IMG/VR virus record: IMGVR_UViG_3300035099_000586
Direction: 5' to 3' (one strand)
DNA from: a virus
Length of the DNA: 38,091 nt
Translations under genes and position numbers: made by a program
Notes under the pieces: model-generated
What the model saw: only the letters and a program-made list of their open reading frames with translations
Database searches by the model: none
What the model was told of the DNA's origin: nothing
Part shown: positions 1-38,091 of the stretch, piece by piece
Numbering within the stretch: position 1 is the stretch's first letter
Layout of the letters: each line of letters begins with the position of its first letter

Positions 1-112
1 TTAACAAGAAGCTGGAGCAGTTTACGCTATACTCCATTTTATGGTGCCACTCCTCCACCGCTCATAATGAATTAAAAGAGGCTTACCGATTTAAACTTCG
101 ACTTGAGGTTAT

Positions 113-125
113 TGGTAGCCCGGGA
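113..125. repeat. Third copy of the attachment core (TGGTAGCCCGGGA)
   Basis: 13/13 match to the cores at 766-778 and 37966-37978; flanked by inverted arms ACCGATTTAAAC (85-96) and GTTCAAATATCGGT (129-142). Confidence 0.85.
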
Positions 126-255
126 TAGGTTCAAATATCGGTTCAAAATATCGGGGTTAAGACGAGATTCCTTTTTTCTGGAAAATACCCATGGAAAAGC
201 CTTAAAATCAAATTTAAAAGCGAATCGCTTGTGTAGGTTCGTCAAGTCATGAAAA

Positions 256-636
256 TTACGTTAAACTTCGTATAAACGAGGGAAATGACAAAATAGTTTT
301 AATGAGCAAGCCAGCAACAAAAACATAGAAGACGTAGAAGTTGAAAAACCTCGTTACTGCGTATTCGACAGTTAATACCCCTAATGAAGTTAGGCTTATC
401 CCCCAAAAGGCTACACGCTCTACCTTTTCCATTTCGATGCTTGACGGTTTACGCCATGCGAATAAGGTCCACGCGAACCTGAAAATAAAAAATATACCTA
501 TTATGGGAACAAGAATCAGAAGCCAATCGACTGTTTGCGTAATTGCGTAAGAATATGTTAGAAATACAAAACTGAGTAGCATCATAGTCCAAAAGGCAAT
601 TCCATCAGCCCTTTCTGAAAAACCTGTTCTTTTCAT
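256..636 (-). CDS. Small multi-pass membrane protein (about 4 TM), function unknown
   Basis: 126-aa ORF with four hydrophobic stretches; the only gene between att cores 1 and 2. Confidence 0.7.
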   Translation of the reverse strand: MKRTGFSERADGIAFWTMMLLSFVFLTYSYAITQTVDWLLILVPIIGIFFIFRFAWTLFAWRKPSSIEMEKVERVAFWGISLTSLGVLTVEYAVTRFFNFYVFYVFVAGLLIKTILSFPSFIRSLT

Positions 637-765
637 AATTATTTCACAGCCTCAGTGTATCGCTATTTCAGTTGTTTCTTATATTCGGAATATGAAGTTA
701 AAAATATTTCGTAGATTGAAAGAAGGAACACCGATAATTTGAACCCTGTACTGGCTACGGTTTGT

Positions 766-779
766 TGGTAGCCCGGGAG
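766..779. repeat. attL core of the provirus (TGGTAGCCCGGGAG)
   Basis: Exact 14-bp direct repeat with 37966-37979, 31 bp beyond the integrase stop. Confidence 0.9.
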
Positions 780-810
780 AGCCCATGCTCTAGGGTTACA
801 TTTATACTTT

Positions 811-2163
811 TTATTTTGTTGTTGCATGTGTTTCGTCTCGGATTTCTTTTAGTAGTTCTTGTTTTAGGGCTATGCTGAGCTGGTGTAGTTGGCGTTCTTC
901 TAGTTGGTCGCGGGTGATGATTGTTGTGTTGGGTCGTGTAAGGGCTTCTTTGGTTAGGATTTCTTCTGGGTTTAGTCCCCATGCGCGGATGATTTCTTTG
1001 AGGGCGTCGATTTTGCTGACTCGTGTTTTTGGTCTGATGCTTAGTGCTGCTGCTGTGTAGATGCCTCTAAGGTATTCGATGCCTTTCATTTGGATGTCGT
1101 GGTACGTGCTGATCGTGTGACCCATCATGTACTCGATGTAGTCTGTGGGCATTCCGAGGGCGGCGAGTTGGGTTCGGAAGAATTTACGGATGCTGTGGAC
1201 GCGTAGGTCGTAAAGTCTGCCTAGGGATTTTTGCGGGATTAAGCCTGCTTTTTGGTAGAGTTCGTGGATTAGGCTGTGTACGGCTTGGGTTGTTAGGGGA
1301 GCGGGTCTGCGTAGTTGCATGTTTCTTAGGAGTGGTGAGTCGTCGTGTATGTTTTCTGGTGGGATTTTTTCGGTGCCTTGGCGTCTGGCTTGCAGGTAAA
1401 GCCTGAGGTAGTCGGCTGCTTCTTGGCCTATGAATGTGTCGTAGTCGTGGTATTTGCCTTTGGTGATTTCGGCTTCTACGTGGATGTGGATTGGGGTTAT
1501 GCCTTTTTCTAGGTCTCGTTTGACGTGTCGGTATTGGAGTTTTACGAGTGTTCCTGTGCGGAATCCGCCGAGTGCGAGCATGCTGATGATGGTTTTGGTG
1601 CGTATGTCTGCCATGTCGATTATGGTTGCGAGTTCTTCTGGTGTTGGTGCGCGGTCTTTGTAGATGCTGCGTTTTGGTAGGCTGTAGGGTAGTTCGAGTT
1701 TTAGGTTGTTTGCGCGGAATAGGGCTTTGACGCCTTTGATGTGGTTGCTGACAGTGCCTGGCGCTAGGTTTTCGGCTTGGAGTTCGCCTACGAAGTCGTC
1801 GAGGAGTCGGTTGTATTTGGCTATGGCTTTGGGGTTGGCGTCTCCGTCTGGGTCTGTGCAATTTCTGATCAACTGGTCGGGTTGGGTGTTGAGCCATTTG
1901 CAGAAGCGGTAGATGCCGTAGAGATATTGATAGAGTGTTCCTGGGCTTGCGGTTCTGTGGCGGAGAAGGTGTTTGGCAAGTTGTAGGGTTGATTCGTTGC
2001 TGAAGGCGAAGGAGACTAGTGCGGGCATTTTCCAGCTTAGGCTATTGATTATGTATTGTTGTAGTTTTTCTTCTGCTGCTGACTGCGGTTCTGGAAGCTG
2101 GAGTGCTATTGGAGCTTTGAGTTTTTTGCCGAGGGGGCTGTGGGTTATGGTCATTGTTTGCAT
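811..2163 (-). CDS. int: Tyrosine recombinase/integrase
   Basis: GGFRTGTL (R), ITKGK (K), HSIRKFFR (HxxR), MMGH and downstream Tyr (TISTY); lies at the att end. Confidence 0.93.
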   Translation of the reverse strand: MQTMTITHSPLGKKLKAPIALQLPEPQSAAEEKLQQYIINSLSWKMPALVSFAFSNESTLQLAKHLLRHRTASPGTLYQYLYGIYRFCKWLNTQPDQLIRNCTDPDGDANPKAIAKYNRLLDDFVGELQAENLAPGTVSNHIKGVKALFRANNLKLELPYSLPKRSIYKDRAPTPEELATIIDMADIRTKTIISMLALGGFRTGTLVKLQYRHVKRDLEKGITPIHIHVEAEITKGKYHDYDTFIGQEAADYLRLYLQARRQGTEKIPPENIHDDSPLLRNMQLRRPAPLTTQAVHSLIHELYQKAGLIPQKSLGRLYDLRVHSIRKFFRTQLAALGMPTDYIEYMMGHTISTYHDIQMKGIEYLRGIYTAAALSIRPKTRVSKIDALKEIIRAWGLNPEEILTKEALTRPNTTIITRDQLEERQLHQLSIALKQELLKEIRDETHATTK

Positions 2164-2189
2164 TGGCTTTTTTTCGCTCCGTTTCCGTT

Positions 2190-2540
2190 TTACTTTGGCT
2201 GAGTTTTTCGCTTCGTGGTCTGAGGCGCATACTCAGCGTTAGTTTCTTTAGTGTTTGAGCGATTTATAGACCCGCTTGGAAATTTTTGTAAGGGTAGCTT
2301 GTGGATTTCTAGTATGCAGTTTTTCAGAATTATGAGTCCGCTTCCTGAGCCTGCTGGTAGCTGTTCGTATGGGTATGTTCTGTCGTGTTCGATGAGTATT
2401 AGTTCGTTGTTTTGTTTTGTTAGCCATCCGATGGTTTCGCGTTCTGCAGCGTCTTCAACTGGAGTGGGGATGTTCCTGTAGAGAAGATGGTCTTTGTAGC
2501 GGACGTAGACTGCTGAGCCGAGGGGGATGGCTTTGGTCAT
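2190..2540 (-). CDS. Small beta-barrel (Sm/SH3-like) viral protein
   Basis: VYVRYKD...ETIGWL...ILIEHD...GLIILKNCILEI pattern; resembles 11861..12259. Confidence 0.6.
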   Translation of the reverse strand: MTKAIPLGSAVYVRYKDHLLYRNIPTPVEDAAERETIGWLTKQNNELILIEHDRTYPYEQLPAGSGSGLIILKNCILEIHKLPLQKFPSGSINRSNTKETNAEYAPQTTKRKTQPK

Positions 2541-2560
2541 TGTTTGTGCCTCTGGCGGTG

Positions 2561-2803
2561 TTATTTGAAGAAGAGTTCGTCTCTGACAGTTTCGCTGATC
2601 CTAACATACTTGCGGGATCTGCAGAAAGCCAATATCTTAGTGAGTAGTGGATCAGCGTTGTTGTCGAATTGTTTTTTGAAGCCGAGTTTTCCTATGGCAA
2701 CACGGACTTCAATGGCTCCATCTGTGCTTAACACTTGGTAGTAGCCTTGCTTGTCGCCTGCGTATTCCTGCAGTACTTCCCAATTTTCAACAAGATTAAC
2801 CAA
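2561..2803 (-). CDS. Hypothetical protein
   Basis: TTG start preceded by GAGGTGA; first gene of the leftward operon ending in int. Confidence 0.7.
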   Translation of the reverse strand: MVNLVENWEVLQEYAGDKQGYYQVLSTDGAIEVRVAIGKLGFKKQFDNNADPLLTKILAFCRSRKYVRISETVRDELFFK

Positions 2804-2862
2804 AGTGTTGTTTCACCTCTAAACTATGTTGCCACAAGACTTTAAGACAATTCTGGCACCGC

Positions 2863-2980
2863 CAAAGCACAGTGTGCTCTGATGGCTTTCACAAAGAATA
2901 GTGTGCCTTGATGGGACTACCAAAGCATAGTGTTAAAGAACGGACATATAGATGGGACTTGCCATCTTCTGAGTGGCAAG
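2863..2980. repeat. Three degenerate 29-bp-period tandem repeats followed by a hairpin
   Basis: CAAAGCACAGTGT at 2863, CAAAGAATAGTGT at 2892, CAAAGCATAGTGT at 2921; inverted repeat CTTGCCA (2958-2964)/TGGCAAG (2974-2980). Confidence 0.75.
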
Positions 2981-3029
2981 GAGAAGCTGATTTAGGCTAA
3001 AACTTTAACTGTCAAGACAAGATATTGAA

Positions 3030-3482
3030 TTGGGAATCGCGTTGGAGAAAGAGACTGACGAGTTCTTCGAAAATGCTTTCTCAATGATACTCGAAAAATT
3101 GACAAATGAAGAAAAGGTCGAATATGAAGACGAGCTTGCTGAGGAAGGAAAGACTTTCAAGGAGTTAACTCCCAGAAATCGGTTTTTCAGTTTGGTTAGA
3201 TTCATAGAAGTTAAATACGTAATGATGGCAAAATGGATAAAAAGCATTTCCAAAAGTCTTGTACTCATAAACGAGTCATACAATGGGGAATCCCCTCTGA
3301 AAGATATCGTCTTCATAGATGAAGCGCAAAACAAAGTGAGCTTTGGAGATTTCCAGAAACAGGAACACAAATTCGAGGAGTTAGCTGATAGTTTCAAACA
3401 GGTACTTCAACAGATGGAATTGATGCCGGACTATGAAAACTACCTCAGGTCTTCAGGACTCGTGCGTGAGAAGGAGTGGTAG
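3030..3482 (+). CDS. Hypothetical acidic alpha-helical protein (start uncertain)
   Basis: 150-aa ORF, first of three tightly packed plus-strand genes. Confidence 0.6.
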   Translation: MGIALEKETDEFFENAFSMILEKLTNEEKVEYEDELAEEGKTFKELTPRNRFFSLVRFIEVKYVMMAKWIKSISKSLVLINESYNGESPLKDIVFIDEAQNKVSFGDFQKQEHKFEELADSFKQVLQQMELMPDYENYLRSSGLVREKEW

Positions 3483-4064
3483 ATGACAACCCATAGCCGA
3501 AGGCTTCAGTTTCTTCAAGTTTTCTTAACAAAGGTGCTTGGACTGCAACCTATGGTCATCCATGGTCGCAATGCAGGAGTCTTTGAGCTCTACTGTTATT
3601 TCAGGAAAGTAGAATCATTCATCAAGAGAGGGAAAACCATCAGGGTCAACAATGTTGTCGGTGGAGTATTCAAACCTAATCTTAGACCTAACAGCGCATC
3701 CGCTGGATCATATATTTCCCTCACGGAACCTGGCGCAAAAAGTTTTGATCTCATCCTGAATGGGCAGTTTCGTGGAAAATCGGGAGCAGATCATTCGCCT
3801 GACATAACTTTGATGGAAAGCGGGACTGACCTAATTCTGTCAATCTATGAATGCAAGCTTCATGCTAGAAGTCTAAACTTGAGATACTGTAGAGAATTTC
3901 TAGGATTTTTGAATGAGCTCAAGATCCCAAATCACAAATACTCTTCTTCAACCAGAAACTTGTACCCTGAATTGAGATCGTCGATTTTCACCACGGCGTC
4001 GAAACCTTGGTCAGCTATTCAAATGCAGACTAAATACGACTTTGACATAGTAGACCAACTTTGA
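3483..4064 (+). CDS. Mrr-like PD-(D/E)xK restriction endonuclease domain protein
   Basis: GKSGADHSPDITL...IYECK...CREFLG matches the Mrr_cat pattern (G.SG..H..D...ECK...V..F.G). Confidence 0.7.
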   Translation: MTTHSRRLQFLQVFLTKVLGLQPMVIHGRNAGVFELYCYFRKVESFIKRGKTIRVNNVVGGVFKPNLRPNSASAGSYISLTEPGAKSFDLILNGQFRGKSGADHSPDITLMESGTDLILSIYECKLHARSLNLRYCREFLGFLNELKIPNHKYSSSTRNLYPELRSSIFTTASKPWSAIQMQTKYDFDIVDQL

Positions 4065-4067
4065 GCT

Positions 4068-4529
4068 GTGACCGGAGTCGGAAATCGTATGATGAAGAAA
4101 AGATGGTATTCCAGTATCGGAAACGATAAGATCGAAGTCATAGAATGTCTCGATTCAGGAAATCGAAGAGTGTGGATAAAATTCGAGCCTGCAGATAAGT
4201 CTAAGCCGATGGAAGTCTGCAACATTCTTGATCAGCCTCAAAAAGTAAGTTGGAGATACAAGAACAGTCACTTTGAAACCGTCAGTGACAATGGCAAGAG
4301 CAATTACTATGCAGCTTCATCAGCAGGCAGCCTTCAGCTCGGATCAGGAACAACAAACATTGCGAAGAATGCCGGGAGCAAGGTAATTATCTTTCCCTTG
4401 GATAGCGGTAGTAGCTTGGACATACTTGGATACACTCAAGCTAGCGATCGATTTGCCATAGCAGTCGACAAGCCCACGTGGATTGGCTATGTAGTCAGTG
4501 GAAGCGGAAGCATAAACCCTATACAATAG
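4068..4529 (+). CDS. Hypothetical beta-rich protein (likely start ATG at about 4089)
   Basis: 153-aa ORF; a GGAG precedes the internal ATG. Confidence 0.6.
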   Translation: MTGVGNRMMKKRWYSSIGNDKIEVIECLDSGNRRVWIKFEPADKSKPMEVCNILDQPQKVSWRYKNSHFETVSDNGKSNYYAASSAGSLQLGSGTTNIAKNAGSKVIIFPLDSGSSLDILGYTQASDRFAIAVDKPTWIGYVVSGSGSINPIQ

Positions 4530-4548
4530 CAAAACAGTCGCCTAGTGA

Positions 4549-4980
4549 CTATTCACTCTGGAGTTTGCTACGCTGTATGCGACGTTTGGAAGAGTGAAGA
4601 GGAAGTAATGTCACTATTGCAGCTAGGATTTCCAATGCTACATCTTGCGTCATTATGTCGAGAAGTTCTTCCGAGCTGAATGAGTCAAGCACTACCGTTA
4701 GAAGAGCCTTTGCCGTCAACTCGTATATCATAGCCTCGAAACCTGCCTTCGTATTATGAATTCCGACAATTCTAAGATAATCTGCTTGCTCGAGGGCTCT
4801 TACTCGCTTGTTAACATTTCCATAGTGGATGCCTCTTAGTCTCCTCATAGCTCTTAGACTTTTGTGTATGTCGTAGATTGTTTGTGGTCCTTTCAGTGCG
4901 AGGGTTTGGAATATGGCGTGGTTGAGTTTGGCTTCTCTGCCTTTGAATACTTGGAGTTTTGTGGTTTTTGGTTTGGGCAA
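4549..4980 (-). CDS. Winged-HTH transcriptional regulator
   Basis: IFQTLALKGPQTIYDIHKSL...HYGNVNKRVRALEQADYLRIV, a wHTH signature. Confidence 0.75.
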   Translation of the reverse strand: MPKPKTTKLQVFKGREAKLNHAIFQTLALKGPQTIYDIHKSLRAMRRLRGIHYGNVNKRVRALEQADYLRIVGIHNTKAGFEAMIYELTAKALLTVVLDSFSSEELLDIMTQDVALEILAAIVTLLPLHSSKRRIQRSKLQSE

Positions 4981-5079
4981 TGGCTTCTCGTGCCAGCTGT
5001 GACTGGCAAAAACCTGAAATATGTGCTGAGGGGGTTATTCACGTTAATTTACACATTTTTGTGTCTAAAAAACTGGGAA

Positions 5080-5233
5080 AAAACATTTCGGCAGACAGAA
5101 AAACACTTAGCGGAAAAAGGTTTCGGCATGCCGATATATAAACAAAATTCTAGTCTCAATGATAGAAGTGTGTGTCTCGGAAGGCTTACTGTGTTGTTTT
5201 TGGCGGGGTGTTTTCTGCGTGCCGAAATGTTTT
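5080..5233. promoter_or_regulatory. Promoter/operator region of the wHTH gene
   Basis: Minus-strand TTTATATA at 5135-5142 abuts the perfect palindrome TCGGCATGCCGA (5123-5134); 14-bp perfect inverted repeat AAAACATTTCGGCA (5080-5093)/TGCCGAAATGTTTT (5220-5233). Confidence 0.65.
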
Positions 5234-5422
5234 AACGGGTGTTAAAGTTATGACTATTGCATCTTTTTCTATTGTGACTTTTGTTTCAAAATCTTGGTTA
5301 AGAAGTGGATTGGTGATTTCGTGGTATTTTCGTGGAATATCCAAAGTGATGCGTTCATATTCGTATATGCGTTTGCTTTTCAGGTAACGTTTTTTTGAGA
5401 CTCTGCGATGGAGTCTAGTCAA
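5186..5422 (-). CDS. AbrB/SpoVT-like small DNA-binding protein
   Basis: Basic N-terminus and RITLDIPRKY...TKVTIEKDAIVITLTP swapped-hairpin pattern. Confidence 0.55.
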   Translation of the reverse strand: MTRLHRRVSKKRYLKSKRIYEYERITLDIPRKYHEITNPLLNQDFETKVTIEKDAIVITLTPVKTFRHAENTPPKTTQ

Positions 5423-5477
5423 TTACTGCACAGACCTTAATGATTCTATATTATTCTGCAAGCTTACACTGATTGGT

Positions 5478-5648
5478 TTAAAAAGAGTTGCGGCACAAAG
5501 ACATTATAGAATAGCACAGAGAGTAGAGTGAAAGTGAATCAGCCTTCAAAAAATTTTCCGTCTCAAGAATTGTCTTGACAAGAGGATGTGTTTCCTCTTT
5601 TTCAACTAATCGGAGACTCTTTATGTGGCGCAACAACTCTCGTAACAT
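5478..5648 (-). CDS. Small hypothetical protein
   Basis: ATG at 5648 overlaps the TAA of the upstream ORF (TAATG coupling). Confidence 0.3.
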   Translation of the reverse strand: MLRELLRHIKSLRLVEKEETHPLVKTILETENFLKADSLSLYSLCYSIMSLCRNSF

Positions 5649-5869
5649 TATTGGTCTAGCTGCACAAAGGATACATCTCCCCACAACTCATCTCTGGAAG
5701 TTATCAAGTCTCTAAAAATGGTCGTCCACCAAGGTTTTTTCATCAATATGTGGTGGCTGGCAGCTTGGCTTCTTTTGATGGTTCCTTTTGAGCATCCTTC
5801 ATAAGAGCATGCGTGATCATGCCTTTTGACCCTTACGACTTTTAATGAAGGTTTTGGAAGACCCACCAT
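5648..5869 (-). CDS. Small Cys/His-containing hypothetical protein
   Basis: 73-aa ATG ORF overlapping the end of the 855-aa gene and coupled to the next ORF. Confidence 0.35.
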   Translation of the reverse strand: MVGLPKPSLKVVRVKRHDHACSYEGCSKGTIKRSQAASHHILMKKPWWTTIFRDLITSRDELWGDVSFVQLDQ

Positions 5870-8384
5870 GTTTTGTTAGTCGTGACCTAATGTTGGTTAA
5901 AATAGGTTCTTTTTCTGATGACTCATCAGCTACGATGTAAGCCACCCCCTTCTCTTTAGGTAGGATTGGTTTGTCTGCAATTTTTCCCAAAGCGTTTTTT
6001 AAATCTTTGTTTTCAATAGATTTCGAAGAGTGCACTATTTTTATATCTGCAAGGTTTACCACGCTTGGATGAACATCGTTAGCGAGTTGTGTGTCCAGTA
6101 TGAGCCAATTGAGCCCATGTCTATACCAGCGGAGGAGACTTTCGATAACCTCTATAAATTCCTTTGGCATTTCCTTTTTGAAGTATTCATGTGCCTCATT
6201 CATGATTAAGACAACAGGTTTATTTCTTAATTCCTTGCTTGTTTGAATGACGCTCAATATCAAAGCTACGATTAAAAGCATGTCTGATTGCGGGAGTGTA
6301 AGTTCTCCCTTTTCTCTGAAGTCAAATATATTAACTCCACCTAATTTGAGTTTGGGAATAAAATGTTGGTTTCCATCAGCTAAATATGGTTTCAGGATTT
6401 CCAGAGTTCTTATTGCTGCCTCTCGTTGATCTTTTTTAAGTAGCATATCTTCTTTAACTTCTCTTATAATGGCATCTATACTAACTATTCCTGTCTCATC
6501 CCTGACTTTCTTTATCTTGTAATACACGTCTGTTACAGTTTTAGGAGCGAAGATGCCAAGCGGTCCAACTTTAAGAACATTCTTCCAGTCGTCCGTCGTA
6601 ATAGTCGACGGATCCACAATGAATGGGAAAACATTATCGGTCTTGTATTCTTCTCTAAACTCACCAAGTTTTTCACTTTTTATCGCTGGGTTTACAAATA
6701 TCTGAATATTGTTCTCTGAGACTAGACTACATGGTTTTACTCCATACTCTTTTTCCAGTTTTTGGCACTCTTCAGGATCATCGTTTTTCCTTGCTATACT
6801 CCAGAAGTCAGATCTGTCTTCGTGCCTTGTAGATTTGTGGAGCACAATTATGGTTGCCCTCTCTTTATCTGATACTTTAGATATTTTTGGAATTGACTTA
6901 CCGACCAACATTTCGCAGAGTACTCCAATGGTATACCCTTTTCCTGAGCCCGGGCCACCACAGACAAACACCGTATGAGCCCTGTTCAAGTCGAATTTAA
7001 CGAAACTGTTATCTGACTTGCCGATTATTCCCCACTGTGCCGTTTCTTTGACAGAACCTACCCATTTGTCAGGCTTTGAAGTGGTCAATGGAGCGTGAAT
7101 TCGCGAAATAGAGGCTGACTTGAAATATCTGTTTTCAGAATTGAGACTCAACAAGTATTGGCCGAAAACTGCTGAGTCGTCCAACCATCTTCCGCATATT
7201 CCGAATCCTTTTTGTATCAGAAGATTTTCGAATTCTTCACGATCAAACCTGGTTGAATAACCTAGTACTATCGTATCTAAACTCTCATTTAGAATGTTTG
7301 GCTTGTAGAGTATGATAACCGTTTTGGATTTTGGATCTGGACTCAGCCGAATTTTGCTCCTAGCTTCTTCACAAATGTTGTATCTGGTTAGAAATTCATT
7401 GAAGGTGTCGAGTTGTACAATATCAGGTATAATTTTTCCATTGTCTAACGTGTAGCCGTTAAATGCTTCATTATAAGGAATATGTTCACCGTTGACCACA
7501 AAGCGTACATTTTCTTTTGTCTGGGAGGCTTTGTTGAGTAGCTCCAGTGGGTGGTAGAAGAAGTCCTGCGCTGCTTTCCCGTAGTAGTTTCGTTTGATCT
7601 TTTCATCGTCACGGCCACCGACAAATTCCACATCCATAAGAAGCAGTGAATCTGTAGTCATCAAATCTCTAAGTGCATCCAAGATTTTGGGAACAGGCGC
7701 ATTCCAGACAATGCCTTGAGCAATAATTAGCTTACCCACTTTTTTTTCGAGACACCCTGGTAACCCTTTTAGGAAATCAGTGAGTACGGGTCTTAGAATC
7801 AGGCTTTGGTCAAATAGGCAGTTTCGCAGCATCTTATCTGCGAATACCATCCTTAGACTGTTCGTTAGTAATGGAAATGAAATATCCACAGGGGTATATA
7901 TGATTGGTCTGAATTTGTGAGCCTTGAGGTTTTGGGTTCTGTACTCTTCAATTATACGAGTTAGTATCATGTTCTCTTTTTGCGCTGATCCCACACCCAA
8001 AACGACTAATTGAATTGGAGGTTTACCGTAATGCTTGCAATGTTTTTTCTTAAGGAAATCGAATACTATTTTCATTATCTCGGACAGCGCATCTCCAAGA
8101 AGATCCCGCGTACGTTTAAAAACGTCATAACCTTCCTCCTCTGTCATCTTTATATAGTTGGCAGCTCCTATCTCGTCCCAGTACCAATATTTCTCATCTA
8201 CAACATTAGTCGTGTAAACTTCCTTTGCATGCTCCTCAGGCACCATTATGGATGTTCCTGATATGAAGCTAGCCTTTGGATAGTGCGAAAAGTTAACTTT
8301 TAACTCAAACATTTCAAATAACTGCCTATCTCGCAAAGCGAATTTCCTCACGCGCTTCAAGATTGTATCCTCCTTTTTTGGCAC
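5817..8384 (-). CDS. Fusion: EgtD-family (Methyltransf_33) SAM methyltransferase + MAD8/HerA-like P-loop ATPase
   Basis: N-half: EKYWYWDEIGA, LVVLGVGSAQKE, YTPVDIS, STRFDREEF...WLDD. C-half: FDLNRAHTVFVCGGPGSGKGYT (Walker A), LIMNEAH (Walker B), LILDTQ, RSRLTKHGGSSKT. Confidence 0.75.
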   Translation of the reverse strand: MPKKEDTILKRVRKFALRDRQLFEMFELKVNFSHYPKASFISGTSIMVPEEHAKEVYTTNVVDEKYWYWDEIGAANYIKMTEEEGYDVFKRTRDLLGDALSEIMKIVFDFLKKKHCKHYGKPPIQLVVLGVGSAQKENMILTRIIEEYRTQNLKAHKFRPIIYTPVDISFPLLTNSLRMVFADKMLRNCLFDQSLILRPVLTDFLKGLPGCLEKKVGKLIIAQGIVWNAPVPKILDALRDLMTTDSLLLMDVEFVGGRDDEKIKRNYYGKAAQDFFYHPLELLNKASQTKENVRFVVNGEHIPYNEAFNGYTLDNGKIIPDIVQLDTFNEFLTRYNICEEARSKIRLSPDPKSKTVIILYKPNILNESLDTIVLGYSTRFDREEFENLLIQKGFGICGRWLDDSAVFGQYLLSLNSENRYFKSASISRIHAPLTTSKPDKWVGSVKETAQWGIIGKSDNSFVKFDLNRAHTVFVCGGPGSGKGYTIGVLCEMLVGKSIPKISKVSDKERATIIVLHKSTRHEDRSDFWSIARKNDDPEECQKLEKEYGVKPCSLVSENNIQIFVNPAIKSEKLGEFREEYKTDNVFPFIVDPSTITTDDWKNVLKVGPLGIFAPKTVTDVYYKIKKVRDETGIVSIDAIIREVKEDMLLKKDQREAAIRTLEILKPYLADGNQHFIPKLKLGGVNIFDFREKGELTLPQSDMLLIVALILSVIQTSKELRNKPVVLIMNEAHEYFKKEMPKEFIEVIESLLRWYRHGLNWLILDTQLANDVHPSVVNLADIKIVHSSKSIENKDLKNALGKIADKPILPKEKGVAYIVADESSEKEPILTNIRSRLTKHGGSSKTFIKSRKGQKA

Positions 8385-8402
8385 CCAATTAACAGAACAC
8401 GC

Positions 8403-8420
8403 TCATATATATTTTTAAAG
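8403..8420 (-). promoter_or_regulatory. Probable TATA box for a leaderless transcript of the 855-aa gene
   Basis: TTTAAAAATATATA about 20-35 nt upstream of the GTG start at 8384; no RBS visible. Confidence 0.45.
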
Positions 8421-9878
8421 CTTCTGCGTTTTCTTTTTCCAAAATAGGTATCCTTTGGTTTGCATTAAAAATCCGCAAACTTTTATTAAGTGTGCAAGCC
8501 TTTCAAGGCTGGCTTTTTTTATTTCTTCGATGTAGGCTTCTTTTCTTCCGAATGGCATATGACAGAAGAAGTATTTCATGAAACGTACATGGCTATGCTT
8601 GGTGAACGCTTCCCTTATGACTGCAATGCTATTATCGGCTAGGGTTTGAAGCTTATTCAAAACGTATTTTTCGTTTCCCAAAAGTTGAATGTTGAAGCCG
8701 TAATGTCGCAGTATTTCCGTAATTCTAAGCGCTTCTTTTGGCGGTGGCTGTTCGGTTATTTTTTGCATTCCTGCTTTTTCTGCAAAGGGATTGTATTTTG
8801 CCATAACCGCGGGCATCTCCACGTATGGTGTTCCAGCTAAAGGCAGAGTTTCCCCAACGAGCTTTGCGCCCAAGCTTATCGTGCGGTATTTTGGATGAAC
8901 AACAACCCGAGTGATTATGCTCAGCTTTTCGTTTAACTCTTTCATGCTCATTTTTGGAAGTACAAGCCTTCTTCCGAAGCATGTTGGTGGTGGATAGTTG
9001 TAGACTATTACTCCGCATAGTTCTTCGCCACGTTTTAGACAGAAGATTTTTCGTGGTGCAGCTATCTTGTGGCTGCGATAGTGGAAGCTTGCGAGTTTTC
9101 TCCAGTCTTGTATTGTGCCTTCTTTGATTTTCATTTCCTTTACGAGACTGCACTCTTTAGCTGGATGGTTTGGATAGTAGTTTACGGTTATTTCTTTGCC
9201 GAATCGCTTGTGAATGTGCACTGAAGGGTTCAGGTCTTCAAGCAGGTCTGTATGTGTTGTTGCTGCTAAAACCGCTTTGCATTGTTGCCTTGCCAGCTTC
9301 TGAAGGTTATAAGCCACTATCTTGGCTGTGTCCCTGTCAAGTGTTGCTGCAAACTCGTCCATTATCCAGAACTGCGCTTGGCTTTCAATCATTTTCGCAA
9401 TCTTGTAACGGTATTTCTGGCCGTCGCTCAGTTGCTCATAACTTCTTAGGAAAAGAAAAGCGTCGTTCAAGCCCACTTTGCTCAGTAGCTCTAGGCTTTC
9501 TTCAACTGTTTTACCTACCGTTTCGATTAACGGTCTGTTTGGTTCAGGCTGAATATCCGCAATATTTATGCAACTAGTTCCCATGTCTTGCCTTATGTCC
9601 TTTTCCAAGGCTTTCAACAAGACAGACTTTCCGCTTCCAGAATCACCTGCTATATAGACAATGTCTGTAGATCCTATCTTCAGTTCAACATCATCGTAAA
9701 TGACAAATCTTTGCCACTGGTCAAGCCCCAGCCCGAAGCCTTCCGCAACAGCAACAACACGCTCACTTGGTTCTGGAGCAGCAGTTTCATAGCTTATGTT
9801 AATCACAAACTTGCCTTCTCTTCTATCATATCGACGTGCATATCGGGTGATGTGGAAAAACTCGCGCTTCCTTCTCAT
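8415..9878 (-). CDS. ABC-type ATPase fused to a GNAT acetyltransferase
   Basis: GDSGSGKS, LSDGQ, IMDEF, TTH, then ITRVVVHPKYRTISLG; ATGA-coupled to the terminase. Confidence 0.85.
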   Translation of the reverse strand: MRRKREFFHITRYARRYDRREGKFVINISYETAAPEPSERVVAVAEGFGLGLDQWQRFVIYDDVELKIGSTDIVYIAGDSGSGKSVLLKALEKDIRQDMGTSCINIADIQPEPNRPLIETVGKTVEESLELLSKVGLNDAFLFLRSYEQLSDGQKYRYKIAKMIESQAQFWIMDEFAATLDRDTAKIVAYNLQKLARQQCKAVLAATTHTDLLEDLNPSVHIHKRFGKEITVNYYPNHPAKECSLVKEMKIKEGTIQDWRKLASFHYRSHKIAAPRKIFCLKRGEELCGVIVYNYPPPTCFGRRLVLPKMSMKELNEKLSIITRVVVHPKYRTISLGAKLVGETLPLAGTPYVEMPAVMAKYNPFAEKAGMQKITEQPPPKEALRITEILRHYGFNIQLLGNEKYVLNKLQTLADNSIAVIREAFTKHSHVRFMKYFFCHMPFGRKEAYIEEIKKASLERLAHLIKVCGFLMQTKGYLFWKKKTQKL

Positions 9879-11338
9879 CTCGTAACTCCCATAACCTTGC
9901 GTTTGTTCAGTTTTTTGCGAATCTGCTGGAGTTTGTTGACTCGTCTGGGCACTACAGTCAGAAGTGGCTCTGGAGCCAGCTTAACTCCGCAAGATATTGC
10001 CATTGCTGTTGCCCACCAGACATCGTCATGTTGGTTTTGCGGGTGCGAGAAATGCAGTGACCCGTCCTTTTTGAGTTCGAATTTTTCTATGTTAAGCTCG
10101 TTGACGTAGCTGAGGCTCTTGTTCGGTGAGACTTGTATGTTGACAAAGGGAAAGCTGTAAGCTGCATCTAGCATCCGTTGCTTCAAAATGCTTGCCAGCT
10201 CCTGTTTTCGGCTGCTGGTAAAGGTTACAGCTTCCACGTTTTCGATTCCGCCATTCGCCATGTCCTCGGTGATGTATTCGCCGACTCCTGTCGTGTCAAC
10301 GCGGATTTTCTCAAACGTCTGCCATCTGTCCGTTAATGTTTTGACATAGCCTATGACTGTGGCATACTTTGTTTCAAGCGGAAAAACCTTCACATGCCTC
10401 AAGAAGTATTTGCCGTCGACGTCTTCGACTACCACAAAGGCGGAATAGTCTTGATGTTTACCAAGATCCAGTCCGCCATAGAATTTGCCTCTGTGAAGGC
10501 TTTCAAAATTCCAAAGCTCCAGTTCGCTGTCGATGCACTTTGTTATTAGGCTTAGTGGTATCCAGACGCTTTCGTCTTCTGCCCATTCTGCCTCAAGCTC
10601 CCGTTTCCACCGCCATGGGTCGCCCTCATACTCTTGCTTGCGGTCTTCAAGCCACTTCCGCCTCATAGGTCCATTAGGTTCTAAGGCTTGCTCCCATGTG
10701 ACGTGGCTCTTTGCGAACCGTGCGAATTGTGGTCTGTTGAAGATTTTCCAGAATAGGCTGTCGGCGCTGCCTGGTGTGCTGCTGCAGATAAACTTGCCTC
10801 CAGTGGTTGCAAGCGTGAACAGTATGGAATCATAGAGCTCCTCGTCATGGTTAATCCAGTTGGCTTCGTCCATGTACACGCAGTTAAGCGTAAAGCCTCT
10901 GACAGTTTCTGGATTGCAGGGCAAGGCTTGGATGACTGCTTGGTTCTTCAGCCTAACGATTGTCTGCTGCAACTTATGATAGTAGCCTTTCGGAATTCTA
11001 GTAAGGAATCCGTTGATTTTGGTTATGGGAATTTTTGTTTGGCGCCAGCTAGGACCCACAATTGCGATTTGATAACCATCATGCAACAGAGCGTAGTGCA
11101 GTAGCCAAGCAGAGATCAAATGCGTTTTTCCCGATTGCCTACTCCATCTTAAAGCAACAGAATCATTCTTGCTCAGAAGTTCTGCTGCTTCTTTCTGGTA
11201 AGCTGTTAACTTTAAGCCCAGCATATGCTCTGTGAATTTGACAAAGTCTTCTGGAATCCGTTTTGCCTTAGCTTCCAGATGATCCTTGAACCGCTGTTGC
11301 AGTTCCTTTATTCTTGTCTTTTGCGATTGCCTCATCAA
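9875..11338 (-). CDS. terL: Terminase large subunit
   Basis: WSRQSGKT (Walker A), VYMDEA (Walker B), STP, GGLDLGKHQDYSA and HDDVWWA (RNase H-like nuclease). Confidence 0.93.
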   Translation of the reverse strand: MMRQSQKTRIKELQQRFKDHLEAKAKRIPEDFVKFTEHMLGLKLTAYQKEAAELLSKNDSVALRWSRQSGKTHLISAWLLHYALLHDGYQIAIVGPSWRQTKIPITKINGFLTRIPKGYYHKLQQTIVRLKNQAVIQALPCNPETVRGFTLNCVYMDEANWINHDEELYDSILFTLATTGGKFICSSTPGSADSLFWKIFNRPQFARFAKSHVTWEQALEPNGPMRRKWLEDRKQEYEGDPWRWKRELEAEWAEDESVWIPLSLITKCIDSELELWNFESLHRGKFYGGLDLGKHQDYSAFVVVEDVDGKYFLRHVKVFPLETKYATVIGYVKTLTDRWQTFEKIRVDTTGVGEYITEDMANGGIENVEAVTFTSSRKQELASILKQRMLDAAYSFPFVNIQVSPNKSLSYVNELNIEKFELKKDGSLHFSHPQNQHDDVWWATAMAISCGVKLAPEPLLTVVPRRVNKLQQIRKKLNKRKVMGVTR

Positions 11339-11603
11339 TCATCTTCTCCAAACGGTCCAGTTCCTCGTTAATCAGAGCCTCGTCGAAAGAGCGGCTGAGG
11401 CTGTTCAAGACTTGGGCGATGTAGCCTGTAATGCGCATGAATCCTTCACGTTGTTTGGGTGTCTTGGCGTTTCTTGCAGACTGTTCAGCCAGGTCAAACA
11501 TTGATTCGAGTTGCGTTATCAGCTTCTGCCTGAGCCTTTGCGTTCCAGTCTCAACTTCCTTTTGAGCACGTCTTACTTTGCCTCTAAGCCTATGACTATA
11601 CAC
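11268..11603 (-). CDS. Probable terminase small subunit
   Basis: Small helical, basic N-terminus, directly upstream of and overlapping terL. Confidence 0.55.
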   Translation of the reverse strand: MYSHRLRGKVRRAQKEVETGTQRLRQKLITQLESMFDLAEQSARNAKTPKQREGFMRITGYIAQVLNSLSRSFDEALINEELDRLEKMIDEAIAKDKNKGTATAVQGSSGS

Positions 11604-11619
11604 TCGAAGCCTACCCCCT

Positions 11620-11877
11620 CTAGGTTTTTTGAGAGATCAGAATGCCGCTTATGGTTCCAATTAAACCCGTTATGGCTGCAAAGACTTCGCTGTTCCAACT
11701 GCCTAAGAAAGACATGTGAGCGATTTCTAAGGCTGAAAGACAGACAGTCATGGCAATAGCAAACTTGACTCCATAGACAAGCTTCTCGTTTGGCTGAACA
11801 ACGAGTATGTGCTCTTTTCCCCGTGAACCCTTGCGCTGTATTGTTTTGGTTAATGCTTTTCTAATCCAGTCTGTCGT
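11620..11877 (-). CDS. Two-TM membrane protein (85 aa) with an apparent ACG start; absent from the ORF track
   Basis: AGGTGA-GAAACC-ACG, then open for 85 codons (TDWIRKALTK...FAIAMTVCLSALEIA...FAAITGLIGTISGILISQKT*); an in-frame TGA lies just upstream. Confidence 0.7.
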   Translation of the reverse strand, partial: TTDWIRKALTKTIQRKGSRGKEHILVVQPNEKLVYGVKFAIAMTVCLSALEIAHMSFLGSWNSEVFAAITGLIGTISGILISQKT

Positions 11878-12259
11878 GGTTTCTCACCTTCTGTTGTCTG
11901 CACCGATTTGGAAAGACGCGTCTTCCACCCATCAAAAAGCTGTTCAAAAGCTGCTTGCACTCTTCAGAATTCATGTGCTGGTTTTCGATGACCTTTATGC
12001 TTACAGCCCATGACAATGGGACGGCTGTGTAGTCAATGTCGTAGAGTCCATCTGCATAGCGAAAGTGGTTCTGACCCAATATGATGTGCTTGTTCTTTTC
12101 GCCGAGTATTCCTATGAAGATGCCAAAACTGGTGACTGGAACATCTATGCCCCCTAAGCCTCCGCTGAGGCTTTTCCCTATTGAGGCATCTGTCCAATCC
12201 ACGCGGACTAGCGCTCCGATCTGAAGGCTTCTGATTTGTTTCAAAAGCTGCTTGTCCAC
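11861..12259 (-). CDS. Small beta-barrel (Sm/SH3-like) viral protein
   Basis: LVRVDWTDA...TSFGIFIG...HIILGQ...AVPLSWAVSIKV; GTG start with AGGTGA RBS. Confidence 0.7.
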   Translation of the reverse strand: MDKQLLKQIRSLQIGALVRVDWTDASIGKSLSGGLGGIDVPVTSFGIFIGILGEKNKHIILGQNHFRYADGLYDIDYTAVPLSWAVSIKVIENQHMNSEECKQLLNSFLMGGRRVFPNRCRQQKVRNHDRLD

Positions 12260-12265
12260 CTTGTT

Positions 12266-13927
12266 TCACCTTGCTACTTTATGTCTGCTCAAGTGGCTTG
12301 TCTTGCTGCGAAGCGCATACAGGTAATCAGCCAAGAATGGTGTTTCTCTTCCAAGCTCCAAGGTCACCTCAAGCGTCTGCGACTTGGCGTCAACACGGTA
12401 TTCAACGCTTAAGATGCGAAAATCTGCGTCTATGTTCTCGTTTGGCAATGTCACATGTATTTTGTCGCCTGGCAAAAGAGGCGTGTTCCCATAGTCTATG
12501 ACTGTGCTTCTTATTGTCAGGTATTCAGCAGGGTTTTTGAGATGGTTAAGAAGGGCTTTGGCTCTCAGCGTGCATGCGTTGTCGCTGTAAAGCTCCTCAT
12601 CAACTTCGACAAGTTCTCTTAAGCCATAGGTTGTTTGGCTGGTTGTGTCTTCTTGTGTGCTTTTCCATTTGCCGTATCCAAAATGGAACTGGTCTATCCA
12701 CCAGTTTCCTGCGCTTGCGTATTCTTGGTCGACTGCTATGCCTATCTGCTTTACGTACTCCCAGCGGAAGAGGTCGTCAACCCAGTCCCACTCGTCAGCA
12801 TATTTTAGTCCAGCGTTGATGACGACTTTTTCCCATTGGTTGATTTTGGAGAGGTTGAAGCTTTTTGTTGCGCTGTTATTCCAGATGTCGATTAGGTTTA
12901 TCCAGCAATACTTAGAATGTTTGTCATCAACCATGAGTGCAAGGCTGATTTTTGGAAACTCGTTGAGGTTTATGGTCTGGCCTTCATAAAATATCCAGTC
13001 AACTCTTGTGTAATACATGTAAGCTGATTCAATGACCTTAACGCTTTTAGCCCCAGCATACTTAATGGCTGTGTCCAAAGCGAGGTTTGTGCTGCCCGTC
13101 ATGACGCTCCATTTGCCATAAACCGCATGTATTAGTTCGTTTGAACCGCCCCAGCCAGTGCCTTCGCTAACAGTTAAATCCTCGGTAAGCGTGTCGCTCC
13201 AAGGTCTGCCGTCAACATCCACTGGGAAGGGTTTGTCAGCTACGCCGTAGACTGTGATTTTGTTTCTTATCATGTGGATGTCTTTTCTGTATTCGCTTGA
13301 CTCGATTCTGTCATTGAGATTGACTGGTGAGGTTTTGCTGTTGCGATGGAAAAACTCGAATTTTCCGTCTGGTGCTAAACGGAAGTCAAAGCCTATGACT
13401 CCAGCTTTGTCTGCGCTTCCACCGATGAAGCTTAGAATGTCAAAAACAGGCGTGTCTTGGTATTCCAGCTTCGTGTACGTGGTGTCAGTGTCTTCCACCA
13501 GCTCGTTTGAATCTCTGACATGGCTCAAGCCGACGTAGTAGTCAATTAGGTCTTTGACGATGGCTTCGCCTTTTTGGTTTTCATACGTTTTGGTGACGAC
13601 TCTTCTGAAGAGGCGTTCGCCCCAGCACCTGCCAGAAACACGCAAATAATTCTCATTAGGTGTGGATTCATATTTGACAGCTTCAACACGACACGTTATA
13701 ACCTGAGGAATATTGGTGCCTCTGCCTATGTCAATGTGCCCGTCGACTCCCACGTTGATTGGGTAGGAACCGTTTGGACTGTATTTCTTGTCCAAATTTT
13801 GAAGCAGGCACTCGAAGCTGCTGACTTCTCTTGTGCAGCCTAAATGTACTCTTAAATCGATTATGTCGCCTTGAGGAACACCGACATTGCCGAAAGCAAT
13901 GGCGATTTTTGGAATGTCGACGCTCAA
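12266..13927 (-). CDS. Tail tip/baseplate hub-like protein with an inserted CBM-like beta-sandwich
   Basis: Follows the tape measure; hub-like N and C termini (RVSGRCWGERL, KDIHMIRNKITVYG, RILSVEY); central INQWEKVVI...KQIGIAV...WWIDQFHF segment is CBM-like. Confidence 0.65.
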   Translation of the reverse strand: MSVDIPKIAIAFGNVGVPQGDIIDLRVHLGCTREVSSFECLLQNLDKKYSPNGSYPINVGVDGHIDIGRGTNIPQVITCRVEAVKYESTPNENYLRVSGRCWGERLFRRVVTKTYENQKGEAIVKDLIDYYVGLSHVRDSNELVEDTDTTYTKLEYQDTPVFDILSFIGGSADKAGVIGFDFRLAPDGKFEFFHRNSKTSPVNLNDRIESSEYRKDIHMIRNKITVYGVADKPFPVDVDGRPWSDTLTEDLTVSEGTGWGGSNELIHAVYGKWSVMTGSTNLALDTAIKYAGAKSVKVIESAYMYYTRVDWIFYEGQTINLNEFPKISLALMVDDKHSKYCWINLIDIWNNSATKSFNLSKINQWEKVVINAGLKYADEWDWVDDLFRWEYVKQIGIAVDQEYASAGNWWIDQFHFGYGKWKSTQEDTTSQTTYGLRELVEVDEELYSDNACTLRAKALLNHLKNPAEYLTIRSTVIDYGNTPLLPGDKIHVTLPNENIDADFRILSVEYRVDAKSQTLEVTLELGRETPFLADYLYALRSKTSHLSRHKVAR

Positions 13928-14469
13928 TCTTCTATCCCCCGTCTGTAATAGTCCCCTTCTCCAGCCCTGCGAATGCTTCGCCCACGTTCAGGCATTTCAG
14001 CCACAGCCTCGTTGAAGCTTTGAACGCTTGCGGTTGCAGAGTTCATCTGACTTGCAAAATACCACATGGCAGCCGCTGCAGCCACAATAACCGCTATTCC
14101 TACCCCTGTTAGGGCGAGCCAGGTGGCGTAAGAAATATTCAAAGCGTTCTGAGCAGCAGTCGAAATCCAACAAGCTGCAGCATACACTTTCTGAGCTACG
14201 GCTACGCCCCAGCTTGTTCTCATGAACATGCCTAAAACAGTGACAACCATCATGGCGCTGTTGAAGACTCTAGCTTGTTGGTCATTTAAAAGCCCGAACT
14301 GATGCGCTATATGCCCAATAGCGGTTCCAGTAGCGCCTAAACCAGCTATGGCGGAGCCAAGACTTTTGATTCGAACAGACAATGCTTCAGCGTCTGCCTG
14401 TATTCTGGTAAACTCACTGCTGGCACGGTTAACGGCTCTTATGGTGACGGCGATTTCTCTAAAGCTTAT
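13924..14469 (-). CDS. Miniature tape-measure-like protein (181 aa), apparent ATA start
   Basis: The frame stays open 29 codons upstream of the track start and reads (M)SFREIAVTIRAVNRASSEF, a TMP-type N-terminus; Ala/Gly-rich hydrophobic helices; position before the hub gene. Confidence 0.65.
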   Translation of the reverse strand: MSFREIAVTIRAVNRASSEFTRIQADAEALSVRIKSLGSAIAGLGATGTAIGHIAHQFGLLNDQQARVFNSAMMVVTVLGMFMRTSWGVAVAQKVYAAACWISTAAQNALNISYATWLALTGVGIAVIVAAAAAMWYFASQMNSATASVQSFNEAVAEMPERGRSIRRAGEGDYYRRGIED

Positions 14470-14837
14470 GGTAGTCCAGCCTCCGCTTTTGCTGTTTCTA
14501 AGGCTTCAAGAATTATCTGCTCAAGCTCTGGAAGATGCTCCTGAATCGCGGGGTAAAGGTATGGGCGTGCTTGCATGTATCGTGTTCCAAGTTCAACAAA
14601 CAATGCGTATGTGGCTTCTGCACCGATTTCCGCAGCCCAATCATGAATCTTGGCGTAAATGGAGCTTCGTAAATGTCCTGTTCTGACTGGAGCGAGTTGC
14701 TTGGCTAAGGCTTTGATGTCTGCAGCCCAGCTTGCCAACTGTCGATACACATGCCTCTGCATCGCTGAATCAAACGTTTGCATGGCAGCTTTGAACTCGT
14801 CAATGCCTTCAATGTCGCATGCTATTTCGACCGCCAT
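14466..14837 (-). CDS. HK97 gp10-like neck/tail protein
   Basis: AKQLAPVRTGHLRSSI...YALFVELGTRYMQARPYLYPA signature. Confidence 0.88.
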   Translation of the reverse strand: MAVEIACDIEGIDEFKAAMQTFDSAMQRHVYRQLASWAADIKALAKQLAPVRTGHLRSSIYAKIHDWAAEIGAEATYALFVELGTRYMQARPYLYPAIQEHLPELEQIILEALETAKAEAGLP

Positions 14838-15363
14838 TTTGCTTCTCTCTCCGCTTTTTGTCGTTCTTCCTCCGTTTGCTTGTCCAGTTCATTCAGAATC
14901 ATGATGAATTGCTGGATGGCTTTTGCTGGCTGTCTTCTGAGTTGAAGTGGTGTCCACCCGAATTCTTTGCAGAGGCGGAACTCTGTGAGGCTTGAGTTTG
15001 GCTTTTGTCTTCGGATGGCTCTGATAAAAAATTGGTTTCCTCTTGTGTGACGCTGTTCAGCTTGTTGACAATTTGGCTGAATAACTCTCCTAAGCCAATT
15101 GGGATTCCATCTTCTTCGTTGAGGAGTTTTTCAAGTGTTACGGGTTTGTGTGGTGGCTGTTCTTTTAGGGAAGCCCATATGGTTTCGGCTTGTATGGCGA
15201 TGAAGTCGCTTCTTACCACTTGTCCTGTTAATGGATGGTATTTTGTGTGTTTCTGGATGATGCGACTGCGTTTAGCCCAGGTGATTTCGCTGAAGACGTA
15301 TTTGCCTACAAATTCGCAACCGAATCTTTCGTCAAGCTCGATGCTCTCTGTTCGCATTTTCAA
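14822..15363 (-). CDS. Tail assembly chaperone, -1 frameshift product (GT form, about 180 aa)
   Basis: After T TTT TTA the -1 frame is open for 67 codons (IRAIRRQKPNSSLTEFRLCKEFGWTPLQL...KWRSK*), has no start of its own and ends at TAG 14822-14824. Confidence 0.75.
14899..15363 (-). CDS. Tail assembly chaperone (G form)
   Basis: Located after the major tail protein; carries a slippery site 113 codons in. Confidence 0.72.
   Translation of the reverse strand: MKMRTESIELDERFGCEFVGKYVFSEITWAKRSRIIQKHTKYHPLTGQVVRSDFIAIQAETIWASLKEQPPHKPVTLEKLLNEEDGIPIGLGELFSQIVNKLNSVTQEETNFLSEPSEDKSQTQASQSSASAKNSGGHHFNSEDSQQKPSSNSS
15025..15031 (-). other. Slippery heptamer T TTT TTA (programmed -1 ribosomal frameshift)
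   Basis: X XXY YYZ heptamer correctly phased in the G frame (AAT TTT TTA). Confidence 0.75.
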
Positions 15364-15544
15364 TCATCTCCATTGTGGCTATACGGTTTCTGATAGCTGT
15401 ATTGACATCTTCAAGCACGATGTCCTGCATCCACTTGGGAAGCTTGAGAATCCGAACTCCAAGCGTTTCCCACATCTTCAACCATTTCTTTCGCAAGTCA
15501 GCCTCTCGCCCAAAATTCTCCAAGATTTTCACTTCAACACTCAA
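15332..15544 (-). CDS. Small hypothetical protein in the tail module
   Basis: TTG at 15544 has GGAGG upstream; the track start at 15589 overlaps the tail gene. Confidence 0.6.
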   Translation of the reverse strand: MSVEVKILENFGREADLRKKWLKMWETLGVRILKLPKWMQDIVLEDVNTAIRNRIATMEMIENANREHRA

Positions 15545-15560
15545 TTCAGAAGCCTCCATC

Positions 15561-16430
15561 CTAACTGATGTAAACGTCTCTGGAAACAAACGAAGCCTTC
15601 AAAGCGACAAGGTCTTCGATTCGTGTTGGAGTCGCCACTTTCTCCCATTTGCAATACTTGAAAAGAGCGCTGGCTGTTCCCCCTAAGCCGAATTTGAGGC
15701 TGAATTCACTGTCGTTGACTACGTCGTCGTATTCTTGTTTGCTCTCAAACTCGAAGGTTAACTCGCCTATCAGGTTGCGGTGGCGTGCTGGAAGATACTT
15801 TAGCAGATAGCCTTCTTCGCTACGGATTACTGGCACTGGCTTGAGGTTGTTTTCGATTGTAAATTTCCAGTCTGTCACTCTTTCGAGTGCGGTTAAGCCT
15901 GAGCCGTCACCCGCTCCTCTTTGAATATAGCTTTCATTGTAAGAAACCGCTCCCGCGTAGTCTGCGTAGGTGGCTCCTGTTATTTTTGAGGTCCCTATTT
16001 CAACAGTTTGCCCAATAAGCTCGGCTGTAGCCTTTACGATGTCTTCTATGCTGCATTCTACGCTTAGTTTGTGTATTCTGCAGCCTTTGTAGAGTAGGCT
16101 TATTATGTCGGTTGCCGAGGCAAACAAGCCTTTGTAATACAGCACTTGAAGGCTTAAACTGTTTAGCGTTTGAGCATGTTGAATAAAAGATATGGGTGCA
16201 TCGCTCGATAAGACATGCAGAATCTTTAGCGTTGGCTTTCGCAGTCCCTTCTTTAAGGCTTGAAGGTCTCTGGAGCCAACGCCTCGCAATTTGAGTAGGC
16301 TTGGGTCTAATGCTGGTTCGATGTCTTCGCTGTTTATGCCAAGCATTGACGGGTTTGTTGGTGTCTGACCGTAGACTGATTCTTGAACGAAGTAGGCACG
16401 GCATTCATGCGCTCCATAAGTTTCTGGCAT
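15561..16430 (-). CDS. Major tail (tube) protein
   Basis: YFVQESVYGQTP, LYKGCRIHKLSVECS, FTIENNL...LIGELTFEF patterns; position after the tail terminator. Confidence 0.75.
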   Translation of the reverse strand: MPETYGAHECRAYFVQESVYGQTPTNPSMLGINSEDIEPALDPSLLKLRGVGSRDLQALKKGLRKPTLKILHVLSSDAPISFIQHAQTLNSLSLQVLYYKGLFASATDIISLLYKGCRIHKLSVECSIEDIVKATAELIGQTVEIGTSKITGATYADYAGAVSYNESYIQRGAGDGSGLTALERVTDWKFTIENNLKPVPVIRSEEGYLLKYLPARHRNLIGELTFEFESKQEYDDVVNDSEFSLKFGLGGTASALFKYCKWEKVATPTRIEDLVALKASFVSRDVYIS

Positions 16431-16432
16431 CT

Positions 16433-17419
16433 TTAGAAAACGCCTCCAACATCTTCAAAGCACCATGATTTGAGCGTAAACTCGGTTCTGTAAATGAAGG
16501 GCTTAGTATCCACTCGGTCGGCGTCTCGGAAACTGACAATGTCCAAGTATGTTATGCCGTTGACGGTGACCGTGCAACATGCATAGTCGCAGTATAAGAT
16601 GGCTGATGTCATTCCATCGCTTGGATTCGTTGTTCTAGCTAGAAGCCATACGTACTGCTCATCATCGATGTAATCCGTCAAGTTTGAGGTTAACGTAATG
16701 GTTACGGTCTCGTCTGCTTCGCCAGTCCCGTAATGAGCATTTTGCCAAGCGCCAGCAACATGGTTCCAAACTTTTACAGTGACGCCGAATCCAACAGGAG
16801 CAGAACCGTAGCCCTCAAAAACCAAAACAATCTGCTTGACAGCTTTTTCTCGGCTTTCAATCTTGAATCGGAAAAGCATGAGAGCATATTCGCCGTTGAT
16901 ATTGTGAGATTTAGAGTGTCTCTGGTCATCGCTGTACCAAAGTTTCTGATACTCCAAGCTTGTTAACTCATTCCAGCTTGCATGTTCTGGTGGAAGCTCT
17001 GAGGCTGCGCCTGTTTGGAACGCCTTGTGTGGGTCGCCTTCTGGATAGCCTAAACCAGCAAAGTTGTATTCTGTCGCGTTGGGTTTGTTGCGATTTTGTC
17101 TTATGACGCGGTTTATTTCTTCAACAGTCTTATTTCTGATCAGCTTGCCGTTGTCAGATGAACCTTGCTTGTCAGTAGCCCATACGTTAACTCGTAGAGA
17201 ACCTAAACGTCTGCGGATTCGTCCAGACATTTCGATTTTTGCGTCTCTGCTTTCTACGAGACCTATGGTTATTTGTCCCTCATAGTTTTTGAAAAGTTCT
17301 CTGTCATACCATTCTTGGCTTACGCGAATGCTTGCGATTGAATTGTCTTCTTTGACTACTCGGATGTTCTTCTGCAAAAGCCTAACAACTGTTGCTGTTG
17401 GATCTTCCGACTCGCTCAT
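16433..17419 (-). CDS. Tail terminator/completion protein with an inserted beta-sandwich domain
   Basis: gp17-like termini (QITIG...LRVNVWA...EEINRVI; FRDADRV...YRTEFTLKSW) flank an insert of about 190 aa ending YCDYACCTV. Confidence 0.6.
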   Translation of the reverse strand: MSESEDPTATVVRLLQKNIRVVKEDNSIASIRVSQEWYDRELFKNYEGQITIGLVESRDAKIEMSGRIRRRLGSLRVNVWATDKQGSSDNGKLIRNKTVEEINRVIRQNRNKPNATEYNFAGLGYPEGDPHKAFQTGAASELPPEHASWNELTSLEYQKLWYSDDQRHSKSHNINGEYALMLFRFKIESREKAVKQIVLVFEGYGSAPVGFGVTVKVWNHVAGAWQNAHYGTGEADETVTITLTSNLTDYIDDEQYVWLLARTTNPSDGMTSAILYCDYACCTVTVNGITYLDIVSFRDADRVDTKPFIYRTEFTLKSWCFEDVGGVF

Positions 17420-18810
17420 TGTCCGAGAAGCCTCCTGCAGTATGCTTTGAAGTAGATTGTTTCGCCTCGGAAATCGAAAGTTTGAAGGTCCAGAACCTCG
17501 TAGTCTGTTCCTTTTCTGCGGATTTTGTCATGATGTCTGATGGGAGCAAAGACGTGGATGGTTATGTAGTCGTTTAGGATGTAGCCAGGTTCTATGAGGG
17601 TTTCTTCTGCTCTTGCTGGTGAGACTATGGCTTTTATGTCTATGTCTTCGCCGTAGCTGGTTTGTTCTGAGGCTTCACGGATCTGGTATAGTGTGAGGTT
17701 TTCTCCGTTTGAGCGAAGGATCTGCTTGAAACGTGTTGTTGGTTCCTCGTAGTTTAGATAGAGCAGAGAAAGCCAGCATACGGTTGCCATCGCCTTCTTG
17801 TTTTCCACATAGCTGTAGTCTGCGTGTTTGGCGCCCCAGAACATAAACTCGTCTTGGTGTTTGTCGATGATTTTCATGCTGAATTCAAAGCTTGGCTTAT
17901 CATGAGCCTTGCGGATTTTCCAGAGGATTCCGCTTGTAACCGCATCATAATAGTCGCAGGCTGCGAATCGGCTGGTTACGTCTATGTAGCCAGCCCAACA
18001 GATAGCATGATTGTAAGCTGGATATTGAGCACTGGCCCTGATTGAGTTAATGAAGTTGTAAACTTTTTGGCACGTGAGGCTCCAGCCTTCGTATTCATAC
18101 AAGCCAAGCAAGGCATAAGCGAAGGGGTCATCGTAAATCTCGTTTTCGCTTAGACCGATTCTGTGCCACTCTTCATCTGCGGGGTCGTAATACAGCCAGA
18201 GGTTTTCGATTCCTTGCCTGAGAAAGTTGGCAGCCTTGTTCATTATGTCCTCATACGTGGATGCGTTGGCTGTGTCGTATTTTTCAGCAAGCATCTTCAA
18301 ACCTATAAGCCCATAGAGACATTCAACATCCATTTGCAGAAGCCAAGCGTCTGCTATTGTGACGGCTCTTGCGAAACCACCATAGGCTTGCTGATCCTGC
18401 ATGGTTTTGAGAAACGTGGCTCCAGCAAGCTTGACAGCATTCAGATAATCCTCATCATCTGTCACGTCGTAGGCTCGTAGAAGCGACGGGATGACTCGGC
18501 AAGCGTCAACACTGTAATAGTAGGTGCTTGTTTCGTTGCTCTTGAACCCGCCATAAGCTTTCTTGGCTGGGTCTGTGCATTGCTGGGTTAGAATCCAGTC
18601 GGCGAGATTCACGATTTTGTTGTAGATGCCTGTTTTTTGGTTTTCAAACTGCTTACTGTTATAGGCTTCAGAGAGGAAGTCAATGGCGAAGGCTGCGGCA
18701 AAGGCTGCTCTTCCCCAAGCTGGGTCTGGAACGTCTGGCGGAATCACGTAAACGTAAGGCGCATAATCCATTATGAATTGACAGTAGGCTTCAGGCACTG
18801 TTCCCATCAA
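17416..18810 (-). CDS. Alpha/alpha-toroid (six-hairpin glycosidase/QW-repeat-like) domain fused to a head-closure (SPP1 gp16-like) domain
   Basis: Repeats LADWILTQQ...AYGGF and ATFLKTMQ...AYGGF; the last ~105 aa (IKAIVSP...ITIHV...DKIRRKGTDYEVL...YFKAYCRR) are stopper-like; lies between the adaptor and the terminator. Confidence 0.65.
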   Translation of the reverse strand: MMGTVPEAYCQFIMDYAPYVYVIPPDVPDPAWGRAAFAAAFAIDFLSEAYNSKQFENQKTGIYNKIVNLADWILTQQCTDPAKKAYGGFKSNETSTYYYSVDACRVIPSLLRAYDVTDDEDYLNAVKLAGATFLKTMQDQQAYGGFARAVTIADAWLLQMDVECLYGLIGLKMLAEKYDTANASTYEDIMNKAANFLRQGIENLWLYYDPADEEWHRIGLSENEIYDDPFAYALLGLYEYEGWSLTCQKVYNFINSIRASAQYPAYNHAICWAGYIDVTSRFAACDYYDAVTSGILWKIRKAHDKPSFEFSMKIIDKHQDEFMFWGAKHADYSYVENKKAMATVCWLSLLYLNYEEPTTRFKQILRSNGENLTLYQIREASEQTSYGEDIDIKAIVSPARAEETLIEPGYILNDYITIHVFAPIRHHDKIRRKGTDYEVLDLQTFDFRGETIYFKAYCRRLLGQ

Positions 18811-19160
18811 ACACTCCCCACATAAGGCAGTTTAAGACTACGCAAGATTCGCTCTAACTCAGATTGCAGCACATCCAACGGTGGAGCCTTGCTTAGAACG
18901 CTGACATTCTGGTCGCCTATGGAGAAACTTAAGCCAACTGCTGAACCACCAGTAAGATAACAAATAGCATAGATGGCAGCAAGAACCGTTATGAACTCTT
19001 TTTCGGCGTCTGAGCAATCGCTATAGTCTATTTCTTTGCCGATTTCAAGTTCAAGCGTGACTTCTGCCCGCTTAATCATCTTCAGAATCTTATCATCAGG
19101 TATATCCGCTGAACTGACGTTTATAACATCTCGAACATCATCAGCAGACACGTCTACCAA
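18807..19160 (-). CDS. Head-tail connector/adaptor (gp6/gp15-like)
   Basis: VSADDVRDVI...IPDDKILKMIKRAE helical signature; first neck gene. Confidence 0.75.
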   Translation of the reverse strand: MVDVSADDVRDVINVSSADIPDDKILKMIKRAEVTLELEIGKEIDYSDCSDAEKEFITVLAAIYAICYLTGGSAVGLSFSIGDQNVSVLSKAPPLDVLQSELERILRSLKLPYVGSV

Positions 19161-19226
19161 CGGCTTTAGACCTCAAATAGCTCTAAATTCAAAATAAAAT
19201 GGGAAAAACGGTAAACATAAGGAATC

Positions 19227-19997
19227 TTGCTGAAAAATAAGCATGAAAAACAAGTGATTCAAACAGAAACCGTAAGACTTGGATTTGGAAATCTTAACAT
19301 ACTTGTCTTTTTCAACAATTGTCCTAATGTGAAAAAAGTTAAAGGCTTAACGAGTGTTCTTGTAAAATTGGTTGAGAATTTGCCACGAAGAAGCAAGAAG
19401 GCACTGGCAGTTGAAGCTTGCATAAAACACTTTTTGAAAGATTACAGACAAAATTCTCATCTGGACGAGAACTATGGCGGAGCTTATTATTGGAATGAAC
19501 GAGATGTGCAATGGGCATTGTATAGTCATCTTAGGAAAAGGACAGTATCTCGTTCCATTGGATCGGAATGGTGTGTTCATGCAGAAGGCAGTATAGAGAG
19601 ACCTAAGTACGTGAGGACAGAGAAATGGCCGCGAACACGACGTGCGGATCTTGTCGTGATTGATCATAATAAGTTCAAAAAGGCATGGCGAAATGAAACA
19701 GATTTTCCACCTTATGAGGCAATGATTGAGATCAAGATGATATTGCCTGGTTGGGGAAGAACGTTTTACGAAGATGGAGTAAGGGAAGATATTAGAAAAC
19801 TCGAAGCTTGTCTCAAGAGTAGCATTACTAGAAATGCATTCTTCATTCTTCTCGATGCACTTGACAGAAGGCGGATTCCCTATTTTCAGGACGAACTGGC
19901 TAAAATGGAAAAAGATTCTAGGCTAGTAATATACCATTGGCCAGATTCCAGAAGAGGAATAGACTCGATCAAGGAAGCTCCATTTCGGAGATATTAG
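19227..19997 (+). CDS. PD-(D/E)xK nuclease-fold moron, antisense to the late operon (start uncertain)
   Basis: NERDVQWALY...VHAE...RADLVVID...MIEIK...DIRKL; AT-richer than its flanks. Confidence 0.65.
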   Translation: MLKNKHEKQVIQTETVRLGFGNLNILVFFNNCPNVKKVKGLTSVLVKLVENLPRRSKKALAVEACIKHFLKDYRQNSHLDENYGGAYYWNERDVQWALYSHLRKRTVSRSIGSEWCVHAEGSIERPKYVRTEKWPRTRRADLVVIDHNKFKKAWRNETDFPPYEAMIEIKMILPGWGRTFYEDGVREDIRKLEACLKSSITRNAFFILLDALDRRRIPYFQDELAKMEKDSRLVIYHWPDSRRGIDSIKEAPFRRY

Positions 19998-20050
19998 TCA
20001 AAGCGTATTGCGGTAGGACTTCTTTCGATTAAAGACGGATTTATCTGGCG

Positions 20051-21175
20051 TTAGGCTATGACACAAGTCAACCCTTCTCCTGTTATCTGCATTTCCTTAA
20101 GCAAAGCGTACGTTGCACGCAAAACTATAGTGTCAACGTACGATGTTTGTTTTAGCAGTTGGCTGAGCAATGGCATTGACATAGGTGTTTCCCGCAATCC
20201 GTAACCATGTGTTTTAAGCAACGCCAAATCTTCATGCCAGTATTGGTCAGCAAATAATGTGGCTGCTTCATCGATTAGGGTGACTTTGTAAACGGTTTCA
20301 ACTTTTTCGTGGAGGTCGACCCTTTCAAGAGGTAAGGGTGCTAACGTTTCAGCTTTCCATAGCGTCCCGACATAGAAGTCTTTCTCTCCGGACATCATAC
20401 GAGTGTGCAACTCTTCAGACTTGAGCATGAACCAAGCGTACTCGCCTCGTCTGCTGCCTTTCTTTGCAAAATAAAGCTGATGCTGTCCTGTCACAGTTAA
20501 GTGAGGCTGCCACTCGAATATTTCACCCTTTTTAGACAAGCTTGGAAACTTGAGTTTGGGTAAGAACAGTGTTATAAGTTTCTGCAATCCTGTGAAGCTT
20601 TGTATAGACTTGACTTTTGAGAAGATTAGACCTTTTTCTGGGTGCCATGCCAGAAGGACATCACCTTCTTTAAGCTCTTTTGCTCTACGCATTATCCACC
20701 CCCCTTCATCCTTTCCCAAAAAATAGACATCTGTAGGGTTACAGCCTCCGCCTCCACCTGCCGAGTGGATTTCAGAAATTATGCGGACATCAGCATTGTT
20801 TAGTTTTGCTAGATCCCAGCTTGTTTCTCTGCTTGTTATGTCTATCCAGTCCCATGTTAAGGATGTTCGTCTTGTCAACTGATATGTAGATGTTGACCCT
20901 AAGGAGTTTACGTGTTTCAGAGTCGTGTATTGAATGTATCCGCTTGGATCTGTCTCGTAGTGTTTTGCTCCCATTTCAACTTTAGTTATTTGACTGCTTG
21001 GTGGAATGTCGCTTTCTGTGAAGTTAAATCCAGAGTATTTTTGCTCAGGCTTTGTGCTTTCATCTGGCGGACTTGCATAAGTGTTTATTCCATCCTCTCC
21101 ATAAGCTCTTTCTGGATAATTCCAGCCCGAAACAATAACTTCTGTTTGCCAAGGGTTCTTTGACACCGTAGGCAT
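20051..21175 (-). CDS. Beta-sandwich virion-associated protein interrupted by a Hint domain
   Basis: Jelly-roll-like N-terminal 140 aa, GGGGG linker, Hint motifs, then TSYVDTIVLRATY as the closing strand. Confidence 0.7.
   Translation of the reverse strand: MPTVSKNPWQTEVIVSGWNYPERAYGEDGINTYASPPDESTKPEQKYSGFNFTESDIPPSSQITKVEMGAKHYETDPSGYIQYTTLKHVNSLGSTSTYQLTRRTSLTWDWIDITSRETSWDLAKLNNADVRIISEIHSAGGGGGCNPTDVYFLGKDEGGWIMRRAKELKEGDVLLAWHPEKGLIFSKVKSIQSFTGLQKLITLFLPKLKFPSLSKKGEIFEWQPHLTVTGQHQLYFAKKGSRRGEYAWFMLKSEELHTRMMSGEKDFYVGTLWKAETLAPLPLERVDLHEKVETVYKVTLIDEAATLFADQYWHEDLALLKTHGYGLRETPMSMPLLSQLLKQTSYVDTIVLRATYALLKEMQITGEGLTCVIA
20147..20743 (-). other. Hint/mini-intein-like insert (C145 to Q343)
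   Basis: Cys1, ELKEGDVL, block-B TVTGQHQLY, block-F VYKVTL; no canonical terminal HN. Confidence 0.65.
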
Positions 21176-21176
21176 T

Positions 21177-21578
21177 TTAGCTTTGCACTGCTCCTACACC
21201 ATAATCAACAGTTCCAGCCGCGTCCAAATACAGAACAAGCGAGTCATCAGCATTGCTTTCCCAATGCCTTACCATGCTTCGAATGACGCCTGTCTTCGCT
21301 GCCAACTTTCCCTTAAAGACATTTTTTCCGCTTGCGCCAAAGTAGAGGCGAACACCAACATCTGCTGTTCCGCTATTCCAGAGATAAAAGTCATAAATCT
21401 TGATAGTCTTGCCTGAAACTGATGAAACAATAGTTGTAGAGCCTGCACCAGTAGGAGCATATGTGCCTGTGTATTGATTTGCATCTTCAATTTTTACTGA
21501 GAGCTGGACAAGAATTTCCACTAACTTATCATGTATCGCTTTGTATGCTTCCGCATATTGCCCCCATGGAACAGACAA
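21177..21578 (-). CDS. Beta-rich putative virion protein
   Basis: 133 aa, TTG start, in the late operon, 1 nt from the next gene. Confidence 0.6.
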   Translation of the reverse strand: MSVPWGQYAEAYKAIHDKLVEILVQLSVKIEDANQYTGTYAPTGAGSTTIVSSVSGKTIKIYDFYLWNSGTADVGVRLYFGASGKNVFKGKLAAKTGVIRSMVRHWESNADDSLVLYLDAAGTVDYGVGAVQS

Positions 21579-21641
21579 GCGTCATTTTCTCCAATGAGCC
21601 TTAAAACTGGAAAACGGTGATGATGCTTCAGATTTCATGCG

Positions 21642-21896
21642 TTATTTCGGTATGGGCTCGGGTTTTGCAGTGTCAACCAGTTTTGTGAGCCACACTGTTA
21701 TCGCTGTAGGACCCACTAGAGCGGTGTAGACGTCAAAGGTCAAGCCAGCCAAATCCAAGCCTAACGCTGAAAACGTGCCTATGGCAACTGTCCGCAGAAA
21801 CTTTTTCCAGTCGAAAGGCTTGTCCTGTGCTGAGTAGCCCAAGAAGGCATAGATTAACGCTGCAACGACTCCCAAGCCGATATTTAACGGATTCAA
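21642..21896 (-). CDS. Small membrane protein (holin-like, 2-3 TM)
   Basis: 84 aa, hydrophobic helices, TTGA-coupled to the portal gene. Confidence 0.55.
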   Translation of the reverse strand: MNPLNIGLGVVAALIYAFLGYSAQDKPFDWKKFLRTVAIGTFSALGLDLAGLTFDVYTALVGPTAITVWLTKLVDTAKPEPIPK

Positions 21897-23131
21897 TGCT
21901 TGTTTTCACCTCCTTTTGACTGTTGAGAAGCAGAATCTTTGGGTTGCTCGTCCCAGAGCTCCCAATTCAAAACCTTAACTGCATTCTTTCTAAACTCTTC
22001 ACGGCGAATGAGATTCTGTTCAGCCGCTTTAATCAAGTCAGTGGGCACTATTTCAGGCGTTTCTGGAGAACCCCAATTCAGTCGCACCTTGGCCTCTGCA
22101 GGGTCAAAGCCAGCTTGCGACAAAACCAAAGCGAAGATTTCCCTTTCCACTTGACGCTTGATATACCGTTGTAAAGGTTTGATCAGCATGCTTTGAAGGT
22201 CAAGAGCAGCATTGGCTGAAGCTTCTGTGAAGCCAGGCGTGCTGAAAAGGCGTGGAAGAGGAGTCTCGCATCCGAGATAGAACTGGTTAACCATGTGGTC
22301 GATGTAGGGTGCGAAACCGCTGGCTCTTGGGTCTATGGCTACACTGTTGACGCTTGCGGTCTTAGCGCCGCTGAAGATCCATGCTCCTTCTTCGGATCTG
22401 TTTCTGATTTTGGCTTCAAACTTCTTAATGGTGTCCTCTTTCTGTCCTTCCAACTGAACGACAACATCTGGAGCGGCGTATCTCTCGAATATTTTTGGCA
22501 TTAACCGCTCGATTTTGGCTTTCATCCAAGCATACGAAGGGCGTTTATCATTGTTAACGGTCAAAGTGTGTAAAAGAACTTGCAAGACACCGACTCCAAA
22601 TCCACATGGATTCTCTGAACCTATCGACCAATGCAAAACAGCCTTTGGGTCGAGGCTTCCACCGCCATAGGAAGATTTGAGCTTGTAGCCTTCAACCTTG
22701 TAAGGAACCTTCAGATTGCTGCCTTCTATGAAGCTTTCTTGAATTTTCTCTATGGAGTCTATCGGAAGCCTACGCAAATCCTCAAGCTTGTCTGGAACCA
22801 GCTTAAGCCAGAAATCGTTTCCACAAGCGATCAGACGTGAAACCATCTGGTTAAGAAGGCCGTCAAGATTGACCTCTTCATTGAAATCGTCAATCACTTG
22901 TTTAGCCTTTTCAAAACCGCCTTCACAGGTCGTGTAGAAACCGATTCCCACAGTAGCAGCGCTGAGTAAGTCAACGCTAGATTTGCATGTTGGGTCTCGT
23001 TCATACAGCCTCATGACGTCAGCAAGCGGAATAACCGAAGTTTCAAAAACTGTTTGCTGACTTGGAGAGGAGATGCCAGCCGAAGGCGAACGAGAAAGAG
23101 CGTCTACAATCCGCTTTAAAACACTGCTCAG
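21893..23131 (-). CDS. Portal protein (412 aa with CTG start)
   Basis: LYERDPTCKSSVD...LIACGNDFW...GVGVLQ...IKPLQRYIKRQVEREIF portal pattern; the frame extends 39 codons upstream to a CTG overlapping the upstream TGA, with GGAGGG before it. Confidence 0.85.
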   Translation of the reverse strand: MSSVLKRIVDALSRSPSAGISSPSQQTVFETSVIPLADVMRLYERDPTCKSSVDLLSAATVGIGFYTTCEGGFEKAKQVIDDFNEEVNLDGLLNQMVSRLIACGNDFWLKLVPDKLEDLRRLPIDSIEKIQESFIEGSNLKVPYKVEGYKLKSSYGGGSLDPKAVLHWSIGSENPCGFGVGVLQVLLHTLTVNNDKRPSYAWMKAKIERLMPKIFERYAAPDVVVQLEGQKEDTIKKFEAKIRNRSEEGAWIFSGAKTASVNSVAIDPRASGFAPYIDHMVNQFYLGCETPLPRLFSTPGFTEASANAALDLQSMLIKPLQRYIKRQVEREIFALVLSQAGFDPAEAKVRLNWGSPETPEIVPTDLIKAAEQNLIRREEFRKNAVKVLNWELWDEQPKDSASQQSKGGENKH

Positions 23132-23370
23132 GGAAGGCCCTCCAGAAACTTCTTGCCTTTCTCTGTTATAGTGTAAGGAGCGGTGTGTCTCTGCTCGCTT
23201 TTCTGTATCAATCCCTTCTGAACGAGAAAATTGAACATGGGTTCAAAAGTGGCGTGTGTTGCAGACTTTCTGAAGGCTATGGTTTCAAGCTGTTTTCTGC
23301 GTAGAGGCTGTCTGCTAAGCGGAAATAAAAGAATCTTTGCGAGGGTTAGTTTCTCCTCGAATTTTTTCAT
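23128..23370 (-). CDS. Small winged-HTH protein
   Basis: FEPMFNFLVQKGLI...YTITEKGKKFL wing motif. Confidence 0.7.
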   Translation of the reverse strand: MKKFEEKLTLAKILLFPLSRQPLRRKQLETIAFRKSATHATFEPMFNFLVQKGLIQKSEQRHTAPYTITEKGKKFLEGLP

Positions 23371-23645
23371 GTCAGTTCGACTTCGACTGGTTTTTGTGTG
23401 CTGTAAAATTGGGAATTGGACGGATGTTCTGAGGTGTTGTTGCAGACCATTAGAATGGTTAGTTCGCGTTTGTCATCTTTGCCGTAAGTGTTACTTGCTG
23501 GATCAGGCGTGTACGGTTGCATCTCAGCTCCGCATAGGGGGCATTTTCGCCAGCAATCACAGACTATGATATCAGTTCTGTATTGACTATGGTAGATTCG
23601 ACCGCATCGTGAGCATTTGCCTTGAAAGCTTGTTTGTTTGAGCAC
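23367..23645 (-). CDS. Zinc-ribbon protein
   Basis: CSRC, CDC, CPLC and a later C...H. Confidence 0.65.
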   Translation of the reverse strand: MLKQTSFQGKCSRCGRIYHSQYRTDIIVCDCWRKCPLCGAEMQPYTPDPASNTYGKDDKRELTILMVCNNTSEHPSNSQFYSTQKPVEVELT

Positions 23646-23666
23646 TTCTCAAAACCATGCTCAGGC

Positions 23667-24620
23667 TTACAGACTTGTGCTTATGTTAGTCATTTTGGCA
23701 ACTGCTTTGCTTCGTAAGACTCCCATGCCGAACCTTGTGGTCGCTCTGACTCCAAACTTGCCAGTTTTCGGGTCTTCCCAGTCTTCGACAGTAACGTCTC
23801 TGCGCAGAAGCATGACTGCTGCCACTCGAGTATCAATCGCATAAGCCGTTCCGTTAGGCACAAGCGTGCTTGCTTGAACTCTCATGCCTAAAACGCTTGT
23901 AACGATTCCGCGTTCAATGTCGGTTTGTCCAGAAGGCAAGTATTGGGCGTGAATGAACTTGTCGTCGTTTAGCAGTTGATGCAGTTGCGTCTCATGCACC
24001 ACAAGCACTGAGGGGCGCCAGTTTTCACCACGCACGGCATTGTGAAGCTTGAGGAGACCAGCCCAGCTTAAGGCTGCTCCACCGCCTGCAATTGGTGCGC
24101 CACCAGCTAGGTCTGCGTCTGCGATGGCTCCGTAAAGCGCTAGTATCTTGTTTGTTTCGGTTTCGCCCAAGATTCTGCCGACTTTTTCAACCATGTTGTC
24201 CATGACGTTCCATGTTGCGTCTTCTGCGAATTCGCGTGTCCATTCTTCTGAAGCGTCTGCGAAGGTGTTGGTTTGAATGTCGATGGTGCTTATTTTCTTG
24301 CCAGATAATCTCGCTATTGAGCCTTCTGCGTAGAGGTAGGCTACAGCTTTTTCGTCGAGTGGGAATCGTTCTAGGGCTTCGGTTGTTGGTTTGACGTTGA
24401 TGATGTTTCTGCCTATCATTTCGGGATAAGCAGCTTCTATGAGCGTGTCATGCATCTTGCCTAGTGCGCCAGCCATGTCGCTGAACAAGCCTTCTTTTAT
24501 TCCAACTTCAGCATAGCGTTTGAAGAACGGGTGTGTTGTTGCTCTGCCTTTTACGTTCTCGTAGAATTCCTTGACTTCGCCGTCTTTTTGCGTGAGGCTT
24601 TCAAATAGTTTAGGCTTCAT
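23667..24620 (-). CDS. Major capsid protein (HK97 fold), 317 aa
   Basis: ATG at 24620 with GGAGAAGTGA RBS; AYLYAEG, EEWTREFAEDATWN, ILGETET, SVLGMRV...VRATTRFG. Confidence 0.9.
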   Translation of the reverse strand: MKPKLFESLTQKDGEVKEFYENVKGRATTHPFFKRYAEVGIKEGLFSDMAGALGKMHDTLIEAAYPEMIGRNIINVKPTTEALERFPLDEKAVAYLYAEGSIARLSGKKISTIDIQTNTFADASEEWTREFAEDATWNVMDNMVEKVGRILGETETNKILALYGAIADADLAGGAPIAGGGAALSWAGLLKLHNAVRGENWRPSVLVVHETQLHQLLNDDKFIHAQYLPSGQTDIERGIVTSVLGMRVQASTLVPNGTAYAIDTRVAAVMLLRRDVTVEDWEDPKTGKFGVRATTRFGMGVLRSKAVAKMTNISTSL

Positions 24621-24625
24621 GTTTG

Positions 24626-25045
24626 TCACTTCTCCACGATGATGAAGAGCAGGTCGTCTGCTGCTGTTGTGGTTTCGAGAGCCCACCCGAGTTTTCTGGT
24701 CCAAGAAATCGTTGAGGATCCGCCTTCGTTTATGTCAGCTAATGCTACGACTCTTTTGCTTGCATCTGCTCCGTAGACTGCTTTGCCACGGGTTATTGCG
24801 CCACCAGCTTTCACTTTGATTCTTCCACGAATCAGAACGGGACACATGGCTCCAGAAGCAACTGATTGCACTGCGATGCCTATGCAGTCTTGAGCAGATG
24901 TTGCGGGACTGACCTTGTCGTCTGCGCTTAGATAGACTGGGTCGCCTTTGGTTATTGCTGCTGCAGCTTCGAAACGTTCTATGACAGCGTATGGGTCGTC
25001 TGTTTCGCCTATTGCCATCCACGTTTTGCCTGAAACGTCAGCCAA
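24626..25045 (-). CDS. Capsid cement/decoration protein (DUF2190-like)
   Basis: AAITKGDPVYL...IGIA...SGAMCPVLIRG...AGGAITRGKAV; immediately upstream of the capsid gene. Confidence 0.8.
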   Translation of the reverse strand: MADVSGKTWMAIGETDDPYAVIERFEAAAAITKGDPVYLSADDKVSPATSAQDCIGIAVQSVASGAMCPVLIRGRIKVKAGGAITRGKAVYGADASKRVVALADINEGGSSTISWTRKLGWALETTTAADDLLFIIVEK

Positions 25046-25082
25046 AACACATCACTCTCCTTTTGGTTCGGTTTCAGCAAGT

Positions 25083-26384
25083 TCAGCCTTGCCTACTCCC
25101 GTTTGTCACCTCATATGACCTTGATTCAAGATTGCGGATGACCCCGCGCAGTTCTTGACAGAGCCTCTGAGGACCTAGGCTCCAGCTTCGCTCAACCATG
25201 GGGCTTGGCAAAACAGCCTCGATTAGGGCTTTGGCTTCTTTTACAGAAATCATAGGCTCTTTTGTTTCGGGTTTCTTCAGAAGCTTCTCAGCAATAGTCT
25301 GCTGATCTTCCTGCTGTTTCTTCTCTTCAATCTGTTCCTTCGGGTTCTCGTCTTTAGGTGGCTGTTCTGGAGTGTTTTCAACTTTTTCGCTCATTTTTGG
25401 CTCACTCTCTTTAACTGGCTCTGTCTTTTCGGAGACAACTGCGGGCTTGATGTAGTCGGGGTGAAGGCTCAACCAGTCGCGGATGCTGTTCTGATCCCAC
25501 AGCTTGGCTTTTGAAAATAGGATTGCTTGGCACAGCTCTCTGGAAGGATCTTCTCGAACCTTAGACATGACCGCCAAGACGCCGTTCTGCTGATCCAGCC
25601 AAACTGTTCGAAAATGCTCTGGCATGAACGCAGCCTGATCTTGGTAAAAGCCCAGAACATATTCGCCTGCAATGATGGGCTCTGCCATCTGTTCCTTGGG
25701 TTTTAGGCTTTCTAAGACTTGCACGTTTGTTTCTGGGATACCTGGAACCGCGACAAGGCTCAGTTCGGCATTGTGTAGTCCGTGTGGAATTTTGCCGTCT
25801 ACGATGTCTAGTGTTTCGTAGTCTGCTCCCACGCTAACGTGTTGGATTAGTCCTTTGCGGATTTTGTCGGCGATTTCGCTTTCGTAGATTTCGGCTTCGT
25901 ACCAGAGGTTTTCTCCGTCCCAGCTTGTTTGAGTTACTTTTCCAACAGCGTTCGGAACGGCAACATGTTCCACATAGACGGGAGCAGAAACAAGCTTGTT
26001 GGCGAAAGTCTGCAGCTCTTCGGGAGTGTAGATGTTGAAGTTTCTGCTTATGCCCGAAGTCATGGCTATGCCTTTGATGCGTAGAGGCTTGTCAACGACT
26101 TTCTCTAAGACTTGGAAAGGAAGGATGCAGGAAACGTGTTCTTTGGTTCCTGTTTCTTCGCGGTGTTTTTCAAACCAAGCCTTAGCCTTGTCAAGCGTCC
26201 AGTCTTTCTCTTTGCTGAAAAGGTAGCTTTGCACTTCCATCGTGTCTTTGCCTTTGGGCTTGCCGACTACTGCTTTGATGCCTTCCTCTTCACTTACGGT
26301 TATAGTGCGGAGACTATCGGGTTTAAAATCGTCTGGGTTACGATGACCACTACGAATGTATTGGTCGGTTTCTTCCCAAGGCAA
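25083..26384 (-). CDS. Prohead maturation protease with a duplicated accessory domain and scaffold-like tail
   Basis: IKGIA...YTPEEL...VYVEH...VGKV...HVSVG...ELSLVAVPG (His/Ser catalytic motifs); acidic low-complexity C-terminus. Confidence 0.85.
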   Translation of the reverse strand: MPWEETDQYIRSGHRNPDDFKPDSLRTITVSEEEGIKAVVGKPKGKDTMEVQSYLFSKEKDWTLDKAKAWFEKHREETGTKEHVSCILPFQVLEKVVDKPLRIKGIAMTSGISRNFNIYTPEELQTFANKLVSAPVYVEHVAVPNAVGKVTQTSWDGENLWYEAEIYESEIADKIRKGLIQHVSVGADYETLDIVDGKIPHGLHNAELSLVAVPGIPETNVQVLESLKPKEQMAEPIIAGEYVLGFYQDQAAFMPEHFRTVWLDQQNGVLAVMSKVREDPSRELCQAILFSKAKLWDQNSIRDWLSLHPDYIKPAVVSEKTEPVKESEPKMSEKVENTPEQPPKDENPKEQIEEKKQQEDQQTIAEKLLKKPETKEPMISVKEAKALIEAVLPSPMVERSWSLGPQRLCQELRGVIRNLESRSYEVTNGSRQG

Positions 26385-26464
26385 GCCTTGTTGAGCTCCG
26401 TTGAGTCTTCAAGCCAGATTTTTGGATGCTTGGGATAAAAATATGCGAGAAACTAGCTAGTTGA

Positions 26465-26507
26465 GTAGTCAGTTATATGGTTATATACTTCTTAGGTAGT
26501 CAGTTAT
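26465..26507. promoter_or_regulatory. Late-operon promoter bracketed by 12-bp direct repeats
   Basis: GTAGTCAGTTAT at 26465-26476 and 26496-26507 with a TATA-like GTATATAA (minus strand) between them. Confidence 0.6.
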
Positions 26508-26521
26508 TTTTGGAGAAAGTG

Positions 26522-26641
26522 TTGCCTAGCCTTTCTGTTTACATTAGGCAAGCAAACTATGAGAAAATACGAAAAGTGGCAGAAAAGAACGGCGCCACAA
26601 TAGGACAAATCATAAACAAGCTAATAGAAGAGAGGCTTTAA
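26522..26641 (+). CDS. Ribbon-helix-helix (CopG/Arc-like) regulator, 39 aa; absent from the ORF track
   Basis: GGAG RBS then TTG; (M)PSLSVYIRQANYEKIRKVAEKNGATIGQIINKLIEERL*. Confidence 0.75.
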   Translation: MPSLSVYIRQANYEKIRKVAEKNGATIGQIINKLIEERL

Positions 26642-26791
26642 CGAAATTCTCTTTCACTCTGTTTGAACCTGGCTTAAGCTTTTTTCCGTCATATTGAAAG
26701 AAAAAGAGTAACTGCTGCGGTTACTAAGTCTTCGCTGGTCCAAAGATTTATCTATAAATAGGGTTACATTCTAGGGTCAGAGGAATAATCA

Positions 26792-27868
26792 GTGAGTTTG
26801 ACGGCCATTTCTCTCTTCACAGGTGCTATGGGGCTTGACCTTGGCTTCGAAAAGAAAGGCTTCGAAATACGCGCTGCTGTGGATAATCATCCAGCTGTTT
26901 TTGATACTATTCGCGCAAATCGTCCACTCATACCAATAATCAACGAAGACATAAGACACGTCTCAGCTCATGCTATTCTCAAAAAAGCCGGTCTGCGGAA
27001 AACAGAGCCAACTGTTGTTATTGGTGGACCGCCTTGTCAACCTTTCTCGACGGCAGGAAGACGGCTTTCATTATGTGACGAGAGAGGCGCACTTGTCTTC
27101 GAATTCATTAGAATAGTAAGGCAGATTAAGCCCATGTTCTTTGTCTTTGAGAATGTGCCAGGCCTACGATCAGCAACACTCAAGCATATTTCTTTTTATG
27201 AAAGGGCAGAGAAAAAACCACATGAAATACAGGAAGAATCTAGGCTAGGAAAGGCTTTCGCTCTTCTCCTCAAAAAGTTTAGGAGAACTGGATACAGACT
27301 AACGGTTGAAGTTTTGAATGCTGCCGACTATGGTGCTCCACAAAAACGTAGACGATTATTTATTATGGGGTCTCGCGATGGGCAACTATTGGACATAAGA
27401 GAACGGAAGCGTGGTTGCACTACCCTCAGAGACGCTCTCAAAGGACTAGATGATACTGACCCCGAGTTTTTACCTTTCCCCCCTTGGGGAGCATATCTTA
27501 AGTATGTCCCTCCAGGCGGTGATTGGCGGGATCTACCGCCTAAAATACAGAAGGAAGCGATGGGAAGAGCTTTCTTTTCTCAAGGTGGACGTACAGGATT
27601 TTTTAGAAGGCTTCATTGGGATAGACCGGTGCCAACTTTAGTAAGTTCTCCGATTAGGAAAGCTACGTGCCTTGCGCACCCAGATGAAATTCGACCGTTA
27701 AGCATCAAGGAATATGCTGCCATTCAGGGTTTTCCCAAATCTTGGAAATTCAGCGGGTCGACCAAGGAAAAATACCAAATGATAGGCAATGCTGTGCCTT
27801 TGCATCTCTCCACGGTTGTAAGTAAAATCATCAGGTCTGCCGCGATTGATGGGGAAGTTAGCCGATGA
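26792..27868 (+). CDS. C5-cytosine DNA methyltransferase
   Basis: Motif I SLFTGAMG, IV GGPPCQPFS, VI FENVPGL, VIII QKRRRLF, IX/X RPLSIKE...QMIGNAVP. Confidence 0.95.
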   Translation: MSLTAISLFTGAMGLDLGFEKKGFEIRAAVDNHPAVFDTIRANRPLIPIINEDIRHVSAHAILKKAGLRKTEPTVVIGGPPCQPFSTAGRRLSLCDERGALVFEFIRIVRQIKPMFFVFENVPGLRSATLKHISFYERAEKKPHEIQEESRLGKAFALLLKKFRRTGYRLTVEVLNAADYGAPQKRRRLFIMGSRDGQLLDIRERKRGCTTLRDALKGLDDTDPEFLPFPPWGAYLKYVPPGGDWRDLPPKIQKEAMGRAFFSQGGRTGFFRRLHWDRPVPTLVSSPIRKATCLAHPDEIRPLSIKEYAAIQGFPKSWKFSGSTKEKYQMIGNAVPLHLSTVVSKIIRSAAIDGEVSR

Positions 27869-28560
27869 TTAAATATGATGACCAAAAAATACTAGATGCT
27901 GTGGCAGCTACAAGAAAAGGAGATTTCCAACGCCTTTTATTGGAGTGGGCTAAGAAGCACCTCAGGGATTTTCCATGGAGAAAGGATCCAACACCTTTCG
28001 GAACCTTGGTTGCCGAAGTCTTATTGAGAAGAACCACCGCTTCTGCAGTGCTTCGGATTTATCAGTCCTTCATGAAAGAGTACAGTCATCCTCAGAAAAT
28101 CGCAGCGGCTGAAGAAACGAAGTTAGAATCAACACTTTCGACAATCGGATATCATAAACAGAGAACAAGAATACTCAAGGCTATCGCAAAATACTTGGTT
28201 GAAAGATTTGAAGGCACTGTTCCTTGTTCAAAGGAATTATTGTTGGAAATTCCCCACGTCGGCTCCTATACCGCGGGGGCGGTCTTGTCACTTGGATGTG
28301 GTGAACCTTCCGCTATGGTAGACACGAACGTGGAAAGAATCTATGGCAGAGTTTTCTTGTTACATTTACCAAAGAGACGACGAAAGCATCTCATTGAGCG
28401 TATCGCCTCTATGTATGTGCCACTTGACAAGCACCAGACATACAACTTTGCTTTATTGGACTTGTCGGCTCTTATTTGCACTTATGGAATTCCTAGATGT
28501 GTAAAATGCCCATTGAAAGGATTATGCGACTATTTCTCTCAAGGTCTACCACGCAGATAA
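27865..28560 (+). CDS. mig: MIG-type T/U:G mismatch DNA glycosylase (HhH-GPD, 4Fe-4S)
   Basis: EVLLRRTTA (MIG-type Arg pair, versus MutY LQQT), HhH IPHVGSYTA with Tyr, VDTNVER, CTYGIPRCVKCPLKGLC. Confidence 0.8.
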   Translation: MIKYDDQKILDAVAATRKGDFQRLLLEWAKKHLRDFPWRKDPTPFGTLVAEVLLRRTTASAVLRIYQSFMKEYSHPQKIAAAEETKLESTLSTIGYHKQRTRILKAIAKYLVERFEGTVPCSKELLLEIPHVGSYTAGAVLSLGCGEPSAMVDTNVERIYGRVFLLHLPKRRRKHLIERIASMYVPLDKHQTYNFALLDLSALICTYGIPRCVKCPLKGLCDYFSQGLPRR

Positions 28561-28622
28561 AGCATTAATCTAAGCAAGAATTGAGCTCGCGAGTTATCGA
28601 TAATAGAAAGAATAATTGAATT

Positions 28623-30299
28623 CTAATCAAGCCTACTTATCGCTTCTCGAGGAATTCTGACTTCTCCTCTCATTGAGAGGATAAACAGCAGTGCAGAGGT
28701 CATTTCGTCCAATAAAACTTGCTTCTGGCGTGACCTTAAGTGCAACCACCTTCTTTCAAGCGCGTATCCTCCGTTTTTCCATTCAGGAGAGAACAAATCC
28801 CAAGCGGTATATCCTAATGTTGAAAGACTTCGAGAGACATTCAGAATCTTGCTCCTTTCTCTGCTTGAAAAAGGAATCAATACGACTTTTTCTTCGACGT
28901 GCACGGTCAATTTTGCGGCTGCTTCCTTCTCTTTTTCTGAAAACTCGTGCATTTTCCTAAACATGTCGAGTGGTACTTTTGACCGGTAAAGCTCTAACAA
29001 ATGAGGATTGATGCGAAAAAAGCGCCGAATTTGTTTTGACCACACTTTCCAAGTCCAATGGCTTGCATTATGTTTTAATGCGTCAGGTAAAGACAATTCA
29101 TAAGGAAATCCGTTCTCCTCCATTGCCAGAAAAATCTCTGTGGGCCAAGATTCTTCTTTATAGTACACCCAATCCTTAGTCTTTATGACGCATCCGGTAT
29201 TCCTGCAAGCCTTATCAACTTGATTCTCGTCCAAAATTCCTTGGATGTAGCCAAGTGACAGTTTTCTATGCGAATTCATGTATGATAAAGCTTCCCACGT
29301 AGCTGGTTCAAAATCGTCTCCAAGCAAACCGAGAAAGGCAATTTCAGGGTAATCTCGTCCCAGCATCCAGACGCCAACTATCAGAATACTTCCCTTGAAA
29401 TCGTTCAGATCCATAGGGTCTTTCAGCTTAGTATCGGTTCGCTGCTTTGGATTATTCAAACTCTCTCTGAATATCTCTGTATTCAAGCGGGCTTTCAAAC
29501 ACCCACTATAATCACTCAGTGTCAAGGCGACCTGGTCAGGTGTCACGCCAAAGCCTGTTGTAGAAGGAATGCAATCCACAGAAGTAGCTCTACATATCAG
29601 AGCGAAGAAAAAACCAAGCCTTAGACCTTCTTCTGTAAAGAAAGGCGTAAAATAGCGAAGGGCTAATCCATTTCCGATAGTTTCTATGTCTTTACATGTC
29701 CTCATAAACGGCTTAAATTGATTCAGATTGATTGGATCATTGTTATGTTTTTTAACTGAACTAACTCTTCGTCCTCTTACGGCGTGGGCACGATTAAAGA
29801 AACTATATAGGTGGACGTTTTCAAGCCTCACTTTATCCAGTCGAGGAATAATTGGATCTGTAGGGATTTCCGCCTCAGTAGTACTAATTGCAATGACATT
29901 GGACCATTGAGGCAACGCAAGGACTAGATCATAGGTAGATTCTCCAAATTCCTTAGACCATCGATCACTCGCCATCATCTGCAAGACTATCGCTTCAACA
30001 GGGTCGTCCATAATAACTCTCGTATTTGCATCTCGCATTTGCGCTAGGATAGCGGTGTTGCCTTTCTCAGAGAGCGCTACAAGAATCCTTAAGGCATGAG
30101 CAACAAGTGAGTCACCCTTTCCAGCCTCAGATTTAAGTCTTCGACGCGATTCTTCTGGGTTTTCGATTAAGTCGTCTATTATGGCGGGCATGCGCTCGCG
30201 AAATTTTTCGTTTCTACATATCGCATCATAGATTTTCATATGCATATAAGGATAAATCGTCAACAGAAATCTGCTTATGGAGGAATCTTTAGAAGGCAT
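28623..30299 (-). CDS. Unknown 558-aa protein, last gene of the drmABC-like operon
   Basis: Overlaps the PLD gene stop; no recognisable catalytic motif; possible OB-like central segment. Confidence 0.75.
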   Translation of the reverse strand: MPSKDSSISRFLLTIYPYMHMKIYDAICRNEKFRERMPAIIDDLIENPEESRRRLKSEAGKGDSLVAHALRILVALSEKGNTAILAQMRDANTRVIMDDPVEAIVLQMMASDRWSKEFGESTYDLVLALPQWSNVIAISTTEAEIPTDPIIPRLDKVRLENVHLYSFFNRAHAVRGRRVSSVKKHNNDPINLNQFKPFMRTCKDIETIGNGLALRYFTPFFTEEGLRLGFFFALICRATSVDCIPSTTGFGVTPDQVALTLSDYSGCLKARLNTEIFRESLNNPKQRTDTKLKDPMDLNDFKGSILIVGVWMLGRDYPEIAFLGLLGDDFEPATWEALSYMNSHRKLSLGYIQGILDENQVDKACRNTGCVIKTKDWVYYKEESWPTEIFLAMEENGFPYELSLPDALKHNASHWTWKVWSKQIRRFFRINPHLLELYRSKVPLDMFRKMHEFSEKEKEAAAKLTVHVEEKVVLIPFSSRERSKILNVSRSLSTLGYTAWDLFSPEWKNGGYALERRWLHLRSRQKQVLLDEMTSALLFILSMRGEVRIPREAISRLD

Positions 30300-31108
30300 T
30301 TGATTCCCTCCATCTTTAGGATCTGATCGAGTAAACTCCGCATTGTTGAGACCAGCCCAGGGTCATCAGTGTATATTCCAATTTCAAGGTTATCTGCTGT
30401 ACTATCTGGTTTCACATTAGCCGAAGTAACAAGAAGAGATCTATCAGAACACCACACTTTAGCATGGGCCAATGTGGTATCCTCGCTTATGAACAAGACT
30501 TTCCCTGACTTGAATCGACTCCTAATGAGAGCCTCTAGCTTTTGAATTTTGAAATTAACTCCACCAGAATATGTTTTGGCTAGGGAGGGTTCACTTGTCA
30601 CAACAATTAACTCAGCGTTCTTAGCATAGATGTCTTTCAAGGCAACTTGCATTATTCCAACGTCAAGATACGGCGTTACAATAATTAGCTTAGTTTCTGC
30701 ATCCTCTGCAACAAGCTTTTGACCCGCTAATGTATGCTCAGTAATATCACCAAAACTCTCTCGGATCTTTTCTACCCACATAGGCGGCACGGTTATACAG
30801 ACTTTAAGTTCAGTTCCTCTATCAATTTTTGGCACGCCAGTGATGGATGTCATGACTTGTGAGTCAACCACAGTCACATATCGTTCAAAAGCAAGACCTG
30901 CGTTGGTGGTGTGCAATTTATGTTCTTCATCTTCACGTATAAAGCCAAATTCCTTTGCTAGCCTTGCGATTGATTCTACTTCAGTCCTTTTGAGATCGGC
31001 ATTGGACGCCAAGGTAGCTTTTAAGTCTTCAAGCGTGGTTTTTCCATTATTAACAGTATGTATGATATCCGCCATGATTCTAAACTTTCTAGAAAGATCG
31101 GCGACCAT
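30275..31108 (-). CDS. drmC: wHTH + single-HKD phospholipase D-family nuclease (DrmC-like)
   Basis: HAKVWCSD (HxKx4D), TSAN, NLEIG; follows the DUF1998 gene. Confidence 0.72.
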   Translation of the reverse strand: MVADLSRKFRIMADIIHTVNNGKTTLEDLKATLASNADLKRTEVESIARLAKEFGFIREDEEHKLHTTNAGLAFERYVTVVDSQVMTSITGVPKIDRGTELKVCITVPPMWVEKIRESFGDITEHTLAGQKLVAEDAETKLIIVTPYLDVGIMQVALKDIYAKNAELIVVTSEPSLAKTYSGGVNFKIQKLEALIRSRFKSGKVLFISEDTTLAHAKVWCSDRSLLVTSANVKPDSTADNLEIGIYTDDPGLVSTMRSLLDQILKMEGIKCLLKIPP

Positions 31109-31120
31109 GACTTCTCTCCT

Positions 31121-32620
31121 TTAGTCAGGCCAGAATACCCCAAGTGCCAAGAGTAATTTTCTGTTGAGTTTTCTGTTAACATTCCCGCAGTTCTTTATGA
31201 AGAGACATTGTTTACAGGCGTTCGAACACTCGCGCGTTCGGCATTCAAGCCTTTGTCGAATGTTCTTAAACATCCTGATGAGACTGTCTTTGTCATTCAT
31301 AAGTGCTGCAAATCCACCATTTCCGCCTTCGTCAGTGTCATAGACGTAGACCCTCCCTCCTTCTTCTGGTTTGAGTACGTCGTATGATCCATGAAATTTC
31401 TCAGGTTCGAACCCTGTGTACATTGGAGCTAGAACCAACAGCGCATGTTTGAGCGAATGCACGGCAACTTCTTTCAGATATTCAGCACTTTGAGTTTCAT
31501 GGCTTTCTTCTTTGAGTTTCTCTATTAAATCATGGAATTCAGGCTTCAACACTAATAAGAAGCCTTGTGTGTCAGTTAGGCGCCCAAGCACATTATTCTC
31601 TTGTCCATCAAGATAGTAACTCGACACTCCGTTGAACTTATTTCCTATTCGAAAACCATAGGTAATCTCAAGAACCCTCAGCCGTGAAAATCTTGACTTT
31701 TCCAAATCCACAACTTTGGGGTTGAACAGCACAGGTTTTATATTTGCTAGTACTTCATTCACCTCATCTATTTCTGGGTCGTTTGTCAGATTATAACTTT
31801 CGACAGCAGATACTTGCAAAGGTACGCTCATTGATTCCCTAGGAAAGTCCATTTTGAACCAATGACTTCCCGTTCTAAAGAGTCGTTCAAGCTTGATCGG
31901 AGCCACTTTGAGTCCTTTGGGGCAATGAGGGTTGTGCCTTCGCAGAGAGTCAACAGGCCTTTGGGGATCCTCCATTTTGAGAGACCCTAGTTTACGAATG
32001 AAGTCGTGAACGCATTTGCCATCAGCGCTTTGTGGATGGGTACACCTATCTCCGGTTTTGCTGTAATAACAGAATATTTGAGCCGTACCCATATTGCGGA
32101 TAATTCCCGTTCCCGGGTCGCCTAGTAGTGCATGAGACATGACTCTAGGAAGTCTTTGAGGTATCCAAACTGGGGCCTGCTGAACTTGGGCTTTCTGGCA
32201 TCTTCTACAAATAGGCAGTCTATCCTTCGGCGGGTATCTAAAATATGATAACTTGTCTAAGGTGCCACAGTTGGGGTCTGAGCAGTAAACCATATCGAGG
32301 GAATCATCGAATCGCAAATCAATCTTTTTGGGAACCGTGACTGTTACTTTTTCCAAATTCGGAACCGTTCTTCCGCTTTCTTCTTGTATTTGCTTTTGAA
32401 GTTTCTGAATGGCTTTGGATAATAATTCTTTTCCAGAAGAGTCAGAGAGTTTCTGCATTACGGATATTGTCAAAGTCATGTCTGGAGAGACTCCACGTAA
32501 GGAAGTCTGCTCAGGTCCTATAACTCGAAAAACAATTCCTTGATATGATGCGAAGGCACCAGGATAGAGGCTTCTTAATGCGTAGGAGAGAGATTTTGTT
32601 GTAACTGTCATCGAGCCCAT
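31121..32620 (-). CDS. drmB: DUF1998/MZB-domain protein (DrmB-like)
   Basis: HSLKHALL, YDTDEGGNG, C-terminal C..EC..AC..CL...C; also N-terminal CSDPNC and CRRC. Confidence 0.8.
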   Translation of the reverse strand: MGSMTVTTKSLSYALRSLYPGAFASYQGIVFRVIGPEQTSLRGVSPDMTLTISVMQKLSDSSGKELLSKAIQKLQKQIQEESGRTVPNLEKVTVTVPKKIDLRFDDSLDMVYCSDPNCGTLDKLSYFRYPPKDRLPICRRCQKAQVQQAPVWIPQRLPRVMSHALLGDPGTGIIRNMGTAQIFCYYSKTGDRCTHPQSADGKCVHDFIRKLGSLKMEDPQRPVDSLRRHNPHCPKGLKVAPIKLERLFRTGSHWFKMDFPRESMSVPLQVSAVESYNLTNDPEIDEVNEVLANIKPVLFNPKVVDLEKSRFSRLRVLEITYGFRIGNKFNGVSSYYLDGQENNVLGRLTDTQGFLLVLKPEFHDLIEKLKEESHETQSAEYLKEVAVHSLKHALLVLAPMYTGFEPEKFHGSYDVLKPEEGGRVYVYDTDEGGNGGFAALMNDKDSLIRMFKNIRQRLECRTRECSNACKQCLFIKNCGNVNRKLNRKLLLALGVFWPD

Positions 32621-35600
32621 AACACCTCCACAACTACTTCACGGTCGGTCGATCTCAAACTTGTTAGTTGATATTTTTCGTTTATTGTATCTCTGAACCT
32701 CTTGAACAGCGTATTTGGTGCCAACTCATTTTTTGACAGATTCACAAGATACTCAACGAATTCCGATAAACAAGGAATGATTTCCTGAGTGAGAATTCCT
32801 TTTTTGCCTAGAGCATTAATGCAGTGCTCTTCAATGTCCTTAAGTTTGGTCGTGATATTCTTGAACATTCTGAAATCGTCTAGATATTCTGAAAAATCGA
32901 CATCTGATATAACGTAGTCAAAGAGTGCTCCTCTAACATGTTTTTTGCTTGCTTCAATATTGTTCCTTGTAATTGGTACGGGTTCGATATGGGCGGTTGG
33001 ATCTCTAAGTGCCTCTCTGGCGTTAGAAAAATAATAGTGATCAATCGGCTTCCAGTTTTGACAAACTGTGATTACTAACGAATCCCTCTTTCTCCCTCCT
33101 CTTCCTATTCTTTGCAGATAGTCATTAAATGAAAAGGGAAAACCATTCACAACAACCACATCAACTCTCCTGAAATCCACACCAACTTCCAAGGTCTGCG
33201 TTGCAAAGATGCAATGGAGTTCATCTCTGTTAAATGCCCGTTCGATTTTTGCTCTACTTTTTCTATCAAAATCAGTCGTGTGCCCATCAATCTTGATGTC
33301 TGGGAGATCGTTGGCCACTGTTCGTCGTGTCAAAGCAATGAGATTATTAGAGGATCGTATCGAGTTTACAAAGGTAATTGTTTGCAAGTATTGATCCCAA
33401 GCTTCGCCTTTCTCCACAAGACGAGTCGGGGGTGTCCCTTTCTTCGACCGCATTTGGACATAGTAGATGGCTCGTCCAATTGTGCTGTCAGTGTTGTAAG
33501 CATAAGGCATTATATAGACATGATAGCGTCGAATCGTCTCGTCTCGGTTTCCCGTCAAGTAAAAGCTTTTTCTTTCTTGGTTGTCTTTCGGAACTAATAG
33601 TACGTCGTTTGGAGGAGCGTCAAAGAAATCCTCAGCGAACTCGACAGGGTTCGAAATCGTCGCCGTCGAGCCTATTCGAATGAATTTTGGCGTTGGCTCA
33701 TTGTGGTATTGCGCACTGTATTTTCGAAGAATTGCTTGCAATCTTGAGATAAAGAAGGAGCAATTTATTCCAAATGTGCCCTTGAACATGTGCACTTCAT
33801 CAAAGACTATAAAACGAGGAATTGTCGGCTGGATTAATGTTATGTTTGAACTTTTGCACTGGTCGTTATCGCATTTTCTTTTTTTCCCTTTCGCTACGTA
33901 TGTCCACCCGCAATCGTTGCAGACGAAAACTGGCCTACCAAAGATAGAATGATTCTGTGGACGCATCATCAAATCCCATATCAATGTGTCTGGGTTGGTA
34001 ATCAGAATGTCTGGTGGATCAGAGTAAACCAATTGTCTATTGCGGACTTTGACAAAGTCTATTACCTCTCCACAGGCGTTACACTTGAGAAGGTTTCCTT
34101 CAGAACGAAGAACTCCGCGTTCGCACTTAGGACAAGACAAAGGTAAATCCCACTCTTCTTCGGTTCCCGGCTCTGGCTCCATCCTCGAGATGTCGCCATG
34201 CAGCAAACCCAACGTTATTTTCTTGTCACCAAGTCTACGGTTAAGATGATACAGGATCTCTATGTACCTATTAGTCTGGTCATTTGCTAGTGCCTTTGTG
34301 GGGTAGAACACCAAAGCTTTTACGCCTTTTATGTCCCTATTATCTATGCAGTATTGGGCGATTGGAACCAAAAATGCTTCAGTCTTTCCTCCTGCTGTTC
34401 TTGCCGAGATTACTATTGTGTCAAGGTCGGTGGGTTTTTTCATGACGCCTAGAATGCAACGAATCGAGGCTGCTTGAAAAAGATAGAAATTCGTAAACCC
34501 AAGGTCTTCCTCGAAGACTGCTTGAAGGTTGGGGTTAAGCCCAAGTTCCGAACAGAGCTCACTGGGACGAGGTCCTGGCGACATCTGAGGCACATCTTCT
34601 TCAAACATTGCATAATCTCGAAAAACCAGCTTACCATCATAGATGTTAGCGGATATTTTTAGTTCTGAGTCATCCATTATACAATTAACTGTATTTGCTG
34701 CATCGCGTTCGCAATATGGATATTCAGAAGAGTGTATGTCCTCTTCCATTGTAACTTCCATTAGATACCCGTATCTGTTGCCACTCGGATTATTCCTCAG
34801 CCCAGGAATTGTAAAAAGCCTAGGCGAATAAGAGTCAAACAGTTTATCGTCTTTGATTAGCCGTAATACGGCATTCTTTTCCGTCTCCAAACTCCCAGAT
34901 TTCTCATCACGTTTTCTTTCAGGTATGACCGAACGAGGAGATTTGGGGCTTTCATTTCTGAGTTCAGCGTTTATTATTATTCTATCATGCTCTCTTGTTA
35001 TTGTTCTTGTGTATTTAATCTTGTACTTTTGTCTCATAAGTCGAGGCTTGGATTCCTCATAGAACAGGAACACATCACTCTGATCTTCGAGGAAAACTGA
35101 GATTTGTTGTTTATTGGCATCTAAGGTAACATCGACTTGCTTTTCTCCTAATTCGCTCAATTTGTCGTCCACTTTGAGCTGTATCTTCGGTTGCTCTGAA
35201 AGTAAGGTAGTGGTTATGATCAACTCATATTTTTTGAATGCATGAAGTAACTCATCTAGTGTGAGACAATATTCCTTTGGTCGGTCATCCAACGTGGGCC
35301 CCAGGTCTCCATCACAGCCTTCGCGCATTCTAAGGAAGAAAACTATGTAGGTTACCAGTGGCGATTTATCAACGGGTTTGACCGTCACTTGATAACTCAT
35401 TTTGTTCGGCACAAATTTCCAGTCTGGGTATTGAGCGTCGCCCTCATCGCTTTCAGTCGGTTGGGTATATTCATCTTCTTCGATGTCTGAAGGCTCGTCA
35501 GACTCAGTCGCGGTCTTCGGACCGAGCACTCCAATATGTGGTAAACCAGCCATTGTACGAGAACGCAGGTGATCAATTAAGTCCTGAGCCTCAATTTTAG

Positions 35601-35628
35601 CCCAGTCTTCAGGCAAAGGCATAGGCAA
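32608..35628 (-). CDS. drmA: SF2 DEAH-box helicase (DrmA-like)
   Basis: ARTAGGKT, YPTKALANDQ, TNPD, DEVH, STAT, ATQTLEVGVD, QRIGRGGR; Zn-ribbon inserts; long N-terminal extension. Confidence 0.82.
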   Translation of the reverse strand: MPMPLPEDWAKIEAQDLIDHLRSRTMAGLPHIGVLGPKTATESDEPSDIEEDEYTQPTESDEGDAQYPDWKFVPNKMSYQVTVKPVDKSPLVTYIVFFLRMREGCDGDLGPTLDDRPKEYCLTLDELLHAFKKYELIITTTLLSEQPKIQLKVDDKLSELGEKQVDVTLDANKQQISVFLEDQSDVFLFYEESKPRLMRQKYKIKYTRTITREHDRIIINAELRNESPKSPRSVIPERKRDEKSGSLETEKNAVLRLIKDDKLFDSYSPRLFTIPGLRNNPSGNRYGYLMEVTMEEDIHSSEYPYCERDAANTVNCIMDDSELKISANIYDGKLVFRDYAMFEEDVPQMSPGPRPSELCSELGLNPNLQAVFEEDLGFTNFYLFQAASIRCILGVMKKPTDLDTIVISARTAGGKTEAFLVPIAQYCIDNRDIKGVKALVFYPTKALANDQTNRYIEILYHLNRRLGDKKITLGLLHGDISRMEPEPGTEEEWDLPLSCPKCERGVLRSEGNLLKCNACGEVIDFVKVRNRQLVYSDPPDILITNPDTLIWDLMMRPQNHSIFGRPVFVCNDCGWTYVAKGKKRKCDNDQCKSSNITLIQPTIPRFIVFDEVHMFKGTFGINCSFFISRLQAILRKYSAQYHNEPTPKFIRIGSTATISNPVEFAEDFFDAPPNDVLLVPKDNQERKSFYLTGNRDETIRRYHVYIMPYAYNTDSTIGRAIYYVQMRSKKGTPPTRLVEKGEAWDQYLQTITFVNSIRSSNNLIALTRRTVANDLPDIKIDGHTTDFDRKSRAKIERAFNRDELHCIFATQTLEVGVDFRRVDVVVVNGFPFSFNDYLQRIGRGGRKRDSLVITVCQNWKPIDHYYFSNAREALRDPTAHIEPVPITRNNIEASKKHVRGALFDYVISDVDFSEYLDDFRMFKNITTKLKDIEEHCINALGKKGILTQEIIPCLSEFVEYLVNLSKNELAPNTLFKRFRDTINEKYQLTSLRSTDREVVVEVLWAR

Positions 35629-35775
35629 ACCTCAATTACACAAATACATGATAAATAAGACTAATTATAAGTTTCTCTAGATAGAAGTTGGCTAACCTTA
35701 AGCATCGAAAATTCGATATATTATCACATTTTGTTTAACTGAATGTTGTTTTGGACTTATACATTGTTAAACCTC

Positions 35776-35795
35776 ATGCTTCTGCATGGAAGCAT
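35776..35795. terminator. Hairpin (terminator or operator) between the nuclease gene and drmA
   Basis: ATGCTTC-tgcatg-GAAGCAT, 10 nt downstream of the 35806 stop. Confidence 0.35.
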
Positions 35796-35805
35796 TTTGA
35801 TCAGT

Positions 35806-36312
35806 CTAGTAGCCGATGATCAGGATTCCTTTCAGTGGCAAATTGAGCCTCCCACTTGCGTAAAGCGTATCGAAATGAGTTAGAACAATTTCAAAGTCTG
35901 GTCTCTTTCTATAAGTCCTACGTACACCTATGACTAGGTAATTGACATTATGCATCATACAGGCTTCAAATAGATCTTTGAGGAACTGATAGTTAGTCAC
36001 GGCTCTCCCTGCTTCTACTTCGAGAACCGTGCCAGTGTCCTCATGAAAAGCATCCACTTGAAACGATTTTTCCATCTGCCCGTTTCGTCCAAACAAAACA
36101 GGTACTTTGATTTTGTCGTCAATCCTGCTGCCTCTTTCCACTTTGAAATTCATGTCAAGCAGGCTTTTCTTCAGGACTAAAAGCACTTCATTGCTTGTCA
36201 GTTTGTGTTTCTGCGAGTCTATAGCTTCACTATGTTGCTTGAAGATATTGACCACTTTGAGCAGGTGTTCAGGTATAGAATCCGATTTTGGAAAATATTG
36301 CCAGCTTATCAT
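35806..36312 (-). CDS. Restriction endonuclease-like protein (BamHI/BglII-type D...ExE centre), 168 aa
   Basis: FQVDAF...VLEVEAGRAVTNYQFLKDL; ATG at 36312 follows GGGTGA. Confidence 0.6.
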   Translation of the reverse strand: MISWQYFPKSDSIPEHLLKVVNIFKQHSEAIDSQKHKLTSNEVLLVLKKSLLDMNFKVERGSRIDDKIKVPVLFGRNGQMEKSFQVDAFHEDTGTVLEVEAGRAVTNYQFLKDLFEACMMHNVNYLVIGVRRTYRKRPDFEIVLTHFDTLYASGRLNLPLKGILIIGY

Positions 36313-36316
36313 AATC

Positions 36317-36616
36317 TCACCCTTTTTTCGTTGTTTTTCTGCCCGATCCTTCAAGTCTTTTCCCCATTAAGGAAGCTAATCTCAGACGCATTGCTTCTTG
36401 TATAAAGTCTTCCTTTGTTGCATAACCTAATTCGAGGTTCTCCTTAATGAAACTCTCAACTTCTTTCAGAAGATCCGCCGACAATATTACAGACTTGCTT
36501 ATCATAACTTCAACTGCGTCAGAATAAGTCTTCGTCTTGCCAGACTCTGCCATCAATCTTCCAACAACTGCAGTCAACCTCGCATGAGCTTCATCTGAAA
36601 TTCTAAGTGTCTTCAA
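36317..36616 (-). CDS. Double ribbon-helix-helix regulator
   Basis: KTLRISDEAHARL...TYSDAVE and SVILSADLLKEV...TKEDFIQEAMR. Confidence 0.7.
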   Translation of the reverse strand: MKTLRISDEAHARLTAVVGRLMAESGKTKTYSDAVEVMISKSVILSADLLKEVESFIKENLELGYATKEDFIQEAMRLRLASLMGKRLEGSGRKTTKKG

Positions 36617-36624
36617 CCTAACCC

Positions 36625-37434
36625 CTATGCTACATAATCCAGCTTCTTCAAATAATCTTTCTCATAAAAACCGTCATTCAACATTTTCCTAATCTCTTCT
36701 AGCATGCGTTCGTTTCTTTCTGCCCAATCAGGATAACAACAAACCACCTCAACAGCATTCGGATGCGAAGCATCCCCAACCTTAACAACAACACCATTAC
36801 TCTTAGCAAACAAGTCAATCACAAGCCTAGGCAACCGCTGCTCCACCTCAAACACGTAATGCGCACCCTTAAACCGCACACCAGCCAAAACCCCCTCCAA
36901 AACCTTAACATCCGTAATCAAACCCGTAAAACTAAACCCATTACAAACAAGCTGATACGCTCTACCCAGATTAGCAGGCTTCCGCACATACAAATTAACC
37001 CTTCCAGTCTCAAACCACTGAAGCCTACCCAGCTTATCCCGCCACAACAACCACCTATTCCGCGCTTTACTAGCCACCCAGCCAGCATCCAAAGCCCGAC
37101 GCCTATCAACACCAGCAGGCACATAGCACCATCCACGCCACGCGTGAATTGAACACTTTGAACCCCGCTCATTCCTATAGTGATACTTCCAGCGGGTTCT
37201 AAGATTCCTAATATAATGCCCATGCTCTCGGTATGATAAACGAAGAATTTGACATAGCGATTTAGCTGTAAGTAACGGATTTTTATCCAAGTTTTTAAAA
37301 ACTCGCTGGGCTATGCTATCACTGTCACCACTGTCATGGTTATAGTGTAAATCAGAACCAGAGCTCTTGAGACGCCGAGCCAAAAACAAGTCACCTATTC
37401 TCTCACAATGGAATTCAACACACATTTTTGACAA
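36625..37434 (-). CDS. Unknown 269-aa protein with an HTH-like N-terminal segment (replication/transcription candidate)
   Basis: RVFKNLDKNPLLTAKSLCQILRL HTH-like segment; largest gene of the right-end early operon. Confidence 0.7.
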   Translation of the reverse strand: MSKMCVEFHCERIGDLFLARRLKSSGSDLHYNHDSGDSDSIAQRVFKNLDKNPLLTAKSLCQILRLSYREHGHYIRNLRTRWKYHYRNERGSKCSIHAWRGWCYVPAGVDRRRALDAGWVASKARNRWLLWRDKLGRLQWFETGRVNLYVRKPANLGRAYQLVCNGFSFTGLITDVKVLEGVLAGVRFKGAHYVFEVEQRLPRLVIDLFAKSNGVVVKVGDASHPNAVEVVCCYPDWAERNERMLEEIRKMLNDGFYEKDYLKKLDYVA

Positions 37435-37613
37435 ACCAAAACCATCCCAACCCCATGCTCCAAAAGAAACAAATACGAAGGCTTAAGTTCAAGCCATACT
37501 GGTTTCCCACATTTACCACAGACCGCTTTCTTTACAGGATATCGTGGAGGACCAAGAGGCCACTCATCAACCAAAAAGACCATCAACTCGGCACACTTCC
37601 TGCTTTCACTCAT
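37395..37613 (-). CDS. Zinc-ribbon protein
   Basis: CGKC and CQKC; GAAGGTGA RBS. Confidence 0.65.
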   Translation of the reverse strand: MSESRKCAELMVFLVDEWPLGPPRYPVKKAVCGKCGKPVWLELKPSYLFLLEHGVGMVLVCQKCVLNSIVRE

Positions 37614-37684
37614 TCACGCTCACCTTCACACTCCACAGCGATCGTTTTTATGACGAGTTGCCCAAAGCAGCATAGACAGTCTTT

Positions 37685-37870
37685 TCAAGGCCATCTCCCC
37701 TCCAACAACTTACCAACCAAACAGTCCACCGTACCACGCTTCAAACAATTCTCCCGTCTACAACCCACAATTTGCAACAAATCAGCCTGACGACGACCAA
37801 CAATCCTTCCTTTCACACACACCTGCTGCTGCACAGCACAACACCAACAAGAAACCTCAACCTCACTCAT
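37685..37870 (-). CDS. Small Cys-rich protein
   Basis: CWCC...C...C...C...C; GAGG before ATG. Confidence 0.55.
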   Translation of the reverse strand: MSEVEVSCWCCAVQQQVCVKGRIVGRRQADLLQIVGCRRENCLKRGTVDCLVGKLLEGRWP

Positions 37871-37965
37871 ACCTCAACGCAAACCCCCATAAGCCATCGA
37901 AAACAAAAAAGAGGGAAGATGAGCGAAACCCCTCGGCAAATCAGTATAAATTAAACGCTAGAGTA

Positions 37966-37979
37966 TGGTAGCCCGGGAG
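37966..37979. repeat. attR core of the provirus (TGGTAGCCCGGGAG)
   Basis: Exact repeat of 766-779, flanked by the perfect 10-bp inverted repeat GTATAAATTA (37944-37953)/TAATTTATAC (37997-38006). Confidence 0.9.
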
Positions 37980-38091
37980 TTACCGCTCCCAAGTTGTAAT
38001 TTATACCAAAATTCCCTCCTTTTGTTTGTTTTAAACCGTTCAGGTGTGGGATGTCCTGCAGCCTATTTCGCAGGGATCTGCCAACGACGAG

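What the first reader, a model, noticed from the sequence alone, without database searches (positions are those of the whole stretch)
5817..8384. EgtD-family small-molecule methyltransferase fused to a MAD8/HerA-like ATPase: candidate new defence protein
Seen: residues ~60-420 follow the EgtD/Methyltransf_33 motifs in order, and residues ~445-850 form a P-loop ATPase. Knowledge: EgtD-family enzymes N-methylate amino acids such as histidine, not DNA. The ATPase motifs (DLN..HT, GK.YT.G...EM, R.R.T.HGG..KT) match my recollection of the C-terminal ATPase of MAD8 from the MADS defence system. I know no described protein joining these domains, and no other MADS or ergothioneine genes are present. 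It is a self-contained, AT-richer moron with its own TATA box. Inference: an oligomeric ATPase sensor coupled to a methyltransferase that modifies an amino acid, peptide or protein N-terminus, or drains SAM, during superinfection.
Basis: partly seen in the sequence, partly recalled or inferred. Interest (0 to 1): 0.8.

Follow-up and report, generated by a model that had tools for sequence, protein, structure and literature searches.

The report
Provirus-borne EgtD-like methyltransferase–HerA ATPase fusion
A tailed provirus of a Bathyarchaeia-type archaeon carries, as a rare single-gene add-on, a protein that joins an amino-acid-type (EgtD-fold) SAM methyltransferase to a HerA/MAD8-like motor ATPase; this pairing appears undescribed and is most plausibly an antiviral or inter-virus conflict device.

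Summary
The minus-strand ORF 5817-8384 is one uninterrupted protein. Its true start is probably TTG 8360, giving 847 aa.

- **N-terminal half:** it matches Methyltransf_33, and its model superposes on all of EgtD (Z 30.3; next fold Z 17).
- **C-terminal half:** it is a HerA-clade ATPase without a HAS barrel. It matches the PADLOC mad8 model almost end to end (E 1.3e-9) and HerA/DndH-C structures (Z about 26).
- **Not an artefact:** the fusion recurs in three independent assemblies, and both halves are under purifying selection.
- **Accessory cargo:** it sits directly after the conserved TerL-ABC gene pair. It is absent from 19 of 19 related viral contigs with room for it, and is AT-richer than the structural module.

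The ATPase module is always C-terminal and joins at least 25 unrelated N-terminal domains. One of these is a glycine-sarcosine N-methyltransferase-like enzyme. Several fusions lie beside CRISPR-Cas, AbiE, R-M, AIPR or TIR genes. However, a membrane-anchored (YdjM) paralogue is a syntenic housekeeping-context gene of Bathyarchaeia.

It is not MADS and not ergothioneine biosynthesis. My best reading is a single-protein conflict system in which an oligomeric ATPase gates an amino-acid N-methyltransferase, possibly a SAM sink. The function is untested. I rate it a new variant of a known kind.

The parts
5817..8360 (-). MT-HerA fusion gene with the most likely start (TTG 8360; 847 aa + stop). The longest ORF reaches GTG 8384.
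   Evidence: L090 has ATG and P0003 starts at the position aligned to L9; the GTG at 8384 is not conserved in L090
8369..8373 (-). GGAGG Shine-Dalgarno-like element, 8 nt upstream of TTG 8360; conserved in L090
   Evidence: read from the sequence
8406..8419 (-). TATA-like box TTTAAAAATATATA overlapping the stop codon of the upstream ABC gene; candidate own promoter (inference)
   Evidence: L090 has CTAAAAATATAAAT at the same place
7125..8327 (-). EgtD-fold SAM methyltransferase domain (about residues 20-420). It includes SAM motif I LGVGSAQKE (7974-8000), PVDISFPLL (7866-7892), LTDFL (7770-7784), AQGIVWN (7701-7721) and GYSTRF (7245-7262).
7020..7124 (-). Variable inter-domain linker (about residues 421-455); it carries indels between homologues
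5841..7019 (-). HerA/FtsK-superfamily ATPase domain (about residues 456-848), without a HAS barrel. Walker A GGPGSGKG is at 6936-6959, Walker B-like LIMNEAHEYF at 6180-6209 and RWYRHGLNW at 6105-6131.
6384..6596 (-). Helical-bundle insert in the ATPase core (helices at 163-233 of the modelled half)
   Evidence: DSSP on the model; compared with the 'clade-6' description in PMC10853773
5850..5891 (-). Conserved C-terminal tail motif IRSRLTKHGGSSKT. The module always ends within a few residues of it.
8415..9878 (-). Upstream neighbour: ABC-type ATPase, a conserved core gene of this virus group (context only, not part of the cargo)
   Evidence: 46 of 48 related contigs
5788..5816 (-). Downstream cargo boundary: nucleotide homology with L090 ends at 5788, about 30 nt past the stop codon

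Best explanation
This is a single-gene accessory ('moron') conflict module, captured from Bathyarchaeia-type cellular genomes by a temperate tailed virus.

Shown:
- An intact EgtD-fold SAM methyltransferase is fused in cis to the N-terminus of a HerA-clade ATPase, in the place where HerA proteins carry their HAS barrel.
- Both halves are under purifying selection.
- The gene is rare cargo placed after the conserved TerL-ABC gene pair.

Inferred:
- The ATPase assembles into a ring, as HerA, DndH-C and MAD8-type ATPases do, and so clusters six methyltransferase domains.
- A nucleotide- or DNA-dependent change in the ring, triggered by an incoming or competing virus, switches the methyltransferase on.
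- The methyl acceptor is a free alpha-amino acid or a similar small amine.
- The antiviral effect comes from heavy SAM consumption and SAH build-up (up to three methyl transfers per acceptor in EgtD), or from the methylated product. The logic parallels NAD+ depletion by Sir2-HerA.
- In the lysogen it would act as superinfection exclusion, expressed from its own promoter.

The confidence of 0.5 refers to the general reading of a defence or inter-element conflict module. I put the SAM-sink detail at about 0.25.
For: - **Domains:**
- **SAM site and alpha-amino-acid-holding residues:** from the 7SCF alignment, F47~Y77, Y56~Y86, G161~G224, N166~N228 and Y206~Y267, all conserved. In the 39-sequence family alignment G130, K136, S169, D251 and Y267 are invariant, and Y86, D203, G224 and N228 are nearly so. 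The roles of these EgtD residues are from my knowledge of the EgtD structure papers.
- **ATPase motifs conserved:** Walker A, NEAH with an invariant Glu, RH, and the R..R tail.
- **Purifying selection:** dN/dS is 0.35 for the MT half and 0.25 for the ATPase half against L090.
- **Cargo status:** ABC follows TerL in 46 of 48 related contigs. The fusion is in 0 of 19 contigs with room for it; only the window and L090 carry it. The same slot holds an AlwI R-M pair in L044. GC is 39.8% against 46.4%. It lies inside the att-bounded provirus (766-37966), which also carries a DISARM-like block.
- **Modularity:** the ATPase is always C-terminal, with at least 25 unrelated N-terminal domains.
- **Defence-type neighbours of other fusions:** AIPR x2, TIR and HD-CE; AbiEii and an R-M pair; type I CRISPR-Cas; an integrase-bearing element; Nmad3.
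- **Convergence on amine N-methyltransferases:** the P0007/9/10/19 cluster carries a glycine-sarcosine/glycine N-methyltransferase-like domain (5H02 E 5e-20, GNMT 2e-13). In the quick tree these fusions sit next to the MT33 fusions at the base of the same ATPase clade (support 81-84).
- **SAM-using relative:** P0093 carries a radical-SAM domain.
- **From knowledge:** GNMT is the classical SAM-level regulator.
Against: - There is no functional data of any kind.
- Defence-island association was not tested statistically; it rests on about 7 inspected loci.
- A paralogous subfamily (YdjM membrane domain + ATPase) is a conserved syntenic gene between metabolic genes and the RFC genes in more than 20 Bathyarchaeia genomes. 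The ATPase family is therefore not defence-specific.
- Stand-alone relatives of the methyltransferase have no ATPase nearby.
- The acceptor substrate is unknown. The C-terminal specificity residues of EgtD (M252, E282, S284) could not be aligned with the tools.
- Walker B has Asn in place of Asp (NEAH) throughout the family. The effect is unknown.
- A constitutive SAM drain would conflict with the provirus's own C5 methylase, so tight gating must be assumed.
- No SAM-depleting defence has been described that I could find.
Confidence: 0.5

Rival explanations
1. Counter-defence or host take-over factor of the virus. The methyltransferase removes SAM, or methylates a small-molecule signal or metabolite, so that host SAM-dependent immunity (R-M/BREX/DISARM-type methylation, or SAM-derived signals) is disabled during infection or induction. 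The ATPase provides oligomerisation or DNA tethering.
For: The gene is virus-borne and directly follows the late operon (TerL-ABC) on the same strand. Viral SAM-degrading enzymes are a known anti-restriction strategy (knowledge; SAM depletion by phage enzymes is mentioned in papers listed). Both modules are otherwise almost absent from viral contigs, so it is a recent acquisition that could serve either side.
Against: Relatives of the ATPase module are cellular and sit beside CRISPR-Cas, AbiE, R-M, AIPR and TIR genes. That is typical of defence genes, not anti-defence genes. The provirus itself carries a SAM-dependent C5 methylase within a DISARM-like block. The gene has a separate TATA-like element and an SD sequence, which suits expression in the lysogen.
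Confidence: 0.15
2. A nucleic-acid-directed enzyme. The HerA-type motor translocates on DNA, and the fused methyltransferase methylates DNA or RNA, or an amine or amino-acid group appended to hypermodified bases. That would mark or protect the viral genome, as in an R-M-like or hypermodification function.
For: HerA, FtsK, DndH and TdpA relatives are DNA translocases (PMC10853773). MAD8 belongs to a methylation-associated system (PMC13662399). The same genomic slot in relatives carries a DNA methylase and REase (L044) or a class-V aminotransferase (L047).
Against: The methyltransferase superposes on the complete two-domain EgtD at Z 30.3 against Z 17 or less for anything else, and no DNA or RNA methylase appears among the top 50 entries shown. 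The residues that hold the free alpha-amino-acid moiety in EgtD are conserved. There is no partner nuclease, specificity subunit or hypermodification pathway gene next to it. The sister fusions carry glycine-sarcosine N-methyltransferase-like domains, again small-molecule enzymes.
Confidence: 0.12
3. A non-conflict function. Either it is a metabolic or osmolyte-type auxiliary gene (betaine-like compatible solute synthesis), or it is a variant of the conserved cellular membrane-ATPase paralogue that serves DNA segregation or uptake and is only incidentally carried by the provirus.
For: The YdjM+ATPase paralogue lies in conserved housekeeping synteny. EgtD and GSMT enzymes make betaines (knowledge). 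NCBIfam gives a weak CedD (DNA-translocating ATPase) match, E 1.7e-7.
Against: The fusion is extremely rare: only 3 occurrences were found in searches of 5.8 billion clusters and 1.84 billion representatives. It is patchy among close viral relatives. It has no membrane domain. In the tree it sits away from the tight, short-branched YdjM clade. No ergothioneine or betaine pathway partners are nearby. Fusing a biosynthetic enzyme to a ring ATPase has no metabolic rationale.
Confidence: 0.1

Closest known systems
MAD8 of the MADS defence system (PADLOC PDLC04140; the MAD7-MAD8 ATPase-nuclease module of Pseudomonas aeruginosa, PMC13662399)
   Same: The C-terminal half aligns to profile positions 20-312 of 314, E 1.3e-9. 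It is a HerA-type P-loop ATPase.
   Different: There are no mad1-mad7 genes and no partner nuclease. Here the ATPase is fused to a methyltransferase rather than standing alone. The lineage is archaeal and viral.
HerA-effector defence complexes: Sir2-HerA (Nezha; 8WLD, 8SUB, 8J4U) and DUF4297-HerA (9C1M, 8ZIQ)
   Same: The ATPase fold is the same (Foldseek E 1e-11 to 1e-9, VIA Z 20-24). The concept of a ring ATPase that organises and activates an enzymatic effector which depletes a central metabolite is the model for my proposed mechanism.
   Different: Those are two-gene systems whose HerA retains its HAS barrel. Here the effector is fused in cis at the position of the barrel, and it is a SAM methyltransferase, not an NADase or nuclease. 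Whether this works like them is inference.
DndH C-terminal domain and 'HerA/FtsK capture systems', especially clade 6 (PMC10853773)
   Same: DndH-C (7ES4) scores Z 25.5 over its whole length. The ATPase is C-terminal behind variable N-terminal domains. It has a helical insert and a conserved C-terminal RxR..[D/H]xG..[ST]-type tail.
   Different: The N-terminal part is not a nuclease, kinase or inactive DAM array. No DndF or DndG genes are present. Clade membership was not tested by phylogeny against that paper's data set, and the tail has His where the published signature has Asp.
EgtD, L-histidine N-alpha-methyltransferase of ergothioneine biosynthesis (4PIM, 4UY6, 7SCF; TIGR03438)
   Same: The whole two-domain fold matches (Z 30.3, rmsd 2.6 A). 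The SAM motifs and the residues around the alpha-amino acid are conserved.
   Different: Identity is only 15-18%. The TIGR03438 score is 24.5 against a cut-off of 290.9. There are no egtA/B/C/E neighbours. It has an extra N-terminal segment of about 25-60 residues and is fused to an ATPase. The substrate is unknown.
Uncharacterised sibling fusions: glycine-sarcosine N-methyltransferase-like domain + the same ATPase (P0007, P0009, P0010, P0019)
   Same: The ATPase module is the same (41-45% identity) and the architecture is the same, with an amine N-methyltransferase upstream. They lie in integrase-bearing or ORFan-rich contexts.
   Different: The methyltransferase family is unrelated (GNMT/GSMT-type class I rather than Methyltransf_33). 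They have an extra N-terminal region of about 200 aa. None is characterised.

Membership tests
MADS defence system (MAD8) | Sequence match to the mad8 profile | tested here: met
   PADLOC PDLC04140, E 1.3e-9, 36 bits, profile positions 20-312 of 314. PADLOC gives no curated cut-off here.
MADS defence system (MAD8) | Eight-gene mad1-mad8 operon with the MAD7 partner, the m6A methyltransferase and the MAD3/MAD4 module (PMC13662399) | tested here: not met
   The neighbours are TerL, a conserved viral ABC ATPase and small ORFs without PADLOC hits. The only mad3/mad8 hits are generic P-loop and ABC-signature stretches of the conserved viral ABC gene.
HerA/FtsK superfamily, HerA clade | RecA-like P-loop core with the HerA/VirB4-type fold | tested here: met
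   VIA Z 26.0 (7F6D), 25.5 (4D2I), 25.5 (7ES4), 24.9 (4AG6). Profile against PDB: HerA chains at E 2e-17 to 1e-11. Pfam DUF87 24.4 bits against a cut-off of 23.2.
HerA/FtsK superfamily, HerA clade | N-terminal HAS barrel | tested here: not met
   The model aligns to HerA chains only from about residue 105-140 onward. Upstream of the P-loop strand lies the linker and then the methyltransferase.
HerA/FtsK superfamily, HerA clade | Walker A Lys, Walker B acidic pair, arginine finger | tested here: inconclusive
   Walker A GGPGSGKG and the catalytic Glu (NEAH), R755/H756 and R833/R835 are conserved. The first Walker B acidic residue is Asn in the whole family. Activity was not tested.
HerA/FtsK superfamily, HerA clade | Hexameric ring assembly | not testable with these tools
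Ring assembly is inferred from homology only.
EgtD (TIGR03438 equivalog, ergothioneine pathway) | Score above the equivalog cut-off | tested here: not met
   24.5 bits against 290.9
EgtD (TIGR03438 equivalog, ergothioneine pathway) | Genomic linkage to egtB/egtC/egtE (or eanB) | tested here: not met
   There are none in the window or next to the fused or stand-alone homologues inspected.
Methyltransf_33 (PF10017) superfamily | Pfam gathering score and the EgtD two-domain fold | tested here: met
   46 bits against 23. Z 30.3 over the whole of EgtD.
Methyltransf_33 (PF10017) superfamily | SAM-binding motifs (GxGxxxK, acidic residue after beta-2, D-F, GxxxxN) | tested here: met
   LGVGSAQKE, PVDIS, LTDF and AQGIVWN are present and conserved in 39 homologues.
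DndH / Dnd restriction module | DndF/DndG partners and the DndH N-terminal domain array | tested here: not met
   No such genes or domains were found. Only the C-terminal ATPase fold is shared.

The most novel reading that the evidence does not exclude
An ATP/DNA-gated, ring-assembled amino-acid N-methyltransferase acts as an immune effector by collapsing the cellular SAM pool (and raising SAH) when a competing virus enters. This would be the first metabolite-depletion defence aimed at SAM. It would have been invented at least twice on the same ATPase scaffold (EgtD-like and glycine-sarcosine-MT-like fusions), and here it is carried by an archaeal provirus for superinfection exclusion.
Probability: 0.22. 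Interest if true: 0.85.

Novelty: new variant of a known kind. Interest (0 to 1): 0.66.

Why it matters
HerA-type ATPases are emerging as scaffolds that arm enzymatic effectors in antiviral systems such as Sir2-HerA, DUF4297-HerA, MADS, DndH and Tdp. The effectors known so far destroy NAD+ or nucleic acids.

A small-molecule, EgtD-fold methyltransferase in the effector position would add a new biochemical output to this theme. That output could be SAM consumption or a methylated metabolite. A glycine-sarcosine-type methyltransferase occupies the same position in sister proteins, which suggests the theme is not a one-off.

The finding also documents defence-like cargo in viruses of Bathyarchaeia, an abundant uncultured archaeal class whose immunity is barely explored. 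Finally, it defines a compact single-gene candidate that can be tested heterologously.

Tried and rejected
- **Sequence search of the whole protein and of P0004 against PDB chains:** no informative hits. Only the family profiles reached EgtD and HerA.
- **tblastn against INPHARED phages:** no match.
- **Whole-genome tools:** no genome is held for this window.
- **First genome-contig scan with the broad ATPase alignment:** It was repeated with a narrower alignment, whose two peptide patterns bias the loci towards certain subfamilies.
- **ESM Atlas on the unknown N-terminal domain of P0015:** nothing usable.
- **hhalign of the 16-member unknown N-terminal cluster against the MT33 family:** no relationship (probability 2%).
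- **Cluster look-up for names:** uninformative.
- **Getting an EgtD sequence for a full residue map through the genome search:** gave none. EgtD residues M252, E282 and S284 could therefore not be mapped. The GYSTRF ~ ExSxK[FY] equivalence is from memory only.
- **Idea that the 1.2-2.2-kaa proteins carrying this ATPase are DndH:** not supported by sequence. P0083 hits only TdpA weakly.
- **Idea that P0003 lies in the conserved Bathyarchaeia synteny:** rejected. Its downstream ORFs are unrelated.
- **N-terminal 140-aa extension of some stand-alone MT33 proteins:** it looked TIR-like by eye, but no family was assigned.
- **Literature searches** for Methyltransf_33/EgtD-like proteins in defence, for HerA fused to a methyltransferase, and for SAM-depletion defence: no description of this architecture was found.
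- **Careful phylogeny:** it did not finish. Only the quick tree is reported.
Full report
**1. What is there**

The minus strand carries one uninterrupted ORF at 5817-8384, 855 aa from GTG.

The N-terminal residues 66-285 match Pfam Methyltransf_33 at E 4.7e-12 (46 bits against a cut-off of 23). The C-terminal part matches DUF87/HerA at 24.4 bits against 23.2. PADLOC's mad8 model aligns to residues 462-845 over profile positions 20-312 of 314, E 1.3e-9. NCBIfam gives only sub-threshold hits: CedD at 1.7e-7 and egtD at 24.5 bits against 290.9.

I folded the two halves separately, using alignments of homologues.

- **ATPase half (pLDDT 90, pTM 0.90).** It matches HerA-NurA, Sir2-HerA, DUF4297-HerA, TdpA, DndH-C and VirB4 (Foldseek E down to 4.6e-13). 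VIA gives Z 26.0 for 7F6D, 25.5 for 7ES4 and 25.5 for 4D2I. The alignments start after the HAS barrel of the HerA chains, at about residues 105-140. This protein therefore has no HAS barrel; the methyltransferase occupies that position.
- **Methyltransferase half (pLDDT 89).** It superposes on the complete two-domain EgtD at Z 30.3, rmsd 2.6 A over about 296 of 318-321 residues. The next fold, histamine N-methyltransferase, scores Z 17 (Foldseek E 4.7e-15).

**2. Gene model and integrity**

Three lines of evidence put the start at TTG 8360 rather than GTG 8384:
- P0003 begins at the aligned position.
- The 84%-identical copy in L090 has ATG there, while the GTG is not conserved.
- A conserved GGAGG lies 8 nt upstream, at 8373-8369.

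A TATA-like TTTAAAAATATATA at 8419-8406 overlaps the stop codon of the upstream gene. It is conserved in L090 as CTAAAAATATAAAT. Its function as a promoter is inference.

The fusion is not an assembly artefact. It recurs in the window (plus an identical 855-aa entry, P0002), in IMG/VR contig L090 and in a Logan contig (P0003, 58% identity, 98% coverage). The inter-domain linker is the only indel-rich part. dN/dS against L090 is 0.35 for the MT half and 0.25 for the ATPase half, so both halves are under purifying selection.

**3. Genomic setting**

The window is a tailed provirus. It has an integrase at 811-2163, an HK97-type capsid gene at 23667-24704, tail genes, and TerL at 9875-11338. The att core TGGTAGCCCGGGAG occurs at 766 and 37966, with a further 13-of-14 (93%) copy at 113 (also noted by earlier scan entries). 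It also carries a DISARM-like block at 26792-35628 (earlier follow-up e1-5819741).

TerL relatives define a large group of viral contigs: 145 stretches encode a relative and 80 were fetched.
- In 46 of 48 contigs with room, the ABC-type ATPase gene (8415-9878 in the window) follows TerL. It is a core gene of the group.
- The MT-HerA gene sits immediately after it.
- It is absent from all 19 relatives with at least 2.6 kb after ABC. Only L090 shares it.
- Nucleotide homology with L090 ends about 30 nt past the stop codon.
- The slot is variable in relatives. L044 has an AlwI-type REase plus an N6 methylase, L047 a class-V aminotransferase, and L077 a GHKL ATPase.
- The gene has 39.8% GC against 46.4% for the structural module.

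The description 'self-contained AT-richer moron' is therefore supported.

**4. The two modules elsewhere**

An exhaustive HMMER search of 1.84 billion representatives found 397 relatives. Only P0003 has both halves.

*The ATPase module.* It is always at the extreme C-terminus, with an overhang of -8 to +2 residues in nearly all of 119 proteins. It follows at least 25 unrelated N-terminal regions of 0 to 1860 aa. The identified N-terminal domains include:
- wHTH (P0012, P0016);
- a YdjM/DUF4184 membrane domain (P0043);
- PocR plus radical SAM (P0093);
- a glycine-sarcosine/glycine N-methyltransferase-like domain (P0007/9/10/19: 5H02 E 5e-20, GNMT 2.4e-13).

In a quick ML tree the GSMT-type and MT33-type fusions lie side by side at the base of a well-supported clade of 45 close relatives (99). 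The forks between them have only 81-84 support, and the careful search did not finish.

*Contexts of the non-membrane fusions.*

| Protein | Neighbours |
|---|---|
| P0015 | Two AIPR genes, a CAP12-type TIR, HD-CE |
| P0011 | AbiEii, N6/N4 methylase, DpnII |
| P0008 | Type I CRISPR-Cas cassette |
| P0010 | Integrase-bearing element |
| P0161 | Nmad3 |

*The housekeeping-context paralogue.* Close ATPase relatives in reference genomes are almost all from Bathyarchaeia, with some Nitrososphaeria. Most of those loci carry a YdjM-ATPase version of about 640 aa. It lies in a conserved collinear neighbourhood in more than 20 genomes: glutamate dehydrogenase, nitroreductase, oxidoreductases, CoA-transferase, [ATPase], M28 peptidase, RFC small and large subunits, and a PALP enzyme. 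In the tree this version forms a tight, short-branched, nested clade. The family thus contains a vertically inherited cellular member as well as fast-evolving, promiscuously fused members in variable regions. This is the pattern Aravind and colleagues call 'HerA/FtsK capture' (PMC10853773). Their clade 6 is described with a helical insert and a conserved C-terminal RxR...DxG tail. This protein has a helical insert (residues 163-233 of the modelled half) and the tail IRSRLTKHGGSSKT. I did not test clade membership phylogenetically.

*Stand-alone relatives of the methyltransferase.* These are 390-580 aa. They carry either a C-terminal tail of about 100 aa, which looks weakly coiled-coil, or an unassigned N-terminal domain of about 140 aa. 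The two inspected loci have Mrr-like genes a few kb away and no ATPase or ergothioneine genes.

**5. What the methyltransferase probably does**

The SAM-binding motifs are intact and conserved across 39 homologues: LGVGSAQKE, PVDIS, LTDF and AQGIVWN.

The profile alignment to M. tuberculosis EgtD (7SCF) maps F47, Y56, G161, N166 and Y206 onto Y77, Y86, G224, N228 and Y267. All of these are invariant or nearly so. From my knowledge of the EgtD structures, these residues surround the alpha-amino and alpha-carboxylate groups of histidine. This points to a free alpha-amino acid or a close analogue as acceptor, rather than DNA. The side-chain specificity residues could not be mapped.

The independent appearance of a GNMT/GSMT-type enzyme on the same ATPase reinforces a small-amine acceptor. 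Both enzyme families carry out repeated methyl transfers to abundant amino acids, and GNMT is the textbook regulator of SAM level (knowledge). This is why I rank 'gated SAM sink' as the leading specific mechanism. It remains inference, and I found no precedent in the literature.

**6. Comparison with known systems**

- **Not MADS.** Only the mad8-type ATPase is shared, with no mad1-7 genes (PMC13662399).
- **Not EgtD or ergothioneine biosynthesis.** The score is far below the equivalog cut-off and there are no pathway genes.
- **Not DndH.**
- **What it works like.** It plausibly works like Sir2-HerA or DUF4297-HerA, where a ring ATPase arms an enzyme. The differences are that the effector is fused in cis, it replaces the HAS barrel, and it belongs to a new biochemical class.

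**7. Verdict**

- Observation: confirmed.
- Interpretation: partly supported. The architecture, its rarity and its cargo status are shown. The defence role is plausible from context, but it is unproven and is tempered by the housekeeping-context paralogue.
- Novelty: a new variant of a known kind (HerA-scaffolded conflict proteins). There is a modest chance of a truly new effector principle.

Noticed in passing
window 8415-9878 (-): The ABC-type ATPase (with a weak GNAT-like signal, E 0.006) overlaps the TerL stop by 4 nt. It is a conserved core gene: it follows TerL in 46 of 48 related viral contigs, with a median gap of 22 nt. Its role next to the terminase is unexplained.
   Followed up: partly
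L090:1-13339 (IMGVR_UViG_3300043569_000003): This is the only other viral contig with the fusion. It is collinear with the window at 78-85% nt identity but lacks the window's 12266-9889 block (two small genes plus TerL). It may be a decaying provirus or a deletion variant.
   Followed up: partly
L044:13435-16217, L047:6369-7697, L077:5803-7395: The slot downstream of the ABC gene is a cargo hot spot in this virus group. It holds an N6 DNA methylase plus an AlwI-type restriction enzyme, a class-V aminotransferase, or a 530-aa GHKL (HATPase_c_3) protein, alongside many ORFans.
   Followed up: partly
L116:3576-5495 and about 20 other Bathyarchaeia loci (L093-L123): A protein of about 640 aa, with a YdjM-like membrane domain plus this HerA-type ATPase, is a syntenic, vertically inherited gene of Bathyarchaeia. 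It lies between a CoA-transferase and an M28 peptidase, near the RFC small and large subunit genes. It could be an FtsK/Ced-like membrane DNA translocase of this class.
   Followed up: partly
P0007, P0009, P0010, P0019 (L008, L124, L125): Proteins of 790-909 aa join a glycine-sarcosine/glycine N-methyltransferase-like domain (5H02 E 5e-20) to the same ATPase module. They sit in integrase-bearing or ORFan-rich contexts.
   Followed up: partly
P0093 (2202 aa, on a 264-kb NCBI contig): A giant protein has a PocR sensory domain, a radical-SAM domain at 1466-1626 and this ATPase module at the C-terminus. It is another SAM-using enzyme on the same scaffold.
   Followed up: no
about 50 proteins of 1.2-2.3 kaa (e.g. 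P0080, P0083, P0129): A large homologous cluster of very long proteins ends in this ATPase module (26-31% identity). Their N-terminal 1300-1800 aa have almost no Pfam signal, and they did not match DndH by sequence.
   Followed up: partly
L002:3065-3481, L003:6789-7139: Stand-alone relatives of the methyltransferase (P0004, P0005) are each followed by a small, tightly coupled ORF of 116-138 aa. They have Mrr-like nuclease genes 2-3 kb away. Their C-terminal tails of about 100 aa look coiled-coil.
   Followed up: no
window 113-126, 766-779, 37966-37979: The att-like core TGGTAGCCCGGGAG occurs three times (the copy at 113 matches 13 of 14). This bounds a provirus of about 37.2 kb that includes both the MT-HerA gene and the DISARM-like block.
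   Followed up: partly
window 726-735 of the protein (6180-6209): Walker B reads hhhhNEAH, with Asn instead of the usual first acidic residue. The Asn is nearly invariant and the Glu invariant in the close-relative alignment.
   Followed up: no

What the first reader, a model, noticed from the sequence alone, without database searches (positions are those of the whole stretch)
26792..36312. Virus-borne DISARM class II-like variant with non-standard parts: MIG glycosylase, unknown 558-aa gene and an extra endonuclease
Seen: a 9.5-kb cargo slot between two RHH genes holds [C5 methyltransferase, MIG] converging on [558-aa unknown, PLD, DUF1998, SF2 helicase], preceded by a BamHI-like nuclease. 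Knowledge: DISARM class II is drmE-drmA-drmB-drmC plus a 5mC methyltransferase and is described mainly on bacterial chromosomes. Here there is no recognisable DrmE upstream, an unrelated-looking gene follows drmC, the methyltransferase is on the opposite strand, and a repair enzyme is coupled to it. Inference: an undescribed DISARM subtype carried by an archaeal provirus for superinfection defence, with built-in protection against 5mC-deamination mutagenesis.
Basis: partly seen in the sequence, partly recalled or inferred. Interest (0 to 1): 0.82.

Follow-up and report, generated by a model that had tools for sequence, protein, structure and literature searches.

The report
Archaeal provirus DISARM variant, OB-fold partner
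A tailed provirus of a Bathyarchaeia-type archaeon carries a conserved six-gene relative of the DISARM anti-virus system, in which the usual DrmE protein is replaced by an unrelated DNA-binding-like protein and the cytosine methylase always comes with a T:G mismatch repair enzyme.

Summary
Window 26792-36354 encodes seven genes:
- a C5 methyltransferase (PADLOC DrmMII, 2.8e-108);
- an ATGA-coupled MIG glycosylase (PDB 1KEA, 1e-37);
- on the other strand DrmA (1e-76), DrmB (9e-16) and DrmC (PLD, intact HKD motif);
- a 558-aa protein, "X";
- a 168-182-aa BglII/BamHI-fold nuclease upstream of DrmA.

The set is not a chance neighbourhood. All 16 loci that cover X and the methylase side hold DrmA-DrmB-DrmC-X, a C5 methylase, and either MIG or Vsr.

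X always follows DrmC and usually overlaps it. It has only 41 representatives among 1.84 billion proteins. It shows no DrmE homology (PADLOC and Pfam give nothing; hhalign probability 0.1%). Its model has two RPA/Stn1/HIN-like OB folds.

The small nuclease is optional (4 loci) and belongs to a separate family of about 2000 clusters.

Related viruses hold other cargo, or almost nothing, at this position, so it is a variable slot.

Virus-borne DISARM in archaea has already been published (PMC11705971, including a Bathyarchaeia provirus with "DrmA and DrmC"). Uncharacterised DISARM-like classes are acknowledged in bioRxiv 10.1101/2025.09.15.676423.

Verdict: a real, conserved, undescribed DISARM-like variant. 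Function and mechanism are inferred, not shown.

The scan had noted this only on this same window.

The parts
26792..27868 (+). C5 cytosine DNA methyltransferase (DrmMII-like), the self-marking component
   Evidence: Pfam PF00145 1.6e-59 and PADLOC DrmMII PDLC02650 2.8e-108. Motifs PCQ, ENV, QxRxR and GNAV are present. A homologue lies next to the module in all 16 loci that cover this side.
27865..28560 (+). MIG-type HhH-GPD glycosylase (T:G mismatch repair), translationally coupled to the methylase by an ATGA overlap
   Evidence: 1KEA (Mig.MthI) E 1.2e-37 over residues 15-225. The 4Fe-4S Cys motif is at residues 205-221. It is present in 14 of 16 loci; the other two carry Vsr instead.
28623..30299 (-). 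Protein X, 558 aa: N-terminal helical domain, two OB folds (about 94-190 and 195-345) and a C-terminal helical region. It stands where other DISARM systems have their fifth, class-defining protein (DrmE).
30275..31108 (-). DrmC: PLD-family nuclease with a single HKD motif. It overlaps the start of X by 25 nt.
   Evidence: PLDc_2 1.1e-7; 16 PADLOC DrmC models down to 1e-6; NCBIfam DISARM_DrmC_I 1.8e-7. The HKD motif is at residue 215 and is invariant in alignment A3.
31121..32620 (-). DrmB: DUF1998/MZB zinc-binding protein, encoded separately from the helicase
   Evidence: Pfam MZB 2.6e-8 and PADLOC DrmB PDLC02580 9.4e-16. It is 62-97% identical across the main group of loci (38% in the remote L016).
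32608..35628 (-). DrmA: YprA-family DExH helicase with an unassigned 370-aa N-terminal region and Cys-rich inserts
   Evidence: PADLOC DrmA PDLC02570 1e-76 over residues 374-907. Solved relatives are YprA 6ZNP at 2.5e-19 and DrmA 7S9V at 1.5e-9. DEVH and QRIGRGGR motifs are present. It is 59-96% identical over the full length across the main group of loci (37% in L016).
35806..36312 (-). Optional accessory: a 168-aa BglII/BamHI-fold PD-(D/E)xK nuclease-like protein. The ORF is open to 36354, but homologues start at the Met at 36312.
26477..26641 (+). Small 54-aa ORF, possibly an RHH-type regulator, between the head module and the methylase
   Evidence: Only sub-threshold hits: RepB-RCR_reg at 0.018 and DUF6290 at 0.071. 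It is conserved with the cassette in L009 and L020.
766..779 (.). Left copy of a 14-bp direct repeat (candidate attL), just outside the integrase gene at 811-2163
   Evidence: The exact repeat recurs at 37966-37979, 37,200 bp away. Homology of the left flank to a Bathyarchaeia-class genome (L060) stops at 778. A few 14-mer repeats are expected by chance; the argument rests on its position.
37966..37979 (.). Right copy of the 14-bp direct repeat (candidate attR). The DISARM-like cassette lies inside the element.

Best explanation
The region is a complete, conserved, DISARM-like restriction-modification-type defence module carried as cargo in a variable slot of an integrated tailed virus of a Bathyarchaeia-type archaeon.

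Shown:
- The gene set is DrmA helicase, DrmB (DUF1998), DrmC (PLD nuclease), protein X, a C5 methylase and a T:G mismatch repair enzyme.
- This set recurs across diverged archaeal loci.
- It is built from three units that are shuffled relative to one another: DrmA-DrmB, DrmC-X, and methylase with MIG or Vsr.

Inferred mechanism:
- The methylase marks resident DNA at a short motif.
- The DrmA-DrmB helicase complex loads on unmarked incoming DNA, as shown for class I DISARM.
- X, a tandem OB-fold protein translationally coupled to DrmC, binds the exposed DNA (most likely single-stranded). It then positions or licenses the PLD nuclease, doing the job that DrmE or DrmD does in the known classes.
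- MIG (or Vsr) removes the T of T:G mismatches made by deamination of the system's own 5-methylcytosines, limiting the mutational cost of the mark.
- The BglII/BamHI-like nuclease is an occasional add-on, possibly a conventional restriction enzyme sharing the methylase.
- Expressed from the provirus, the module would protect the lysogen, and so the provirus, against other viruses.
For: Identities. All catalytic motifs are intact.

Co-occurrence:
- X homologues at 22-92% identity lie with DrmA, DrmB and DrmC in every locus long enough to show them.
- A C5 methylase plus MIG or Vsr is present in 16 of 16 such loci.

Placement of the methylase and the repair gene:
- The methylase is inside the operon in several arrangements. 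It follows DrmB in L002 and L006, and follows X in L016 and L030.
- Non-orthologous MIG/Vsr replacement.

X:
- The DrmC-X start/stop overlap is conserved.
- X has an OB fold.
- X is rare and patchy: 41 representatives in 1.84e9 proteins and 2 of 401 genomes of the class.

Genomic context:
- Chromosomal copies sit in defence islands or mobile elements. Neighbours include DarT-Macro, McrBC, Eco47II-type RM, HEPN, PIN, Schlafen-AlbA, AbiGi, integrases and a D5 primase.
- The window is a tailed virus with integrase, large terminase, tail tube and major capsid genes.
- An IMG/VR contig and a 93-98% relative show the same junctions.
- 23 other related viral contigs lack the cassette. One has an almost empty slot and two carry other cargo.

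Host: the left-flank ORF is 83% identical to a gene in a genome of the same class as the Bathyarchaeota/Bathyarchaeia MAGs.
Against: - No functional data exist: defence, methylation motif, DNA binding by X and a DrmC-X contact are all untested.
- Matches of DrmB and DrmC to DISARM models are weak (56 and 27 bits).
- The helicase hits a different PADLOC DrmA model (PDLC02570) from a canonical class II system (PDLC02576) and is only 21% identical to it. 'DISARM' here means the wider DISARM-like clade.
- An OB fold shows no function, and the C-terminal 200 residues of X were barely tested by the fold searches.
- In one locus (L001) the methylase and MIG sit 5 kb away, beside Eco47II- and EcoO109I-like nucleases, and could belong to those.
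- Expression from the provirus was not examined.
Confidence: 0.7

Rival explanations
1. It is an ordinary class II DISARM, and X is simply a DrmE orthologue that has diverged beyond sequence recognition and moved from upstream of drmA to downstream of drmC.
For: X occupies the role of the fifth, non-enzymatic-looking component. The other four parts are class II parts: C5 methylase, DrmA, DrmB, DrmC. The fold of DrmE could not be compared here.
Against: - PADLOC DrmE models and Pfam PF24957 give no hit for X or for ten remote X relatives.
- Profile-profile comparison with genuine DrmE gives probability 0.12-0.14% for X. For the long X forms it gives 0.08%.
- Size differs: about 560 aa against about 830 aa.
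- Position differs: always after DrmC, against before DrmA in H. volcanii pHV1.
- The DrmE model PDLC02636 was not found in the two X-bearing genomes, nor in 401 genomes of their phylum.
Confidence: 0.1
2. Two independent systems lie side by side. One is a conventional type II restriction-modification unit: C5 methylase, MIG repair enzyme and the BglII/BamHI-like nuclease. The other is a methylation-blind helicase-nuclease system, DrmABC-X.
For: - The small protein has a type II restriction enzyme fold with D...ExE residues.
- The methylase-MIG pair is on the opposite strand in the window.
- In L001 the methylase is flanked by Eco47II- and EcoO109I-like nucleases.
- MIG beside a 5mC RM system is the known pFV1 arrangement (established knowledge; 1KEA match).
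Against: - The small nuclease is absent from most loci, while the methylase and repair gene remain in 16 of 16.
- In L002, L006, L016 and L030 the methylase is co-oriented and contiguous with DrmB or X.
- The nuclease family is about 50 times larger than the X family and occurs in unrelated contexts.
Confidence: 0.12
3. The helicase-DUF1998-PLD-X genes are a DNA repair or viral replication module (MrfA/YprA or Hrq-like housekeeping function), not a defence system.
For: - The best solved relative of the helicase C-terminal half is the repair helicase YprA/MrfA.
- OB-fold proteins of the RPA/Stn1 type are replication and repair factors.
- A repair glycosylase is linked.
Against: - Distribution is patchy: 2 of 401 genomes of the class.
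- The module lies in defence islands, mobile elements and a variable viral slot.
- The helicase and DUF1998 are split, which the YprA survey reports as consistent only in the DISARM branch (10.1101/2025.09.15.676423).
- A modification methylase is obligatorily linked.
- The PADLOC DrmA score far exceeds all others.
- Related viruses do without the module.
Confidence: 0.04

Closest known systems
DISARM class II (drmE-drmA-drmB-drmC-drmMII; Ofir et al. 2018). The archaeal example examined here is Haloferax volcanii pHV1.
   Same: It shares a split YprA-family helicase (DrmA) and DUF1998 protein (DrmB), a PLD nuclease (DrmC) and a C5 cytosine methylase. It also lives in defence islands and mobile elements.
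   Different: - No DrmE. Instead there is an unrelated tandem OB-fold protein, always encoded after, and coupled to, DrmC.
- A MIG or Vsr repair gene is obligatory.
- DrmA, DrmB and DrmC belong to other PADLOC sub-models. DrmA is 21% identical to pHV1 DrmA.
- The proteins are shorter: DrmA 1006 aa against 1274 aa, DrmB 499 aa against 661 aa.
DISARM class I (drmD, drmMI, drmA, drmB, drmC; DrmAB structure 7S9V/7S9W, PMC9142583)
   Same: A DrmA-DrmB helicase core that, in class I, loads on unmethylated DNA with single-stranded ends. It also has a PLD DrmC.
   Different: There is no SNF2 DrmD and no N6-adenine methylase. The helicase matches 7S9V only in RecA2 (E 1.5e-9).
Mig.MthI with M.MthTI on Methanothermobacter plasmid pFV1, and Dcm-Vsr in bacteria
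   Same: A 5mC methylase is genetically coupled to an enzyme that corrects T:G mismatches from 5mC deamination. The window's glycosylase aligns over its full length with Mig.MthI (1KEA, 1e-37).
   Different: Here the pair is embedded in a DISARM-like helicase-nuclease system rather than in a simple type II RM system. MIG and Vsr substitute for each other across the family.
Bathyarchaeia tailed provirus 2 (BATPV2, DTQN01000007_pro, 38,397 bp) and Woesearchaeales tailed proviruses with class 2 DISARM (PMC11705971)
   Same: These are archaeal head-tailed proviruses of similar size carrying DISARM genes. BATPV2 is from the same host class and was reported to hold DrmA and DrmC.
   Different: That paper lists only DrmA and DrmC for BATPV2 and calls them auxiliary. 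The full six-gene module, X and the repair partner are not described there.
Druantia, ARMADA and Dpd (other YprA-family helicase defence systems; 10.1101/2025.09.15.676423)
   Same: A YprA-type helicase with DUF1998 and an associated nuclease.
   Different: Those systems fuse the helicase and DUF1998 and have other partners: DruH, a BrxHII-like helicase with a PglX methylase, or 7-deazaguanine genes. None of these is present here. That survey notes 'many uncharacterized DISARM-like classes', and this would be one of them.

Membership tests
DISARM (core, any class) | DrmA: YprA-family DExH helicase encoded without the DUF1998 domain | tested here: met
   PADLOC DrmA scores 257 bits (1e-76), against 94 bits or less for SngC, BrxH, DpdJ and DruE. 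DEVH and motif VI are present.
DISARM (core, any class) | DrmB: a separate DUF1998/MZB protein encoded next to DrmA | tested here: met
   Pfam MZB 2.6e-8 (above its cut-off) and PADLOC DrmB 9.4e-16. It overlaps drmA by 13 nt.
DISARM (core, any class) | DrmC: PLD-family nuclease | tested here: met
   PLDc_2 scores 32.2 bits against a cut-off of 27. It hits 16 DrmC models. The HKD motif is invariant in 9 homologues.
DISARM (core, any class) | A linked DNA methyltransferase | tested here: met
   DrmMII 2.8e-108. A methylase is linked in 16 of 16 loci.
DISARM (core, any class) | Protection against phages or viruses that depends on the core genes | not testable with these tools
DISARM class II | DrmE protein (Pfam PF24957, PADLOC PDLC02636) | tested here: not met
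   - No DrmE hit for any ORF of the region at E up to 10 (PADLOC) or up to 1 (Pfam).
- hhalign of the X profile against genuine DrmE gives probability 0.12-0.14%.
- The structural relation between X and DrmE was not tested.
DISARM class I | DrmD (SNF2 helicase) and DrmMI (N6-adenine methylase) | tested here: not met
   No SNF2 or N6 methylase gene lies in 26.4-38.1 kb. The only 'DrmD' hit is E 0.002 on the 182-aa nuclease-fold protein.
MIG / MutY-Nth HhH-GPD glycosylases | HhH-GPD fold with a 4Fe-4S cluster loop and full-length similarity to Mig.MthI | tested here: met
   1KEA E 1.2e-37, residues 15-225 aligned to 7-217. HhH-GPD 1.4e-15. The Cys motif is present.
MIG / MutY-Nth HhH-GPD glycosylases | T:G (U:G) mismatch-specific thymine excision | not testable with these tools
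   MutY scores almost as well as MIG. The specificity is inferred from linkage to the methylase and from the Vsr substitution.
BamHI/BglII/BstYI-type type II restriction endonucleases (the 168-aa protein) | The characteristic fold with acidic catalytic residues | tested here: met
BamHI/BglII/BstYI-type type II restriction endonucleases (the 168-aa protein) | Sequence-specific cleavage blocked by a cognate methylase | not testable with these tools
   No obligatory adjacent methylase was seen in the family's contexts.
RPA/Stn1/HIN-type OB-fold DNA-binding proteins (protein X) | OB-fold domains with nucleic-acid binding | tested here: inconclusive
Dpd / Druantia / ARMADA | A fused helicase-DUF1998, plus DruH, or a BrxHII-like helicase with PglX, or 7-deazaguanine synthesis genes | tested here: not met
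   The helicase and DUF1998 are separate genes. None of the partner families was found in the region.

The most novel reading that the evidence does not exclude
This is a third, so far unnamed DISARM class. It is found in archaea (Bathyarchaeia, Jordarchaeia) and their viruses. It is defined by a DrmC-X nuclease module in which a tandem OB-fold protein senses exposed single-stranded or unmodified DNA and licenses the PLD nuclease. A T:G repair enzyme (MIG or Vsr) is an obligatory sixth component that pays the mutational cost of 5mC self-marking.
Probability: 0.45. Interest if true: 0.65.

Novelty: new variant of a known kind. Interest (0 to 1): 0.55.

Why it matters
- DISARM is widespread but mechanistically unclear beyond the class I DrmAB core, and the role of the class-defining fifth protein is unknown. 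A variant in which that protein is replaced by a foldable, OB-type DNA-binding partner welded to the PLD nuclease gives a concrete, testable idea of what the fifth component does.
- The invariable presence of a T:G repair gene, supplied by two unrelated enzyme families, shows selection for offsetting the mutagenic cost of 5mC-based self-marking inside a defence system.
- It adds a complete example to the still short list of defence systems carried by archaeal viruses.
- It gives annotation pipelines a missing family. X has no model in Pfam, NCBIfam or PADLOC, so such loci are reported as fragments, for example 'DrmA and DrmC' in PMC11705971.

Tried and rejected
- **Ofir et al. 2018** is not held in the library.
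- **A whole-word search for 'DrmE'** mostly returned unrelated acronyms.
- **The window has no whole genome on hand**, and it has no terminal repeats.
- **tRNA and Rfam searches** found nothing in the window, so no tRNA att site was identified.
- **DrmA against the phage collection, and as exact peptide patterns in IMG/VR,** found nothing.
- **DrmA against plasmids** gave only distant haloarchaeal and bacterial helicases. One was a giant Druantia-like pair.
- **Finding DrmE.** PADLOC accessions had to be guessed. DrmE was absent from H. volcanii pHV4 and pHV3 and was found on pHV1.
- **The ESM Atlas feature search for X** gave only a 0.81 hit to an unnamed cluster, which is uninformative.
- **The empty-site test of the provirus ends** against L060 was inconclusive. 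Left-flank homology stops at the repeat, but the right flank does not align.
- **The methylase target** could not be assigned. M.HaeIII matches only in the catalytic half.
- **X as a restriction glycosylase partner, or MIG as the restriction effector,** was considered and rejected, because Vsr, an endonuclease of unrelated fold, replaces MIG in distant loci.

Full report
**What is there**

On the + strand:
- A C5 cytosine methyltransferase lies at 26792-27868. Pfam scores it 1.6e-59 and PADLOC DrmMII 2.8e-108.
- It overlaps by ATGA an HhH-GPD glycosylase at 27865-28560.
- The glycosylase's best solved relative is Mig.MthI (1KEA, E 1.2e-37, full length).
- The glycosylase keeps the 4Fe-4S Cys motif.

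Converging on these from the - strand, in order of transcription:
- a DExH helicase (32608-35628);
- a DUF1998/MZB protein (31121-32620, overlapping the helicase by 13 nt);
- a single-HKD PLD protein (30275-31108);
- a 558-aa protein, X (28623-30299, overlapping the PLD gene by 25 nt).

PADLOC calls the first three DrmA (257 bits; the next family scores 94), DrmB (9.4e-16) and DrmC (1e-6). All helicase, PLD and methylase motifs are intact. X has no hit in Pfam, NCBIfam or PADLOC, even at permissive thresholds.

Upstream of drmA lies a 182-aa ORF. Its homologues start at the internal Met, giving 168 aa.

**The element**

The window is a tailed virus. It has an integrase, a large terminase, a tail tube protein, a tail protein and a major capsid protein.

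- A 14-bp exact direct repeat sits just outside the integrase gene (766-779) and near the right end (37966-37979), 37,200 bp apart.
- A few such repeats are expected by chance.
- However, homology of the left flank to a genome of the same class stops at position 778.
- An ORF in that flank is 83% identical to a gene in that genome.
- The genomes that carry X are labelled Bathyarchaeota/Bathyarchaeia. One X homologue is from a Jordarchaeaceae MAG.
- An IMG/VR contig is identical across X-MIG-methylase-small ORF-head genes.
- A 93-98% relative (L020) keeps the whole order, from the genes right of the cassette to the capsid gene.

A scan for the head-module protein next to the cassette found 24 related viral contigs. 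Only the window's twin has the cassette.
- In L040 the gene right of the cassette lies about 1 kb from the head gene.
- In L049 and L038 the interval holds other cargo: two radical-SAM/SPL-like genes and an N6/N4 methylase in one, HTH proteins in the other.

So the 'cargo slot' reading holds.

**Is the gene set real?**

X has 29 close clusters and only 41 representatives among 1.84 billion proteins. Contexts came from six neighbourhood look-ups, two genome loci and eleven metagenome loci. They were tabulated by tblastn.

- Every locus that covers the upstream side has DrmC immediately before X (18 of 18), usually with overlapping stop and start codons.
- Every locus long enough has DrmA and DrmB.
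- All 16 loci covering the other side have a C5 methylase next to a T:G repair gene.

Identity to the window spans:

| Protein | Identity to window |
|---|---|
| X | 22-92% |
| DrmA | 37-96% |
| DrmB | 38-97% |

So this is not one recent clone.

The units are shuffled. DrmA-DrmB and DrmC-X are either collinear or divergent. The methylase follows DrmB (L002, L006), follows X or MIG (L016, L030), or converges as in the window.

In the two most distant groups (L006, L016, and the cut L017) MIG is absent and a Vsr endonuclease sits beside the methylase instead.

Two unrelated enzymes with the same known role, correcting T:G from 5mC deamination, filling the same slot is the strongest argument that this role is selected within the system.

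Chromosomal copies lie among DarT-Macro, McrBC, type II RM, HEPN, PIN, Schlafen-AlbA and AbiGi genes, integrases and a D5 primase. X occurs in only 2 of 401 genomes of the class. This is the signature of a mobile defence system, not a housekeeping function.

**X is not DrmE**

A genuine DrmE was located on Haloferax volcanii pHV1 (PADLOC PDLC02636, E 1e-102). There the canonical order is methylase-DrmE-DrmA-DrmB-DrmC, followed by an HNH gene. Its family carries Pfam PF24957.

- The X profile against this protein, and against a 10-member DrmE alignment, gives hhalign probabilities of 0.14% and 0.12%.
- The long X relatives give 0.08%, although they match X at 99.9%.
- Neither X nor ten remote relatives hit any DrmE model.
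- The DrmE model was not found in the two X-bearing genomes, nor in 401 genomes of their phylum.
- The window's DrmA, DrmB and DrmC also hit different PADLOC sub-models from the pHV1 proteins. DrmA is 21% identical to pHV1 DrmA.

The system therefore belongs to the wider DISARM-like clade but fails the class II (DrmE) and class I (DrmD, DrmMI) definitions.

**What X looks like**

The AlphaFold model built from 28 homologues is confident (pLDDT 83, pTM 0.79). It has four regions:
- an N-terminal helical domain;
- two beta-barrels (about 94-190 and 195-345);
- a helical C-terminal third.

Fold searches agree on the barrels:
- Foldseek finds HIN-200 tandem OB domains and RPA70 at E 1e-6.
- The Atlas search returns archaeal SSB/RPA clusters.

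The conserved core shared with the long forms is residues about 30-460. The C-terminus varies: short helical, Alba (P0180), or a roughly 580-residue Cys-rich extension. An OB fold does not prove DNA binding, and the C-terminal part was hardly tested.

**The small nuclease**

But the family has about 2000 clusters and occurs in other contexts. It accompanies the module only in the window, L020, L001 and L002, at different positions. It is an optional neighbour, perhaps a conventional restriction enzyme using the same methylase.

**Mechanism (inferred)**

- By analogy with class I DISARM (PMC9142583), DrmAB would load on unmarked incoming DNA.
- X, coupled to DrmC, would bind the exposed DNA and position or license the PLD nuclease.
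- The methylase marks self DNA.
- MIG or Vsr repairs deaminated marks.

None of these steps was tested.

**What is already known**

- DISARM class 2 on Woesearchaeales tailed proviruses, and 'DrmA and DrmC' on a 38.4-kb Bathyarchaeia tailed provirus, are published (PMC11705971).
- DISARM-II in Asgard Freyarchaeia is published (PMC11529989).
- The YprA-helicase survey states that the DISARM-like clade holds many uncharacterised classes. It does not describe an OB-fold partner or a repair gene (10.1101/2025.09.15.676423).
- MIG next to a 5mC methylase is the classic pFV1 arrangement (established knowledge).

What is new here is the definition of a conserved six-gene variant with X in place of DrmE and an obligatory, interchangeable T:G repair component.

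**Verdict**

- This is a new variant of a known kind, of moderate interest.
- Function remains to be shown.

Noticed in passing
window 1-38091: GGCC (24 observed, 98 expected from a Markov model, z -10.6) and CCGG (15 against 50) are strongly depleted. GGNCC, CCWGG and GATC are also low. This may reflect restriction avoidance or 5mC deamination decay at the methylase's target. The methylase's nearest solved relative in the catalytic half is M.HaeIII (GGCC).
   Followed up: partly
window 35806-36312 and about 2000 protein clusters: The 168-aa BglII/BamHI-fold protein belongs to a large family of about 2000 clusters; the best 120 listed are 60-99% identical. Sources name its members only 'hypothetical protein', and it has no Pfam, NCBIfam or PADLOC model. 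In two other contexts it lies near an N6/N4 methylase plus Cas1, or near a C5 methylase plus HhH-GPD plus an SNF2 helicase.
   Followed up: partly
L049:1897-9681 and L038:2160-5491 (related IMG/VR viruses): Relatives of this virus carry different cargo at the same position beside the head module. One has two tandem radical-SAM/spore-photoproduct-lyase-like genes and an N6/N4 methylase. The other has AsnC-type HTH proteins.
   Followed up: partly
L016:322-10899: The most remote form of the module has a 1038-aa X with a Cys-rich 580-residue C-terminal extension of unknown fold, a 56-aa ORF between X and the methylase, and Vsr in place of MIG.
   Followed up: partly
L035 (H. volcanii pHV1 34493-46760): The model archaeon Haloferax volcanii DS2 carries a canonical class II DISARM on pHV1 (methylase, DrmE, DrmA, DrmB, DrmC), followed by an HNH endonuclease and flanked by ISH elements. 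It is a tractable reference for experiments.
   Followed up: partly
L001:886-19624 (Bathyarchaeota MAG, 2.1-Mb contig): A dense defence island surrounds the module. It holds DarT-Macro, McrBC, an Eco47II-like and an EcoO109I-like nuclease flanking the C5 methylase, and a 494-aa unknown gene divergent from drmA.
   Followed up: no
window 5817-9878: Next to the terminase lie two more probable cargo genes. One is an 855-aa fusion of a Methyltransf_33 (EgtD-like) domain with a HerA/DUF87-type ATPase. The other is a 487-aa ABC-ATPase with a weak GNAT hit.
   Followed up: no
window 1001-2000 and 36001-38000: Base skews are unusually strong at both ends of the element. GC skew is +0.36 with AT skew -0.44 over the integrase gene, and GC skew is -0.35 over the last 2 kb. 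A third near-copy of the 14-bp repeat lies at 113-126.
   Followed up: no
L002:11812-12432: The MIG homologue in this locus aligns over 199 residues by tblastn but was called as a 140-aa gene, so it may be truncated or have a different start.
   Followed up: no
window 32608-35628, DrmA residues 1-370: The N-terminal 370 residues of DrmA match no family, yet they are conserved at full length in all loci (59-96% identity overall). The helicase core carries CxxC pairs at 499, 516 and 570 that also align with Cys pairs in pHV1 DrmA.
   Followed up: no
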